DNA of 64,000 bases from Patescibacteria group bacterium (GTDB lineage: Bacteria > Patescibacteriota > Minisyncoccia > Phycocordibacterales > UBA1006). The notes beneath the pieces are model-generated. The model made no database searches, was not told where the DNA came from, and saw only the letters and a list, made by a program, of their open reading frames with translations. Location of the stretch: assembly GCA_020428585.1 (NCBI GenBank), contig JAGQMP010000005.1, forward strand, positions 6,152-70,151, read 5' to 3'. A program made the translations under genes and the position numbers. Below are positions 1-64,000 of the stretch, piece after piece. How positions within the stretch are numbered: the first letter of the stretch is position 1; each line of letters starts with the position of its first letter.

Positions 1-47
1 AATACCGGCAAGCGCCCGATCATCATTCCCGTAATCCTTGGGTTATA

Positions 48-82
48 AGAAAAAAGAAACCATTGTTGTTGGTTTCTTTTTT
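48..82. terminator. Stem-loop aagaaacca-ttgttgt-tggtttctt flanked by A-run and T-run. Likely bidirectional terminator downstream of tsaC (minus) and possibly of a + strand gene ending at 46-48.
   Basis: Inverted repeat with flanking A/T runs, read directly from the sequence. Confidence 0.5.
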
Positions 83-638
83 AATCCCGCAAGACTTCTA
101 CCTTGGTCGATGAAGTGATACGAACAAGGGTCGAAGGCTTCGTATCAGTCACTTCTCCACCGTCAAGATAATAATCAACAGAATCTCCAAAATAAGCAGT
201 TGCCTCAGTAATGGTTCGTGCTGGTGGCTCGCCTTCAGGATTGGCTGATGGCGCAACCAGGGGTCCCGTTTCTTTGATTAATTTTCTTAGGTCAGCATCC
301 TCGGGAATACGAAAGGCGATACCTCCTGTTCCCTTGTGGATGTAGTGAGTATCAGTTGAGCTATCATTAACGGGGAGAATAACGCTTACCTTCCCGGGCC
401 AATATTGGTCGAGGTCTTTTCTCAGAGATGGCGTCACGGCAGCTCCCAGTGAGGTAATCTGTTCGTAGTCAGCGACCAAAACAACGACCGGTTTCAAGGG
501 ATCTCGATTTTTTATACAATAAATCCGCTCGACCACGTGTTGGTCAAGGGCGCTCCCCACGATGCCGTATAGGGTGTCGGTCCGAATAACGGCAACGCCT
601 CCCTCTTTGATGACGCTGACGAAGGATTTCATAAACAT
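81..638 (-). CDS. tsaC: L-threonylcarbamoyladenylate synthase, Sua5/YciO/YrdC family (TsaC)
   Basis: 185-aa ORF. Contains VIRTDTLYGIVGSA and the YrdC-fold glycine-rich segments typical of TsaC/YrdC. Confidence 0.8.
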   Translation of the reverse strand: MFMKSFVSVIKEGGVAVIRTDTLYGIVGSALDQHVVERIYCIKNRDPLKPVVVLVADYEQITSLGAAVTPSLRKDLDQYWPGKVSVILPVNDSSTDTHYIHKGTGGIAFRIPEDADLRKLIKETGPLVAPSANPEGEPPARTITEATAYFGDSVDYYLDGGEVTDTKPSTLVRITSSTKVEVLRD

Positions 639-682
639 ATATAGTATACCTTTTTTACAAAAAGAGGCCTCTTGAGGGCTTG

Positions 683-1795
683 CTACACCCGAAATTCAAT
701 CACATCGCCATCCTTAACAACATATTCCTTTCCTTCGGTACGAAGAAGTCCCTTCGATCGGGCTTCGGCGAATGATCCAGCATTAAGGAGTGCCTCTGAA
801 GCAATAATTTCAGCTCGAATGAATCTCGTTTGAAAATCAGTATGGATGGCAGCGCCGGCTTCGGGTGCGGTTGACCCTACCTTTACCGTCCAGGCACGGG
901 TTTCTTTAGGTCCTGTGGTGAAATAAGTCATCAGCCCAAGCAATCGGTAGGCTCGCGCAATCAATTGGTCAATGCCATCATCCGTGTGGCCAAGTTCCCC
1001 CCTCATGACGGTACGCTCATCACCAACGAAATCAGATAGTTCATGTTCAACCTTGGCATCAATGACAACGTATTCGGCGCCTTCACCCGTAATCTCGTCA
1101 GTAATCGCCCGAAAGGCCTCGGGATCGGTGATGTCGAGATTTCGCCCACCGGTTTTTTTGTTTAACCCGTACATGACTGGTTTCATCGTCAAAAGGTGGA
1201 GGGTCTTGATAACTTTCTCTTCATCTTCATTTAAGGTCGCCGTGCGAGCGAGTTTCTCAGCCTCAAGAACGGCTAAGACCTTGCGGCAGGTAGCATCTTC
1301 AAAAACAGCCGTCTTATCACCACGTTTAACATCACGCATTAGTTTTTCAATTCGATGATTCACTGTTTCAAGATCAGCAAGGATGAGTTCCATATTGATG
1401 ACCTTGATATCACGCAAAGGATCAATCGAACCGTAGACGTGGGTTTGTTCAGTCGTGCTGTCGTCTTTAATATCGAAAATCCGAACAAGGTGCAGAATCG
1501 CATCAACCTCGCGAATATTGGCAAGGAATTTATTCCCAAGGCCTTCACCCTGAGAAGCCCCCTCAACCAAACCCGCAATATCAACAAATTCAACGACCGC
1601 AGGAATGGTTTCTTCGCTCTTTGATAATTCAACCAATTGGCCGAGACGTTGATCAGGCACGGCAACAATACCAACCGACGGGTCGATGGTACAAAAAGGA
1701 TAGTTTTCAGCGGGGACCGATTTCTGAGTCAAGGCGTTAAAGAGCGTCGACTTTCCGACATTAGGAAGGCCAACAATACCAATAGAGAGCGACAT
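683..1795 (-). CDS. ychF: Ribosome-binding ATPase YchF (Obg-like GTPase family)
   Basis: 370 aa. N-terminal P-loop [18 protein letters not shown]; full-length similarity to YchF including the C-terminal TGS-like region ([15 protein letters not shown]). Confidence 0.9.
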
Positions 1796-1801
1796 GGTGA
1801 G

Positions 1802-2062
1802 TTACTTTTGTTTTGACTGCCAAGCCACCATCAGTTTTCTGATCTCGGTTTGGTTTTCTCGCATGACTTGCATCATAGCGAGCTGTTCGCCCTGGCCTTG
1901 TTTTTTCTTGGCTTCGATCTGACTCTGAATCTTTTTAAAGAAATCAGGGTTTTCTGATACCAGCGCAATAATCATGTCTTGTTGGTCTTTAGGAAGTCCC
2001 TTCATTTTTGATCGTACAAGAGCGCTGACGGCCTTGTTTTTGAGTCCTGAGAACAATTTCAT
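1802..2062 (-). CDS. Hypothetical small protein (K/Q-rich), tandem upstream of ychF
   Basis: ORF 1802..2104; the internal Met (MKLFSGLKNK) is the likelier start. No recognisable motif. Confidence 0.4.
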   Translation of the reverse strand: MKLFSGLKNKAVSALVRSKMKGLPKDQQDMIIALVSENPDFFKKIQSQIEAKKKQGQGEQLAMMQVMRENQTEIRKLMVAWQSKQK

Positions 2063-2106
2063 AATAGTAATGGAAATTAGATGAGTACCACCGCATCCTA
2101 GCAAAT

Positions 2107-2703
2107 ATGCCTATTTTTTCAATGTTTTTTGTAGCTAAAGTGTGTAATAATATGCCTACTTATACGTCATATGGTATGAAGAACGAAGACCGACAACAAT
2201 ACACCGAACAGTTCATGGAGTACTATGAAAAGTACTCTGATGATATCTTCCGTTTTTGCATGGTAAAGACCAGAAATAGGGCGACGTCGCTCGACATCAC
2301 TCAAGACACCTTTACACGATTTTGGGAATACATTGTCAAGGGCGAGGACATCGACAATGAGCGTCCCCTCCTCTACCGAATCGCGGGAAACCTAGTGATC
2401 GATAGTTACCGAAAGAAAAAACCAATTCTGGTCGAAGATTTTGCCGAGGGTAGTTATGGAGATGATCTATCAGAAGATCCACGAGGACGCATGGAAAATC
2501 GCCTCGATGGTGAACGTGCGATGGACCTCCTCCATCACCTTCCTGAATCGACGCGAGAAATCATTAACCTGAGGTTCATCCACGACTTCTCGATTACCGA
2601 GATCGGAAGAACCCTCGACATGGACCCTAAGACGGTGTCGGTGTATCTTCACCGCGGACTCAAGAAACTTCGCGAAATTCTAGAATCATATGAACAGCAA
2701 TAA
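2107..2703 (+). CDS. ECF-type sigma-70 family RNA polymerase sigma factor
   Basis: Region-2-like FTRFWEYIVKG...LYRIAGNLVIDSYRKKK and region-4 HTH EIINLRFIHDFSITEIGRTLDMDPKTVSVYLHRGLKKLREIL. The true start may be the internal Met near 2176. Confidence 0.8.
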   Translation: MPIFSMFFVAKVCNNMPTYTSYGMKNEDRQQYTEQFMEYYEKYSDDIFRFCMVKTRNRATSLDITQDTFTRFWEYIVKGEDIDNERPLLYRIAGNLVIDSYRKKKPILVEDFAEGSYGDDLSEDPRGRMENRLDGERAMDLLHHLPESTREIINLRFIHDFSITEIGRTLDMDPKTVSVYLHRGLKKLREILESYEQQ

Positions 2704-3940
2704 GCTCGACAAGTTCATACAAGAGATTGAATCTATCAAGATGACCTCTTTCGAAAAAGATGAGATGCGTAATCAGCTCATTGCTTTTGCTATGGGGTAT
2801 ACCCCAGTAGTAAGCCCGTATCAACACGTCCTGTATGCAGTACGTCGTGGCGTGGTGATTGCTTTTATCGCTATCTTATCAATCGGATCGGTATCGAATT
2901 TTGCATCTGGACAAGCCTTGCCCGGTGATACCCTCTATCCCGTAAAGATCGCCCACGAGGAAATCAAGCTCGCGGCCACCTTTGATACCAAGAAAAAGAT
3001 CAGTTACGAGATTAAACGTACTGAAAAACGTATCAAGGAGGCAACCGAACTCGCTACGATGCATGACCTTGATGATCAAACCCAGGATGACATCGCCGAA
3101 GAAATCAAAAAGCAAACGCTCAAGGTAAAGGAACATATCGAAGAGGTAAAGGTAGATGATCCCGAAGAGGCCCTTGCTTTGAACTCTGAATTGAAATCAA
3201 CCATCAAGGCAAATACCGAAGCGCTTCGTAAGGTTTCAACCAATCCAGAAAAACAAAAAAAGGATGAAGATAATAGTGAAACGCCTACGGTCGTGACTCA
3301 GGCTGATCAGCCAATCCCTGATTATGAAGTGGTGGAAGTATCATTTGCTAAGAATCTTCTTGGGCATATTGACGAAGAAGTAGCTTCAATCGAAACTTTC
3401 GAAGACGAAGTAAGTCGTGAAATCACCAAGGAAGAAGACGAGATCACCGAAGACCAACCGTCTGATATCGAGACTGAACAAAACACCGACGATAAGGAAG
3501 ATGTAATAAAAGAACGCGAGATTATCGCCAAAGAAATCCAGTCACTTGAAGATATCCTCAACCTCAAGGCTGAAATCGCTGAAATCCGATCATCACTGAC
3601 GCCAGGTATCGAGGATGCTGACGATTTTGATCAGGCCGCTGCGTATCAAGATATTGATCGGTACATGAAAGAAAAAAAATACAAGAAAGCACTCGTTACC
3701 TTGCGTGATGTACTCGGTCACTACCAGGAACTCGCTATCAAGGAAGAACTCGAACGCGAGCTTGGTATTAAACTCAATGTCGAGAAACAAACCGACCCAA
3801 CAACTGATGAAGATATACCTCTTGAACCCCAAGAAAGTGGTATGACAATCGATACTACCGATGGTACCGATACTCAGGCTGCTGAAGGATCAACGACCAC
3901 CGCTCGTGCCGAAACAACGGCAATCAGGATAGCTTCTTAA
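2690..3940 (+). CDS. Putative anti-sigma-factor-like membrane protein with a long acidic low-complexity tail
   Basis: Overlaps the sigma-factor stop by 14 nt, suggesting translational coupling. One predicted TM (VVIAFIAILSIGSVSNFA). The remainder is E/D/K/T-rich. Confidence 0.5.
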   Translation: MNSNKLDKFIQEIESIKMTSFEKDEMRNQLIAFAMGYTPVVSPYQHVLYAVRRGVVIAFIAILSIGSVSNFASGQALPGDTLYPVKIAHEEIKLAATFDTKKKISYEIKRTEKRIKEATELATMHDLDDQTQDDIAEEIKKQTLKVKEHIEEVKVDDPEEALALNSELKSTIKANTEALRKVSTNPEKQKKDEDNSETPTVVTQADQPIPDYEVVEVSFAKNLLGHIDEEVASIETFEDEVSREITKEEDEITEDQPSDIETEQNTDDKEDVIKEREIIAKEIQSLEDILNLKAEIAEIRSSLTPGIEDADDFDQAAAYQDIDRYMKEKKYKKALVTLRDVLGHYQELAIKEELERELGIKLNVEKQTDPTTDEDIPLEPQESGMTIDTTDGTDTQAAEGSTTTARAETTAIRIAS

Positions 3941-3964
3941 AAATCACACCAAGGGTGTGATTTT

Positions 3965-5518
3965 TTACTCAATGAGTTCAATCTCTCCTTGAATCTCTAA
4001 TGAAGAATCAAGATCTTCTGGTGTTCGTGATCGTTGGTACGCTCGAATACCAACTAGACCTAACGCGATCGTTATCGCCACTACCGTCTCGATAATCGGC
4101 ATCTTCCCAGATTGATCGTCAGGTGCTGATGTTTGGGCAAGGGTATACTCTTCGCTGGCAAACGCAACAGCTTGACGTGTTGGATTTTTTTCAAGGAACG
4201 TTTCGAGACGTGATTGGGTTGTCTCTAAACCAGAACTGGGCGATGCATCATCAGCGGTATCTTTCAAAGAAAGACCGCTCGTCGTCGGTAGTGGCTGGTA
4301 TCCTGCTCGTAAAGACGAGGCGGTTCGACCATCTTCATTCAATAGAAGAACGTCTTGACCCCTTGAAATAGGACCAAGCCCATGCACCGATCGAGGAATG
4401 GTGATGGATCCCGATCCTGGGATGTAGGTATACCGTTCAAAGAGATAGGACGAGGCTTGATACTTGAGACTCCATCCCGAGAGATCGAGTTTGGTAGAAC
4501 TCCTGTTTGAGATGGTAATACCCGAGAGATCATCAACTCCATTGATGTATAATGGCTGATCAAGGACAGTAAGAGAGCGTTTTACGATAACTTTAGGGTC
4601 TTCACCAACCCCTTCTGCCATCTTGCTGCTATAGAATTCAAATACAACATCGTAAGTTCCAGGATATTCGTAGACATGTGATGTTTCCATTCGCTCTTCG
4701 GATTCAAAATATGAACCATCGCCAAATGAAAGGTAGTAGATCCCTCCCTTTAACCTCTTGATCGTTCGGTATTCGTTCGTATGGTTAATGTAAGCTTCGA
4801 ATGAAACAGGTGATCCAGCGACAGCCTGGGTAAGTACATTCAGGTATCCACGATCAACATCAACGTTAGTAAGGTTGGTCTCGCTCTCAACAGGGTCAGG
4901 GGATGTCGGGGTTGGGTTCGGTCCACTATCCTCGTTTTCAGTCCCCGGGGTAGGACTCGATGCTACCCAGGAACCTGATATCAACTGAAGGCTATTGCCA
5001 TCACCTGCTGCACCTATTGATCCATCATAGGTGACGGTTGAAACAATCGCTTTAGTCTCATTACTCATCGATAAGGTCTCACCAGTATTTGAAAGTGAGA
5101 ACGAAGCTTTCACTAGTTTCAATGATGAGCCAAATTCACCGTACACATTTTGTAAATTTTGTACGATCAACGCACGAGCGCCAGGGGCCAAGGTATCAAA
5201 CCCATCAGGGGTCAAACCATGGTTCGTTTCAGCTTCGAAAAAGTACCACGAACCAATCTCGATGGCAGATGATCCTGTGTTTGTAACTTCAACCCATTCG
5301 AACCCGCTGTCGGTGCCCTCGTGATCGTACATAATCTCGGTAATTTCGAGGTCAGCATGGGATGCGAATGGCACGAAAATTAATACCGCAAGAAAAGCAA
5401 GTTTAGCTAAAAATACCCTTGAGGACGTCTTCGGGAACCTCGCGAACAGAGCCTCCTTTATTTGAAGGTTTATTTTCTGTGTTTGGCTCTTTTTTAGTTG
5501 TGGTGGTGTTCTCGTCAT
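3965..5518 (-). CDS. Secreted/membrane-anchored protein with two lamin-tail-domain (LTD)-like modules
   Basis: Signal-peptide-like FLAKLAFLAVLIFVPFASHA. LTD signature DLEITEIMYDHEGTDSGFEWVEVTNTGSSAIEIGSWYF, and a second DLSGWSLKY module. C-terminal TM IIETVVAITIALGLVGI. The start is uncertain: the first ATG overlaps the upstream gene by 116 nt. Confidence 0.65.
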   Translation of the reverse strand: MTRTPPQLKKSQTQKINLQIKEALFARFPKTSSRVFLAKLAFLAVLIFVPFASHADLEITEIMYDHEGTDSGFEWVEVTNTGSSAIEIGSWYFFEAETNHGLTPDGFDTLAPGARALIVQNLQNVYGEFGSSLKLVKASFSLSNTGETLSMSNETKAIVSTVTYDGSIGAAGDGNSLQLISGSWVASSPTPGTENEDSGPNPTPTSPDPVESETNLTNVDVDRGYLNVLTQAVAGSPVSFEAYINHTNEYRTIKRLKGGIYYLSFGDGSYFESEERMETSHVYEYPGTYDVVFEFYSSKMAEGVGEDPKVIVKRSLTVLDQPLYINGVDDLSGITISNRSSTKLDLSGWSLKYQASSYLFERYTYIPGSGSITIPRSVHGLGPISRGQDVLLLNEDGRTASSLRAGYQPLPTTSGLSLKDTADDASPSSGLETTQSRLETFLEKNPTRQAVAFASEEYTLAQTSAPDDQSGKMPIIETVVAITIALGLVGIRAYQRSRTPEDLDSSLEIQGEIELIE

Positions 5519-7445
5519 GGTGGGCAGGTTTCGTGCCCTCCTTCAGCGGTGTATCCTCTGTCGTTTCCGCCTGGCTTCCTCCTTGTTTCATATCGTCTGT
5601 TACTTTGCGAGGAGGTCTCTTTTTCTCACTCTCATCTATTGTGTCATTAACCCTTACTGCTATTTTGGATGGAGCTTTCTTATCAGCATTGCCCATGGCC
5701 TTCTTTAAGACTGCCTGAAGCGATGACATGGTGCCTTCTTTGGCGCCTCGATCAGATCCCGGTTTTGATTTTGAAACCCGGGCCACTTTTTCAGCGACTG
5801 ATGCAGGGATGGTGGTTTGAGTACCCGTCTCTCGAGTGCCAGTCTTGGCGAGGGGTTCCGAGCTGATATCGTGACGTTTGATATTTTCAACAACTTTAGG
5901 AATTACCTTATTCTTTGGATGATCTTCAGTATCTGAACCAAATTTATCCAAGAGATCGTTCAACCTTGGCGAGACGATTTTTTTCATCTCGTATTCGGCC
6001 TCTTTCTCGTCCAGTTCCTTGGCTGCTTTTTTCAAGGAACTGGATCCTGCATCCCGTTCTTTTCGCGGCGCCGAGAGAATCCTCTTTTCTAAAAAATCTT
6101 GTTTATCTGATCGTTGATCAGCTTCTGGTTTAAAGCTGCGACGTTCTGGTTTCTTGATCGGTTCGTGCCAGGCCATCACAGCGGCTTCAACCTCGGCTCG
6201 TGGCATAGCGTAGATACGGCGTGAATGTTCAATCACTGCCTCACGCAAAGATTCCCCTGGTTTCTCGACCGGCGGCATCGTGCGTGCTGAAAAAGGCCGT
6301 GATCCAATGCCATCAATCATCAACGACAGATAGATTTGGAATTTACCTAGGTTTACTAAATCTTCGGCCGTAAAGGTCGGTGCAAACTGCTTTTCAAAGA
6401 CCTCGGCATCGGTGGCACCAATGCGGAAGGTAACCATCGTACCCACGTTACCAAAAATCGCCGCAGCCACGTTTTCATCCATCTGCTCGACGTACTGGTG
6501 GGCAACCGTGAGGTTCAGTTTATATTTTCGCGCCTCGGACAAAATATCAGCAAACGATTCGTTCGCAAAGTTCTGAAACTCGTCAACAAACATGAAAAAG
6601 TTTGGCAAGTCATCCAATCGACCCGCGCCAACATCTGCACGACTCATCGCAGCGAGGTACAGTTTCGTAATCAACATTCCGCCCAATAGATTGCCATTTG
6701 ACTCACCAATCAATCCTTTTGATAGATTCACCAAGAGAATCTTTTGTTCATCCATGATCTTGCGAAAATCGATCGCAGATTCCTGTTGTCCGACAATATT
6801 ACGGATTAACGGATTCGCCGTGAACTGACCAATCTTGTTTTGGATAGCGGCGCCAGCCTCACGTGCATAGCGAGGGTCCCATTTGTTGTATTCATCAATC
6901 CAAAAGGCCTTCACCGACGGGTCGGTGATATGTTTAATCACATCATCGCGAAAATCTTTTTCGGCGAGCATACGGTTCACCCCGAGGAGCGTCGCGTTTG
7001 GATATTCAAGCAACGCCAACAACGTGTTCGACAGGATATATTCCATCCTGGCTGAAAAGGCATCAACCCAGATTTTCTTGAACGATGCCATCAGCCCTGC
7101 TACCACGAGGTGACGTTTATCAGGGTCAACGGCCTCAAGCACGTTGAATGACATTGGATAATCAGTATCAAAGGGCGCAAAATAGACGACATCTTTCACG
7201 CGATGTTCTGGGATATAATCGATCAACACATCAATTGCCGACCCGTGCGGATCCATAAAGCACATACCCTCGCCATTCAAAATGTCCTGCGCGGCCATGT
7301 TTTCCAGCAAAGTTGACTTCCCCATTCCCGTCTTCCCGATGACGTAGACGTGACGCGACCGGTCCTTGTTTTTGATACCAAAACGCGTCCTCCGATTGCG
7401 AAAATCGGTCTCGGCAAAGTAGGTTACCTGTTCCCCGTTTGACAT
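5403..7445 (-). CDS. Soluble FtsK/HerA-superfamily ATPase of the TraD/VirD4 (type IV coupling protein)-like family, with a ~260-aa disordered K/E/S/T-rich C-terminal tail
   Basis: Walker A VIGKTGMGKSTLL. Walker B FFMFVDEFQNFA. Block KYKLNLTVAHQYVEQ resembles the TraD/TraG C-terminal all-alpha domain. No N-terminal TM. Confidence 0.6.
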   Translation of the reverse strand: MSNGEQVTYFAETDFRNRRTRFGIKNKDRSRHVYVIGKTGMGKSTLLENMAAQDILNGEGMCFMDPHGSAIDVLIDYIPEHRVKDVVYFAPFDTDYPMSFNVLEAVDPDKRHLVVAGLMASFKKIWVDAFSARMEYILSNTLLALLEYPNATLLGVNRMLAEKDFRDDVIKHITDPSVKAFWIDEYNKWDPRYAREAGAAIQNKIGQFTANPLIRNIVGQQESAIDFRKIMDEQKILLVNLSKGLIGESNGNLLGGMLITKLYLAAMSRADVGAGRLDDLPNFFMFVDEFQNFANESFADILSEARKYKLNLTVAHQYVEQMDENVAAAIFGNVGTMVTFRIGATDAEVFEKQFAPTFTAEDLVNLGKFQIYLSLMIDGIGSRPFSARTMPPVEKPGESLREAVIEHSRRIYAMPRAEVEAAVMAWHEPIKKPERRSFKPEADQRSDKQDFLEKRILSAPRKERDAGSSSLKKAAKELDEKEAEYEMKKIVSPRLNDLLDKFGSDTEDHPKNKVIPKVVENIKRHDISSEPLAKTGTRETGTQTTIPASVAEKVARVSKSKPGSDRGAKEGTMSSLQAVLKKAMGNADKKAPSKIAVRVNDTIDESEKKRPPRKVTDDMKQGGSQAETTEDTPLKEGTKPAHHDENTTTTKKEPNTENKPSNKGGSVREVPEDVLKGIFS

Positions 7446-7515
7446 AAAATTATTATATCACAACAAAGATTATGGTAGTGATAAGTAAAAATGTGAGAAT
7501 ACACAACGAATAGAT

Positions 7516-10500
7516 TTATTTTGTCTTGTTTTCCATATAGAAGGAGATATCAGCATCGAACTTATCCATACTTTTTTCAATCAAAGCATCCAAGTCAGAA
7601 GCTACAGTCGTAGCCTCATCACCGAATAATTGGGCTAATTCACTACGTTGTGATTCACTGCCAATCATAATGGCGGAACGCATATGTTCACCAAAACCGT
7701 GAATTTCATCTTCAGATGACATGAATTTTTTTATCTTCTCCGAGTTACCGCTGCTATCTCCCCCATCTCCGACAAAATAGAGCGCGGAAGCATAATCTGG
7801 GTATTCATACGACTCATCCCTAAGTTCTTGAGCAGACTTTCTTAACGCGGGAAGCATATCTGTTCCTCCTTGGGTATTAATCTCTGTCATTAAACGCATT
7901 TTGATAGTTGTAGACTTGCCGTTTTCGAAATCATACTTCTCAGGAGAACCGTATTTTTGGTTAAAGTTCTTTATATTTTTAATCCCATCAGAGAAGGTGT
8001 TTATTGAAAATCGTATATAGCCAAACTGTTCTTCAATTTTACTGAAGAGTTCTGAATAAAAAATCAACAACTTACGTGCATCTTCTAGTTTTTGGCCAGA
8101 CATAGAACCACTCACATCAACCATAATGGATGACAGAAACAAGGGTTTTACGTTTGGCTTAATCATTTTAGGATTCTTAACCGTCCCAAAAATAAGATTT
8201 CTCGTTCTGTTGAGGGAACGTCTGTCAAAGAGTCCTTGCCGGGTTTGAGATGCATCATCAATGAACATCTCGTCCTTATGGGGGAGGCGTTCAACAAAAT
8301 ACTCGAACCAATTATCAACAAGGGGTTCAATATCTCTCCTAATTGATTCGTATCGTTCGTACAAACTTTTTTCGCGTTCAATTTGCTTTTGAAGCTCATC
8401 AAAATCTACAAAACCCTCCTGCTCCAACAATTGTTCCAGTTCTTCGCGACGTTCTTCATCCATAAACCCGTCGTCCGTCATTTTATCAAGCTCATCTTTG
8501 ATATCCTCTAGCATCTCTTCTTTTTTGGCCTCCGTCTTCCGCTCAAGTTCCTCTTTCATATCATCGAAGATATCTGAATTTTCAATTTCCTGTCGTAAAT
8601 CTTTTAAATCATCAAATGAATCGACATCTTTGAGCTTCTCCTCGATTTTATCCTTGAGGTCTTGCATTTCTTGCACCTGTTCTTTGGCTTGATCTAAATC
8701 GTGCTGACCTTGCTCGAGATCTTGATTATCAACTTCTTTTTTGTTCTCTGTGGATGAGTCTGACGCATTACTTTTTTCTGATTCATCATAATTTTGTTGC
8801 TGATTGATGTCTTGAGGGCTCTCCTGACCTCCATCATCAGCCTGTTCGCCAGGATTCATAGGTTCCCCTCCACTTTCGTTATTTCCGTCCTCAGGCTTGG
8901 CCTGCGGCGTAGCATCAAAACGCACCCACCGAGAGCCATCCCAAACCTCTGACCACGCATGTCCTGAGTTTTGAGTTATCTTTGAAGTGTTATCTTTTTG
9001 ACCTTCCACATGATAACCCGTAACCAAACGGGATGGGACTTTGGCTGCACGTAACATGGCAATAAATTTGGTATTAGCAGAATAACATTCAAGATACTCT
9101 GACAAGTCGATGTTTTGTAGATAGTTATTACCTGTAGATTCAACCCTCAGCTTATGTTGCAATGCTTGAGCTGATTGAAGATTTCCACCACCTGGATAGA
9201 AATGATTCGCTAAAATGTACTGCCGTACCTGTTCTGCCTTTTGTAAAATTGAACCGTGGAGATTTTTAATTTTCTTTTCTGTTTTTTCAGAGAGTACCCC
9301 CTTGTATAGAGAACTCGTATCTTCCGGAACAGGTTTTCCTATAAAGAGAAAGTCTTCCTTACCAAAGGAAATTGAAAAGGTGCTTGGTCCCCGTGACTCT
9401 AAATAGAAACAACCATTTTGGTCACGTAATATACGCGGCTCAACCCCCTCGTAAGTTAGGGTGTTAGTGTCAAGAGCATACGAATTAGGAAGAGGGAGTG
9501 ATTTTATCCCCTGATTGAGAGCGCCTGAAATAACATATGAGGATTGTGAAACCTTCCCTGAATAAGTTGAAGTTTGTTTCTTTTTACTCCATGTTTTCCT
9601 CTCGACGTCAAAGTAACTCTTTCTTCCGCTAATGAAATAACCTGTGAGACCTGGCTGAATTTCATAGATAGCACGACTTGGGCCTTTTTCCAACGCATTG
9701 GCACCTTGGGCTTGTGGAGGGGGTGTGTGGTATTCATCTGAATCTTCCGGTGGAATAGCTGGGTCTTGCTCTGTTCCAGGGTAGCCAACCTCATCTTTGT
9801 ATTGGTCAAGCACCTCGTCAAGCTGCTGCATGCTCTCACTAACACCTCCTCTGGACGAACCGCGTTCAATGCGAGGGAGTTCTTTTCGCGTGGATTCAAC
9901 GAGTTCTTTAAATGATCCACTATCGCCAGTATCAACATATTTTCCGTATGTTTCAGATAAACGATTGAAAAGTTCCCGTTCTTCCCCCGAGAGTTGGGAA
10001 ATTACTTGATCACAATCTTGTTCACTCGCGATTCCAAATTGATTTGCCATCCAATCGAATCTCAAACTAGAAATAACCTTATCAGTTTTAGAAAGGTTAC
10101 TGATATTCTCCTTGATGATTTCTGCTTCCCGATTTAACGATGATTCGATCTGTTGTTTCCCTTGACGACTGTAAGCATCGTGGAGTTTCTTTTGTATCCG
10201 TCCCTTAGCAATGCCATCATAAATTGTTTGGATAGTTTCTGGAGTAGCGTCCACATCTTTCATAGAGCGCATGAATTCAGAAAATTCAGAGTAATCATAA
10301 TTTTCGATTAACGCTGTTTTTTCAAAAATCTCACTTTGCACTTGTGGCAATCCTCGTTGTTCTAAGTCTTCCACCTTGTACAACAAAGCATCGGGTCTGA
10401 GTTTCCCAGACACCTCTTCTGCCGAGTATTTTCCATCAATGAGTCCTTGGAGAATTTCAGTACGCTCGTGACTATCAACCGAGTAATGAAATCCCCATTC

Positions 10501-10641
10501 TTTTCCGGGCAAAACTCTTATATTTCCCTGTTTTGCCTGGTTGGCCAGAAAGATCATCTCGCGAGCGTACTTACGAAAATCTTTCGAAGATGTTTGTTCC
10601 TGCTTTTGTGTTAGTTTTTCGAAAAATTTATCCATGATCAC
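7516..10641 (-). CDS. Large cytoplasmic protein: N-terminal unknown region, transglutaminase-like cysteine-protease core, acidic coiled coil, C-terminal von Willebrand factor A domain
   Basis: Transglutaminase-like triad context ECYSANTKFIAMLRAAKVPSRLVTGY...GHAWSEVWDGSRWVRFDATP. vWA with MIDAS-like DVSGSMSG...TQGGTD...GDGGDS. A GTG at 10641 overlaps the upstream TAG stop by 1 nt; an alternative ATG lies at 10635. Confidence 0.7.
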   Translation of the reverse strand: MIMDKFFEKLTQKQEQTSSKDFRKYAREMIFLANQAKQGNIRVLPGKEWGFHYSVDSHERTEILQGLIDGKYSAEEVSGKLRPDALLYKVEDLEQRGLPQVQSEIFEKTALIENYDYSEFSEFMRSMKDVDATPETIQTIYDGIAKGRIQKKLHDAYSRQGKQQIESSLNREAEIIKENISNLSKTDKVISSLRFDWMANQFGIASEQDCDQVISQLSGEERELFNRLSETYGKYVDTGDSGSFKELVESTRKELPRIERGSSRGGVSESMQQLDEVLDQYKDEVGYPGTEQDPAIPPEDSDEYHTPPPQAQGANALEKGPSRAIYEIQPGLTGYFISGRKSYFDVERKTWSKKKQTSTYSGKVSQSSYVISGALNQGIKSLPLPNSYALDTNTLTYEGVEPRILRDQNGCFYLESRGPSTFSISFGKEDFLFIGKPVPEDTSSLYKGVLSEKTEKKIKNLHGSILQKAEQVRQYILANHFYPGGGNLQSAQALQHKLRVESTGNNYLQNIDLSEYLECYSANTKFIAMLRAAKVPSRLVTGYHVEGQKDNTSKITQNSGHAWSEVWDGSRWVRFDATPQAKPEDGNNESGGEPMNPGEQADDGGQESPQDINQQQNYDESEKSNASDSSTENKKEVDNQDLEQGQHDLDQAKEQVQEMQDLKDKIEEKLKDVDSFDDLKDLRQEIENSDIFDDMKEELERKTEAKKEEMLEDIKDELDKMTDDGFMDEERREELEQLLEQEGFVDFDELQKQIEREKSLYERYESIRRDIEPLVDNWFEYFVERLPHKDEMFIDDASQTRQGLFDRRSLNRTRNLIFGTVKNPKMIKPNVKPLFLSSIMVDVSGSMSGQKLEDARKLLIFYSELFSKIEEQFGYIRFSINTFSDGIKNIKNFNQKYGSPEKYDFENGKSTTIKMRLMTEINTQGGTDMLPALRKSAQELRDESYEYPDYASALYFVGDGGDSSGNSEKIKKFMSSEDEIHGFGEHMRSAIMIGSESQRSELAQLFGDEATTVASDLDALIEKSMDKFDADISFYMENKTK

Positions 10642-13600
10642 TATGAAGCCACCCTATTCTTCGAAGACCAACTAGCCATAGTTTGTCTAATTTTAGAACG
10701 ATCAGACTCGCTGTAAATATGGCTCAAGAAGAATCGTTCGAGGAGATCCTTAGCAACGACATCTGGATCAGCAGTGGCCTTATCCTCAACTGAGATTTTA
10801 CCTAGAGCATATGCACAACGCTGAAACTCGCGCGCAGTAATAGGTTGCTTGACAGGAAGAGCATTTCGAGACTCGCGTGAATCTTCAAAATTCTTCATAA
10901 AGTCTACACGTAATAAATTACCAAACTGAACGAGTGCCTTAATAGTCTGGAGATCAAATTCTTGGACGCTATTCAACTCTGGCGCATCGTTATCGATGCC
11001 ATTTATGTACCTATCCCAAACTTTAACAAACTCATTGTGTTCAAGATTAGGATCAAGGGTAAGATCCTCAAGGGATCCAGTATTACGAGCAATTCGCATA
11101 GCTTCCGCAGAGTTAAATTTAGGATTTTTGTTGGTATCCTCAGGATCAGGCTTAATCTCTAGATCAGGGTATCCAACCTCCATTGAAACCATGCGACTCT
11201 TCGTAGCATATTGAGGATCAAAGGTGCCTGGATAGTTAGGGTTCATCGAACTGGCAAGGAGAACAGAGGGATCAGCCTCAATAACCTTGCCAGAACTTGT
11301 TTTGAGAGTTAATGCGCGTTTTTCATCCCACAATGCATGGAGAAAAATTTGAGACTGTTCGGGCATGCCGTTCACCTCATTGAAATAAACAATAGATCCG
11401 GGAGTCTGTATGCCACGCAACACCGCCGAAGGAACCTTAATGGTTTGGGTTGCTCCATCCTTTGATTCCAACATAACGTCTTCGGACAATTCAAATTCGG
11501 TTGTCCATTTGGTACAATCAGTCGAGAAGTAAGGGCGATTCGTTCTGTTGCTAAACATCTTCAACAGTACATCCTTACCGGTTCCCGTATGTCCGTTGAG
11601 GTTGAGGATCCCTTCTCCGAGTTCAAGTTGCATCTTAAATAACTCGGCCATCTTTTGTAGATTATTTTGAGTTTCTGAATCAACCACCCAGTTAGATCGC
11701 CACCTCGGAACAAATCCCTTGCCATTTTCATCAATCACCTCCTGACTTGCGATTTTATCCATGTGCCTAAAGAGGGCTACATTATTTTCGCCAAGGAAGG
11801 TTTTGTATTCTTCATACTTCTCGGTATAGCGCGTCTTCCACTCTTGGTCTGATTTATTTCGCGCTTCGTCAGGCTTCGCCCGTTCAGAGTAAATCCGAGC
11901 TAAATCAGTTCGTAGTTGTTCATACTGTTGTTTCAGTTTTCCTTCCTCACTTGCCCAGTCGCGGTACTTGTTTCTCAGATCTTTAAATTCATTGGCAGAC
12001 ATGTACGTTGGTTGGGTATCAACACCACGAACGGTTTTCAATCCCAAACGCCACTCATCCTCGTCTTCCCTGTCTGCGAACACGCGTGATTTTGTCTTTG
12101 AACCATCAGGATTGGTGACCAACATCATCACATCACCATACATCTCCCCAGGTTTTACCCCGACGCCAGCAGTGTTCTTATTGGCCTCAAAAGTCATCTC
12201 AACACGTCGTTCAGATTGCTCCTTAACTTTTGCTTCATACCGTGGAAACGATTCATTACCAAACATAACCATCTGCTGACCAGTCTCGGCAACCGTTGTA
12301 TGGGTACCTGCTTCAACGTCATAGAGAATTTGTGCAACCCCCACCTTTAACTCCCTACGTAACTCTCGAGCCTTATCGGGATTATCAGTCCCTAGCTTTT
12401 CAATCTCGGCTTCCAAAAGCTTCTTGCTCTCGCTTGAAGAAATATATTGTTCTGCTGAACCCTTATCACCAAATTCTTTTTCGTTGAGACGGTTCTTGAA
12501 GGCTTGTATATCCTCATAGAGGTTGTCTGCTAGTTGATCGACACGAATCGATGCAGATTCGCGAACTTTTGCGTATTCCTTCTTGAACTTATCCCGATAC
12601 GTTTTGGCAAGGAGTTCAAGGCTGTTACGCGCATCGTTGATTTTTTGGTACGCATCGTTCGCCTCAACAGGAACATCACGAAGCATGTCTTGGAAACGCG
12701 TTTTGTATTTAGGCAACTGAAACTCGTCCCAGGTGTTAAAGTCACGCATCGTCTCGATAGCGGACAGCTCATTTTTAATCCCGCCGAGGAGGTTGTCGAT
12801 CTCCTCCATCACCTGCTTCCCTTCCTTCTGGAACAACTGGTTGGCCCGTCGATCCAGTTCATGCAGAACATCATTGTAGAGGGTTCGGGCCTCTTGATCC
12901 ATGACGTTCTCGAGCGATTGTAATGTACGTAATTGTTCCCGCGAATGTGAGATGAGTTTCATCGAAAGGTCTCCTTCAAGGTCTTTCCTTACAAGATCAA
13001 CAATACGAACGACTTCGTCTTTGGCAAATTCGCGCTCCTTGGCAAGGAAGTCGTTTTCAACATCATTGAGGATGAAATTGATTTGTGTTTCCTTCAATCC
13101 TTCTTTTCGCAATCTTGATTTGATGAGTTCTAAATTTGTTCGAAAGATGCTCGCGCTAGAAGCATCGACGACCGAACTAAGGTATTTTCGGGTAATGCCT
13201 TCGTACTGATCCTTGAGTTCCTTGAAATGCTTGTTATCGGTATCATTATACGCCTCCTGCCGTGTCTTAGAATTTTTAAAGATTTCTTCAATATCAACCC
13301 CTTCTGAAATCTTCTTTGCTCGATTGGCAGCAATGCGTTCTTGTAAGGAGTCCATCTCAAGAGCATACTTGACCAGGTAACCTTCTTCATTTACTGCGGT
13401 GATGTTCCCCTTGGAATCAAAGTTTACAGCTGAAACCCCCTTCTTTCGTGAGATTTCCTCCAAGGTATCCTTAGTCAGCAAGACCAACTCATCTCCGGAA
13501 TAGAATAAGAAAAAGGTTCCCGTCGGATCTAATTGGAAATTTCTAATATTTTCATATTTCTTCGGTAACTTAGCCTTTGTCTTCTCGGGAGATTGGATGC

Positions 13601-14459
13601 CGCCAGAAAAGTCTATACGAACGATGCCGTCTGGGTTATCAAACGATACATAGTAAATTATTTCTGGACTAGAGGGATCACTGATAATATTCTCTTTAAC
13701 CTCCGGAATAATATCAGAGTACAAGGGTTTTTCATTTGGTTTTTTTGAATCAACGATATTAATACTAGTACCAGTAACTATCGCGGAATATTTGTCGTTG
13801 TTTAAGTCTGAAAATCCCTCGTTCGGGAGACAAACTGTCTCAGCAATGACATCTTTGACTTCTTCTGGCATCGTCTTGGAGTCCCATTTATGATGTTTCC
13901 AATTCTCGGGGGAAAGGACAATACCGTTTTCGTTGGTAGTAACGTAGGTCTCATAAGACTTTGTATCAGGATCCACAAAGACTAAATATTTACCTCGCTC
14001 TAGTATTTTTAAATCACGTGGAAGAGTGTATTTAGAAGAAACCTGACTCACTGAATTTAAATGATGCTGCTTCTTAGCTAGATAAGTAAGAACCCCCTGC
14101 ATGTACTCCGGGGCCTTTTGAACATCGTACCGAGACCACTCCTGGTCACCCGTTAAAGAAAAAGAATAAAGATTATCAACCTTGGGCACCCCATCATATT
14201 CAGGTAAATTCCTTCTATTCACTTCAAAAGAAGTTGAAGTTTTTATAAGGGTTGTTTCCTCTTTTTCTAGAGAGTGGTTAAAGACTTCGATGTTTGAGCC
14301 ATCTTTTTTTGACACCAACAAATAATCGTGCCAGGGAATGGTCGATTCAACATTATCCATCTTTAATTTCTCCTTTGATCGAAGGATTTCTTTCAGTTCG
14401 ATCACATCCTCTTTCTTCTCGATGGAGTTTTCTAATGATTCTGGTGAATGTCCGTGCAT
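10641..14459 (-). CDS. Giant protein (1272 aa): beta-rich (propeller-like) N-terminus, ~400-aa coiled coil, C-terminal MoxR/AAA_5-like AAA+ ATPase domain
   Basis: Walker A LNGHTGTGKD. Walker B IVYFNEVNG. MoxR-like sensor block VLLASSMNPNYPGT (compare ATxNP). Repeated beta-strand-like blocks in the N-terminus (IIYYVSFDNPDGIVRIDF, FFLFYSGDELVLL, and others). Confidence 0.65.
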   Translation of the reverse strand: MHGHSPESLENSIEKKEDVIELKEILRSKEKLKMDNVESTIPWHDYLLVSKKDGSNIEVFNHSLEKEETTLIKTSTSFEVNRRNLPEYDGVPKVDNLYSFSLTGDQEWSRYDVQKAPEYMQGVLTYLAKKQHHLNSVSQVSSKYTLPRDLKILERGKYLVFVDPDTKSYETYVTTNENGIVLSPENWKHHKWDSKTMPEEVKDVIAETVCLPNEGFSDLNNDKYSAIVTGTSINIVDSKKPNEKPLYSDIIPEVKENIISDPSSPEIIYYVSFDNPDGIVRIDFSGGIQSPEKTKAKLPKKYENIRNFQLDPTGTFFLFYSGDELVLLTKDTLEEISRKKGVSAVNFDSKGNITAVNEEGYLVKYALEMDSLQERIAANRAKKISEGVDIEEIFKNSKTRQEAYNDTDNKHFKELKDQYEGITRKYLSSVVDASSASIFRTNLELIKSRLRKEGLKETQINFILNDVENDFLAKEREFAKDEVVRIVDLVRKDLEGDLSMKLISHSREQLRTLQSLENVMDQEARTLYNDVLHELDRRANQLFQKEGKQVMEEIDNLLGGIKNELSAIETMRDFNTWDEFQLPKYKTRFQDMLRDVPVEANDAYQKINDARNSLELLAKTYRDKFKKEYAKVRESASIRVDQLADNLYEDIQAFKNRLNEKEFGDKGSAEQYISSSESKKLLEAEIEKLGTDNPDKARELRRELKVGVAQILYDVEAGTHTTVAETGQQMVMFGNESFPRYEAKVKEQSERRVEMTFEANKNTAGVGVKPGEMYGDVMMLVTNPDGSKTKSRVFADREDEDEWRLGLKTVRGVDTQPTYMSANEFKDLRNKYRDWASEEGKLKQQYEQLRTDLARIYSERAKPDEARNKSDQEWKTRYTEKYEEYKTFLGENNVALFRHMDKIASQEVIDENGKGFVPRWRSNWVVDSETQNNLQKMAELFKMQLELGEGILNLNGHTGTGKDVLLKMFSNRTNRPYFSTDCTKWTTEFELSEDVMLESKDGATQTIKVPSAVLRGIQTPGSIVYFNEVNGMPEQSQIFLHALWDEKRALTLKTSSGKVIEADPSVLLASSMNPNYPGTFDPQYATKSRMVSMEVGYPDLEIKPDPEDTNKNPKFNSAEAMRIARNTGSLEDLTLDPNLEHNEFVKVWDRYINGIDNDAPELNSVQEFDLQTIKALVQFGNLLRVDFMKNFEDSRESRNALPVKQPITAREFQRCAYALGKISVEDKATADPDVVAKDLLERFFLSHIYSESDRSKIRQTMASWSSKNRVAS

Positions 14460-14510
14460 GAATTTATTATATCATATTAATATATTATGTAAGGATTACT
14501 CACACCTCTC
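14460..14510 (-). promoter_or_regulatory. Candidate promoter of the giant-protein operon (minus strand): TTACAT-N15-TATAAT ending ~6 nt before the ATG
   Basis: Reverse complement reads cttacataatatattaatatgaTATAATaaattcATG. Confidence 0.35.
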
Positions 14511-14537
14511 GTCGTAGGTAAGCTTCCCCTTCCCTAT

Positions 14538-14594
14538 TGACATAAGGACATGCATACCATTTTCTTTTGACTATTCATCACACAAAGGTATACT
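14538..14594 (+). promoter_or_regulatory. Candidate sigma-70-type promoter(s) for the small ORF/sRNA unit: TTGACA at 14538, and TTGACT-N15-TATACT at 14568-14594
   Basis: Hexamers read directly from the sequence. Confidence 0.4.
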
Positions 14595-14614
14595 CTGAAA
14601 AAACCCATATAACC

Positions 14615-14767
14615 ATGTCGTCAAAACAACACCGAAAGAAGCTTCTGCGCTGGCACCAAAAAAGACAAAAAAAACAAAAAGAACCTATCGATCTTTTTGA
14701 ATTAGGAAGAAAGGTTGATCGGCTCCTTGGTATTCCCTACGGTAGACCCTGGGAAGAAGACTTCTAA
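14615..14767 (+). CDS. Hypothetical small basic protein (50 aa, MSSKQHRKKLLRWHQKRQKKQKEP...), or a non-coding transcript
   Basis: Sits between a promoter-like element and a clean intrinsic terminator. No homology recognised. Confidence 0.3.
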   Translation: MSSKQHRKKLLRWHQKRQKKQKEPIDLFELGRKVDRLLGIPYGRPWEEDF

Positions 14768-14785
14768 AGCAACCACAACCATACG

Positions 14786-14820
14786 CCAACAAGTTAAATT
14801 GTTGGTGTTTTTTTATTTTT
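14786..14820 (+). terminator. Rho-independent terminator ccaacaagttaaattgttgg + T-run
   Basis: 7-bp stem / 6-nt loop hairpin followed by TGTTTTTTTATTTTT, immediately after the small ORF stop. Confidence 0.6.
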
Positions 14821-14893
14821 ATCCCCACCATTCCACAGGCTCCCCACAGGGACGATTTTGTCCGAAGGTCCGGCTTCGCTACAATGCGAAAGT

Positions 14894-16267
14894 ATGGCAG
14901 AGAAAAAGACCACCAACATCCGCATTCCTCCGCAAAACATCGACGCCGAACGCGCACTCCTTGGATCGATTATGCTGCGGCCAATTGCCCTGGCCGAGGT
15001 AATCGACGAGATCTCGGAAGACGATTTCTACGTCCAAAAACACCGCGTCATCTTCCGCGTCATGGCTGACCTTGCCCGCGTGGGTGATCCGATCGACATC
15101 GTATCGGTATCAGAAAAATTAAAGGCGCTGAACCTCACCGACCAAGCAGGGGGCGTATCGTACCTGAACGAGGTCGCCGGAACGGTGCCTTCATCAACAA
15201 ACCTTGATTACTATGCGAAAACGGTGGCGAGCAAGTCGAGCCTCAGGAAATTGATCGAGGCTGGTGAGGTCGTAACAGAACTTGGCTTTAACGAGGGCGA
15301 GGACATCGATGCGGTCCTCGACCAGGCTGAAAAACGGGTGTTCGAGGTGACGTCGAATACCAAAGGCAGCCGCACCTTTACCAGCATGAAGGACCTGATT
15401 CCAAAATCTTGGGAGAAAATCGAACGCCTCGCCGAAGGCGACGATACCTTGCGCGGGGTGCCGACGGGGTACGCAGCCCTCGACCGCATTTTATCGGGAT
15501 TCCAAGAATCAGATTTGATTATTTTGGCCGCGCGTCCATCGACGGGTAAGACGTCCCTCGCCCTCGACATCGCCCGAAAGGCGGCGGTTAATCATAACGT
15601 ACCGATCGGATTCTTCTCGCTCGAAATGTCTGCTGATCAATTAGCCGATCGTATGCTGTCCGCCGAGGCACAGGTCGACGCCTGGCGCATCAGAACCGGA
15701 AAGGGCCTCACCGACGACGACTACGCGCGCATCTCGGTCGCGATGGAGACCTTGTCAAAGGCGCCAATCTACATCGATGACAAACCAGGTAACACCATCA
15801 ACCAAATGCGATCAACCGCGCGTCGCCTCAAGGCTGAACACGGCCTTGGCCTCATTATGGTGGACTACCTTCAATTGATGACCACGAATAAGAATTACGA
15901 TTCGATGGTGAATCAGGTGACCGAAATCTCACGGTCATTAAAGGCCTTGGCCCGTGAGATCGAGGTGCCGGTCGTCGCGCTCTCGCAGCTCTCGCGTGCG
16001 GTAGAACAGCGTGGTGGCAAGCCTCGGCTCTCTGACCTTCGTGATTCGGGATCCATCGAACAAGATGCTGACGTCGTTATCTTCCTGCACAAGGAACGGA
16101 ACGAAGACGGCGTCGGTCGCAGCCAGGTGACGGATGTTCTGGTTGAAAAGCATCGAAACGGTGCCGTGGGATTCTGTCAGCTCTTCTTTGACGAGGCGCG
16201 TACGACCTTCCTCGAACTTGATAAACAGCATCAGGATATGGAGGGCGGTCTTGATGATGAATTTTAA
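14894..16267 (+). CDS. dnaB: Replicative DNA helicase DnaB
   Basis: N-terminal IPPQNIDAERALLGSIML. Walker A ARPSTGKTSLALD. RecA-like H2/H4 motifs LIMVDYLQLM and SQLSRAVEQR. Upstream TTGTCC-N16-TACAAT promoter-like element. Start chosen at the internal MAEKK. Confidence 0.9.
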   Translation: MAEKKTTNIRIPPQNIDAERALLGSIMLRPIALAEVIDEISEDDFYVQKHRVIFRVMADLARVGDPIDIVSVSEKLKALNLTDQAGGVSYLNEVAGTVPSSTNLDYYAKTVASKSSLRKLIEAGEVVTELGFNEGEDIDAVLDQAEKRVFEVTSNTKGSRTFTSMKDLIPKSWEKIERLAEGDDTLRGVPTGYAALDRILSGFQESDLIILAARPSTGKTSLALDIARKAAVNHNVPIGFFSLEMSADQLADRMLSAEAQVDAWRIRTGKGLTDDDYARISVAMETLSKAPIYIDDKPGNTINQMRSTARRLKAEHGLGLIMVDYLQLMTTNKNYDSMVNQVTEISRSLKALAREIEVPVVALSQLSRAVEQRGGKPRLSDLRDSGSIEQDADVVIFLHKERNEDGVGRSQVTDVLVEKHRNGAVGFCQLFFDEARTTFLELDKQHQDMEGGLDDEF

Positions 16268-16273
16268 TTTCTT

Positions 16274-16360
16274 TTCAGACGAAAAGAAACAAAAGTCTTT
16301 GAGCTCACAACAGACTTCTAAAAACTACAAAGAATTTCTGATATTTCAAAACTCGCTTCG
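16274..16360 (+). repeat. Copy A of a ~85-nt repeated 3-prime element (hairpin cttttcagacgaaaag followed by ...gagctcacaacag...ttctaaaaac...atttctgatatttcaaaactc). Copy B is at 43193-43290 on the minus strand.
   Basis: Hand alignment of 16278-16357 against the reverse complement of 43193-43290 gives ~85% identity over >90 nt. Confidence 0.6.
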
Positions 16361-16458
16361 CTCAGACAGTTGAAATATTTCCAGAAATTCTTTTTTGTTT
16401 TAAACGAAGTCTTTATGTAGGCTCGTATACCAAGAACCGATTCATATTTGACATATTA

Positions 16459-16487
16459 AAATATCTATATATAATTACAGGAAATTA
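16459..16487 (+). promoter_or_regulatory. Consensus sigma-70 promoter TTGACA-N16-TATAAT upstream of the MaoC-like gene
   Basis: tttgacatattaaaatatctataTATAATtac. Confidence 0.5.
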
Positions 16488-16511
16488 AATTTAAAATTAA
16501 ATCTACCTAAT

Positions 16512-17015
16512 ATGAAAATATACAAAAACATCTTTGATGAAAATCTCCATGAATATCTCAGAAAGCTCAATTTCAAAACTGATACTCAGAAAATAGATCA
16601 GAATATGGTTGAAAAGCATATAACTCTGAGCTTGGACAACAACCCTGTACACATGAACCTAGCACTCGCTAAGAAGTCACATTTCAAAAGACCTGTTGTA
16701 CATGGTCCGTTAATAAGCTCGCTATCGACGGGATGGATTCATCATATATTTACTTGTACGGAATATACTTATCCTGTTCAACTTCAGCAGAATATAAAGA
16801 ATCTTACCTCACTGACTATTGGGGATAGTATCTGCTATATTTTTGAATGCTCAGAAGTTGTTCTAAGAAATGAAGAGGGGCGTGATCCGTATCTAAAGGT
16901 TGTCTATGAAATTAGTTGTTTTGATTCCAATAATAATGAAATTATGAAAATCGAATGGTACATAAGGTACTATAGTAGTGACTACCTATTACAAAACAAC
17001 GAAATTGATTCATAA
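16512..17015 (+). CDS. MaoC-like / hotdog-fold dehydratase family protein, in a low-GC island
   Basis: DNNPVHMNLALAKKSHFKRPVVHGPLISSL resembles the MaoC dehydratase motif (D.NPIH....A....F...I.HG). Very AT-rich codon usage relative to its neighbours. Confidence 0.55.
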   Translation: MKIYKNIFDENLHEYLRKLNFKTDTQKIDQNMVEKHITLSLDNNPVHMNLALAKKSHFKRPVVHGPLISSLSTGWIHHIFTCTEYTYPVQLQQNIKNLTSLTIGDSICYIFECSEVVLRNEEGRDPYLKVVYEISCFDSNNNEIMKIEWYIRYYSSDYLLQNNEIDS

Positions 17016-17065
17016 TCACATCACCACCTTGAGAAATCAAGGTGTTTTTTTGTTATAATAGCCAA

Positions 17066-17680
17066 ATGAACAACCGGATTGATAAACTCTCGGAACTCTT
17101 TGAATCCTTTCCGGGGATTGGACGACGACAGGCACGGCGATTTGTGTACTTTTTATTACATAAGGACCCAAGCTACGTCAGGGACCTGGTTGATGCGATC
17201 ACCAACGTCAAGGCCGAGGTCGCCCAGTGCAGCGAATGTTACCGATTCTACCCGAGGGGCGAGGGTTCGGTCTGCCCTACCTGCCGTGATGCGGCGGGGT
17301 CAACCCAGTTAATGATCGTCGAGAAAGACGCCGATTTCGAAAACTTGCACAAAACCCACGTGTACGATGGGCGGTACTTTATCTTGGGTGGGTTCATCAA
17401 CGCGAACGAGAAAAAACGGTCCTTCGCTCGCGTGGACCAATTGATGGACCGCGTCGCCCGTGATACCAAGGCCGGCACTTTATCCGAGGTGATTTTTGGT
17501 CTATCAATCAGTCCCGAGGCCGAACACACCCGATTACGCCTCAGCACCATGCTGCGCGAACGATTCCCAAATCTGACCTTCTCGACCCTGGGCCGCGGAC
17601 TTTCAACGGGAACTGAATTGGAATATTCTGACACCGAGACCTTGAAATATGCCTTTGAGTCGAGAATTCAACAGACCTGA
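17066..17680 (+). CDS. recR: Recombination protein RecR
   Basis: HhH ESFPGIGRRQARRFVYFLL. C4 zinc finger CSECYRFY...CPTCRD. Toprim-like region VEKDADFENL. Confidence 0.9.
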   Translation: MNNRIDKLSELFESFPGIGRRQARRFVYFLLHKDPSYVRDLVDAITNVKAEVAQCSECYRFYPRGEGSVCPTCRDAAGSTQLMIVEKDADFENLHKTHVYDGRYFILGGFINANEKKRSFARVDQLMDRVARDTKAGTLSEVIFGLSISPEAEHTRLRLSTMLRERFPNLTFSTLGRGLSTGTELEYSDTETLKYAFESRIQQT

Positions 17681-18189
17681 TGAAAAATATTACTTTCCCA
17701 GAAAAATTCAAAAAACCAATCGTTGAAGCTATCAGTCGCTATCCGGAACTACAGCATAAAAGGATTAGTTTCAAACTCGTAAAATCCCGGCTTCCTTACT
17801 ACGCCAGACCTGCCGTAATAAGTTTATTAAATCCCTTCGCTCACCGAAGCTACATCATTGGCATTAGTGAACAATCAACGATACAAAGAGAGCCTACTCT
17901 CCTCAAAAACTTGCCTTACGAAGCCCAAGTCGGCGCCATGGTACATGAACTTGCTCATATCCTCTATTACACAAAAAAGACGTCTCTCGGCATACTTGCT
18001 GACGGTCTTCTTTATTTCTTTCCTCGATACCGTGAATACTTTGAAAAGATGACAGACAGAATTGCCATAGAGAAAGGTTTAGGAAACTACATATTAGCAT
18101 GGTCAGAAGTTGTTTATGAAGTAAAGAAAAATGATGGTAGAAGAGGAAAAATTTACTATTCACCAACAGAGATAAGGAAACTCTTATAA
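17680..18189 (+). CDS. Hypothetical protein with HExxH motif (putative zinc metallopeptidase)
   Basis: VHELAHILYY. Start codon overlaps the recR stop. Confidence 0.4.
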   Translation: MKNITFPEKFKKPIVEAISRYPELQHKRISFKLVKSRLPYYARPAVISLLNPFAHRSYIIGISEQSTIQREPTLLKNLPYEAQVGAMVHELAHILYYTKKTSLGILADGLLYFFPRYREYFEKMTDRIAIEKGLGNYILAWSEVVYEVKKNDGRRGKIYYSPTEIRKLL

Positions 18190-18190
18190 C

Positions 18191-18216
18191 AAAAAACCAC
18201 CTATAGGTGGTTTTTT
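18191..18216. terminator. Bidirectional intrinsic terminator aaaaaaCCACCtataGGTGGtttttt between convergent genes
   Basis: Perfect hairpin flanked by an A-run and a T-run. Confidence 0.7.
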
Positions 18217-18217
18217 G

Positions 18218-18538
18218 TTACGCGAGTTTGGTAACCTTGATCTTCATGAACGGCTGCCTATGCCCCTTCTTTTTGAAGTATCGGGATTTTGCTTTGTAAC
18301 GAATAACGGTGACTTTCTTTGAACGACCCTCTTCGAGCAGTTCGCCAGTCACGGTTGCTCCAGCCAGGTAGGGGGTACCGATCTGTGATGCCTTACCGTC
18401 GTCGGTCATAAGCACCTGATCGAAAACAATTTTGTCTCCCTGGTTGAAGTCTCCTTGAAGTTTTTCGATGCTGATTACATCGCCTTCTGAAACGCGGTAT
18501 TGTTTCCCACCGGTTTCAATAATTGCAAATTTACTCAT
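18218..18538 (-). CDS. rplU: 50S ribosomal protein L21
   Basis: MSKFAIIETGGKQYRVSEGDVI...RYKAKSRYFKKKGHRQP, a classic L21. Confidence 0.9.
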   Translation of the reverse strand: MSKFAIIETGGKQYRVSEGDVISIEKLQGDFNQGDKIVFDQVLMTDDGKASQIGTPYLAGATVTGELLEEGRSKKVTVIRYKAKSRYFKKKGHRQPFMKIKVTKLA

Positions 18539-18652
18539 AATACCCGCCATTATACATAGGATTGCTGGGGTGGCAAGATGGTTTTTAAAACCTGGTATTT
18601 GACATTTATATATAAATATATTAATTTATAAAAAACTTATAACCAAAAAAAT

Positions 18653-19228
18653 ATGAATAGTAACTATGCTTCCTTTCCCGATCATGAACTAACTCTTATG
18701 GTCAGGAATGGTGATACTCGAGCCTTTGATCACTTGTTTTTTAGGCACCTTGGCACTGTTCTGACCAGACTGCGATCAGGTATAAATCGATACGAAATCG
18801 TCGAAGATCTCGTCCAAGAAACCTTCATTGAAGCCTTCGTCCAATTAACCCAAGGCAAGTTCAGAGGCGAATCAAAATTCTCGACCTGGATTACCCAAAT
18901 AGCCTTTCATAAGGGGGCTGATTATCTAAAGATAAAGTCCAGCAAACGACACCTTGTTCTGTGGAAAAATTTCTTAGGAACCTTTGAAAAGTTCGACGAA
19001 GAGCTGAACTACGAACAAGAATTTCAGTACAGGCTATCGTTGATTAAATCATCAATGAAAGCACTGGCACCTATTGATCGAAAGATTATTGATATGACCT
19101 ACCTTGAAGGTAAATCAAAAGAACAGGTGATGAAGACGCTCAATCTTAGCGATGGTAACTATCGCAAGAGGAAAAGTATGGCTATCAGCAAAATTAAAGA
19201 AACCCTAGGCGAAGCAAAAGTCGCCTAA
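18653..19228 (+). CDS. Sigma-70 family (ECF-like) RNA polymerase sigma factor
   Basis: Region 2 DLVQETFIEAFVQL. Region 4 IIDMTYLEGKSKEQVMKTLNLSDGNYRKRKSMAISKIKETL. Confidence 0.7.
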   Translation: MNSNYASFPDHELTLMVRNGDTRAFDHLFFRHLGTVLTRLRSGINRYEIVEDLVQETFIEAFVQLTQGKFRGESKFSTWITQIAFHKGADYLKIKSSKRHLVLWKNFLGTFEKFDEELNYEQEFQYRLSLIKSSMKALAPIDRKIIDMTYLEGKSKEQVMKTLNLSDGNYRKRKSMAISKIKETLGEAKVA

Positions 19229-19230
19229 AC

Positions 19231-19258
19231 AAAACCCCACCTGATAGGTGGGGTTTTT
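19231..19258. terminator. Bidirectional intrinsic terminator aaaaCCCCACCtgataGGTGGGGttttt, a sequence relative of the 18191 terminator
   Basis: Perfect hairpin with flanking A-run and T-run. Confidence 0.7.
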
Positions 19259-19273
19259 GATCTAAGAAGGAAC

Positions 19274-19885
19274 TTATTTTGGTTTTTGAATTGAGGTGAT
19301 TTCCATTGATTTAAGGATTTTTAGGAATTCTTTGTATTGCCTCTTGAGTGATTTGTTTTCATCAAGTGAGAAAGAGATGATGAATCGGTCATAATAATTT
19401 ACCCGCGATTGATCTTCACTAAGAAGTGGCATGTACGAGGTTAAGGTTCCCGGGGCTACCTCTTGGTATACCGTACCGAAAGCTTCGATCTCTTTTTTTA
19501 CATATAAGCTTTGTCCTAGCCATTCACCTACCTTTTGGTATTCGTCAGTCAAAGGAACAACTAGTTCATCTGGCTGAGGCGGCCACAAGCCCGCACCTGA
19601 GTCACCGGCTTGGTAAGGTGTGTCGTCGCCTTCTTTTTCGAAACGATAGTCAAAATCAACAAAAATATCTTCTTTTTCAGAGTCTCTAAATAAAGCAATC
19701 CCACCCAAATAACCTAAAGCAAATTCACCATCTGCAGTATCAGCAAAGTACTGGTCAGGATATTCAATCACTAGCCTGTGTTTTGTTTCTGATATATTTT
19801 GTTCAGCTGTTAATCTCTTACCATTGGTAAATAAAATTATACCGATAAGAATTAAAAGAGTTGGTAGAATTATTTTCTTTAACAT
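19274..19885 (-). CDS. Hypothetical exported protein (N-terminal signal/TM)
   Basis: MLKKIILPTLLILIGIILF hydrophobic N-terminus. No recognisable domain. Confidence 0.5.
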   Translation of the reverse strand: MLKKIILPTLLILIGIILFTNGKRLTAEQNISETKHRLVIEYPDQYFADTADGEFALGYLGGIALFRDSEKEDIFVDFDYRFEKEGDDTPYQAGDSGAGLWPPQPDELVVPLTDEYQKVGEWLGQSLYVKKEIEAFGTVYQEVAPGTLTSYMPLLSEDQSRVNYYDRFIISFSLDENKSLKRQYKEFLKILKSMEITSIQKPK

Positions 19886-19903
19886 AAGAATATTTTATCG
19901 CAT

Positions 19904-22900
19904 TTACTTATAAACCTCCATTGAGGTATTTCCAAATTCAACACAAGAATATCTAGATTCATCATGATCGCTAGACGATCTACATATATATTCTACACTT
20001 GATTTTCCTTGACCCTGGGATACGACGAGATAAGCCGTTTTTGCCCCATCAGCCGAGAAGGTCTGTCTGGATGTCTCTCCATCAATGGTAATATTTTTTG
20101 ACCTGTTTCGATTCCTTTTTGGATCATTTACCAAAAGGATGAATTCAGTATTTACCAAAACATCTTGTTGACCTCCTTCAACATTCACACGTATCTGTTT
20201 TTTATCTGGAATATCAGCATACCCAACCGCAACCATGATATGCCCTGGTTCACCAAACATAACCGGTCGATTTCTATCAATTGATGATTTAATCGTGGTG
20301 AATTTTTTAGCTGATCCTGGATCAAGGTGACGATACGACAAATCAATACTATCTTTCCCAAAATAATCCTCGTAGCCGCTGGTATAACCCAAAGCACAAC
20401 CTTCAAGCGAAGTCGTAGCAAAAGCTCCGTCGACTTCAAACCCTTGATAAGTACATGAATCGTCGAGGTTCTGCCCCTTGTCATTCCAAATAAATTCACG
20501 AAGGCCTTCATCGACTACTTCTCCATTAAAGGTGACGTTCTGGGACAGGTAACTCGGCAAGACGTCGTAATAACTAGCAATCATCACTGCGGAAGCCCCC
20601 GTACACATTGAGGTCCCGCCTTTCAGCGGTGAAGCAACCGATCCTGCAGTACCTAGGGGAACTGGTTCGCCATCTTTGTAGTACATTTGCTGTGGCAGAT
20701 ATGGTACATCGAGAATTTTTGCAGTAAGAATTTCTTCGGGAAGAGGTATGGAAACCTCTTCACCATTTTCATCTTTGACGGTTTTATCATCGCTAGGAAG
20801 TTTGATATTATATTCATCTACTAGTTGTTGAAGCTTGACGCTATCAACCACTTCGATAATGGTATTCCCGTATTCATCTGTGCTTACTTGAATAGCGTTT
20901 TGGCGCACCGATTCATCGATGAAGTCTTGCTGATCACGACGGAAAAGGTTTTTAAACCAATTCCACCCATCTTCGAACCAACCAACCACATCCTGGATAA
21001 AGGTTGTATCACCTTCAGATTCTTCAGTAGGTTCATCAGCTACAGGTTCTTCTTCTCCGACTTCCTCCTTCCCTTCAATCTCACCACAATTACTATCAAC
21101 GAAAGATGAAGTTCCAGGACCGAAGATACCATCGCTGGTGAGGTTGTTATCGGATTGGAATTCAGTTAGGGCTGCCTTGGTACCGTTCCCGAATATCCCA
21201 TCAATCGGTGGGCCGAGGTAGCCGAGGTCCCTCAAGAATATCTGCAATTTCACCACCGCCTCGCGATCGGAACTTCCCTTTCTGATACTTGGCTCTTCTG
21301 ATTGAATGTCGAGACAACTGTTTTCAAGGAGGTAAATGGGTTCTTCTTCGATTTCTTCTGGTGATTCTGGATCAGCTATTGGATCATTTTCAGTGTCGTC
21401 ATCAAGTTCGTCTTCATTATTATCAGTGTGTGACGATCCGCCGCCGGTGACTTCTTCTTCAATGGTGAAACTGCTTGAACCTGATAGATGCCCAGCTATG
21501 GCCGACAAAGTGTAAGTATCTGGTTCAAGATCAAAAACCAAAGAAAACTCGGCTGAACCGTCAATCATCTCTGCCTCGGTCGGACTGATATCTCGATCAT
21601 CAATAGCCAAGGTCAGTGTTCCTGTGTAATCAAAGTCATCAGCAAGGATACTTACCACGAGGTTCGTCGTCCCAAAAGGCAAACTGGTGTCGTGCTCTAG
21701 GCTAAAGTAATCGTCGTCAGATTCAGGATCGGTGACCTGAAAGGTATTCCCTTCACCTATTCGGTAATCATCTGAAACAACGATGTGGTAGGTTCCTGGC
21801 GAAACATCCAGTTCATCGATCGAAAAAGTTCCGTTGCCAGAGCTAAGAGAAAGACTGCCAAGGCTCGTTGAGGAATCATCAACAAGACTCAGATCCACCT
21901 CACCCGCATAATCAGGATTATAAGCGGCAACGCTAAATGATAATGGTTCAAGGCGAACAAGGTCATCAATATCAGAGACTTCGAAATAATTTTGTTCTTT
22001 TAATATATCAGGAATTGAAAGCCCGACATTGATTGATCGCGCCTCTTCACCATCAATATTCCAAAACCGCGTCATGCCAGAGGCGATGGTGTCTGATACA
22101 TCACTACTGGTCCCAGGATCAGCGCTAACCGACGTTCCCGTGACTGAACTTGTCACTACTTCACCAAGTGAAGATTCATCGTCCGCCATACGAAAGGAAT
22201 AGATCGCCAAAGGGTCACCCTCCCAAGCGAGACGCGTCGTGGTAGGTGACCATGTACCTTGGTTATCAACCGATCCATACAAGAACGGAGTTAGGTAGCG
22301 ACTAATTGATCCCTGATTTAATAAATCGCCAGTGAATGTAATATCTTCAGCGCTCGCAAGACTGCGCTCGCTTAATGAAGCGTCTTCTTTAATCCAGGTA
22401 AACAAAACATCGTTGGTATAACTGCGCATTTTGTGATTACCAGTTATAACAAGGTAGCGAGCGGTGATATTTCCAACCTGTAAGGTTTCTGTTGGATCAT
22501 TGACTCCAAACCAAACAATCCCGTTCGTGTCGAGGTCTCCTGAAAGGATATTCAACGATAGAACATTATCAGTGTCCGCAAAGGTAAGGGGAAAATCGTC
22601 CGTGATGAGAGTGTCGATCGAAGCACTATCAGATAAGGTAATCGGGGTCGCCAAGGTTACCGAAGTATCAAAAAATCCTGAAAGGGTGCGAACAACTTCC
22701 CCATTTAAGGTCAGATCCGACAACCATGTACCTTCATTACTAACCCCGCCATGAGCTATCACATCAATATATTGAAGAATCGTTCCTTGATTTATGAGAT
22801 CACCATACGTGTGAATCGTATAATTAGTACCAGAAGATTTCGGCCATAGAGAAGCACTTGGATGAATCATGATAGCATCATCTGCGCTAAGAGTATCATC

Positions 22901-23638
22901 GCGAAGGGTATGCGTGCCGTAGAAATTGATAGCCGTCGCACTAACATTACCGACTTGAGTCGTAGCGTCGCTACTATCATCCCCAAAATTGACGGTCGCG
23001 TTTGTACTAACATCGCCTGAAACTGTGGTGAGGTTGAGTGTCGCCTCAGACCCCTCGAAGGTAATCGCATAATGATTCGTAGTAAGAGAGGGCCAAAAGA
23101 TAATCGGACTCCCCGCAAGAGTGATCGGGGTTTCCAGGAAAACATTGATAGGAATAGTTCCATTAATAATTCGCGTTGATTCACCATTCAAACGCAGTTG
23201 ATTATTATTCCAGATTCCTAGTCCACCAATTGACCCAAGGGCAGTTGGTAAGACGTATTGGCCAACCGTTCCATCATTCAATAATCCACCCGTCACATCG
23301 AGGTCATAGGTAGTAAAACCGCTTCCATTTATTGTTGAGCCATTCGTTATATAAATCCCAGCAACCGTCGTATCAGATCGAAGTCTTACGAGTCCATTGA
23401 TTTCTACAACATCAGAGGATTCGGGAATTCTGCCTTCTTCCCAGGTAGTTACCTGGTCAAAAAATCCACCCTCAGCGACCGCGTGAAGGGTCGGTGATAC
23501 CGAAAAACCAGGGTCTTCTTGGGCAAAAGAGCTTTGCGTCAAAACATATAGACTTAAAATAGCTATAAAGAATAGATAATATAATTGTTGTCTGTATAGA
23601 TGGACAAACATAACCAAAATCATCATATCATTGCCCAT
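19904..23638 (-). CDS. Giant secreted surface protein (1244 aa): signal peptide, tandem ~150-aa N/T/G-rich repeats, acidic linker, peptidoglycan-binding-like domain, C-terminal C39-like cysteine peptidase domain
   Basis: Repeats GDLINQGTILQYIDVIAHGGVSNEGTW and GDLLNQGSISRYLTPFLYGSVDNQGTW. PG_binding_1-like LQIFLRDLGYLGPPIDGIFGNGTKAALTEFQ. C39_2-like SMCTGASAVMIASYYD ... GHIMVAVGY. Confidence 0.65.
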   Translation of the reverse strand: MGNDMMILVMFVHLYRQQLYYLFFIAILSLYVLTQSSFAQEDPGFSVSPTLHAVAEGGFFDQVTTWEEGRIPESSDVVEINGLVRLRSDTTVAGIYITNGSTINGSGFTTYDLDVTGGLLNDGTVGQYVLPTALGSIGGLGIWNNNQLRLNGESTRIINGTIPINVFLETPITLAGSPIIFWPSLTTNHYAITFEGSEATLNLTTVSGDVSTNATVNFGDDSSDATTQVGNVSATAINFYGTHTLRDDTLSADDAIMIHPSASLWPKSSGTNYTIHTYGDLINQGTILQYIDVIAHGGVSNEGTWLSDLTLNGEVVRTLSGFFDTSVTLATPITLSDSASIDTLITDDFPLTFADTDNVLSLNILSGDLDTNGIVWFGVNDPTETLQVGNITARYLVITGNHKMRSYTNDVLFTWIKEDASLSERSLASAEDITFTGDLLNQGSISRYLTPFLYGSVDNQGTWSPTTTRLAWEGDPLAIYSFRMADDESSLGEVVTSSVTGTSVSADPGTSSDVSDTIASGMTRFWNIDGEEARSINVGLSIPDILKEQNYFEVSDIDDLVRLEPLSFSVAAYNPDYAGEVDLSLVDDSSTSLGSLSLSSGNGTFSIDELDVSPGTYHIVVSDDYRIGEGNTFQVTDPESDDDYFSLEHDTSLPFGTTNLVVSILADDFDYTGTLTLAIDDRDISPTEAEMIDGSAEFSLVFDLEPDTYTLSAIAGHLSGSSSFTIEEEVTGGGSSHTDNNEDELDDDTENDPIADPESPEEIEEEPIYLLENSCLDIQSEEPSIRKGSSDREAVVKLQIFLRDLGYLGPPIDGIFGNGTKAALTEFQSDNNLTSDGIFGPGTSSFVDSNCGEIEGKEEVGEEEPVADEPTEESEGDTTFIQDVVGWFEDGWNWFKNLFRRDQQDFIDESVRQNAIQVSTDEYGNTIIEVVDSVKLQQLVDEYNIKLPSDDKTVKDENGEEVSIPLPEEILTAKILDVPYLPQQMYYKDGEPVPLGTAGSVASPLKGGTSMCTGASAVMIASYYDVLPSYLSQNVTFNGEVVDEGLREFIWNDKGQNLDDSCTYQGFEVDGAFATTSLEGCALGYTSGYEDYFGKDSIDLSYRHLDPGSAKKFTTIKSSIDRNRPVMFGEPGHIMVAVGYADIPDKKQIRVNVEGGQQDVLVNTEFILLVNDPKRNRNRSKNITIDGETSRQTFSADGAKTAYLVVSQGQGKSSVEYICRSSSDHDESRYSCVEFGNTSMEVYK

Positions 23639-23664
23639 TAATAATAGACAAGAAAAAAGCCCGA

Positions 23665-24054
23665 TTATACGGACTTTTTTTGTTGCGATTGTGCGAGCAT
23701 ATCAGATCTAACCGATCCAAGATTAGGAGCATCTGGGTCAATCTTTCGTTTAAACTGATGAAGGTCTATGGGGGGTAAGTTAATATTGAGGCGTCCATTT
23801 AAGTCATCCACGATCATATTGATCCAAGATTCAATGGTATTTAGATTTTCATTAAAACCTTGGTCTATGAGGGATTGCTCTTCTTTTGAATATTTTCTTT
23901 TTGATGGAATATCTCTGAGAGTTGTCTCGAAACTCGATAATACCAATTGAAATGAAGAAAATAATATCCTGCCGATTTTATCTCCTGGTGCCTGTAATAA
24001 ACATTCACGGTGATAACGGTCTATGTAGTAAGCTACCTCGTTTCTTTCGCTCAT
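23665..24054 (-). CDS. Hypothetical protein
   Basis: 129-aa ORF in the same orientation as its neighbours. No motif recognised. Confidence 0.4.
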   Translation of the reverse strand: MSERNEVAYYIDRYHRECLLQAPGDKIGRILFSSFQLVLSSFETTLRDIPSKRKYSKEEQSLIDQGFNENLNTIESWINMIVDDLNGRLNINLPPIDLHQFKRKIDPDAPNLGSVRSDMLAQSQQKKSV

Positions 24055-24148
24055 ATTCTTTTGTTTTAAAAGTTAAAAGTTCATCAACCACCATACTTCT
24101 ATCGGGAAGAGTCGTCAAATAAAAAAACACCTTGTCCGAGGTGATTTC

Positions 24149-24715
24149 TTAATTCACAATCACATGAATCGCGTCGATGATGTTCGTCGGGATCGCGTTG
24201 TGTTGGAACAGGGTCGCGCAGAGTCCTTCGGGTTCTTCATCAACATCGACAAAGAGAAAGGCGCTCTTGCCGACAAAGTCGACGCTGGTGACGGTAAGGT
24301 TGTCTTCGTCATAGTCTGGAAAATCAACATCGTCATCTTCCCCGTCAACTTCTTGGTCGACACATCCATCAAGACCAATCTCGGCGATGTTCTTGAGGTA
24401 ATAAAAGCCAAGAGTGAATGGTGCCGTTACCGCATTGATCGCCTGAGCAGCGTAAGAGGTAGTGGCAGTTCCACCTCGCGAAGAAGCACCTGACGACGAA
24501 CCTGCTTGTGCGTTTGAGGTTGCGTTCGAGAACGATTCAACGTACGGGTAATCGAGGGTGACTTCTTCACCGTTGATAATCTCGGTACGTGGGCTTGGTG
24601 CATCCGCGTCATTGCGGCGTTGCCCTTGGTTGATAAGGTAGATCCCAATGATAACAAGAATAATGGCAGCAATAATGGTTCCGATATGTTTCTTCATATG
24701 CTTTGAATATACCAT
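24149..24715 (-). CDS. Hypothetical membrane-anchored protein with acidic C-terminal region
   Basis: TM IGTIIAAIILVIIGIYLI. S/G/T-rich linker. The start may be the internal MKKHIG. Confidence 0.45.
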   Translation of the reverse strand: MVYSKHMKKHIGTIIAAIILVIIGIYLINQGQRRNDADAPSPRTEIINGEEVTLDYPYVESFSNATSNAQAGSSSGASSRGGTATTSYAAQAINAVTAPFTLGFYYLKNIAEIGLDGCVDQEVDGEDDDVDFPDYDEDNLTVTSVDFVGKSAFLFVDVDEEPEGLCATLFQHNAIPTNIIDAIHVIVN

Positions 24716-24752
24716 TTTAAGTTCAAATTACAAGTTCTCTTCTATCATCCCA

Positions 24753-24784
24753 TCATTCTTAAATTCGTACGAATTTAAGAATGA
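24753..24784. repeat. Perfect 32-bp palindrome TCATTCTTAAATTCGTACGAATTTAAGAATGA
   Basis: Checked by hand as exactly self-complementary. Confidence 0.8.
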
Positions 24785-24802
24785 TTTCCTTGTCTCACCA
24801 AA

Positions 24803-24844
24803 ATGATCTGTTCTACTATTCGATCGAATAGTAGAACAGATCAT
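24803..24844. repeat. Perfect 42-bp palindrome ATGATCTGTTCTACTATTCGATCGAATAGTAGAACAGATCAT
   Basis: Checked by hand as exactly self-complementary. Confidence 0.8.
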
Positions 24845-24849
24845 CGCAA

Positions 24850-24876
24850 TAAAAAACCCTTTGTGATGAGGGTTTT
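24850..24876 (-). terminator. Intrinsic terminator downstream of leuS (aaaccct-ttgtgatga-gggtttt)
   Basis: Hairpin with flanking A/T runs immediately after the leuS stop. Confidence 0.55.
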
Positions 24877-27800
24877 AAACTATAACTAAACTGATTGCCT
24901 TGCCAGGGATATAGATAAATTTCTTTACTTCCTTCCCTTCGGTCCATTTCACCACTTCAGGTAGTGCCATCACCCGGTCGCGAAGGGTGTCCTCGTCTTC
25001 ATCATCTGAGACAATAATTTCGGCACGGACCTTACCGTTAATTTGTATGCCGATAGTCGTACTCTCATTCATAATCAATGACGTATCGGCAACGGGCCAA
25101 TCAGCGAGGTGGACCGAGGTATCGTACCCACCCGCTGTCTGCCACCATTCTTCGACGAGGTGAGGTGCAAACGGTGCGATCAATCGAGCCAAAATTTCAT
25201 AACTATTTTTACTTATCCCGCCAGCTTTCTCAGCGTCATTCACAAAGATCATCAAGGTCGAGATCGCCGTGTTTAATTTAAGGCGATCAATATCATCCGT
25301 GACCTTGAGGATAGTTTTATGCAAGGCAGAGGTTACCTGGTCTGATTCGGTATCAACGATATGTTCAGATAAGCGCCAGAATCGTTCAAGGAACCTACGA
25401 ATACCAACGACTCCGTTCGGATCCCAAGGATAACTACCTGGTTCATTAAAGGGACCGATAAAGGCCAGGTACATGCGTACCGTATCTGCGCCGACATGAC
25501 TGACAACTTCGTCAGGATCAATGACGTTGCCTTTTGATTTTGACATCTTGTTCCCATCAGGGCCGAGAATCAATCCGCGATTGAGGCGTCCTTGATAGGG
25601 TTCATCATGGGACACCAAACCTAATCGATAAAGCGCCTTCACCCAGAATCGACTGTATAAGAGGTGCATCGTCGTGTGTTCTGCCCCGCCAAAGTACATC
25701 GACACCGGCATCCAAGCATCTATCGCTTCTTTCGACGCAAAAACATCTTCGTTTTGGTTATCAAGGTAACGATAAAAATACCATGATGAATCAACAAAGG
25801 TATCCATGGTGTCCACCTCGGGTGTCCAACCTTTACCAAAGATTTCTTCGGTTCTCTTCTTCAATTCCTCTGATCGGGCAAGAGGTGCAGTACCGTCAGG
25901 AGTGTGGTCGACATCCTCGGGAAGTAACCACGGCAGATGTTCATCGGGCACCAGGTGTGGGGTGCCTTCAGGATCATAGACAACCGGAATCGGGCATCCC
26001 CAGTAACGCTGCCGTGAAATACCCCAATCGCGAATACGATAGGTGGTGGTTAATGCTCCACTAACTACATCGGTAATATTTCGACGTGCGTCTTCTGAAG
26101 TTTGGGTGTTGAAATCTGGCGAGTTAATGAGTTTACCTTCAAAAGTACACGAGAACCGCTTACCTTTCGGAAGGTATCCGTCAGCACATTCACCCAAGAG
26201 GTCGTACATCGCATTCCATTCAGCATTGATTTGAGATTGCCCTTTTTCTTCGGTTGCACCTGCTGAGAGGATAAACGCGTTTTCGCCTGTGGTAATCAGC
26301 TGCCTTGAATTCCCCACTGGTCCTGCCGACGGTAGTACTACAAAACGAAACGGTAAATCGTATTTCAAGGCAAACTCGCAATCACGTTCGTCATGCGCTG
26401 GCACGGCCATAACCGCACCAGTTCCCACATTCGGAAGAACGTAATCGCCAATCCATATTGGAATTGGCTGTCCGGTTGCTGGGTTTACTGCTTCGACCCC
26501 TTTTAACTCGACGCCATTTTTTTCCTTTGATTGTTGTCGGTCGAGATCTGATTTTTTAGACACCTCGGTGAGGTACGCATCAAGCTCATCACTATTGGCG
26601 ATGCGATTTTTTAATGAAGTTACAAGAGTGTGTTCAGGTGCCAGGACGAGGTAGGTTGCGCCAAACAAGGTATCAGCACGGGTCGTGAATACCTGTACTT
26701 GATCGAGAGTATCTTCACCCGAAACCACTCGCCATGGATAACGCATATCTTCACGTTTCAAAAAATCATTCACCTCGGCACGTGGTACCCATACGAATTC
26801 TGCGATGGCTTGTTCCTCGGCTGAGGATTCTTCCCTCTCCAGATCCTTTAGTTTTACGTGAACGATACGATAGTTCGCTTTGCGGTTTTGTTCTTTGACG
26901 ACATGCCAAAACAACCCGTGCGATGAACGGTCGTAGGCCTGTACGATTTCTGGGTTCTGATATCCGGTTTCCTCGCGTACTTCTTCCAAGGCGGTTTCTT
27001 CTGGAGTCTTGCCTTCATCAATGCCGCCAGTGACAAATCCCTGCCAATCCACCTGTTTCCATTTGGCACACAAAAATTCATCCTTGTCAGGGTGTTCAAT
27101 AATCACAACGACGTTGTCACGTTCGACGATTGGTTGACCTTCACGAAAGGCGTCATCCCCTGGACCTGTGTTTACATCGTAAGTTTCAGTTTCACGAATC
27201 GTAAAAGGAATCAGGCTACCCTCTTTTCGTCCGACCCATTCACGCTGGGCCTGTTTAATCGAATCATCCCACGGAAGTTTTTCAAGATCATCCACCAAAG
27301 CGTCGGCAAAATCGGTGATCTTCATCATCCATTGCGGCATGTCTTTTTGAATCACCTGGTTACCACAACGTTCGCAAGCACCTGCAACCACCTGTTCGTT
27401 GGCGAGAATCGTTTTATCGTGTTCACACCAGTTCACCTTAGTCACATCACGGTAGACGAGGCCGTTCTCGAAAAACCGGGCAAACATCCACTGGGTCCAC
27501 CGGTAGTACGATGGGTCACAGGTCGCCAAGGTTCGAGACCAATCAAAACTCGCCCCCATCGATGTGAGCTGTTTTTTCATATAATCCATGTTTTCGTAGG
27601 TCCACTTGTTAGGATCGAGGTCGCGTTTGATCGCCGCGTTTTCAGCTGGTAAGCCAAAGGCGTCAAATCCCATCGGATACAAAACATTGTAACCCTGCAT
27701 TCGTTTGAATCGAGCGTAGATATCAGGCACGGCAAAGGCGTACCAATGGCCCACATGGAGGTTTCCCGATGGATAGGCAAATTCAGACAGGGCGTAGAAG

Positions 27801-27907
27801 TTTTCCTTGCCTGCTACCTGGTTTTCCGTGCGGTAGGTCTGGTTCTCCCGCCACCAATCCTGCCATTTTTTCTCAATTTTCTGAGCGTCAAATCCCTTGT
27901 TATTCAT
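24875..27907 (-). CDS. leuS: Leucyl-tRNA synthetase carrying a ~165-aa inserted Nudix-like domain between the catalytic core and the CP1 editing domain
   Basis: HIGH-type HVGHWY. KMSKS. Editing-domain entry VFTTRADTLFGATYLVLAPEH. Insert (aa ~236-400) contains the Nudix-box-like GGIDEGKTPEETALEEVREETGY. Confidence 0.9.
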   Translation of the reverse strand: MNNKGFDAQKIEKKWQDWWRENQTYRTENQVAGKENFYALSEFAYPSGNLHVGHWYAFAVPDIYARFKRMQGYNVLYPMGFDAFGLPAENAAIKRDLDPNKWTYENMDYMKKQLTSMGASFDWSRTLATCDPSYYRWTQWMFARFFENGLVYRDVTKVNWCEHDKTILANEQVVAGACERCGNQVIQKDMPQWMMKITDFADALVDDLEKLPWDDSIKQAQREWVGRKEGSLIPFTIRETETYDVNTGPGDDAFREGQPIVERDNVVVIIEHPDKDEFLCAKWKQVDWQGFVTGGIDEGKTPEETALEEVREETGYQNPEIVQAYDRSSHGLFWHVVKEQNRKANYRIVHVKLKDLEREESSAEEQAIAEFVWVPRAEVNDFLKREDMRYPWRVVSGEDTLDQVQVFTTRADTLFGATYLVLAPEHTLVTSLKNRIANSDELDAYLTEVSKKSDLDRQQSKEKNGVELKGVEAVNPATGQPIPIWIGDYVLPNVGTGAVMAVPAHDERDCEFALKYDLPFRFVVLPSAGPVGNSRQLITTGENAFILSAGATEEKGQSQINAEWNAMYDLLGECADGYLPKGKRFSCTFEGKLINSPDFNTQTSEDARRNITDVVSGALTTTYRIRDWGISRQRYWGCPIPVVYDPEGTPHLVPDEHLPWLLPEDVDHTPDGTAPLARSEELKKRTEEIFGKGWTPEVDTMDTFVDSSWYFYRYLDNQNEDVFASKEAIDAWMPVSMYFGGAEHTTMHLLYSRFWVKALYRLGLVSHDEPYQGRLNRGLILGPDGNKMSKSKGNVIDPDEVVSHVGADTVRMYLAFIGPFNEPGSYPWDPNGVVGIRRFLERFWRLSEHIVDTESDQVTSALHKTILKVTDDIDRLKLNTAISTLMIFVNDAEKAGGISKNSYEILARLIAPFAPHLVEEWWQTAGGYDTSVHLADWPVADTSLIMNESTTIGIQINGKVRAEIIVSDDEDEDTLRDRVMALPEVVKWTEGKEVKKFIYIPGKAISLVIV

Positions 27908-27938
27908 AGCTTCTATACTACCTGAAGGGGTGGTTTTT

Positions 27939-28433
27939 TCAAAAAGATAGTTCAGCGATTTGTCTCTCTAAATCTTGAAGTTTCCCTCTATTGTGAATAA
28001 CAATCTTCGGCTCGATAATAGGCTCAAAACTGTCCTTAACCTTTAAGTATTGGTTGAAATCAGTTTTATTAATATCTTCCTTCCTCTCTAATATTCTTTG
28101 TTTAATTTGCTCATCACTAGGTCCCAAAACTTCAATAACAAAATATTTTTTCGACATACTCTTGGCTATGTCTAAAGCTCGATTTATATTTTTGCTAGAA
28201 GAGAATGTTGCATCTAAAATAACATTTTTGTTTTTTAAACTATTTTTTACTTCATTAAAAAATAAATCATAAACATGATCTATCTCCTCCTCTGAATAAG
28301 AAGGATTGGGGTACCACTTATTTCTAATTTCATTAGTTTGAAGAATAATCCCTCCAATTTTGTTATGAATAAGACGAGCAACGGTTGATTTTCCAACTGC
28401 AATATTTCCACAAACAAGAATTAACATATTCAA
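27939..28433 (-). CDS. P-loop NTPase / small-molecule kinase-like protein (AAA_33-like), in a low-GC island
   Basis: Walker A LVCGNIAVGKSTVARL. Length ~164 aa, typical of nucleotide/metabolite kinases. Confidence 0.5.
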   Translation of the reverse strand: MNMLILVCGNIAVGKSTVARLIHNKIGGIILQTNEIRNKWYPNPSYSEEEIDHVYDLFFNEVKNSLKNKNVILDATFSSSKNINRALDIAKSMSKKYFVIEVLGPSDEQIKQRILERKEDINKTDFNQYLKVKDSFEPIIEPKIVIHNRGKLQDLERQIAELSF

Positions 28434-28466
28434 ACTATACCAAAATATAAAAGAAAAATAGAATAA

Positions 28467-28495
28467 AAAACAAGAATCATTTCTTGTTTTTCGCT
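28467..28495 (-). terminator. Hairpin aaaacaagaa-tcat-ttcttgtttt overlapping the pyrG stop codon
   Basis: Perfect 10-bp stem. Confidence 0.5.
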
Positions 28496-30171
28496 GCCTT
28501 AATCAACCCCGTAAACAAAGGATGCGGGTCGAGGGGCCGTGCTTGCAGCTCCGGATGAAATTGAACGCCGACAAAGAACGGGTGGAGTTTCTGATCAAGC
28601 TCGACGATTTCGGTTAATACCCCATCAGGCGAGGTGCCTGATACATGGAAACCCTTCTCCTCGAACATCTTTTGGTATTCATTCCCGATTGTATTTAATT
28701 CATATCGGTGGCGGTGGCGTTCGCTGATTGCTGCCTTCTTGTATACCTTGCGGGCGAGGCTGCCGGGTTTCAAATTTGCGGTGTAAGATCCCAGACGCAT
28801 CGATCCGCCGTAGTCACCTTGTTTCAATTTTTCTTTCTGTTCCGACAGGATATCGATAACGGGATGATCGGTATCAGGATTCACCTCGGTCGTGTGGGCG
28901 CCTTTCAGTTTTAATACATTTCGCGCAAATTCCACCGATGCCATCTGCATACCAAGGCAAATACCAAGGAACGGAATCTTGTTCATCCTGACATATTCGA
29001 TAACCGCAAGTTTACCGTCGATGCCGGACGATCCAAACCCGCCCGGTACAATAACGCCGCCGTAATTATGTAATCGTTTTAAGTTCTTCTTTTTTTCGGT
29101 ACCTTCAAAATCTTGCGCCTGCAGCCAATCAATCTTAACACTGACACCTAGCTCGGCGCCCGAGAATTTCAACGCCTCGATCACCGATACATAAGCATCC
29201 GACAAGACAAAATCACCCGTGCCGAAATATTTACCGACGATGGCGATGCTGACCTCGCCTTGTGATTTCTTGGTTTTGTTCACAAAACGATTCCAGGCCT
29301 GGCGGTTTTTTATTCCTTTTTGGTTGCTGCGCGATTTTAGGGATAATTTACGAAGAAGTTTTTGATCAAGGTTTTCTGATACAAAATGTTCAGGAAGGTC
29401 GTAAATGCTACTAAGGTTGGGCGCTGAAATAATATCCTCATCATGCAGCATCGATGAAGTCGCAATTTTGCCGCGACGGCGATCATCCATAATACCAGGA
29501 CTGCGACCGACAATAATGTCTGGGAAGATTCCAGATTCCTGTAGAGTTCTAACGGCCTGCTGGGTTGGTTTAGTCTTCATTTCCCCTAGGGTGCCAGGTA
29601 CTGGCAGGTACGACACGAGGACAAAGGCAACATCCTGTGGCGACTGGCGTTTCATCATGCGGGCCGCCTCGAGGAAGAGGATATTTTCATACTCGCCCAC
29701 GGTACCGCCAATTTCGACGACGGTGATCTCGGCGTCTTCCTTGTCGGCTGACCGTTGTATCTGGTCGATCACGGCCAAGGGAACGTGTGGCACAACCGAT
29801 ACTGTTTTACCTCCGTAACCAAGCGAACGTTCACGGTTAATGACAGTTTGATAAATCGATCCTGTTGTCATATACGAATCACGGGTTAAGGATCGATTTA
29901 AAAATCGTTCGTAGTTTCCCATATCCTGATCAGTTTCATAGCCGTCTTCCAATACAAAGGTCTCACCGTGTTCGGTTGGGTTCATAGTACCAGCGTCGAC
30001 GTTCACATAAGGGTCGATCTTTACCGCCGATACCTCATAACCAGCGAATTGCAGAATCTTACCAATCGATGATGCGGTGATACCCTTCCCCACGCCACTC
30101 ATCACGCCACCTACGACAAAGATGTATTTTCTCGTCTTCTTTTTTTGTGTTTTCTTTTTCATAGGTCTCAT
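28477..30171 (-). CDS. pyrG: CTP synthase
   Basis: N-terminal synthetase domain YIFVVGGVMSGVGKGITASSIGKIL. C-terminal glutamine amidotransferase GICLGMQ ... HPE. Confidence 0.95.
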   Translation of the reverse strand: MRPMKKKTQKKKTRKYIFVVGGVMSGVGKGITASSIGKILQFAGYEVSAVKIDPYVNVDAGTMNPTEHGETFVLEDGYETDQDMGNYERFLNRSLTRDSYMTTGSIYQTVINRERSLGYGGKTVSVVPHVPLAVIDQIQRSADKEDAEITVVEIGGTVGEYENILFLEAARMMKRQSPQDVAFVLVSYLPVPGTLGEMKTKPTQQAVRTLQESGIFPDIIVGRSPGIMDDRRRGKIATSSMLHDEDIISAPNLSSIYDLPEHFVSENLDQKLLRKLSLKSRSNQKGIKNRQAWNRFVNKTKKSQGEVSIAIVGKYFGTGDFVLSDAYVSVIEALKFSGAELGVSVKIDWLQAQDFEGTEKKKNLKRLHNYGGVIVPGGFGSSGIDGKLAVIEYVRMNKIPFLGICLGMQMASVEFARNVLKLKGAHTTEVNPDTDHPVIDILSEQKEKLKQGDYGGSMRLGSYTANLKPGSLARKVYKKAAISERHRHRYELNTIGNEYQKMFEEKGFHVSGTSPDGVLTEIVELDQKLHPFFVGVQFHPELQARPLDPHPLFTGLIKAAKNKK

Positions 30172-30214
30172 GTTCCTGGATCCCCGCCTGCGCGAGGATG
30201 ACCAAAGTGTTCCA

Positions 30215-30262
30215 AAAGAAAACCGAGGTCGTGAAAAACCTCGGTTTAATCGTTAACTGATC
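30215..30262 (-). promoter_or_regulatory. Leader terminator-like hairpin (aaaccgagg-N11-cctcggttt + U-run) between a TATAAT box (~30283-30288) and the pyrG start. Candidate attenuator.
   Basis: Minus strand reads gTTATAATgattttt...aaaccgaggtttttcacgacctcggttttcttttgg...ATG. Confidence 0.4.
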
Positions 30263-30327
30263 GTATTGTCAGTTGTTCTCTCATAAAAATCATTATAACA
30301 AAAAATAAAAAGCACACCAAATGGGTG

Positions 30328-31092
30328 CTATTTCTGTAAATGATCCTTAATTCCCTTCACCGCTTCGAGAACTTCAATTGGCAGCATCCAGATCGTCGTG
30401 TTTGATTGGTCTGACGAGAGGTCATTCACCGCCTGGAGGGTTCGCAAATGCATTGCCCCTGGGGTCGAATTCAAGGTTCGGGCGGCCTCGGCGAGGTTTG
30501 ATGCCGCCTCGCGATCACCCTGGGCCTTGATGATAACGGCACGTTTTTCACGTTCGGCTTCAGCTTCTTTTGAGATCGTCCTCTTGAGATCATCCGGAAT
30601 AATGACATCTTTGAGTTCAAGAAGTTCAACATCAATACCCCAAGGATCGGTTTTCAGGTCGAGGTCGACCTTGATCATCTCGGCAATCTCGTTTCGTTTC
30701 TGAAGGAGCTCGTCAAGCGTTCGTTCACCCACCGCGTTACGCATCGTCGTTTGGGCTAATTGGGACACTGCGTAGCGGAAATCTTCAACTTCGATGATTG
30801 ATTTCGGAGCGTCTTTGATTTTGTAGTACACGACCGCGTTAATCTGGACGGGAATGTTATCGCGGGTGATGACTTCCTGGTTCGGAACATCAACGGTCTT
30901 GGTCCTGATGTCGACCTTGTACAGTTTTTGAACAATCGGGATAATCGGTCGCCAGCCTGGCATCCTGGTTCCAGTAAACCGTCCGAGAGTAAAGACCACG
31001 CCACGCTGATACTGGTTAATCTGCTTGATAATCGAGAAAAACAGGATGATACCTGCGATGATGATGTACCACATATACGCATATAGTAGCAC
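30328..31092 (-). CDS. SPFH/band-7 (stomatin/prohibitin-like) membrane protein
   Basis: N-terminal TM. RGVVFTLGRF...VDIRTKTVDVPNQEVITRDNIPVQINAVVYYKI, typical of the SPFH domain. Confidence 0.8.
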   Translation of the reverse strand: MLLYAYMWYIIIAGIILFFSIIKQINQYQRGVVFTLGRFTGTRMPGWRPIIPIVQKLYKVDIRTKTVDVPNQEVITRDNIPVQINAVVYYKIKDAPKSIIEVEDFRYAVSQLAQTTMRNAVGERTLDELLQKRNEIAEMIKVDLDLKTDPWGIDVELLELKDVIIPDDLKRTISKEAEAEREKRAVIIKAQGDREAASNLAEAARTLNSTPGAMHLRTLQAVNDLSSDQSNTTIWMLPIEVLEAVKGIKDHLQK

Positions 31093-31128
31093 GTTTTTCT
31101 TTACCCTGCCTGGTGTATACTTGGTAGC

Positions 31129-32586
31129 ATGACGACTGACTTAAGTGGGATCTACGACCTGATGCGGACCAAGCCAAACCGTTGGGAGAAGAACCTCCTT
31201 GAAAAAGCTTACCAGGTAGCCAAAGACGCACACGAACCGCAAAAACGATCATCTGGTGAACCATATTTTAATCATGTGTTTGCAACCGCTCGAAACCTAG
31301 CTGAATTCGGTCTTGACGCTACCACCATTGCGGCGGGATTTTTACACGATGTTATCGAAGACACGCCCGTAACCGAAGAAGAGATCAAGGAACAGTTTGG
31401 AGACGAAATCGTGTTTTTGGTGAATGGAGTCACCAAATTGGGAAAGCTCAAGTACCGCGGCCGCGAACGTCACGTTGAATCCCTGCGTAAATTCTTTATT
31501 GCAACGGCCGAAGATTTTCGCGTGGTGATCATTAAACTAGCGGATCGCCTGCACAACGTACAGACCCTTGAATTCGTAAAACCAGAGAAACGAAAGCGTA
31601 TTGCATTGGAAACGATCGAGATCTACGCTCCCCTTGCCTATCGTTTGGGAATGGGACGTCTGGTTGGAGAATTACAGGATGCGTCCTTCCCCTTTGCCTA
31701 TCCTGACGAGTATGAAATGGTCGCGAGCCTCTTAAGACAAAAGAAAAAACTGAATGAAAAATACCTCGAGAAGGTCTGGCGTAACCTCAAGACCGAAATG
31801 GCGAAACATGGGATCAAAGACATCACGACCCACCAACGGGTAAAGGGTCGCTATAGTTTATGGAAAAAACTACAGCGTAAAAACATGGATATCGAACAAA
31901 TATACGATATTGTGGCTCTGCGCGTGATTGTACCGACGGTGGATGATTGTTATCGCGTCCTCGGAATTATCCATTCGACCTGGCGACCTTTGCCTGGCCG
32001 TATCAAAGACTACATCGCCCTCCCAAAGGTGAACGGATATCAGTCCCTTCACACCACTATCTTTACTGGCGACGGTGGTATTGCCGAGATTCAAATTAGA
32101 ACCCCTGAAATGCATGAATTTGCCGAGTACGGTTTCGCAGCTCACCACGTGTACAAGAGTCGTGGTTCAACGGTCGCCGATAAACATTCCTTATCATGGT
32201 TATCAGAATTAAAAAATCTACAAGAAGACAGCGATCAGAAAAAAGACTTTTTGAAGGAATTAAAGACCGACCTCTTTAGCGATCGTATTTTCGTCTTTAC
32301 CCCACAGGGGGACGTCCTTGACCTGCCCGAGGGCGCATCAGCGATCGACTTTGCCTACACCATCCACAGCGAGATTGGTAATGCGGCCCAAGCAGCCACC
32401 ATCAATGGTAAAAATGCGGCCTTGAAAACAGTTCTCCATAGTGGCGACATCGTAGAAATTCAAACCAATAAAAAAGGTACCCCGTCGAGCAAGTGGCTAG
32501 GCTACGTCAAGACCGGTATCGCCAAGAAACACATTGAACGATATCTGAAAGAACATAGTTTGTGGAATAAATTCTTTAATAAATAA
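31129..32586 (+). CDS. rel: Short bifunctional (p)ppGpp synthetase/hydrolase, RelA/SpoT homolog (HD + synthetase + TGS; no ACT domain)
   Basis: HD motif FLHDVIEDT. Synthetase block RVKGRYSLWKKLQRK...DIVALRVIV. TGS IFVFTPQGDVLDLPEGASAIDFAYTIHSEIG. Confidence 0.85.
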   Translation: MTTDLSGIYDLMRTKPNRWEKNLLEKAYQVAKDAHEPQKRSSGEPYFNHVFATARNLAEFGLDATTIAAGFLHDVIEDTPVTEEEIKEQFGDEIVFLVNGVTKLGKLKYRGRERHVESLRKFFIATAEDFRVVIIKLADRLHNVQTLEFVKPEKRKRIALETIEIYAPLAYRLGMGRLVGELQDASFPFAYPDEYEMVASLLRQKKKLNEKYLEKVWRNLKTEMAKHGIKDITTHQRVKGRYSLWKKLQRKNMDIEQIYDIVALRVIVPTVDDCYRVLGIIHSTWRPLPGRIKDYIALPKVNGYQSLHTTIFTGDGGIAEIQIRTPEMHEFAEYGFAAHHVYKSRGSTVADKHSLSWLSELKNLQEDSDQKKDFLKELKTDLFSDRIFVFTPQGDVLDLPEGASAIDFAYTIHSEIGNAAQAATINGKNAALKTVLHSGDIVEIQTNKKGTPSSKWLGYVKTGIAKKHIERYLKEHSLWNKFFNK

Positions 32587-32603
32587 AACACCCTTGTGGT
32601 GTT

Positions 32604-33239
32604 TTATTTTAAGAAATATTTTGTATAACCCATATCGACAAGTTTTTGCCAGGCATCGAGCACCTCATCAGGAACATCTTGTTCTATCTGAAAACCAAGT
32701 TTTGGATACTCAACAATTCTCTGGAGATCGCCGACCATCAGATTAGTAAACTTTTCTTTAAAAGATCTATCTTGAGAATAATCTTCATAGGAAATAGCCG
32801 GCGAAGTAACGAAAATTCTGGGCTCAGGCCATTGCTTTTTAAAGGTTGCATAGGTTCGACGCTCCATATAAGGCTTTTGAACAAGAATAAAAGAATTGAA
32901 ATCAAAATTGAGATTTTTTAACAACTCTTTGGTAAAGGTAATATTTTCACCTGTATTCGAGGCTTTCTTCTCTAAAATAATTTTGTCCTCTGGGACACCT
33001 TTTCTGACTAAAATATCCCTAAATTTTTCAGCTTCACTTAAATCAAAATCCTTAATTTTACCAACCCCGCCAGAACAAATTACATACGGCGCAAATCCCT
33101 GATGATAAAGTTCTGCAGCTCTTTTTGGTGTACGCAAATCGGTAGATCCTAATGCAAAAATCGCATCCACTTTCTCTAATTTATGATGTAATAACATATA
33201 GTCCCAAATAATTTTTGCGTAGTGATCTACATCCTTCAT
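32604..33239 (-). CDS. DUF218 / YdcF-like (ElyC/SanA family) protein
   Basis: LGSTDLRTPKRAAELYHQGFAPYVICSGGVG. The start is placed at the internal MKDVDH because the ORF track's N-terminal 79 aa are an out-of-frame overlap with parB. Confidence 0.65.
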   Translation of the reverse strand: MKDVDHYAKIIWDYMLLHHKLEKVDAIFALGSTDLRTPKRAAELYHQGFAPYVICSGGVGKIKDFDLSEAEKFRDILVRKGVPEDKIILEKKASNTGENITFTKELLKNLNFDFNSFILVQKPYMERRTYATFKKQWPEPRIFVTSPAISYEDYSQDRSFKEKFTNLMVGDLQRIVEYPKLGFQIEQDVPDEVLDAWQKLVDMGYTKYFLK

Positions 33240-33274
33240 GATCTTAGTATAACAAAAACCAGCCAAAGCTGATT

Positions 33275-34606
33275 TTATCCAAACAATCGCCCAAAGATTC
33301 CCTTCCTTTCTGGCGGCCGACCGTAATGAACATTTTGCGGTGGATACTGACGACGAGGATCTGGTTGGTAGTAAGGTACATCTTGCCGAACTTGGTTTTG
33401 ATAACCAGGTTGCGGGTAGGTTGGTTCGGGGCGTGGCGGCTCTTGCTTCGCCGGTTCGTCCTCTGGAATCACCCATTCGTCAGACGCAGAGTCGTTTTCA
33501 TGACGCATCTCTTCTTTCTCGTATTCTGGCCCTGAATTAGGTTCGTTATCGTCCCGTATGTCAGACAGGTTGGGATCAGGTTGGATTTCAGGAACTCTGA
33601 CATCTTCTTTAACTTCTTCGAAGATTTCGATATCTTCAATCACCTCTTCGGCCCGAGGTTCAGGATCATATGAATCTTCTTCTTGCGGTGCCTTGGCGAC
33701 AAGTGGTGTGGTCGAGGTGATGACCTCGCTCGCGCTTGGTCTTCCTTTCAGGTAGGAATCCATCATACTGTTCTCGCGTTCAACCTTTTGCATCGAGGCT
33801 AAAATGGTCTCGAGGTCTTTGATCGTAAAGTAATCAATGGTGATTTGCCCTCCGTTTTCTTTGGGTTCGATGTGAACCCGAGTGCCAAGGTTCTCGGACA
33901 GTTGTTTCTCGTAATTACGAATCGCGGGATCCACGACGAACTCTTTTTTACGGACGCGGTCTTGGGCGATTTTACGCGCGACCTTTTCAGCATCACGAAC
34001 CGATAACTTTTTGACCATGATCTCTTTGTACAAGGTATTTTGCTCGTCAGGACGATCAGTCAACATGAGAAGCGGCCTCGTGTGGCCTTCGGTAATACGT
34101 CCGTCCATGAGGCCTCTTTTGATATCGTCGGGCAGGGACAGGAGGCGTAGCGTGTTTGATACGTAGACACGGCTCTTTCCCATTCTCTTTCCAATTTCAA
34201 CATGGGTGAGGCCGAACTCTTTGTAGAGTTGTTCAAAGGCGAGTGCACGGTCAATCGGATTGAGGTCTTCACGTTGAAGGTTTTCAATGATAGCGAGTTC
34301 CAGCTTTACCTTGTCGTCAGTTTCGCGCCTGATGATGACGGGTACCTGGGCGAGGCCAGCAATTTTTGACGCGCGCAATCGTCGTTCTCCGGCGATCAAT
34401 TCATAACTGACGTCCATACCGTTACCGTCGGGTCGTAATTCTTCTTTTCGGGTCACGACGAGTGGTTGCAAGACGCCATACTGACGAATTGAATCAGCGA
34501 GGTCTTCTAGGGCCTTTGGTTCAAAGTCACGACGCGGTTGGAAGGGGTTTGGGTTTACCTTTTCGGTCTCGACCCAAAAGATTGAGTTGTTTTGATACTC
34601 TGACAT
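33275..34606 (-). CDS. parB: ParB/Spo0J chromosome partitioning protein with a ~150-aa acidic and P/Q/Y-rich C-terminal extension
   Basis: ParB box VLQPLVVTRK...LIAGERRLRASKIAGLAQVPVIIR; HTH region. C-terminal PEPTYPQPGYQNQVRQDVPYYQPDPRRQYPPQNVHYGRPPE. Confidence 0.85.
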   Translation of the reverse strand: MSEYQNNSIFWVETEKVNPNPFQPRRDFEPKALEDLADSIRQYGVLQPLVVTRKEELRPDGNGMDVSYELIAGERRLRASKIAGLAQVPVIIRRETDDKVKLELAIIENLQREDLNPIDRALAFEQLYKEFGLTHVEIGKRMGKSRVYVSNTLRLLSLPDDIKRGLMDGRITEGHTRPLLMLTDRPDEQNTLYKEIMVKKLSVRDAEKVARKIAQDRVRKKEFVVDPAIRNYEKQLSENLGTRVHIEPKENGGQITIDYFTIKDLETILASMQKVERENSMMDSYLKGRPSASEVITSTTPLVAKAPQEEDSYDPEPRAEEVIEDIEIFEEVKEDVRVPEIQPDPNLSDIRDDNEPNSGPEYEKEEMRHENDSASDEWVIPEDEPAKQEPPRPEPTYPQPGYQNQVRQDVPYYQPDPRRQYPPQNVHYGRPPERKGIFGRLFG

Positions 34607-34736
34607 GGTAAAAAACTACGTGAATTATGAGGTTATTGTACCATAATAGAAGGTGGCATGAAAAAGATTAGATTCCTTGCCGATGCGCAGCCTTTTTAGT
34701 AGTATCAACCTGTTGCCAAAGAAATGATTGGCATGA

Positions 34737-34821
34737 GCCGGAGTGGCGGAATTGGTAGACGCGTGCGACTCAAAATCGCATGTCTTCGGGCGTGTGGGTT
34801 CAAGTCCCACCTCCGGCACAA
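34737..34821 (+). tRNA. tRNA-Leu (anticodon CAA) with long variable arm
   Basis: Acceptor GCCGGAG/CTCCGGC. D-arm TGGCGGAATTGGTAGACGCG. Anticodon loop CTCAAAA. Long variable stem tgtcttcgggcgtgtg. T-arm GGTTCAAGTCCCAC. Confidence 0.85.
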
Positions 34822-34823
34822 AA

Positions 34824-34853
34824 ATCTCTTTAATTAAAAGGAGATTTTTTGAC
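34824..34853 (+). terminator. Hairpin aaatctc-tttaattaaaag-gagattt + T-run after tRNA-Leu
   Basis: Read directly from the sequence. Confidence 0.5.
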
Positions 34854-35035
34854 GGAGAAAAATGTCCCTGCGGACATTTTGTGTGGGACTTGAAAAGCGC
34901 AGGTATATGTTTGTTTGAATCCACCGAAGGTGGATGAAAGGCAAACATACCGAGCTGGGGTCGCGAAAAATTTCCGTCAGGAAATTTATTTGTGACCAAG
35001 TCCCTGTCTTGAATTACTGATATAATGAAGAAGGT

Positions 35036-35506
35036 ATGTACTCCCTTAGATTAGTTAAAAAAGATGATCTCGAAACACTGTCAAAAATCTTCTCAGATTC
35101 TTTTACGAATATATCTCCTGATAAACCATGGGAACAAAAATATGCTCTCGAATATCTAAAATATTGGTTTGAAAAACAACCAGATATGTTCCTCTGTGCT
35201 TGTGATGATAATGATAATCTAGTCGGGGCCATTGCGACCAACATAAAACCTTGGAGGACGGGAATGCGTTGTACCGATGGGGTCGTCTTTGTCGATATTA
35301 ATTTTCAAAAGAGAGGAATCGCCACTCTATTACTTAAAGAGATTATCAGCAAGGCAAAGGATAAATACGGGGTCGAAATATTCGAAGCTATCACTTTTTC
35401 TGAGAAAGAATTTCCTTTGACCTGGTATGAAAAAATAGGCTTATCAGTGGACAAGGGTGCTGTCGTGATTAAGGGAAACTGTAAAGATCTTCTAGAAAAA
35501 CTTTAG
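35036..35506 (+). CDS. GNAT family N-acetyltransferase
   Basis: Acetyl-CoA-binding motif VFVDINFQKRGIATLLLKEII. Confidence 0.7.
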   Translation: MYSLRLVKKDDLETLSKIFSDSFTNISPDKPWEQKYALEYLKYWFEKQPDMFLCACDDNDNLVGAIATNIKPWRTGMRCTDGVVFVDINFQKRGIATLLLKEIISKAKDKYGVEIFEAITFSEKEFPLTWYEKIGLSVDKGAVVIKGNCKDLLEKL

Positions 35507-35605
35507 AAATAATATTTAGTCCCTTCCCTTTTCCCCTCAGAGAGGAGTATACTGATACCTAGTAGCCTCTTTGCTACGATTGTTAGGCATTTAATCTTAC
35601 AAACT

Positions 35606-36079
35606 ATGTACGAAACAGAATTCTCGGGTGGTATCGCTATCCTCTATTTGGTTGTCATCGTCGTTACGATCGCTGGCATGTGGCGCGTGTTCCAAAAAGC
35701 AGGCCGCAAAGGATGGGAGGCGATCATCCCCATCTATAACCTCTTTATTATTCAAAAAATCATCGGCAAGCCGTGGTACTGGGTGATCCTCATGATGATT
35801 CCTTACATTGGCATTATCTGGACCATTTGGTCAACCAACCTCATGTCAAAGTCATTCGGCAAGAGTGAAGGCTTTACGATCGGTATGATCATCCTGCCGT
35901 TTATCTTTTATCCGATCCTTGGTTTTGGTAAGGCACAGTACCAAGGAGCGATGGGATCAAAAGATATGGATATGGATCCTTCGACAAACTCAGGACAAGG
36001 AATGGCGGAAAACTCATCATGGCCGAGCGATGATAACGCTGATATGAATGACCGTAGGGACGAAATCGATAATGGGTAA
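35606..36079 (+). CDS. Small multi-pass membrane protein (DUF5684-like)
   Basis: Three or four hydrophobic segments. WRVFQKAGRKGWEAIIPIYNLF is typical of this family. Confidence 0.5.
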   Translation: MYETEFSGGIAILYLVVIVVTIAGMWRVFQKAGRKGWEAIIPIYNLFIIQKIIGKPWYWVILMMIPYIGIIWTIWSTNLMSKSFGKSEGFTIGMIILPFIFYPILGFGKAQYQGAMGSKDMDMDPSTNSGQGMAENSSWPSDDNADMNDRRDEIDNG

Positions 36080-36081
36080 GA

Positions 36082-36110
36082 AAAAAGCAGCCTGGGTGGC
36101 TGCTTTATTT
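36082..36110 (+). terminator. Intrinsic terminator aagcagcc-tgggt-ggctgctt + T-run
   Basis: Read directly from the sequence. Confidence 0.7.
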
Positions 36111-36692
36111 TGGTACGTAAATTTTTTTAAATTGGTAAATTTCAAGTTCCTTTTTAGAATTAAGATGAATACCATTATTGGATTCTGATTCATCAATACC
36201 ATTACTTCCAATCATCAGAGTATTGTAAACAAAAGGTTCTAAATGTACACCATAGATACCTCTAATCCTTCTACAAAGTAATTCTCTAGTAGGTAAAGGT
36301 AGTTCAAAGATCTGAACAATACTATAACGATAATAGATTGAATCATTGCGTCCACTAGGATAACTCTTTTTTAATAAGAAGAAATCACGAGTGGGTAAAA
36401 ATATAGGATGGAAGTCATTATTAAGCCAAGACCTAAAAACTATATGAGCATAATAATTAATTTCATTCAGTTCCAAAGATCTATTAAGAAAAAAATAGTT
36501 GCCTAATCCAACAAGTGGAATTTTTTGATTCATTTTCTTTTTCATCACAATGACGTCCTCTATATCCTCGTCAACAACATATTGGTAATTTTGAAATAGA
36601 AATTCTTGTACAGGATCAGTGAGATAATCTATCTCATATAAAACCATACCGGGAAATCTATTATCTGCAGCAGCAAGTTTTGTTTTAATCAT
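36105..36692 (-). CDS. Hypothetical protein in a low-GC island
   Basis: 195-aa ORF, AT-rich. No motif recognised. Confidence 0.35.
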   Translation of the reverse strand: MIKTKLAAADNRFPGMVLYEIDYLTDPVQEFLFQNYQYVVDEDIEDVIVMKKKMNQKIPLVGLGNYFFLNRSLELNEINYYAHIVFRSWLNNDFHPIFLPTRDFFLLKKSYPSGRNDSIYYRYSIVQIFELPLPTRELLCRRIRGIYGVHLEPFVYNTLMIGSNGIDESESNNGIHLNSKKELEIYQFKKIYVPK

Positions 36693-36767
36693 TATATGTT
36701 TTTTATATTTTCCAATATTCTACAACATTCGCAAAAAATAAAAAGCCTTGCGGCTTGTTATTTAAAT

Positions 36768-37451
36768 CTATTCAGCATCGTCTGTTGTCTCGACGATAAT
36801 GGTTTCTTCATAGATCATGACGTTCTCGGCAGGTGCTGATTCAGCAACGCCAGTACCAAGAGTTCGATAAAGCCGTGCCCACACAAGGTACGTTACAGGG
36901 ATCGTAATCGCAAGACCAATCACCAAGGCAATCAACCCAAAGAGATTAAAGAATAGCACCACGATAAACAACCAAAAGATTTTCCATCGATTGCCAGCTG
37001 TTAGTTCCCAGCTCTTTTTAAATGATTCAAAAATACCCTCGCCTTCTTCTGCAATCAGATACTGGGCAAACATAAATCCAACCAACGCGACGAGTCCCGG
37101 AATGACGAGGAGTACCATACCAAGACCAACCATCGCGCCGTACAACAAGGCAACCACGAGGAAGTAAACGAAATGTGATATTGATTTCGCTCCGTGGAAG
37201 ATATCTTCAATCTTGCGAGGTTTCCCATCAACAATATTCAACAACAGGCGAATAAACCCAAGGCTGAGGTACATCTGGAGGAGCCACCCGAGAAGCCCGA
37301 TAATTGAGGCTCCGTGAAATCCATGACCCATCTTGCCAAGCATTCCTACCAAAGCAAAGATAATGCCAATAAGGATCAATATCCCCCAGTTCTGTTTGTA
37401 ATCATTCCAGGCAGCCCGAAAGAGGTCGCCAATACTAAAGCTTTTCTTCAT
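36768..37451 (-). CDS. Multi-pass membrane protein (DUF975-like)
   Basis: Repeated hydrophobic segments. N-terminal FRAAWNDYKQNW motif. Confidence 0.5.
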   Translation of the reverse strand: MKKSFSIGDLFRAAWNDYKQNWGILILIGIIFALVGMLGKMGHGFHGASIIGLLGWLLQMYLSLGFIRLLLNIVDGKPRKIEDIFHGAKSISHFVYFLVVALLYGAMVGLGMVLLVIPGLVALVGFMFAQYLIAEEGEGIFESFKKSWELTAGNRWKIFWLFIVVLFFNLFGLIALVIGLAITIPVTYLVWARLYRTLGTGVAESAPAENVMIYEETIIVETTDDAE

Positions 37452-37505
37452 ACCCTGCCATTATATCAAAATTTGAACTAGAGGTCTCACTCCAACATAA
37501 ACGGT

Positions 37506-37533
37506 ATTCTAGTATTCGTACGAATACTAGAAT
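37506..37533. promoter_or_regulatory. Perfect 28-bp palindrome ATTCTAGTATTCGTACGAATACTAGAAT downstream of arsR and upstream of the membrane-protein gene. Candidate operator.
   Basis: Checked by hand. Confidence 0.6.
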
Positions 37534-37536
37534 ACT

Positions 37537-37878
37537 TTATCCTGGTAAAATATTTTGATCGGTAAGCTTTTTGATAAATTGGGCTAATAATCGACCTTCA
37601 TTGCTAAGTCTATGATGTACGGAGTTACCTTCATATTTTTTGTAAACCAATCCTAGAGTATGAAGCTTTTTAACGTGGAAAGAAATGTTCTTAAAATCAC
37701 CCCCCACAAGTTGATTAATTTGGTCTAAATTCATACCAGGTTGTTCTAGTAGAACAAAAAGAATATGGGCACGGAAATGATTAGCCCCTCCTTGCAATAT
37801 AGTCTGAATTTCAGGAAATGATTTTGGTGCTATGATTCGACTCTTTCGTTCTAGATTTTTTTGTTGGGGTGATTTCAT
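37537..37878 (-). CDS. ArsR/SmtB-family winged-helix transcriptional regulator
   Basis: RAHILFVLLEQPGMNLDQINQLVGGDFKNISFHVKKLHTLGLV matches the ArsR HTH pattern. Confidence 0.65.
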   Translation of the reverse strand: MKSPQQKNLERKSRIIAPKSFPEIQTILQGGANHFRAHILFVLLEQPGMNLDQINQLVGGDFKNISFHVKKLHTLGLVYKKYEGNSVHHRLSNEGRLLAQFIKKLTDQNILPG

Positions 37879-37904
37879 GCCTCACTATTATAGCCTTTTA
37901 TTTT

Positions 37905-37942
37905 CTTCTATTCTAGTATTCGTACGAATACTAGAATAGAAG
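37905..37942. promoter_or_regulatory. Perfect 38-bp palindrome CTTCTATTCTAGTATTCGTACGAATACTAGAATAGAAG in the arsR/cysS divergent promoter region. Contains the same 28-bp core as 37506-37533.
   Basis: Checked by hand. Confidence 0.6.
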
Positions 37943-37955
37943 TTGAAATGTAGTT

Positions 37956-37964
37956 TGGTATAAT
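37956..37964 (+). promoter_or_regulatory. Extended -10 element TGGTATAAT for cysS
   Basis: tttgGTATAATttgggtt, ~19 nt before the cysS ATG. Confidence 0.45.
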
Positions 37965-37982
37965 TTGGGTTATAAAAGTATT

Positions 37983-39365
37983 ATGAAGCTCTATAACAGT
38001 CTCACAAAAGAGAAAGATTACGTGGAAACGATCACCCCTGGCAAGGTGTCAATGTACCACTGTGGGCCGACCGTCTACGATCATGTGCATGTGGGAAACC
38101 TGCGTTCCTTTATACTGGGCGACCTTTTGAGGCGTAGTTTTGCTTATCTGGGTTACGAGGTATTGCAGGTGATGAATATCACTGATGTTGGTCATCTGGT
38201 GTCTGATGGGGATGAGGGTGACGACAAGATGACCAAAGCCTTGAAACGTGAAGGTAAAGAGGTAAGCGTTGAAAACATGCTATCAATCGCACGAATCTAC
38301 GAGGCAAGTTTTCTGAAAGATCTCGCTGATTTGAACGTCCTACTACCCCATCATCTACCTCGAGCATCTGAACATATCGATGATGATATTGCGATCATTA
38401 AAAAATTAGAAGAACGTGGGTTTACCTATACCACCAGTGATGGTGTGTACTTTGATACCTCAAAGATGTCTGATTACGGCAAACTTGGAGGTCTCAACCA
38501 GGACGATGGCGAAAGTCGAATCAGTGGCAATGCCGAAAAACATCAGCCTGCCGATTTCGCCCTATGGAAATTTGATCAGAACCTTGGCTGGGATTCACCC
38601 TGGGGTCAAGGATTTCCTGGTTGGCATATCGAATGTTCTGGTATGGGTATGCGTTATTTAGGAGAGCAATTTGATATTCACACGGGTGGCAGCGATTTAA
38701 AGAGTGTTCATCATAACAACGAAATTGCTCAATCCGAATGTGCGACCGGGGTCTGTCCATATGTTAAATACTGGGTTCACGGCGAGATGCTTAATTTTGG
38801 TGGAGCAAAGCTATCAAAATCAACCGGTGGAAACATTACCCTGCAAAGCCTCAAAGAACGTGAGATTGAACCCTTGGCCTATCGGTATCTGGTTTTGCAA
38901 ACGCATTATCGTAGTCCTATGAGCTTTACCTACGAAGGCCTCAAGGCCACTGAAACCGGCCTCAAACGTATTCGCAAAGAGGTTATCAAATTACGCGAAC
39001 TCGCAGGTGGTACCCATGGAACCGTCAGCGGAAATAGCAAAGTTCAATTCACTGAAAAAATCGAAGACGACCTCAATATGCCGCAGGCCCTAGCAGTTTT
39101 TCACGATGTTTTGAAATCTGACCTTGATCCGGCTGATAAACTGGTTACGTTGTATGATTTTGATCGTGTCCTTGGTCTTGGGCTTGAATATTACGAAGAA
39201 GCATCATTTGAAATTTCAGAAGAAATCCAACATCTTCTCAATCAGCGAAAAGAAGCCCGGGATGCAAAAGATTTTGAGGCTTCAGATCGTATTCGAGACC
39301 AACTGTCAGATATGGGATACACGGTGTCTGATAGTGATGGTGAACAGAGGATAACAAAAAAATAA
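37983..39365 (+). CDS. cysS: Cysteinyl-tRNA synthetase
   Basis: MYHCGPTVYDHVHVGNLRSF (HIGH). KLSKS. Zinc-ligand cysteines. The ORF-track start at 37965 is a TTG inside the -10 box; the ATG at 37983 is preferred. Confidence 0.9.
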   Translation: MKLYNSLTKEKDYVETITPGKVSMYHCGPTVYDHVHVGNLRSFILGDLLRRSFAYLGYEVLQVMNITDVGHLVSDGDEGDDKMTKALKREGKEVSVENMLSIARIYEASFLKDLADLNVLLPHHLPRASEHIDDDIAIIKKLEERGFTYTTSDGVYFDTSKMSDYGKLGGLNQDDGESRISGNAEKHQPADFALWKFDQNLGWDSPWGQGFPGWHIECSGMGMRYLGEQFDIHTGGSDLKSVHHNNEIAQSECATGVCPYVKYWVHGEMLNFGGAKLSKSTGGNITLQSLKEREIEPLAYRYLVLQTHYRSPMSFTYEGLKATETGLKRIRKEVIKLRELAGGTHGTVSGNSKVQFTEKIEDDLNMPQALAVFHDVLKSDLDPADKLVTLYDFDRVLGLGLEYYEEASFEISEEIQHLLNQRKEARDAKDFEASDRIRDQLSDMGYTVSDSDGEQRITKK

Positions 39366-39388
39366 AAGAACCTTGTTGGGTTCTTTTA
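39366..39388 (+). terminator. Intrinsic terminator aagaacc-ttgttg-ggttctt + T-run
   Basis: Read directly from the sequence. Confidence 0.65.
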
Positions 39389-39390
39389 GA

Positions 39391-39666
39391 TTACAAATGC
39401 TCGTCAATGTAGGTGTTAATCTCAATCCGCCATTCTCTAATCCATGCTTGAACCTTGGCAAAAAATCCATCGATGCCCGAGGTCACTTCGACTAGGGCTT
39501 CTTGGTCGCCTTTTGGCAGGGTGTCGCCGATCTCGTCTTCGAGGTTATTTTCACGAATGGCACGCTGAGTCGAAGATTCTTGATTGACCGCGGCGGAATT
39601 GGTAATCGCGTCGTAGGCAAAGTACCCCATGCCAATAATGATAATAATGACGAGAAAGACTTTCAT
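39391..39666 (-). CDS. Small hypothetical exported/membrane protein
   Basis: N-terminal hydrophobic MKVFLVIIIIIGMGYFAY. Confidence 0.4.
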   Translation of the reverse strand: MKVFLVIIIIIGMGYFAYDAITNSAAVNQESSTQRAIRENNLEDEIGDTLPKGDQEALVEVTSGIDGFFAKVQAWIREWRIEINTYIDEHL

Positions 39667-39679
39667 TGGATTAAGTATA

Positions 39680-40702
39680 CTATAGTTTCGTATAGCCAGT
39701 ACTGACGATCAGTATCTTTTTATCTCTTGGTAGCTGGTCTTTCATTTGCAGCATCAACCCTAGCCCAGCAAGAGCTGAAGGCTCTGATTGGATTTTCCGA
39801 TCTTGACTTTCGATGATTACTTGAGCTTCACGAATAAATTGTTCCCCTACGGCATAGACATTTGATTCTCTTCCGCAAAGACCCCTGTCTTTGTAGGTCT
39901 TGAGCCATCGCTCGTTATAATGAGAAAAAGGTAAATGTGGTGAATACAATTTATTTGCCAAAGACTCAGGATTATTCGTAGTAGCACCAATAAAACTACA
40001 ATCTCTTAATTTTTTAACATTACCAGAGAACCTTGGATCGTGTTGTAGTGATGTAATCTCTTGTTTACTCACGTTTAAAATATTTTCATAAAGAGCTCCT
40101 GTGCCGAACGGGATAAAACAATAGTCTGGTGAACTATTAACGATCTCGTACGAGAGCCAATCATAAAAACGAGTATCAGGATCAAGGGTTTCATCAGAGG
40201 TAATATCGATACCGTCAGGATTGTTAGTTAACGCTAAAATCTCTTCTGAATCGAGAGGTTTTCTTGAGAGATCAGTGAAGAAGAGTTTACAACCTATATC
40301 TTTTAATTTAGCAACAATCTCTTTAGATACAGAATAATCAAGCAACGCATGTAGAGACGGTAATTCATAAGTCTTAAGCTGTGTCTGAACCGCCAAGGCA
40401 GCAGACCCAGATGAGATAATCGACATAACCGGAAGATCATTAATGATCCCACGTTCCTTTGATAAAAGGTAATCCCTATAGGTGACCACCATTTCCCAGG
40501 CCATCCGATCTTTGTGGGTTCCTGTTGGGTTTGTACTCTCATCCTTAAACCAAACATCATCAAATCCGGGAATTTTAATTTTATAAGTTTCAGAGGCGGG
40601 AAATCGCGGATTATCAGCTGGAAATTCAGGATTAAGGGGATCATTATCAGAAGCGATAATAATTTTATCAAGGGTTTCTTTTTCCGATTTTGTAAGAGAC
40701 AT
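39680..40702 (-). CDS. PLP-dependent enzyme of the tryptophan-synthase-beta superfamily (threonine-synthase-like), in a lower-GC segment
   Basis: PLP-lysine motif KDESTNPTGTHKDRMA (compare K.E..NPTGSFKDR). Confidence 0.5.
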   Translation of the reverse strand: MSLTKSEKETLDKIIIASDNDPLNPEFPADNPRFPASETYKIKIPGFDDVWFKDESTNPTGTHKDRMAWEMVVTYRDYLLSKERGIINDLPVMSIISSGSAALAVQTQLKTYELPSLHALLDYSVSKEIVAKLKDIGCKLFFTDLSRKPLDSEEILALTNNPDGIDITSDETLDPDTRFYDWLSYEIVNSSPDYCFIPFGTGALYENILNVSKQEITSLQHDPRFSGNVKKLRDCSFIGATTNNPESLANKLYSPHLPFSHYNERWLKTYKDRGLCGRESNVYAVGEQFIREAQVIIESQDRKIQSEPSALAGLGLMLQMKDQLPRDKKILIVSTGYTKL

Positions 40703-40734
40703 AGATAGTAGAAGTATACAAAAAAGAGGGGGTT

Positions 40735-41781
40735 TTAATACCCCTCTCCTCGCAAGGCTTCCATCGCTTCTTTGGCTTTTTTGGATAGTTTTTTAGGAAC
40801 CTTGATTTTAATGACGATCATCAGGTTACCTTTGGCGCGGTCAGTGACAATTCCCTTTCCTGCGACGCGCAGGGTGGTACCGTGACTGGTTCCGGCAGGT
40901 ACCTTCACGTCGATCTTTTTATCGTCCAGCATCGTGATCGTTCGGGTAGCGCCAAGGACAGCGTCCGACATTGGGACTTCTTCTTCGAGGATGAGATCAA
41001 GTCCATTTCGACGGAATTTCGCGTGTGACTTTACCAGAATCTGGACAAAGAGGTCCCCGGCCGGGCCGCCCTTGACCGCCTCGCCTCGGGCAGTGATGCG
41101 CAAGGTATCACCCGAGGTGATCCCGGCAGGTATGGTAAATTCGATGGTATTTTTTTCTCTGGTCACCCCTGCCCCTCGACAGGTATCGCACTTCTTTTCA
41201 GGAACCTTACCGGATCCTTCACAGGTCGGACAATCGGTGACGGTGGCAAAGATACCCATCATCTGGGTCTGCACCTTTCCCCGACCATCACATTCGGGAC
41301 AGGTGGTCATTGATGAACCCTTGTCGGCACCCGTACCTGAACAATCGTCGCAGGACTTGGTATGATCAATGGTCACGGATTTTTTCACACCAAAGACGGC
41401 TTCTTCGAAGGTCAGCTCAACACGGACCTGGAGGTCAGATCCCCGACGTCTCCTTGAACGGCGTCCACCGCCAAACAGATCTCCGAGGTCAATGTCACCA
41501 AAATCAAACCCGCCAGCATTCTGAAATCCCGAGAAATCAAATCCACCGAATCCCTGCGCGCCACCCATGTTTGGCCCTGCTGAACCAAATCGGTCGTATT
41601 GAGCGCGTTTATCCTTGTTCGACAATACCTGGTAGGCTTCGTTTGCCTCTTTGAACTTTTTCTCGTCACCGCCGGCTTTATCGGGATGGTGTTGGTGCGC
41701 GATCTTGCGAAAAGCCTTCTTGATCTCGTCATCACTGGCATTTTTCTCAACACCTAAAATTTTGTAGTAATCTTTGTTCAT
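40735..41781 (-). CDS. dnaJ: Chaperone DnaJ
   Basis: J domain DYYKILGV...HPDK. Four CxxCxGxG repeats. C-terminal peptide-binding domains. Confidence 0.95.
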
Positions 41782-41786
41782 AATGC

Positions 41787-42245
41787 TTAGATGGAAAATG
41801 TACCGACGATTGGTTGTTCAAGTTTCAGGTAATCACCCCTACCCATCTGTAGAGAGTCAGTTCTCAATCCAATGTTGAAATTTAGAACGTCTTCGAGGGC
41901 ATCGTCAGCATAGGTTTGTAAACCAATAATCGAGCCAAAGGGTGGTACCGATCCCGGCTCACAACCAAACTCTTCTTCAACGTGCGGGTGAAAGCTCACC
42001 TTCTCGCCAACCAATTCTTGAACCTTCTTGGTATCAACCCTTCTATCGGCAGGAATGACCACCAAAACAGACTGTTTGGTTTTCTTCCCTCTCAGAACGA
42101 TAGCCTTGGCCCCCGAACTCATGGAAACACCTCTCAGATTAGAGGCTTCTTGACTCGTGCGGACCGGTTCGTGCACGTCGTGTTGGTGTTTAATGCCTGC
42201 CTCTCTGACCATATTTAGTATTTCGTCTCGGTGTTGTTTTGACAT
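41787..42245 (-). CDS. YbaK/ProX-family aminoacyl-tRNA trans-editing deacylase-like protein
   Basis: [22 protein letters not shown]...[11 protein letters not shown] resembles the YbaK/ProRS-INS domain. Stop lies 5 nt upstream of the dnaJ start. Confidence 0.5.
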
Positions 42246-42315
42246 GATAATTATGAGTTTATTACTCAATCGTACCAATATTCTGAGATATTAGTACTCA
42301 GGAGAATAAGTAATA

Positions 42316-42594
42316 TTGCTAAATATTAAGATGTATGATATAGTAAGAGAAATTCTAACCCAAAATCAAATGAGAACACAGACGAAAAGATTAATTTTAA
42401 GTTTGGTTACTGTAATAATAATTGAGACAATTCCTTGCTTTCTTCTAGTTAAATATCATCAACCAATAGAAGAAAATGGAAATATTACAGCAGTCTTTGT
42501 AGTAGGTTTTCTACTCTATCAAGGAATTGTTGCGCTCTTAGCATCTAATATTGCAAATAAGGTTTACGGTAAATACCATGAGGGACCCCTCTAA
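42316..42594 (+). CDS. Small hypothetical membrane protein in an AT-rich island
   Basis: Two hydrophobic segments. Terminator-like hairpin follows at 42640-42675. Confidence 0.35.
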   Translation: MLNIKMYDIVREILTQNQMRTQTKRLILSLVTVIIIETIPCFLLVKYHQPIEENGNITAVFVVGFLLYQGIVALLASNIANKVYGKYHEGPL

Positions 42595-42715
42595 ATTCTA
42601 TTTTAAGTACCCTCAGAAAGAACGCACAAACTTACTGACATGCCCTTCTTCCAGAGGGGCTTTTTTTATTTTGTGAATATGATTAAATAAAGTCAAACCT
42701 TTAACCAGCTTACAA

Positions 42716-43024
42716 ATGAAGACATACTATTTCATCAAATTCGGCGTTACCTACTATAGACTGGGAGAAACAGAGACTTCTTATACCCCACAACAGGGCG
42801 ACCTAGTACACCTACCAGTAGACCCGAGCCAAAAAGACATTTCAATAATCACCCTTGTCGTAGGTAAACGTCATAGGAATAAGATCAACAATAACTTGTA
42901 CTGCTCTGTTGAATTACATAACAGTAAGGATAAAGAACAAGGTGACCGACATAGGGAAATCTTGTGCAAATTAGTCACCTCAACATGGGAGCCTATTGGA
43001 CACAATTTTCCACCGAAAAATTAA
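42716..43024 (+). CDS. Hypothetical protein in an AT-rich island
   Basis: 102-aa ORF. No motif recognised. Confidence 0.3.
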   Translation: MKTYYFIKFGVTYYRLGETETSYTPQQGDLVHLPVDPSQKDISIITLVVGKRHRNKINNNLYCSVELHNSKDKEQGDRHREILCKLVTSTWEPIGHNFPPKN

Positions 43025-43192
43025 TTCTTCTTTTTCACTTATAGCCCAACAGCTTTCTGTTAGGGCTTTTCTTATACATCCGACAGATCTGTTGTTTAGC
43101 ATTTATTTCAATATTCCTTCCGGGCTTACATAAAGATTTCGTCTAAAACCACGGAAAAATTTCTCAAGATATTTCAACTGTTTGAACGTAGT

Positions 43193-43290
43193 GAGTTTTG
43201 AAATATCAGAAATTTTTCTGTAGGTTTTTAGAAACCTGTTGTGAGCTCGAAAACTTTTTTGTTTCTTTTTTCGTTTGAAAAAAGAAAGTT
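43193..43290 (-). repeat. Copy B of the repeated 3-prime element, immediately after the dnaK stop and in the same orientation relative to dnaK as copy A is to dnaB
   Basis: See 16274-16360. Includes the A/T hairpin ttcttttttc-gttt-gaaaaaagaa. Confidence 0.6.
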
Positions 43291-43294
43291 TTGT

Positions 43295-45202
43295 TTATTT
43301 ATCATCAGAAGCATCTTCAGCCTCTACATCAACGGTTTCTCCGTCTTTAGGCCCCTCGGCTTCGCTCGGGGCGGCGTCAGAAGCCGCGGCTTCTGACGCC
43401 GCCTTTTGCTGCATGATTTCGCCGATCTTTTGCATAGATTCTGACAATTCAGACGTTTTCTTTTCAATTGCGTCTTTATCGTCGCCGTCTTTGACTTCTT
43501 TCAAAGCCTTGAGTGCTTCTTCGATCTTGGTCTTGGTTTCATCGTCTACCTGGTCGCCATAATCTTTCAATGACTTTTCAGCCGTAAAGATCATGGAATC
43601 GGCCATATTGCGTACGTCGATCAATTCTTTCTTTTTCTTGTCTTCTTCGGCGTGTTCTTCGGCATCCCGTTGCATCTTTTTAATCTCATCGTCAGAGAGT
43701 TTTGAACCTCCTTCGATGCGGATAGAGTTTTCTTTGCCGGTTGATTTATCTTTAGCTGATACTTCGAGGATTCCGTTTGCATCAACGTTAAAAGTCACCT
43801 CTACCTGCGGTACGCCGCGTGGTGCTGGTGGAATACCCTCGAGAATAAATCGGCCCAAAGATTTATTATCGGTTGCCATAGGTCGTTCACCTTGAACGAT
43901 GTGGATTTCTACCGAAGTCTGATTATCAGCGGCAGTCGAGAATACTTGTGATGCCTCAGCAGGAATCGTGGTGTTCTTTTCAACCAGTTTGGTCGCAACA
44001 CCACCCATGGTTTCAATCGAGAGTGACAGTGGAATAACATCGAGAAGAAGTACATCTTTCACGTCTCCTTGCATGACCCCTCCTTGCAGCGCAGCACCCA
44101 ATGCCACGACTTCGTCAGGGTTGATTGATTTGTTTGGTTCTTTACCGAAGATTTCTTTTACCAGTTCGGTGATCTTTGGCATACGCGTTTGACCTCCGAC
44201 GAGGATAATCTCGTCAATGTCCTTGGCATCCATGCCAGCTGACTTTAGTACGTCTTTGGTGATTTCGATTGATTTATCAAGGAATGGTGCGGCCAGTTCT
44301 TCGAGTTTTGCTCGAGACAGCTTCATCAAGAGGTGCTGTGGTCCTTCATCCCCAGAAGCGATAAATGGAATGTTAATTTCAGTTTCGGTCGTGTTCGATA
44401 ATTCATGTTTTGCCTTTTCGGCTGCTTCTTTGAGGCGCTGAAGGGCCAAAACGTCTTTGGTGACATCGATGCCTGATTCTTTTTTGTATTCAGTACCAAT
44501 CCAGTCGATGATTGCACGGTCAATATCTTCACCACCCATGTGGGCGTCTCCGCCGGTTGCTTTTACTTCGACCACATCGTCTCCCACCTCGAGGACTGAC
44601 ACATCAAAGGTTCCACCTCCAAAGTCATACACCACGATTTTCTCGTCTTTCTTTTTATTGAACCCATAGGCAAGAGCCGCGGCGGTTGGTTCGTTGATGA
44701 TACGCTTTACCTCAAGTCCTGCGATCTTACCTGCGTCTTTGGTTGCCTGACGTTGAGCATCATCAAAGTAGGCCGGCACGGTGATGACGGCTTCGGTGAT
44801 TGTTTCACCTGTTTTTTCTTCAACATCGGTTTTGATCTTTTTCAAAATCATCGCCGAGATTTCTTCGGGACTGTAATCCTTGTCATTCATTTCGATGACC
44901 ACCTTGTCTCCGTCCCCTGCCTTGATCGTGAAAGGAGAATTTTTCAGATCCTTCTGAATGGCATCGTCACTGAACTTGTGACCCATGTACCGCTTAACCC
45001 CAAAGATCGTGTTCTTTGGGTTGGTCACCGCCTGACGTTTCGCTAAAAGACCGACGAGGCGGTCGCCGTTCTTGCCAATCGCGGCAATCGAAGGGGTCGT
45101 CCGATTTCCTTCGTTGTTTTCAATAATTTTTGGCTGTCCGCCTTCTACGAAGGCAACGGCTGAGTTGGTAGTTCCTAGGTCAATTCCAATAATTTTGCTC
45201 AT
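43295..45202 (-). CDS. dnaK: Chaperone DnaK (Hsp70)
   Basis: [23 protein letters not shown]. Full-length Hsp70. Confidence 0.97.
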
Positions 45203-45235
45203 GATGATGTGTGGTTATTAAATGAATAATGTTAA

Positions 45236-45805
45236 TTAAGCTGCGCTCGTAAGTTTTACTTTTGCAGGACGAAGAATAATGTCCTTACCGCGATAGCCTT
45301 TCTGAATAATGGATGCGACGGTCAAGTCGCCATCCCCTTCGTGGCCTTCGACAGGTTCATGAATGTTCGGATCAAAGGGTACGCCAGTCTGATCGATCGG
45401 TGAGACGCCATAGGTATCGAGCGTGTTCATAAACTGGGTGTAGATGTACTCAACACCGGTGCGCCAGGCGGGATCGACTTTTTCCCAGGCCTCTTTGTTA
45501 CCAAAGGCCATATCGAATGAATCAAGGACAGGGAAGAAATCGGAAATAAGATTCAATTTCAAGGCTTCGATGCGGTCTTTGCGCTTCTTTTCTTCCTCGG
45601 CCTTGTAGTTGGCAAACGATGCACGTTCTTTCTGCCAGCCTGTCAGGTATTCGTGAGCCTGTTCTTTCGCGGCTGTTAACTCCTCACGAAGTTTTTTTTG
45701 TTTGTCTTTCTGACTGACGCCCTCGAATTCGGTAGCTTCGACCTCGATATCAATATCAGACTCGTAGGCTTCTGATTCTGTGTGTTTTGGTTTTTTGGTA
45801 CTCAT
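45236..45805 (-). CDS. grpE: Nucleotide exchange factor GrpE
   Basis: Coiled-coil N-terminus and C-terminal beta domain. Tandem with dnaK. Confidence 0.85.
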   Translation of the reverse strand: MSTKKPKHTESEAYESDIDIEVEATEFEGVSQKDKQKKLREELTAAKEQAHEYLTGWQKERASFANYKAEEEKKRKDRIEALKLNLISDFFPVLDSFDMAFGNKEAWEKVDPAWRTGVEYIYTQFMNTLDTYGVSPIDQTGVPFDPNIHEPVEGHEGDGDLTVASIIQKGYRGKDIILRPAKVKLTSAA

Positions 45806-45817
45806 AAGGCTTTTGTC

Positions 45818-45839
45818 TAACCCATAAAACCTTGGGTTA
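45818..45839. promoter_or_regulatory. Inverted repeat TAACCCA-N8-TGGGTTA 13 nt upstream of the grpE start, in the divergent promoter region shared with the PaaX-like regulator gene
   Basis: Read directly from the sequence. No CIRCE element is present. Confidence 0.35.
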
Positions 45840-45934
45840 CGGTAAAAATATACACGAATGAATATTTTTTGACAAGTTTTTCATGTATCTGAAATTATTG
45901 TAAATATAATGATTTCTGATATATTTAGGCCAGT

Positions 45935-46516
45935 ATGAGCCATAAACCTCAAAAAAAGAGCCTCCAAGAGCTGATCCTTGGCCGTCTCGCCCGCTCTCGG
46001 GCTTCACGACAAGATGACGTTGTTGAATACCTCGAAGCCGTGATTGAAGAAATAGATGGTAAGAGCCGCAAGGTGAAACCCCGCTACGTCATCAATCGCG
46101 CCATCAAAAAAATGGTCGATGATAATCTGTTATCTGAACACGAGACCGAACAATCGTCGTTCTTATCTCTGACCTCATCAGGTAGGCAAAAATTACGCAG
46201 TATTAAGCTATCATCAACCAGTCACCTGGTATCAACAACCTGGGATGGATACTGGCGTATGGTGATTGTCGATATTCCTGATAATCGAAAGAAAGATCAA
46301 GACGCGATTCGATACCTGTTAAAGAAGGCTCAATTTGTGCAAATCAAACCATCGGTATGGATTAGCCCCTACCCCCTTGAACACCTGATGATCAACATGA
46401 AAGAAGATATGGGATTTGCTGACGAGGTGATGGTCGTCGTCACCAATAAATTGGATTCCCGAACTGAGGCGGCGTTGGTAGAAAAATTTGCAGGGGAAGC
46501 AAAAAAAGAAGGCTAA
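45935..46516 (+). CDS. Putative transcriptional regulator (PaaX-like: N-terminal wHTH-like region plus a C-terminal domain with a Cas2-like sequence pattern), divergent from grpE-dnaK
   Basis: WRMVIVDIPDNRKKDQDAIRYLLKKAQFVQIKPSVWISP is similar to the PaaX C-terminal domain. Confidence 0.35.
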   Translation: MSHKPQKKSLQELILGRLARSRASRQDDVVEYLEAVIEEIDGKSRKVKPRYVINRAIKKMVDDNLLSEHETEQSSFLSLTSSGRQKLRSIKLSSTSHLVSTTWDGYWRMVIVDIPDNRKKDQDAIRYLLKKAQFVQIKPSVWISPYPLEHLMINMKEDMGFADEVMVVVTNKLDSRTEAALVEKFAGEAKKEG

Positions 46517-46533
46517 GCGCCTTCTTTTTTTTA
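46507..46533. terminator. Bidirectional terminator agaaggc-taagc-gccttct + T-run
   Basis: Read directly from the sequence. Confidence 0.65.
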
Positions 46534-46818
46534 ATTAAGCTTTCGATAGAGCGCACCTGTCAGCACCAGGACAAAGAATCCAGCAAGGAGAATTCCTAAT
46601 GGATTATCAGCCAGATATGGCGTGCGGTCGATAATTTTTTCAAATCCATAAAACACCGCCACTCCACCAAAGGTCGAGAGTCCAAGGAAGAGGAAGGGGA
46701 ACTTTTGGACGGCATTCTGCTGAACGGTGACGACTTTTTTCTCGATATCTTGTTCAACATGTTTAGCGTGCTCAAAAAATGTTTCGTGTTGATGTTGATC
46801 TGATGGTTTTACCATATG
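46531..46818 (-). CDS. Small hypothetical membrane protein
   Basis: Two C-terminal TM segments. Start set at the internal MVKPSDQ. Confidence 0.4.
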   Translation of the reverse strand, partial: HMVKPSDQHQHETFFEHAKHVEQDIEKKVVTVQQNAVQKFPFLFLGLSTFGGVAVFYGFEKIIDRTPYLADNPLGILLAGFFVLVLTGALYRKLN

Positions 46819-46858
46819 TCCTATTGTACCAAGAACTATTTCAAAATAAAGAATAAGT

Positions 46859-46978
46859 AAACGATAAAAACAGGATGAAGGGTAAGGCAAAATGCGCACG
46901 AATTTGCGAGCGGTAGCAACCTACCGTGAACAAATTCGTGCGCATTTTAACGCAACAATTCGTCTGTTTTTATCGTTT
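46859..46978. repeat. 120-bp nested inverted repeat: outer arms aaacgataaaaacag / ctgtttttatcgttt, inner arms aaaatgcgcacgaatttg / caaattcgtgcgcatttt, central hairpin cggtag-caac-ctaccg. The right outer arm overlaps the rpsI stop codon.
   Basis: Arms checked by hand as perfect complements, separated by a symmetric 15 x 15-nt internal loop. Confidence 0.7.
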
Positions 46979-47368
46979 ACTCCAGGCTGGACGCTTGCGA
47001 GCCTTCCGTAATCCCGGCTTCTTTCGTTCCTTTCGGCGCGGATCACGTTTCAGGTACCCAGCTGCTTTCAAGGCACCACGCAACCCTTCGTCGTACTTTT
47101 CGAGCGCTCGTGCGATACCGTGTCGGATAGCATCAGCCTGAGCTGAAATACCTCCACCTCGGACGATGACTGATACGTTGAACTGATCCTTGGTCTCGAC
47201 CGTTGAAAACGGTGACCGAACTACTTTTCGTAACTCTTCGACGGTAAAGTATTCATCAAGTGGACGATCATTCACGATGATCGTCATCTTGGTATCAGGC
47301 GTGAGGCGAACCTGCGCGCTTGCGTTCTTTCGTCGGCCAATGGCCGGAATGTAAGTCTTATCTGCCAT
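46970..47368 (-). CDS. rpsI: 30S ribosomal protein S9
   Basis: YIPAIGRRKNASAQVRL...KRPAWSKR. Confidence 0.95.
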   Translation of the reverse strand: MADKTYIPAIGRRKNASAQVRLTPDTKMTIIVNDRPLDEYFTVEELRKVVRSPFSTVETKDQFNVSVIVRGGGISAQADAIRHGIARALEKYDEGLRGALKAAGYLKRDPRRKERKKPGLRKARKRPAWSKR

Positions 47369-47372
47369 AGCC

Positions 47373-47732
47373 TTAGTCGTTAATCGTAAGATTTTTCATC
47401 ATTACGGCTCGTAACTTGTTGTTTGGAAGCATGCCATAGACAGCTTTCTCAAACACGTCTCGGTACCCCTTGCGATCGATGAGGTGTTCACGAGATTCGT
47501 GGGTAAGTCCCCCTGGGTAACCCGAGTAACGCTTATATTCACGTTCGAGTTGTGCATCAGAGAGTGCTACCTGTGAAGCATTATTTACCACCACGTGCAC
47601 CTTGGGTGCCACGTTCGGGGTAAAGCTTGGTTCATTCTTGCCACGCAACACCATAGCAATCTCGGTCGCCAAGCGACCAAGACTCTGTCCTGTTGCATCA
47701 ATAATATATTCCCTTGTTTCTGAGGTAGTCAT
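47373..47732 (-). CDS. rplM: 50S ribosomal protein L13
   Basis: 119 aa. Conserved rplM-rpsI pair. Confidence 0.9.
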   Translation of the reverse strand: MTTSETREYIIDATGQSLGRLATEIAMVLRGKNEPSFTPNVAPKVHVVVNNASQVALSDAQLEREYKRYSGYPGGLTHESREHLIDRKGYRDVFEKAVYGMLPNNKLRAVMMKNLTIND

Positions 47733-47737
47733 GATTC

Positions 47738-48091
47738 TTATACAAATTCAATGACGGCCATAGGACTGGCATCGCCTTTTCGCTGAGGGAGTTTCGTGAT
47801 ACGCAAGTATCCACCATCCCGGTCAGCGTAGCGAGGCGCAATCTCATCGACCAATTGGTTTGCCAAGGTTTCTTGATTACCAAGGCGCGCCCTGAGGAGT
47901 CGTCGTGAAGCCATGTCGCCTGACTTTGCCTTGGTGACCATCTTTTCAATGTACGGGCGCAATTCTTTGGCGCGTGCTTCCGTGGTTTTGATGGAACCAT
48001 GACTAATCAAGGCAACCGCGAGGGACCGAATAAACCCACGCCTGACGTTGGCTTTTCGTCCGAATGTTCGGTTTTTTCTTCCGTGTCTCAT
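47738..48091 (-). CDS. rplQ: 50S ribosomal protein L17
   Basis: MRHGRKNRTFGRKANVRRG... Follows rpoA as in the canonical cluster. Confidence 0.9.
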   Translation of the reverse strand: MRHGRKNRTFGRKANVRRGFIRSLAVALISHGSIKTTEARAKELRPYIEKMVTKAKSGDMASRRLLRARLGNQETLANQLVDEIAPRYADRDGGYLRITKLPQRKGDASPMAVIEFV

Positions 48092-48098
48092 GGGTTCG

Positions 48099-49100
48099 TT
48101 ACTTAACTTCTTTTAAGGTGAGCTTGAAGGTGGCAAGGGTTTCCTCTACCTCCTCAAGGCTCTTGTCCCCGAATCCGTCAATATCGAGGAGGTCGGCAGC
48201 GGTCTTTTGAACCAAACCACCAAGGGTGCGAATGCTCGCTTCGCTGAGGGCCTTTTCGGTCCTGGTAGAAAAGTCGAGGGTATCGATACGTGTCTTGAGT
48301 AACTCAACACGCTCTTCTTCATCGATATCATCAGCTTCAACGACGCGGATAATGCCGTCATCGGTATCGGGTGATGATATCGTATCGGTTGATCGAGTAT
48401 CCTCAATAACCTTGAGGTCGAGGATACTCTTGAATTGCTCGATCATAATCTTCAGAGCTTGTTCGAGGGCATCTTTGGCCGTCATACTGCCATCAGTTTC
48501 AAGGGTGATGCGCAAGAGATTGTAATCGGTTCGGTCTCCTACACGCATGTGTTCAACTTCATAGTTAACTTTGCGAATAGGGCTAAAGATAGCATCAACG
48601 AGGATGGTACCAATAGGCGGCTTTGCAGTTGAGAAATCTTCCTTTGATACGAAACCGATGCCTTTTGCAAGGGTGAGTTCGATATCGAGGGTACCTGTTT
48701 TGGTCGTGATTTCTGCCAGATACTGATCCGGGTTCATGACCTCGATATTACCGGTCGTATCAAAATCGGCTGCGGTAACCGGCCCGTCTCCTTTCTTTGA
48801 AAGAGTCACGGTTGCCTCGCCATCAGTATGGAGAGCGAATCGAACTTTTTTAAGGTTAAGGAGAATCGTCAAGACGTCTTCCTTTACCCCGGCAAGGGTC
48901 GCAAACTCGTGCTCAGCCCCCTTGATCTTGACCGAAATGATCGAGACGCCAGGAAGTGAAGAAAGAATAATTCTTCGAAGTGAGTTACCAAGGGTGTGGC
49001 CATAGCCAGGATAGAGACCCTCGATCTCGTAGATACCTTTTGATCCCTCTTCTTCTACGACGTTTAGTTTTTTAGGTAGGACGATGTGCTGGTGGAACAT
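48099..49100 (-). CDS. rpoA: DNA-directed RNA polymerase alpha subunit
   Basis: N-terminal dimerisation domain LEPLERGYGHTLGNSLRR-type (GYGHTLGNSLRRILLSSLPG). C-terminal alpha-CTD HhH. Confidence 0.95.
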   Translation of the reverse strand: MFHQHIVLPKKLNVVEEEGSKGIYEIEGLYPGYGHTLGNSLRRIILSSLPGVSIISVKIKGAEHEFATLAGVKEDVLTILLNLKKVRFALHTDGEATVTLSKKGDGPVTAADFDTTGNIEVMNPDQYLAEITTKTGTLDIELTLAKGIGFVSKEDFSTAKPPIGTILVDAIFSPIRKVNYEVEHMRVGDRTDYNLLRITLETDGSMTAKDALEQALKIMIEQFKSILDLKVIEDTRSTDTISSPDTDDGIIRVVEADDIDEEERVELLKTRIDTLDFSTRTEKALSEASIRTLGGLVQKTAADLLDIDGFGDKSLEEVEETLATFKLTLKEVK

Positions 49101-49168
49101 AGTGGTGATACGCTGAAAGTTAGGTGGTAAACGGGGACGCCTCTTGTGGCGTCACGTTGAAGGTGCGA

Positions 49169-49780
49169 CTAACGGCTGTAGAACTCGATAATTGATTGAA
49201 AATCAAAGAATGGTTCTGGGTCTTTGGGTTCGCCGGTGACCGTGACGGTCTGTGCCTTGACATCAACCGACAGCCAACCCGGTACGTTTGCTGAAGCGAG
49301 TCGTTCACTGATATCAGCAAAGACGGTCTTGGTCTTGCTGCCCTCGCGGATGCTGATAACGTCGCCTTTCTTGACGAGGTACGATGGTACGTCGAGTCGC
49401 TTGCCATTCACGAGAAAGTGTCCGTGGGTAGCGAGCTGTCGGCCAAAGGCTCGTGTTGAGGCGAATCCTGATCGGTAGATCACATTATCGAACCGAGATT
49501 CGATGGTCTTGAATAATACTTCAGATGGAACCAAGCCTCGTTTGGCCGCATCCATAGCCTTGTCAACGTAGGTGCGGAACTGTTTTTCCGAAACGCCGTA
49601 CGAGAACCTGACGCGCTGTTTTTTAATCAGCGAGAGTCCGTAATCAGTCGGACGCTTTGGACGACCGGTTCGTGCCTTTGAACGTTTCTGTTCAGCGAGC
49701 ATGAACTTTTGTCCTTGCGTCTTTTCATATACGCCCGCGCCGAGACGTCGAGCAATTTTGTACTTCTTAATCTTTGCCAT
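49169..49780 (-). CDS. rpsD: 30S ribosomal protein S4 (no N-terminal zinc ribbon)
   Basis: S4 domain [49 protein letters not shown]. Confidence 0.9.
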   Translation of the reverse strand: [203 protein letters not shown]

Positions 49781-49789
49781 AGTGATTTA

Positions 49790-50224
49790 CTAGACCCGTC
49801 GCGGCTTAGGAGGACGTGGTCCATTGTGAGGAACCGGGGTCTTGTCCTGAATTCGGTTAATCTCGATGCCATGAGCGACAAAGCCTCGTACCGCAGATTC
49901 GCGACCTGAACCAACGCCTTTTACGATAACGTCAACTTCTTTGATACCCATCATGGCCGCCTTTTCACCGAGAACTTCGCCAACCTTGGCAGCAGCAAAC
50001 GGGGTTCCCTTCTTGGCACCCTTGAATCCGAGGGCACCTGAAGACGAGAACATAACGGCATTCCCGTCGAGGTCAGTGACGAGGGCCTTGGTGTTATTGT
50101 AGGTTGATTGTACGTGGAGGATGGCCTTGGCAAGTTTTTTCTTTGGCACGCGAGAGAGCGAGCGAGACTTGAGGCTCTTGTCCATCGTACGACCTTTTTG
50201 TTTTACAATTCGTTTCTTTCCCAT
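49790..50224 (-). CDS. rpsK: 30S ribosomal protein S11
   Basis: AILHVQSTYNNTKALVTDLDGNAV...GSGRESAVR. Confidence 0.95.
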   Translation of the reverse strand: MGKKRIVKQKGRTMDKSLKSRSLSRVPKKKLAKAILHVQSTYNNTKALVTDLDGNAVMFSSSGALGFKGAKKGTPFAAAKVGEVLGEKAAMMGIKEVDVIVKGVGSGRESAVRGFVAHGIEINRIQDKTPVPHNGPRPPKPRRV

Positions 50225-50233
50225 AAGCGTGTA

Positions 50234-50599
50234 CTATTTCTTACCTGAACCCATGGTCATACGCTTGTTACCGCGTCGGGTTCGGCTGTTGGTCTTGGTT
50301 CGCTGACCACGTGATGGCAGCTTTCGGCTGTGACGACCTCCTCGATACGAGTCAATGTCGATCAAACGTTTAACGTTTTGACTGATGGCTCGCTTGAGGT
50401 CACCTTCGAGGGTCATTTTTTCAATGATGTCGCGGAGCTTTTTTTCTTCAGCTTCGGTGACATCTTTTGTCTTCTTGAAGGGATCAACACCGGCTTGGGT
50501 AGCGATCTTCTCGGCACGGGCAAGCCCGATACCATAGAGGACGGTCATTCCGTAGCGGAGTTGTTTGTTGTCTGGAATAGTGATACCAAAAATTCTCAT
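50234..50599 (-). CDS. rpsM: 30S ribosomal protein S13
   Basis: MRIFGITIPDNKQLRYGMTVLYGIG...RGQRTKTNSRTRRG. Confidence 0.95.
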   Translation of the reverse strand: MRIFGITIPDNKQLRYGMTVLYGIGLARAEKIATQAGVDPFKKTKDVTEAEEKKLRDIIEKMTLEGDLKRAISQNVKRLIDIDSYRGGRHSRKLPSRGQRTKTNSRTRRGNKRMTMGSGKK

Positions 50600-50633
50600 A
50601 CTTCGTGTAGATTAGGTGAACGCAAAACGGGCC

Positions 50634-50747
50634 CTACTGGCGAGCCTTGTTTTTAGGGTTCTTTTTATTAATACGGTACAGTCGACCCTTTCGTCGTACG
50701 ATGATGTCGTCTGCGCTGCGCTTCTTAACTGAGGATTTAACTTTCAT
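50634..50747 (-). CDS. rpmJ: 50S ribosomal protein L36 (cysteine-free, zinc-independent type), 37 aa; absent from the ORF track
   Basis: Hand translation of the minus strand gives [37 protein letters not shown]. Canonical position between infA and rpsM. Confidence 0.75.
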
Positions 50748-50830
50748 ATTATATATAAGGTGTCATCACCTTCTGGTGATGTACTTTCTAGGTCCATGAG
50801 CTAAGACCATAGAAAAAATACCGCGATACA

Positions 50831-51046
50831 CTAGAGCCTCTTGATGACGCGCCCTTTGCCTCCATACGGATCGAGGAGTACCTCAACCCGATCACCAACA
50901 AGGATTCTAATCCGGTATAATTTCATCTTTCCAGAGAGGTATGCGAGGTGAGTCCCCTCTTCACCATCAAACTGGATGCGAAACATGGTATTCGGAAGAT
51001 TTTCCACCACTACGCCAACTTTCGTGTTCTGTTCGTTTGAGCTCAT
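50831..51046 (-). CDS. infA: Translation initiation factor IF-1
   Basis: S1-like OB fold GVVVENLPNTMFRIQFDGEEGTHLAYLSGKMKLYRIRILVGDRVEV. Start ambiguous (51046 or 51061). Confidence 0.85.
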   Translation of the reverse strand: MSSNEQNTKVGVVVENLPNTMFRIQFDGEEGTHLAYLSGKMKLYRIRILVGDRVEVLLDPYGGKGRVIKRL

Positions 51047-51079
51047 TGCGATGGCGACCATACTAGCAGAAAGCACATT

Positions 51080-52435
51080 TTAGTCAACACGTCCATCCCC
51101 ACCGATGGTGAGACGTTCTTCTTCGACAATAACCTCAATGCGATCAAGGTCATCGGTAAGGGTCGTTCGCCACAAAGGCGTCACCGATACGGTCGCTCGA
51201 TCAATGGTGGCAAGATGATCAAAGATCGTGCCTACCTCTGAAAGGGCCTGTCCTGAGAGCTCTCGCGCGATCTGTTCTTTATCAGGATTCCATGCAAAAA
51301 GCGGGGTTCCTGATACGGCTACGGTTATCGGCCCGAGGCGATCATAATCTATCCTAGGTCCATGGTAGGCGACCAAAAGGTCACGAGGGTCAACAACGTT
51401 GGCTGGATTCACGAGATCTTCACTTGAGGCCAGGATAACGGCAGACGCATACAGATCACCAGTGGCAATACCTAAAGACACCATAGTTCCCCGTTGAGTG
51501 ACTAATCCTGCACTACCCGATTCATCGAACACCGACATTGGTTCATTAAGAAGAAACGATTCTGATCCAAGAATAAGAGACAGGTTATCGGTTTTTTCTT
51601 TACCAAGACGAAGAGCAAGACGATCTTTTAATTCAGTTTCAAGTTCAATCGTCCTTGCTGCGAGTTCTTCTTCGGTGATGTAAGGTTCCGTACCGATAAA
51701 CCCACCTTCAAAGGGGGCGGTCGACGTTGCATAGATCCCGTTGTACTTGTCATCGAGTCCAAGTTCACGAAATCCTGGAATCGTGAAATCACTCGGCGCA
51801 ATATTGTAATCACTACCTGCTTCGGCAGCGTATAAGGTTACCGTGATGCTTCCCGGGGTTTCGCCGTCTTTGCCGGGAATGATGACTTCTTCATCACCAA
51901 GCGAGAATACCTTCGTGCCTGCTGTCTCAAAACGGGTCCCCGATAAGAGTCGCTGAGGCTCGGTGCTGTAATCATTAAACACAATCGCGCGACCTTCGGC
52001 GCGACGTTCTACCGGGCGAGTGCCAGAGGCAACGACAGGTACCGACACCTCGTCGGTGACAGCGATGACTTCAAGACCGGTTTGACCTTCTTTGGGTGAA
52101 AAAACCAAATTCATGGTTCCATCAATAGTCAGGTATCCGATTCTAGGATCAATCGTAATCGTGGCTCGAGTATGGGTATTCGCAAGTGGAATGAGAATCG
52201 CCGCGTATAGACCAAGTACTGTTGGGTATTTGAGCCATCGCCAGTTTCGTCGAAACCAAGGAATCATACTTTTTATATGAACACTTTCTCTCTTTTGATT
52301 GATAAGAGATATTGATTCACCTTTTGTTTCAAGGGGTTGAATAGTTTCAGTTTGTGAAAAAAACAACTCTGGACGAGCCTTGGTTCGAATATCTCGAGGA
52401 GTTATTCTTTTTTTGGTTCGCTTGATTCCATCCAT
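51080..52435 (-). CDS. Hypothetical single-pass membrane protein (short basic cytoplasmic N-terminus, TM, ~370-aa extracytoplasmic domain)
   Basis: TM YPTVLGLYAAILIPLA. Sits where secY-adk-map normally lie. Confidence 0.5.
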   Translation of the reverse strand: MDGIKRTKKRITPRDIRTKARPELFFSQTETIQPLETKGESISLINQKRESVHIKSMIPWFRRNWRWLKYPTVLGLYAAILIPLANTHTRATITIDPRIGYLTIDGTMNLVFSPKEGQTGLEVIAVTDEVSVPVVASGTRPVERRAEGRAIVFNDYSTEPQRLLSGTRFETAGTKVFSLGDEEVIIPGKDGETPGSITVTLYAAEAGSDYNIAPSDFTIPGFRELGLDDKYNGIYATSTAPFEGGFIGTEPYITEEELAARTIELETELKDRLALRLGKEKTDNLSLILGSESFLLNEPMSVFDESGSAGLVTQRGTMVSLGIATGDLYASAVILASSEDLVNPANVVDPRDLLVAYHGPRIDYDRLGPITVAVSGTPLFAWNPDKEQIARELSGQALSEVGTIFDHLATIDRATVSVTPLWRTTLTDDLDRIEVIVEEERLTIGGDGRVD

Positions 52436-52440
52436 AGAAG

Positions 52441-53586
52441 CTAGCGTGAGATTAACTTCAATCCGATGACCGCAGCCACGATACCAAGCTCATGGTCGCC
52501 TGGTTCAACTGGTAAATCAACCATCTCGATATCAGCACGGCCAGCAAAGTGTTCGCGCAGGTGGTCGTCAGCAAGTAGTCGTTCCTTAAACCACGCGAGG
52601 TCTTCGCGATGTCCTTTCATGACCATCGTATGTGGTAGCAATCCCTCTGACGAGAATCGATTAATTAATTCATAGAAAGAATCGAACCATGATTCAAAAG
52701 CTCTTTCTAAGATCGGACGAATACGTTGTTCGTAATCGTCGTCAAGGCGGCCTTCAGCGGAACGTTTCAACATAGCTGCGGCTTCTTTGAATGAGGTATC
52801 AAGGCCATTCTGAAAAGTTCTCACCACATGACGAGTCCCAACTGGTACGGAACCAATACCTACCAAGTGATCGTCCTTGATCACCGATAGTTCAGTCGTC
52901 TCACCCGAAAGATCAAGCAGAATCACATCGTTCAAATGCGGCGTCAGGTGCCTGATCGCCAGGTACCCAATCGCCGTATTCGATAGCATCGTCGGTTCGC
53001 GATGGAATACCTCATGGATTACCTTGGTAAAGGCGTCCTTGGTCGTCACTGACATCACACTGACGAGCGAGTGGATCTCTAGGTTCGTCAACGCCTTTCC
53101 TACCAAGTCTCGAACGGGATACCCGTTTGCATAATAATCAGTCGTCATAACATCAACCACAACTACCCGGTGGTCTTTGTAGACGCGATTTTTTTTCAGA
53201 TCATAATCCTTGATCTGATCTTCGATACCTGACACATCAGCCTGGGTGACAGTCGTTTCGCGATCGTAGTGTTTTTTGGTAATACGTCGTTCGGCTGACA
53301 GCCATGGAGCACCGACGTTGAGGTACAGATCTTCGATTGGAATAAGCGCGTCTTTTTGGATCTGGGTAGCTACCTGTTTCAAGGTTTTCAAGGTCGCGTC
53401 AAAAAATCGTTCAAAGGGATAGATTTCCCCCTTGGTGATGGCTTTCCTGACCGACGATAATTCTTCGTGGCTGACAACCGCTCCCGCAGCATCGTAGCCA
53501 ATGCGAAACAAACCCCCGCCGACACTGTGCGAATCGACGTCAAAGACCAGATAATGTTTGATTGCCGCGGGTTTTTTCGGAGCCAT
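52441..53586 (-). CDS. ASKHA-superfamily actin-like ATPase (FtsA/PilM-like or Ppx/GppA-like)
   Basis: Phosphate-1-like YLVFDVDSHSVGGGLF. Phosphate-2-like VILLDLSGETTELSVI...GIGSVPVGTRHV. Confidence 0.45.
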   Translation of the reverse strand: MAPKKPAAIKHYLVFDVDSHSVGGGLFRIGYDAAGAVVSHEELSSVRKAITKGEIYPFERFFDATLKTLKQVATQIQKDALIPIEDLYLNVGAPWLSAERRITKKHYDRETTVTQADVSGIEDQIKDYDLKKNRVYKDHRVVVVDVMTTDYYANGYPVRDLVGKALTNLEIHSLVSVMSVTTKDAFTKVIHEVFHREPTMLSNTAIGYLAIRHLTPHLNDVILLDLSGETTELSVIKDDHLVGIGSVPVGTRHVVRTFQNGLDTSFKEAAAMLKRSAEGRLDDDYEQRIRPILERAFESWFDSFYELINRFSSEGLLPHTMVMKGHREDLAWFKERLLADDHLREHFAGRADIEMVDLPVEPGDHELGIVAAVIGLKLISR

Positions 53587-53630
53587 ATCGTAGGTTTATT
53601 GTAGCATAAACAAAAACCCCGTAGATAAAA

Positions 53631-53656
53631 AAACGCTTCCTGTACGGAAAGCGTTT
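53631..53656 (-). terminator. Intrinsic terminator aaacgcttcc-tgtac-ggaaagcgttt
   Basis: Hairpin followed by a U-run on the minus strand. Confidence 0.55.
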
Positions 53657-53699
53657 GTGACTATTAAGGGTCAAAGAACTCAATACATTTTGTAAGGTA

Positions 53700-54392
53700 C
53701 TAAGTACTTAAGGACTCATCCAAGTCGTAGAAGCAAAGAAGGACATGCCTAGAATCCCGAGGGCTCTCGAACCAAGCAAGATGAAAACGCCAGTCACCGT
53801 CCGGGTACCGATATACACTCGGTAACCCGTGGTCGCCATGAGCGTCTTTCCGAAGTGCACCCTTTTCATCAAAGGAAACCGTGAATTTCCCTGTTGGGAA
53901 GATGTCGGGTTGATCTGCTTGTAGTGCAGTTAGACCTTGAGCGCCTACTTTCAAGTAACTATTTGCATCCATAAAAGCAAGGCAATGTTCGCTCTCAACG
54001 CCTTCCCAAATTGGATGCATTTTGATTCCGTAGGTCTTGCCCGGTACCAACTTGTTCGTTGCTTTGGCAAAGTTCTTGCTTGTTAACTTATCGTCGTAGT
54101 ACTGCGTTGATTTCAGCTTGCGAGTTTTTGTTCCAAAGTCATCAATTTGGGTGTCGTGGTTGTAGTTGCCAGATACCGTGTAGGTTCCTTTTCCCTCCAG
54201 CAAATCTTCACCAAATTGGTGAAATTCTACAGGTACCACTTTTGTTCGCCCTGCAAGGAATGCATTAATTCCCTCTGTACCGCCGTGTTTGTTCCAAACA
54301 GCTTCGATACGTCCTAATGTTTCTTTACTATATTTCATTGTCAAATAATTTGTGAGCTTATAGCTCGATTTTTGATTACTTCCGGCAATCAC
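53700..54392 (-). CDS. Hypothetical protein
   Basis: 230-aa ORF. No motif recognised. Start may be the internal MKYSKE. Confidence 0.4.
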   Translation of the reverse strand: MIAGSNQKSSYKLTNYLTMKYSKETLGRIEAVWNKHGGTEGINAFLAGRTKVVPVEFHQFGEDLLEGKGTYTVSGNYNHDTQIDDFGTKTRKLKSTQYYDDKLTSKNFAKATNKLVPGKTYGIKMHPIWEGVESEHCLAFMDANSYLKVGAQGLTALQADQPDIFPTGKFTVSFDEKGALRKDAHGDHGLPSVYRYPDGDWRFHLAWFESPRDSRHVLLCFYDLDESLST

Positions 54393-54596
54393 GATCGAAA
54401 CGATATGTTTCTGATTTCATAAATAAATATATTATATATAAATATTTATGTCAATAATTATACACTAAAAACAAAAAACCAGATGAAGTTCGAGGCAGCG
54501 AGGAAGATAGGTACGAGACGTAGTCTACCTACAGTGAGTATCTATATTCTGAAGCCAACCTGTTTGCCGACAGCCAGGCAAAGAAATTCGCAAAAA

Positions 54597-56405
54597 TTAT
54601 TCTAAAATTGCCTTAATTCTTCGAACACCTGCCGAAGACGATTCCTCTTTCGTAATCTTAAAGGTTCCAAATTTCGCGATCTCTGACAATTCGTTCACGT
54701 GGGGGCCGCCACACAATTCCCGGGAATAGATGTTCCCCGCTTTATCAGAAATGGTCCAGACCTTAACGGTGTCAGGATACTTTTCCCAAAAGGATCCAAC
54801 GACGTCGCTGTTTTTTGCCTCGTCTTTATCCATCATCTGTACGCCCATTTTTGCATTCGTCGCGATCGCGTCGTTCACGTAGGCTTCGACTTTGTCGAGC
54901 GCCTCTCGTTCTACTTTCTCTCCATAGGTGAAATCAAAACGACTGCGTTCTTCGGTGATGTTTGATCCCTTTTGGTGAACATCAGGACCAAGTTCCTTGC
55001 GGAGTCCTGCTAACATTAAATGGGTCGCGGTATGGAGGGCGCGAATTTTTTCAGTGTCTTTTTCAAGACCACCTTTGAATTTTTGTTCAGCACCTTTTCG
55101 TGACAAAGCCTGGTGTTCCTCACGTAGACGTTCGCAATCTTTGATTGCTTCCTCAGAAATCGTAATACCAAACTGCGCGGCGAGTTTCTGTGAAATCGCC
55201 AGTGGTAGACCATGCGTCTGTTCGAGATCCATAAGAAACTGTCCGGTAATCGTCGCCCGTGGATCATCTTTGATTTTTTTAAAGATCGCGACCCCTCGCT
55301 TGATAATTTTGATGATTTTGTCCATTTCGGTCGCGACGATTTTTACTTTGATCGCAATTTGTTTTTCATTCACGTCTTTGAAATAGAGTTCACGATACAT
55401 ATCAATAACTATATGAATCAGTTGGGGTACAATTTTTTCAGAACATCCCATTGATTCAAGCGAATGGTAGGCACGGCGAAGAATACGGCGCAGCACATAT
55501 CCGCGACCGGTGTTTGAAATCACCACCCCGTCATTGATCAAAAAGACTGCCGTTTTAATATGGTCCGCGACAATGCGAGCATCGGTATCATTGTAGGTGC
55601 TGGCGTGTTCTTTGATCATCTCGATGAGAGGACGGTAGAGATCAGTATCAAAGATATTCGTCGTTCCCTGCATCACCGCGGTGACTCGTTCGAGACCTGC
55701 CCCGGTGTCGACGTTCTTTTTAGGGAGTTCACCGACAACCTCGCCACCCTCTTGGCGGTAGGCCATAAACACATCGTTCCAGATCTCGACGAGCTTTTGT
55801 TCTTCGTCGGCTTGTTCGAATCCTTCGGGTGAGAGATCACCCAAAGTACCCGTCAAATCATAAAACATTTCGGTTGAAGGACCCGCGGGCGAATTCGGGC
55901 CTGCGGTCCACCAGTTGTCTTTGGAATCACGGTAATAGATGCGATGTTCAGGGATAAATTGTTTCCAGATAGCAACGGCCTCGTCATCACGCGGGACCGC
56001 ATCGTTACCGGCAAATACGGTCACGTACAGACGATTCGGATCAAGGCCAAGGCCTTCGTCATGACTGGTTAAAAATTCCCATGACCAGGCAATGGCGTCT
56101 TCTTTGAAATAGTCCCCCAGCGACCAATTTCCGAGCATCTCGAAAAAAGTTGCGTGGGTATTATCTCCGACTTCTTCGAGGTCACCGGTTCTCACGCATT
56201 TTTGCGAACTAGCGAGGCGTGAACCTTCGGGGTGAGTTTCCCCCATAAGAAAAGGCACCAGGGGTTGCATTCCCGCGGTATTAAACAAAGTCGCGTTCGT
56301 CGCCTTGGGATCATCAGTCGTGATCAATGATGCTGATGGCAAAATCGCGTGCCCACGCTTTTCAAAAAAAGCTAAAAACCTGCTTCTAATCTCGGATGAA
56401 GTCAT
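54597..56405 (-). CDS. alaS: Alanyl-tRNA synthetase, short form (catalytic + tRNA-recognition + editing domains; no C-Ala domain)
   Basis: N-terminal RFLAFFEKRGH...LFNTAGMQP...FEMLGNWSLGDYFK. Editing-site HTATHLM...CGGPH. Confidence 0.85.
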   Translation of the reverse strand: MTSSEIRSRFLAFFEKRGHAILPSASLITTDDPKATNATLFNTAGMQPLVPFLMGETHPEGSRLASSQKCVRTGDLEEVGDNTHATFFEMLGNWSLGDYFKEDAIAWSWEFLTSHDEGLGLDPNRLYVTVFAGNDAVPRDDEAVAIWKQFIPEHRIYYRDSKDNWWTAGPNSPAGPSTEMFYDLTGTLGDLSPEGFEQADEEQKLVEIWNDVFMAYRQEGGEVVGELPKKNVDTGAGLERVTAVMQGTTNIFDTDLYRPLIEMIKEHASTYNDTDARIVADHIKTAVFLINDGVVISNTGRGYVLRRILRRAYHSLESMGCSEKIVPQLIHIVIDMYRELYFKDVNEKQIAIKVKIVATEMDKIIKIIKRGVAIFKKIKDDPRATITGQFLMDLEQTHGLPLAISQKLAAQFGITISEEAIKDCERLREEHQALSRKGAEQKFKGGLEKDTEKIRALHTATHLMLAGLRKELGPDVHQKGSNITEERSRFDFTYGEKVEREALDKVEAYVNDAIATNAKMGVQMMDKDEAKNSDVVGSFWEKYPDTVKVWTISDKAGNIYSRELCGGPHVNELSEIAKFGTFKITKEESSSAGVRRIKAILE

Positions 56406-56446
56406 ATCACCAAGTATAAGAGAACTTCTTTAAAAATAAAGCCCTC

Positions 56447-57085
56447 TTAGGAGGGAAAGGCAAGCATCGCCCCCATTCCAACCGTAAAGAGCCATGAACC
56501 GTAGAGTGCGTGTTCAACGGAAACCAGTACGGTCGATTTGGTATCGAGGTAGGTAAAGGCAAAAAAGACACCACCCATAAAGGTCAGTACGAGAACCAGT
56601 GGACTTCTAAGGATGATATGACACAAGGAAAAGAGCGCTGCATTAACGAGGATTAGATGGTAATCATTACGAAAGAGATCACGATATCGATCAAAGAAGA
56701 AAGTCCGGTAAACTAATTCTTGAGGGAACACCGAAAGAAAACTGTAGATAAGAACCATCAGAAACCAGAACCAGGGTTGTTCGGTGGGTACCGTCAAAAG
56801 AAGGCTTGGATCGGTGGTGGTCACATACCAGGTACTAAGACCGACGACCCCAGCAAATAAGAGTCCGAGTCGGTACCAAAAAGCATGATTCTGAGGAACC
56901 GCAAATACTGATCGTATGCTGATATGAGGACTGCGCACCAAGAGGACAAGGACATACAAAAATCCGAAGACTGCGAAGCCAACCCTTAACCACATGGGCA
57001 CAGGGAGGATAAGAAAGATCGGCAAGAAAACAAATAATAAACAAAGCTCAATGACTCTGGCCTGATGAGAAGCTGGGGTACGCAT
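56447..57085 (-). CDS. CPBP-family (CAAX protease-like) intramembrane metalloprotease
   Basis: Motifs PQELVYRTFFF, FSLCH, VEHALYG within a multi-TM protein. Confidence 0.65.
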   Translation of the reverse strand: MRTPASHQARVIELCLLFVFLPIFLILPVPMWLRVGFAVFGFLYVLVLLVRSPHISIRSVFAVPQNHAFWYRLGLLFAGVVGLSTWYVTTTDPSLLLTVPTEQPWFWFLMVLIYSFLSVFPQELVYRTFFFDRYRDLFRNDYHLILVNAALFSLCHIILRSPLVLVLTFMGGVFFAFTYLDTKSTVLVSVEHALYGSWLFTVGMGAMLAFPS

Positions 57086-57132
57086 GATGCCTATTATAGT
57101 ACCTCTGATTCCCTTCTCAAATGGAAACGACC

Positions 57133-57600
57133 TTATGAGAGATCGCCAAAGTCATCACCTTCGTCGATACGTTTTCCAAATACTTTCTTCAACCAATTTT
57201 CAAAATTCCACATCAAGGTAAAAGTTATCATGACCAAAACCGTCACGGTGATAGCCGCTGGGTAGAGGCCAAAACCAACCGCCGTACCAATAGCGGCCGA
57301 CAACCATACGCCGGCAGCCGTCGTAAGGTTTGAAATATGATCACCACGAAAGACGATCATACCAGCACCCAAAAATCCAATACCGGTCACAATGGTTGAT
57401 GCCACACGAAGGGGATCAATCTCGTAGCCATAGGTCGCGATCACCTGTTCGGAAATAATAATGAACAACGCCGCGCCAAGAGACACCAGGCCAAGGGTCC
57501 GAATACCCGCCTTTTTACCTGCGTGAACTCGTTCAATACCAAGGAGCGCTCCCAAGACTAGCGCCATCACCAGGCGTACAATAATATCGTATTCTGTCAT
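57133..57600 (-). CDS. mgtC: MgtC/SapB-family membrane protein
   Basis: RLVMALVLGALLGIERVHAGKKAGIRT...GFLGAGMI. Confidence 0.8.
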   Translation of the reverse strand: MTEYDIIVRLVMALVLGALLGIERVHAGKKAGIRTLGLVSLGAALFIIISEQVIATYGYEIDPLRVASTIVTGIGFLGAGMIVFRGDHISNLTTAAGVWLSAAIGTAVGFGLYPAAITVTVLVMITFTLMWNFENWLKKVFGKRIDEGDDFGDLS

Positions 57601-57630
57601 AGGACCAGTATACCACGACCCTAGGTCTTT

Positions 57631-58752
57631 CTAATCAACGATACCACCGCCAAGACAGATAGTTCCATCATAGAACACGATAGACTGACCAGCGGCAATC
57701 GTAGGATCGGCTTCATCCAAACAAAGGGTTCCTGTGCCAGCCGTTCGATCATAGGTATCAAGAACGGCGGACCTTACCTTGCCGCGGTAACGAACCTGGA
57801 TGTGAAGCTCGCAGCCAGAACTGAGGATACCTTGATTATCAACGATTGATATCAATTGAATCTTTTGATCAGCGTTACCCTCAACCAGAGGATTATCAGA
57901 TACCGTAATAGTGTTGTTTTTCAAGTCTTTAGCAACCACATATCGTGGCTGATCATCGGTTCCTTTGTGACTTTCATCAATCATAAATCCATGCCGTTCA
58001 CCGATCGTATAGAAGAGCGCACCCTTATGTGAACCGATGGTGTTTCCATCAGTATCAAGCACGTCACCTGGTGTTTCGTCGATATAATGAGCAAGAAATT
58101 CTTTCATATCAATATCACCAATGAAGCAAATTCCTTGAGAATCTTTTTTCGTTGCGGTCGGCAATTGGTACTTTTTTGCGAGCTTTCTCACATCCGCCTT
58201 TGACATTGAACCAACCGGAAACAGAATATGCTGTAATTGTTCCTGTTCCAAAGTCCACAGGAAATAGGACTGATCTTTTTGCGCATCGTTCCCTCGTAGC
58301 ATCGTCACGGTACCATCACCATTAAGCGTCCGGTCAACATAGTGTCCGGTGGCGACATAATCAGCACCATGATCAAGCGCCCATTTCAAAAATCCACCCT
58401 TGGCCGACGACTCGTCAGACCGGGCGAGGCCGAATTTTACTTCGCGGTTACACATGACATCAGGATTTGGAGTGCGTCCCGCGCGATATTCACGAATCAT
58501 GTAGTCAACGACGCCTTCCTTGTATTCCTTTTCAAGATCCAGTTCAATAAAAGGAACATCGAGGTGTGCGCAAACGCGCATCGCATCCCGACGTTCATCG
58601 CGCCAGGTGCATAGGGTCCAATCAGGCTGCCAGGTACGGATAAAAACCCCAACGACGTCGTAGCCTTGGTCTTTCAAGAGCGCGAGAGATACTGACGAAT
58701 CAACGCCACCCGACACCCCCACGAATACCTTTTTTCCTGTTTGTTTACTCAT
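57631..58752 (-). CDS. mnmA: tRNA-specific 2-thiouridylase MnmA
   Basis: PP-loop VFVGVSGGVDSSVS. Catalytic cysteines. Full-length similarity. Confidence 0.9.
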   Translation of the reverse strand: MSKQTGKKVFVGVSGGVDSSVSLALLKDQGYDVVGVFIRTWQPDWTLCTWRDERRDAMRVCAHLDVPFIELDLEKEYKEGVVDYMIREYRAGRTPNPDVMCNREVKFGLARSDESSAKGGFLKWALDHGADYVATGHYVDRTLNGDGTVTMLRGNDAQKDQSYFLWTLEQEQLQHILFPVGSMSKADVRKLAKKYQLPTATKKDSQGICFIGDIDMKEFLAHYIDETPGDVLDTDGNTIGSHKGALFYTIGERHGFMIDESHKGTDDQPRYVVAKDLKNNTITVSDNPLVEGNADQKIQLISIVDNQGILSSGCELHIQVRYRGKVRSAVLDTYDRTAGTGTLCLDEADPTIAAGQSIVFYDGTICLGGGIVD

Positions 58753-58798
58753 ACAAGTAATAACCCCATCCTAACGAAAGGATGGGGTTCGTAAAGTC

Positions 58799-59494
58799 TT
58801 AGGCGACTTTGACTTTTTTCAGGTAGGCATGCAAGTGCCACCTTAGCCGATCTTCAAGCCTCTCGCCTGGCATATTCAGGAAAGAGGTATCGAGGATAAT
58901 AGGATTTTGCTCCTCAATAACCCTGATAAAAGGATTGTCGATTTGGAACACCTTGTGTCTTTTTTCAGACAAAGATAGGCAAAGGCCCTGGTACTGACTA
59001 TCGGCACGATCATATCTAAAGAAAAGATCGACACCAGTGTCTTCCAGTTCCGGATGGCATTCAACTGAAAACGGCAACCACTCATGTTCTGTGTATAGAA
59101 CATTTTGGGTAACGGCTATCAATTTATCCATCACGAAGTGTTTTTTAGAAAAATAATCCTTCAATTCACTTCGTAAGAGGTTCTTAAACAAGGTAATCTG
59201 ATTAAGATTTGGAACTTCAACACTAAGAGTGTGATGGTCCCAAGAAAACCTCGATGAGGATCCCACAAAGACTTTCACGTCTTTGTGAATTCCGATGCGA
59301 TCAAGTGACAAGCGGATAAGGACTTCTTTTTCGTTGCTTTCCAAGATTTCTGGAGTCACGAATAACGTCCTCATCGCACTAAGGGCATGGCCTTCAAGTG
59401 GATTGACCTTAATCAATTCACCGTTCACAGGTAACCCCATCAGGTGAGATTGTCTCCGTGCCTTTCTCTGACGTTTCTTTTGATGTGGATGCAT
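58799..59494 (-). CDS. Hypothetical protein
   Basis: 231-aa ORF with basic N-terminus. No motif recognised. Confidence 0.4.
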   Translation of the reverse strand: MHPHQKKRQRKARRQSHLMGLPVNGELIKVNPLEGHALSAMRTLFVTPEILESNEKEVLIRLSLDRIGIHKDVKVFVGSSSRFSWDHHTLSVEVPNLNQITLFKNLLRSELKDYFSKKHFVMDKLIAVTQNVLYTEHEWLPFSVECHPELEDTGVDLFFRYDRADSQYQGLCLSLSEKRHKVFQIDNPFIRVIEEQNPIILDTSFLNMPGERLEDRLRWHLHAYLKKVKVA

Positions 59495-59554
59495 GGCGTA
59501 TATAGTTTTTATGTTTTGTATTATAATATCATTATAATATAATAAGTCAATATA

Positions 59555-60010
59555 CTATCCTAACATCTCAATAACGCGTTCCAGCATGACAATTCTATTA
59601 TCAAGGAGCTTTGCCTTCGCCTCATCCAAGGTAAACCATCCGTCAGCCTTTAATTCGGTCCGTTGGCGTTTAACCTTGGTGTTCTTTACGGTACCGACAA
59701 AATAGAGGACCTTTTTGATAATATCGGTCCCCTTTTTCTTTGGGATACGGTACCGTTCGGTAAACATCGTATTTCCGAGAAGTTCAACATCAACGATGCC
59801 AGTTTCTTCTCCAAGCTCGCGCAGCGCCGTTTCGCGGTGCGTCTCGTTGCCGTCTTTATGCCCCTTGGGAAATCCCCAAAACCCTCCGTATCCTTGAACA
59901 AGAAGGAATAAGACCTTCCCGTCACTATTCACGTGTACCGGGATAACCCCGCAGGAAATTCGGTGACGCATGACTGACCGAAGTATACCAGGAGAGGGCC
60001 TCCCTAACAA
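59555..60010 (-). CDS. Nudix hydrolase
   Basis: Canonical Nudix box GHKDGNETHRETALRELGEETGI (G-x5-E-x7-REUxEExGU). Confidence 0.8.
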   Translation of the reverse strand: MLGRPSPGILRSVMRHRISCGVIPVHVNSDGKVLFLLVQGYGGFWGFPKGHKDGNETHRETALRELGEETGIVDVELLGNTMFTERYRIPKKKGTDIIKKVLYFVGTVKNTKVKRQRTELKADGWFTLDEAKAKLLDNRIVMLERVIEMLG

Positions 60011-60041
60011 AAAAACCCTAAGACCCTATCATAATTAGGGG

Positions 60042-60581
60042 TTAAAGGGCCACCAAGGCACGGTACACTTCGGCGGTAGCACGTGCATCAGCAAGTGCAG
60101 TATGGGCTCGATCGTTCGTAATACCAAAACGATCACAGAGCGCGCCAAGGCTGTATTTCCCCGCTGATGGATCCTGGTGTAATTTTGCAAAGGCAAACGA
60201 AATGGTATCAAGTTTCGCGTAATACATTTGATTTTCGACATTCGTCGTTGCAAAGGCCTTGGCGATAAAAGACCAATCAAAGGCTGCATTATGCGCAACA
60301 AAGATACAATCTTTGGTTTTTTCGGCGAACACCTTCATTGCCTGCATCAAATCCATAGCAAAGAGCCATTCAGCCTCGTTATAGCCGTTCACCGATAAAG
60401 CTTCGGGATCAGCTGCTTCGAGATGCTCGGGCTTTACCTTCAAATCAAATTCGTCAATGACCTCACCTGGTATCCCGTCATTCTGTGCAACAATAACACA
60501 ACCAATCTCGATGATTTCTTGGGTTTCGACATTAAATCCGGTGGTCTCGATATCTATAAATGCTAGATTTTTGTTTTTCAT
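60042..60581 (-). CDS. DEDDh 3-prime to 5-prime exonuclease (DNA polymerase III epsilon-like)
   Basis: Exo I FIDIETTG. Exo II VAHNAAFDWSF. Exo III HTALADARATAEV. Confidence 0.8.
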   Translation of the reverse strand: MKNKNLAFIDIETTGFNVETQEIIEIGCVIVAQNDGIPGEVIDEFDLKVKPEHLEAADPEALSVNGYNEAEWLFAMDLMQAMKVFAEKTKDCIFVAHNAAFDWSFIAKAFATTNVENQMYYAKLDTISFAFAKLHQDPSAGKYSLGALCDRFGITNDRAHTALADARATAEVYRALVAL

Positions 60582-60598
60582 ATAATAGGTCGATATAC

Positions 60599-61579
60599 TT
60601 AGAGGTAGCGTTGTTTATTCCTGACGTGATCGTCATGCGTTACTCCGTAATGTACGTTCCCACTACTATCATGGAGGTAGAAAAAGTAAAGCGATGGTGT
60701 TGGTTTTAGAGCCGCCTCGAGCGTGGCAATACCAGGATTCCCGATCGGGGTTGGGGTTAGACCGAGGCGTGTATAGGTATTGTAGGGTCCATCAGCCCGA
60801 AGATCAGTGGTGGTGAGGTCAGCACTCCCCTTTCCAAAGATATAAAGAAATGGTGCATCAACCTGTAACGCGATTCCACGATCAAGTCGTTTCCATAAAA
60901 TCCCAGCAATCGTCCGTTGTTCTTCTGGATTGCGACCTGATTCTTTTTCAAGGAGCGAAGCCATAATAACGATATCATCCCAGGATCGATCACCTACTGA
61001 TCCAACTAGTTCTTTTGTTTTATTCGTAAAGGTCTCTTCAAGAATCTCTATAACCTCTTCCTCATCGGTTCCCGGTAAAAAACGATAAGTGTCGGGAAAG
61101 AGGTATCCTTCCTTTCCTTCAGCCAGTTCGAGAAAAGTTGTTTCGTCCAGATTCAAATCACTTTTGGCGAGGATTGCTGCGATCTGACGATTGGTCGAAC
61201 CCTCGGGGATGGTGACTGATACATAGACATCACCATAGTCGCCCGCATCAAGACGTGACAAAACCCTGCCCGTCGTCGAAGACACGCTAAAGGCGTACAC
61301 CCCGGCCTTGGCTTCGGTGCCAATCAAGCGACCCTGTACCCTCAAAAAACCTGCTGACCGAATAACCCCGGCATCTTTGAGAATTTCTGAAATAGCCCTG
61401 AGCGACGCACCTTCAGGAATCATAACCTGTATTTCAGGATCAAACGAAGGAGTCTTTGCCAAGTAAGAGAACATAAGAGCGCCAAAAAATGCAACTACCA
61501 ATATGACAGCTGAAACGATAGGGACAACCCGTCGCATAAATCGATGCGCCGGTGATAAGGGTAAAGGCAATGGTTCCAT
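60599..61579 (-). CDS. mltG: Endolytic murein transglycosylase MltG (YceG-like)
   Basis: N-terminal TM. YLFPDTYRF motif. LLEKESG. Confidence 0.8.
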   Translation of the reverse strand: MEPLPLPLSPAHRFMRRVVPIVSAVILVVAFFGALMFSYLAKTPSFDPEIQVMIPEGASLRAISEILKDAGVIRSAGFLRVQGRLIGTEAKAGVYAFSVSSTTGRVLSRLDAGDYGDVYVSVTIPEGSTNRQIAAILAKSDLNLDETTFLELAEGKEGYLFPDTYRFLPGTDEEEVIEILEETFTNKTKELVGSVGDRSWDDIVIMASLLEKESGRNPEEQRTIAGILWKRLDRGIALQVDAPFLYIFGKGSADLTTTDLRADGPYNTYTRLGLTPTPIGNPGIATLEAALKPTPSLYFFYLHDSSGNVHYGVTHDDHVRNKQRYL

Positions 61580-61582
61580 AAA

Positions 61583-62800
61583 CTATACCGGGAGGTTGGT
61601 TGGCGCCTCTGATTTGGTTGCTTCGATACGCTCGAGGGTAACAGTCTCGGATACGCGGCCTGGGATGTGGAAGAGGGTCGCGAGTTCTTCAGACGTCAGA
61701 ACCATTGGTTTTTTTCTCTTGAACCATAAGAAATTTAGATACTTGCTGAAGGAATCTTCAAAACCAGCACGTTCGACATAATCGTTGAAAAATCGCTTTT
61801 TCACGGCAAGATCACGCATGCCGGTAATGTCTTCCCACACCCAATCAACACCAACATCAGTATCCTTTCTGATACTGTTCCAATAATTAAAGGCTTTAAA
61901 CACCGGGTTTTTGAAGAATCCAACCACACCAGGATTCTCATTTTCATTTCGGGCGATGTAGATGGCTCGAATAAAGACCTCAAAACCAAGCTTCTTCAAG
62001 CTGCGTTGAATCGCTTTGATTTCTTCTTGGTCTCCATGGGTAAGTTTCAGCGGTGCCACGGGATTTTCTTCATCAATTGATCCGCTGGCAGACGCCATAA
62101 TTTCTTTGATGCGTTCTTTAGCATCCTTTCGCCACGCACTAAAAGGATCAGCGCGAACTACGAATTGCAACCAAATCTGCTCGCCGGCACGAATGGTACC
62201 AAAAAACTCGAGAATCGAAGTAATCGGATCGATTTTTTGTTCTTCCTCGAGTGAACCAACCGATTTATCAAGACCATAATCAACGTAGGTTTTGATCGGC
62301 AGGTAGTCAGCCTCGGCAAGTTTAAAGTCAGCCCCATACAAAGCCCAGCGATCATGGTGCAGGTTGTAATCAGGAACGTATTTGGTGTAATCGTCGACTT
62401 GGTTTACCTCGGCATTGGGATACTGCGAATAGATCGCTGAAGTAACGAGGTCAGCCAACTTGTCAGTCGTCCGGATGAAAAAGTAAATTGATCCTTCAAT
62501 CGATGCGATCTCGAGCGATGACCAGTGAAGGACCGCCCCATTCCAAAATCGGTGACGCCAATCCATCGCGCCGCCTCCCATATGGTGCAAGACATCAATG
62601 ACAATCTCCATGGCTTCGGGTGATTTGAAAACGTCTTTGGGAATGTTGATATTCAACATAACGTACTTCATTTTGTTCGCCAGGTACCAGTTTCGACGAT
62701 ATCCTTGATACATATGAAAGAACGCGATCCCAAGAAGAATTGGCAACCAGACGAAAGTGCTGGCGCTAATGAATGAACCTATAGCCGAGAGAATCTGCAT
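61583..62800 (-). CDS. Hypothetical membrane-anchored protein
   Basis: N-terminal TM. 405 aa. No motif recognised. Confidence 0.45.
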   Translation of the reverse strand: MQILSAIGSFISASTFVWLPILLGIAFFHMYQGYRRNWYLANKMKYVMLNINIPKDVFKSPEAMEIVIDVLHHMGGGAMDWRHRFWNGAVLHWSSLEIASIEGSIYFFIRTTDKLADLVTSAIYSQYPNAEVNQVDDYTKYVPDYNLHHDRWALYGADFKLAEADYLPIKTYVDYGLDKSVGSLEEEQKIDPITSILEFFGTIRAGEQIWLQFVVRADPFSAWRKDAKERIKEIMASASGSIDEENPVAPLKLTHGDQEEIKAIQRSLKKLGFEVFIRAIYIARNENENPGVVGFFKNPVFKAFNYWNSIRKDTDVGVDWVWEDITGMRDLAVKKRFFNDYVERAGFEDSFSKYLNFLWFKRKKPMVLTSEELATLFHIPGRVSETVTLERIEATKSEAPTNLPV

Positions 62801-62833
62801 AGATCAAGTGTACCACCGATAAAACAACAAAAA

Positions 62834-62863
62834 AACCGTTGGGGGTGCCCCGAACGGTTTTTA
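62834..62863 (-). terminator. Intrinsic terminator aaccgtt-gggggtgccccg-aacggtt + U-run
   Basis: Read directly from the sequence. Confidence 0.65.
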
Positions 62864-63940
62864 TTAAGCAGCAGATTTCTTTGCTGACTCGCGTGCTTCC
62901 TTGGTGAGAACGTATCGTCCTTCATCATCTCGGCCAAAGTACTCTTTGTTCGAAAGATTCACAAGGATCGTATTTTCTTTGAGATAGCGTTCTTTGAGAA
63001 CCGCCTCAATGATTTCGTCCTTGGTCAATGGACCCCGTTCAAAGATCAAGTCACGAATGACATCTTTGACGACACCGGTACGGTAACCCCATTCCTGAAG
63101 ACCGTACATACCTCGCCCCACGAGGACAAATCGATCATCTTTGATCAATTCATTGTGGGTCGTTGCTGGGTGAGCCTTCTTGCCAAAGGTGTCGGCAATC
63201 GCTTCGGCCACTTCACGGAAGTGCATCGGTGAACCGTTCTTTTTCATAATCAAGTACGCGTAATCGCGAATACCACGAACCGATACGTTCTGTGATGCGG
63301 TCAATCCCCAGTCACCAAGTGGGTTTCGATCGACAACCTTCGAAAGGTTTAAAAATTGCCGCGCGATATCACCATCAACGTATCCATCCTCAACGCCGTC
63401 GAGGCGGTCGAGAAATTTCAAGATCATTTGCTCTTCAGAGAGAAGTTCATCCTCGGTCACGTGGCCGTGGAGTTTTTCAAGCGCTGAATGCACTTTCTTT
63501 GAGAGGTCACCATTCACCGACCAACGGGCCTTAAAGGTCTTGTCTTCTTTGTGCTTCTTAAAGTTATCACCCACTACCAGATGAAAGTGAATATGATTCT
63601 GAATCAATTCGTCATCGTGAATGGTCTCGAGAAGTTCGTCTTCAGACACAATGCCGCCAAGGTCATGGATCACTTGTTCAATCTCTGCAAAGATTTCTTT
63701 AGCTTCATCGTAACTGTCAGATTTGCGAATGGCCTTCAAGGCTGCATCCTGAATCTGTCGAACGCGTTCTCGGGTAATATCGTATTCTTGTCCGATCGAC
63801 TCGAGAGTTTTCTTCTTTGGTTCTTCGAGGCCGAATCGACTCTCAAGAACATATCGATCACGATCCTTGAGACCGCGAAGGAGCTTTTTTGATGATTGCT
63901 GCGGCTTGAAGCTGAGCTTGATCTTTCGTGTTTTCTTCAT
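62864..63940 (-). CDS. Protein with N-terminal sigma-70 region-4 HTH followed by a C-terminal winged-helix-like (HARE-HTH-like) region
   Basis: DRYVLESRFGLEEPKKKTLESIGQEYDITRERVRQIQDAALKAIRK matches sigma-70 region 4.2. Confidence 0.55.
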   Translation of the reverse strand: MKKTRKIKLSFKPQQSSKKLLRGLKDRDRYVLESRFGLEEPKKKTLESIGQEYDITRERVRQIQDAALKAIRKSDSYDEAKEIFAEIEQVIHDLGGIVSEDELLETIHDDELIQNHIHFHLVVGDNFKKHKEDKTFKARWSVNGDLSKKVHSALEKLHGHVTEDELLSEEQMILKFLDRLDGVEDGYVDGDIARQFLNLSKVVDRNPLGDWGLTASQNVSVRGIRDYAYLIMKKNGSPMHFREVAEAIADTFGKKAHPATTHNELIKDDRFVLVGRGMYGLQEWGYRTGVVKDVIRDLIFERGPLTKDEIIEAVLKERYLKENTILVNLSNKEYFGRDDEGRYVLTKEARESAKKSAA

Positions 63941-64000
63941 AATGAATAATTGCTAACAAATAAATAAGGTATGCACGTAGCCGTATATACGATTGTTACG

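Follow-up and report, generated by a model that had tools for sequence, protein, structure and literature searches.

Palindromic putative operators bracket a divergent ArsR-type regulator gene in a Patescibacteria genome and recur across related lineages

INTRODUCTION

Repressors of the ArsR/SmtB family bind imperfect 12-2-12 inverted repeats that overlap their own promoters. Among the small winged-helix proteins of this kind, HlyU, NolR, PagR and SdpR are about 90 to 110 aa long, bind DNA without a metal signal and are commonly autoregulated; for none of them, to our knowledge, have operators been described that flank the gene on both sides or lie over the stop codon. Patescibacteria encode very few transcription factors, and we know of almost nothing that has been established on how transcription is controlled in the Candidate Phyla Radiation (CPR). 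Since CPR members are mostly uncultivated, their regulons can be inferred only from sequence.

Here, we analyzed a 64-kb stretch of DNA from a Patescibacteria group bacterium, referred to below as the window, in which a gene for a small ArsR/SmtB-type winged-helix protein lies between two copies of a perfect palindrome. We consider it probable that the palindromes serve as operators of the protein encoded between them, and that this protein is a non-metal-sensing autoregulator with a wider regulon. The ArsR-type autoregulator with its putative operators is an already known kind of system, and a search of the full-text literature on Patescibacteria, Parcubacteria and CPR regulators, on their motifs and for the string ATTCGCGCGAAT turned up neither this motif nor this regulator. 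Several features appear to be new: a regulator gene bracketed by putative operators, the spread of this arrangement among Patescibacteria, variants that differ between paralogues, housekeeping genes as putative targets and the self-extending perfect palindromes.

RESULTS

The 28-mer ATTCTAGTATTCGTACGAATACTAGAAT occurred exactly twice in the window, at 37506 to 37533 and at 37910 to 37937, with the two copies lying 404 bp apart. No further match with up to 3 mismatches was present in the 64 kb, and 100 dinucleotide-preserving shuffles of the window yielded no match at all, the chance expectation thus being none. In the preliminary description, this 28-mer flanked the regulator gene at either end, and the exact duplication bears this out. 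The copy on the promoter side is the core of a 38-bp perfect palindrome (37905 to 37942), just as had been described, while the downstream copy was correctly placed but given as too short, since it is perfect over 32 bp (37504 to 37535) rather than 28 bp; it begins 1 nt past the TAA stop codon of the regulator gene. Altogether, the window held six perfect palindromes of at least 20 bp versus none in shuffled sequence. At four sites in the window, all 18 specified positions of the motif TTCT-N3-ATTCG-N2-CGAAT-N3-AGAA were present, the next-best match anywhere in the 64 kb having 4 mismatches, and the half-site TTCT-N3-ATTCG was observed 4 times versus 0.4 expected.

The regulator gene (37537 to 37878, minus strand), which encodes a divergent ArsR/SmtB-type protein of 113 aa, occupies the space between the two palindromes, and its TATAAT -10 box (37887 to 37892, minus strand) is separated by 8 nt from the ATG. 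On the other side of the 5' palindrome is cysS, the gene for cysteinyl-tRNA synthetase (37983 to 39365, plus strand), which points away from the regulator gene in all orthologous loci; the extended -10 box reported beside this palindrome is its TGgTATAAT at 37956 to 37964 (plus strand), so that the predicted 5' operator is flanked by the -10 boxes of the two diverging genes. Its center is at about -44 from the start site of the regulator and about -47 from that of cysS, both start sites being inferred from sequence, and it would thus cover both -35 regions. Downstream of the 3' palindrome is a gene for a DUF975/UPF0259-like membrane protein (36768 to 37451, minus strand), an adjacency specific to this genome, with an extended -10 box, TGaTATAAT (37460 to 37468, minus strand), again followed by 8 nt and the ATG. 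The center of the 3' palindrome is about 57 nt upstream of this -10 box, or at about -66 from the inferred start site. We regard cysS as a likely co-regulated target and the DUF975-like gene as a possible target of the predicted 3' operator.

The remaining two full matches to the motif, sites A and B, belong to the same motif family and had been overlooked in the preliminary description. Site A, with TAA as its N3, is the 34-bp perfect palindrome ATCATTCTTAAATTCGTACGAATTTAAGAATGAT (24752 to 24785), and site B, with the core TTCTACTATTCGATCGAATAGTAGAA, is the 42-bp perfect palindrome ATGATCTGTTCTACTATTCGATCGAATAGTAGAACAGATCAT (24803 to 24844). Both came out of a scan for perfect palindromes, are AT-rich and have the same center. 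On one side of them is the leuS terminator and on the other, downstream of both, a gene encoding a membrane-anchored protein of 188 aa without a family match (24149 to 24715, minus strand). The true start of this gene is probably the second ATG, at 24697, which follows the sequence TGgTATATT by 8 nt. With this start, three genes in the window (those for the regulator, the DUF975-like protein and the 188-aa protein) have a TATAAT-like box 8 nt before the ATG, a layout which suggests that their mRNAs are leaderless. Site A is centered some 60 nt ahead of the -10 box of the 188-aa gene, or at about -69 from the inferred start site, and site B is 55 bp farther upstream. The 3' palindrome (about -66) and site A (about -69) are both outside the core promoter, and simple occlusion does not explain them. 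The core of site B is identical to the predicted operator that brackets a paralogous regulator gene in another locus, L139. The window and L139 derive from one metagenome sample, and the L139 paralogue shares 54% identity over 66 aa with the window regulator; a second regulator may therefore be the one to which site B belongs. As part of the overall explanation that we favor, sites A and B would place one more gene in the regulator network.

We then characterized the regulator protein. Its scores against Pfam HTH_5 PF01022 (17.8 bits; cut-off, 22) and NCBIfam NF033788 (34.5 bits; cut-off, 55) were below the curated cut-offs, which its canonical CPR relatives pass (71.5 bits for NF033788 and 39 bits for HTH_5). 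When the alignment of the window clade was compared with that of the canonical CPR ArsR proteins by hhalign, the two matched with a probability of 95.6% and an E value of 1e-8 over 87 columns, and a profile of six close homologues matched CadC (8e-7), ArsR (1e-4) and also HlyU in the PDB. The AlphaFold2 model (pLDDT, 75.7) shows the element order H-H-H-H-H-E-E-H, that is, an extra N-terminal helix followed by helices at residues 22 to 28, 33 to 45, 51 to 58 and 65 to 74, strands at 78 to 83 and 86 to 91, and a helix at 93 to 107, which is the alpha1-alpha2-alpha3-alphaR-beta1-beta2-alpha5 order of the ArsR/SmtB winged helix. Foldseek matched the model to SmtB, CadC, CzrA, SqrR, BigR and HlyU with E values of about 1e-3 to 1e-4; MarR-type folds scored much as the ArsR/SmtB ones did, and AspA ranked third. 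Thus, the original label of ArsR is upheld by profile and fold evidence, but not at the level of the Pfam and NCBIfam cut-offs. The 113 residues include no cysteine, and the C-terminal helix (residues 93 to 107) includes no histidine, the alpha5 His motif being absent, so that the known metal and thiol sensor sites are all missing; the sensor residues of ArsR/SmtB metalloregulators that were looked for in the protein (alpha3N CxC, alpha5 Asp/His/Glu and reactive Cys pairs) were not found.

Homologues of the regulator were scarce in a word search, which returned only five, all from Patescibacteria or Paceibacteria, and a full HMMER search against 1.84 billion representatives gave 148 clusters, almost all of 85 to 125 aa. 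The preliminary description had proposed comparing orthologous regulators, and flanking palindromes were indeed found there: perfect on both sides in L001, on both sides in L005 and on the 5' side only in L006. Specifically, L001 to L004 (65% protein identity) carry a 38-bp perfect palindrome on the 5' side and a 40-bp perfect one on the 3' side (48 bp with one mismatch), both having the center CGCG instead of the GTAC of the window. In L005 (69% identity), the 5' palindrome is perfect over 22 bp and the 3' one spans 34 bp with one mismatch; this 3' copy is recognizable only over its inner 22 to 34 bp and has 5 mismatches to the 18-base pattern. L006 (69% identity) has a 5' palindrome of 32 bp with one mismatch and only a decayed remnant on the 3' side. 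While the flanking DNA has diverged in the orthologous loci, the palindrome has been kept, usually on both sides, and in an alignment of the cysS/regulator intergenic region from four lineages it was the only long conserved block.

In these relatives the regulator gene is followed by rplU, and among relatives in general by rplU, tRNA-Gln or another gene; DUF975 is found there only in the window. The rplU gene of the window is at 18218 to 18550, 19 kb from the regulator, indicating that a rearrangement parted the two and that the 3' palindrome stayed with the regulator. The earlier proposal that the 3' site serves the membrane-protein gene needs revision, as it is the regulator gene to which the 3' copy is tied, and the downstream gene varies among relatives.

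To survey the motif beyond this clade, a degenerate pattern with 18 fixed bases was scanned against one genome per species (596 Gb). At least 119 loci were obtained, about 110 of them, among the matches listed, in Patescibacteria-type metagenome-assembled genomes (MAGs), and about 9 matches are expected by chance in 596 Gb. The loci bear candidate-phylum names such as Kaiser-, Sung-, Uhr-, Taylor-, Vogel-, Jorgensen-, Nomura-, Giovannoni-, Lipton- and Wolfe-bacteria, among others, and the consensus of those listed is tATTCTCTAATTCGCGCGAATTAGAGAATa. Matches labeled Gemmatimonadota, Zixibacteria, Verrucomicrobia, Dehalococcoidia and Paenibacillus were inside open reading frames (ORFs), and two labeled Acidobacteriota had no regulator nearby; all told, the matches in unrelated phyla were about as many as chance predicts, and most were inside ORFs. 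Several MAGs labeled Gammaproteobacteria, Bdellovibrionales, Clostridia or Omnitrophota, in which either the canonical regulator or the complete consensus motif is present, are probably mislabeled bins.

Among the matches listed, site pairs 290 to 435 bp apart always enclosed a small canonical ArsR-type gene of 86 to 104 aa, with the helix LKALANRRRLAILRYL...LSFKATSKHL. More generally, an ArsR-type gene of 86 to 125 aa near the motif is typically bracketed, with one copy on the promoter and the other at or over the stop codon. Both-sided copies were present at 26 of 40 non-redundant regulator genes when up to 2 mismatches of 18 were allowed and at 30 of 40 when up to 4 were allowed, and a few more of the 40 carry a variant palindrome that is alike on both sides. 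At these regulator genes, the center of the 5' site is 16 to 75 nt before the ATG, and that of the 3' site is most often 5 nt past the stop. In the canonical family, the arm of the 3' palindrome holds the stop codon of the regulator, ATT CTC TAA being read as Ile-Leu-stop.

A second scan, of metagenomes and with a TTCTA-type variant, returned 46 loci. One of these, L163, was 99.7% identical to the window. As the variants were compared with the recognition helix of the adjacent regulator, N3 was AGT with FKNISFH (the window, L001, L005 and L006), ACT or AAT with FKNISTH or IKNIHSH (L137, L139 and L147), AAC with FKV.SVH or IKVCSEH (L131, L149 and L159) and CTA with FKATSKHL (the canonical family). 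Other variants likewise recur on both sides of a regulator gene, namely AATTCAATTGAATT in L026 and GTTCTTAAGAAC in L093, and on contig L074 two adjacent paralogues differ, one having a canonical site and the other being bracketed by ATTCTGCAGAAT-type sites. Outside the paralogue cases, phylogeny is a confounder of this covariation between motif and regulator. Paralogue-specific variants beside each regulator would most simply reflect recognition by that regulator, with N3 covarying because the paralogues differ in specificity. LexA, HrcA and other known boxes were considered and dropped because the adjacent covarying gene is of the ArsR type.

The placement of the sites was then examined. Although ORFs of at least 100 aa hold 73% of the bases, 154 of 191 site centers were outside such ORFs (p = 1e-54). 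Genes starting just past the sites include those for Mur ligases as well as dnaX, tsaE, ychF, argS and frr, and in the wider clade of the window tmk, an M29 aminopeptidase gene, tyrS, adk, dgkA and ruvX; in three loci, tRNA-Gln is 66 to 90 nt past the 3' site. Pfam annotation of 71 putative targets gave heterogeneous housekeeping functions, with no single pathway or shared theme among them.

Of 42 canonical 5' sites, 12 have the extended -10 sequence TGGTAGAAT as their gene-proximal arm, the distal arm showing the corresponding variant only twice, and the ATG is often 6 to 10 nt past the proximal arm; an operator arm can thus double as a promoter. In the relatives of the window, a separate -10 box lies 22 to 46 nt from the site center, which puts the predicted operator over the -35 region. 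The doubling arms raise the question of whether the motif is itself a promoter element active in both directions, or is bound by some other conserved factor, with the ArsR-type gene as just one target. Besides the bias toward the gene-proximal arm and the closeness of the ATG, this would account for the outer arms, nTAGAAT, resembling -10 hexamers on both strands and for the many targets without a regulator nearby. It leaves unexplained the inner ATTCG-N2-CGAAT dyad, which has no role in recognition by RNA polymerase, and the separate TATAAT boxes of the window clade, 22 to 57 nt from the center, while the paralogue-specific variants favor recognition by the adjacent protein; we consider it unlikely.

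The palindromes could instead act at the RNA level, the 3' copy ending or stabilizing the regulator mRNA and the others being attenuators or processing sites. If transcribed, the 3' copy folds into a hairpin of 14 to 16 bp (-26 kcal/mol; z = -4.9), it was marked as terminator-like in a consensus scan, and the covariation of arms without conservation, described below, resembles that of RNA stems. The 5' copy, however, is flanked by promoters that face away from each other, a position at which a terminator would serve no transcript; the stems are AT-rich, with 4 of 14 pairs being G-C; and no T-tract enrichment was seen, the T fraction in the 12 nt past 43 3' sites being 0.28 versus 0.24 past 5' sites. 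Furthermore, an Rfam scan of 36500 to 38500 gave only sub-threshold miRNA-like matches, and the conserved ATTCG and TTCT are sequence specific and not just paired. A role in RNA is, on these grounds, distinctly improbable, and an intrinsic terminator in particular does not agree with the AT-rich stem, the missing T-tract and the position of the 5' copy away from a gene end.

We also determined how far the symmetry of the sites extends. In 184 non-redundant sites, the mirroring of the two arms was far above the expectation from base composition out to ±20 nt. At positions 15 to 20, concordance was 76, 60, 56, 49, 45 and 44%, respectively, versus 47 to 28% expected, and it was down to background at position 21; positions 16 to 20 show almost no base preference. 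Internal palindromes reached 48 to 54 bp (L031, L146, L169 and L171), and an 80-bp palindrome in L151 was excluded as an assembly fold-back artefact since it reaches the contig end exactly. Symmetry to ±20 nt exceeds what a small dimer should read, a point against the operator reading that we prefer. We infer that the outer symmetry arises by hairpin-templated (template-switch) correction and extension seeded by the perfect core, which fits because the symmetry decays gradually with distance; selection for cruciform or hairpin formation is a possible source as well.

Symmetry past the conserved core would also be found in a dispersed repeat spread at the DNA level, either REP- or MITE-like or formed by the terminal inverted repeats of a mobile regulator cassette. 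About two thirds of the loci listed have no regulator nearby, the two copies within a genome have unconstrained bases in common, the central two bases agreeing in 9 of 16 non-CG cases, and the rearrangement breakpoint adjoins the 3' copy of the window. Copies away from regulator genes, which the preliminary description had taken as a sign of a repeat element, do therefore exist, but they are intergenic, precede housekeeping genes and are kept across very distant lineages, as would be expected of a regulon. The core is conserved between very distant Patescibacteria lineages, unlike species-specific REPs, and comes without conserved flanks or target duplications; only 4 copies are present in the 64 kb, all of them 5' or 3' intergenic; the cysS-regulator-palindrome synteny is stable at 65 to 69% protein identity; and the variants follow the subfamily of the adjacent regulator. 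These data speak strongly against the mobile palindromic element suggested at first, and we regard any such repeat as highly improbable. The other early suggestion, a restriction-modification target or a palindrome shaped by such a system, can be practically dismissed: the centers do hold palindromic tetramers typical of restriction sites (GTAC, GATC and CGCG), but they vary freely across sites and genomes, the conserved part is the arms, which are not restriction-like, and no restriction-modification gene was noticed beside the sites among the ORFs annotated.

DISCUSSION

The proposal that the palindromes are operators, with the upstream one autoregulatory and common to the regulator and cysS, is well supported by comparison: both-sided copies were found at 26 to 30 of 40 regulator genes, the variants track the regulator subfamilies, and the palindrome is the only long conserved intergenic block. 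In the mechanism that we propose, a 13-2-13 inverted repeat made up of four ATTC/GAAT quarter-sites 8 bp apart would be occupied by one or two dimers of the regulator. Since the 5' copy covers both -35 regions, its occupancy would set the level of the regulator itself (autorepression) and probably the expression of cysS too. The 3' copy would be a conserved second operator, which most likely controls or insulates transcription into the downstream gene or else cooperates with the 5' site; when spacings of 292 to 447 bp between paired operators were judged by eye, there was no clear sign of helical phasing (10.5 bp). Each paralogous regulator would read its own variant of N3 and the central bases, and the copies upstream of housekeeping genes may together constitute the regulon.

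The locus thus points to a predicted regulator-operator pair with a clear DNA motif, conserved in many CPR lineages. The paralogue-specific variants would amount to a natural specificity code, with putative targets among essential housekeeping genes, and a 28-bp oligonucleotide and the 113-aa protein suffice for a direct in vitro test. The long perfect palindromes provide a natural data set on how palindromes are created and kept in small genomes with maybe limited repair. A broader possibility, which we put forward tentatively and with some doubt, is that minimal, sensorless ArsR-type proteins act as global housekeeping regulators (of aminoacyl-tRNA synthetases, nucleotide kinases, Mur ligases, dnaX, rplU and tRNA-Gln) through paralogue-specific palindromes of 26 to 28 bp, with two bracketing operators, the second over the stop codon, with arms doubling as -10 boxes and with template-switch lengthening to 48 to 54 bp.

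Compared with SmtB, CzrA and CadC, the regulator has a small winged helix with the same order of elements, and an inverted repeat (here, two arms of about 13 bp and a 2-bp center) likewise lies over its own promoter, beside a divergent gene. It differs from them in that cysteine and the alpha3N and alpha5 metal sites are absent and in that it scores below curated cut-offs; its palindromes are perfect and far longer (28 to 48 bp), a second, 3' copy is the rule, and the putative targets are housekeeping rather than efflux or detoxification genes. By sequence, the canonical CPR family is matched best in the PDB by HlyU (Vibrio; E = 3e-14), NolR, PagR and SdpR, but HlyU, like BigR, uses cysteines, of which the regulator described here has none. 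AspA, the ArsR-like centromere-binding protein of plasmid pNOB8, has a similar small winged-helix fold, being a profile match as well as the third-ranking Foldseek hit, and binds a palindrome beside its own gene; the locus here differs in its chromosomal context, in having no adjacent parA or parB and in the occurrence of sites at many promoters. In layout only, the pair of predicted operators resembles lac O1/O2, where a promoter copy is likewise accompanied by a downstream copy, at a spacing of about 400 bp in lac and about 290 to 450 bp here; the lac sites repress by looping, and the likeness lies in the arrangement of one copy at the promoter and a second one downstream.

Rearrangement beside the 3′ palindrome of the regulator

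Gene order around the ArsR-type regulator of the window was compared with that at L001 and L005, two orthologous regulator loci, at both of which the regulator is followed by rplU, recR, and dnaB. In the window, unlike at these loci, approximately 19 kb (18551-37503), comprising leuS, the gene for a 1,244-aa secreted protein, the 188-aa gene with its motif sites A and B, and DUF5684, GNAT, and DUF975 genes, separates rplU (18218-18550) from the regulator's 3′ palindrome. The rearrangement breakpoint thus adjoins this long palindrome.

Gene starts, other inverted repeats, and a PaaX_M-type gene

Three genes of the window share the start layout (TGn)TATAAT, 8 nt, and ATG (at 37879-37892, 37452-37468, and 24698-24714), with no Shine-Dalgarno spacing, and this sequence arrangement suggests that leaderless mRNAs are common in the genome.

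Elsewhere in the window, a perfect, G+C-rich 34-bp palindrome (43370-43403; GGCGGCGTCAGAAGCCGCGGCTTCTGACGCCGCC) lies within the 3′ end of dnaK, where it codes for an 11-residue low-complexity tail. The 3′ end of rplU also carries a perfect 34-bp palindrome (18187-18220; TAACAAAAAACCACCTATAGGTGGTTTTTTGTTA), which resembles a bidirectional intrinsic terminator. Between rpsI and a membrane-protein gene of 94 to 122 aa lies an imperfect 28-nt inverted repeat (46889-46948; 86% complementary, with a 4-nt loop), which includes CACGAATTTG/CAAATTCGTG.

Divergent from grpE-dnaK is a regulator-like gene with a PaaX_M domain (45935-46516), an arrangement kept at both L001 and L005. Its product is a candidate heat-shock regulator, and no hrcA was seen in the lineage.

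Other loci with the regulator or the motif

The canonical CPR regulator or the motif also occurs in MAGs that bear the labels Gammaproteobacteria, Bdellovibrionales, Clostridia, or Omnitrophota (loci L015, L024, L038, L041, L047, L054, L058, L059, L080, L088, L102, and L122), one of these MAGs including an 876-kb contig. The taxonomic labels of the MAGs of these 12 loci are probably wrong. Separately, an 80-bp "perfect palindrome" centered on the motif at L151 (3529-3608) ended exactly at the contig end and was rejected as an assembler fold-back artefact to which the palindrome itself gave rise; contig ends call for caution in genomes with such palindromes.

At three unrelated Patescibacteria loci, L014 (793-864), L051 (6161-6232), and L019 (3152-3223), tRNA-Gln(UUG) comes immediately after the canonical regulator and the operator at the regulator's 3′ end. 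The non-palindromic central dinucleotides of the two putative operators around one regulator were reverse complements of each other at L044 (CC/GG; 4900/5256) and at L107 (TG/CA; 2961/3264). One operator thus looks like an inverted copy of the other, which hints at concerted evolution of, or copying between, the two operators of one regulator.
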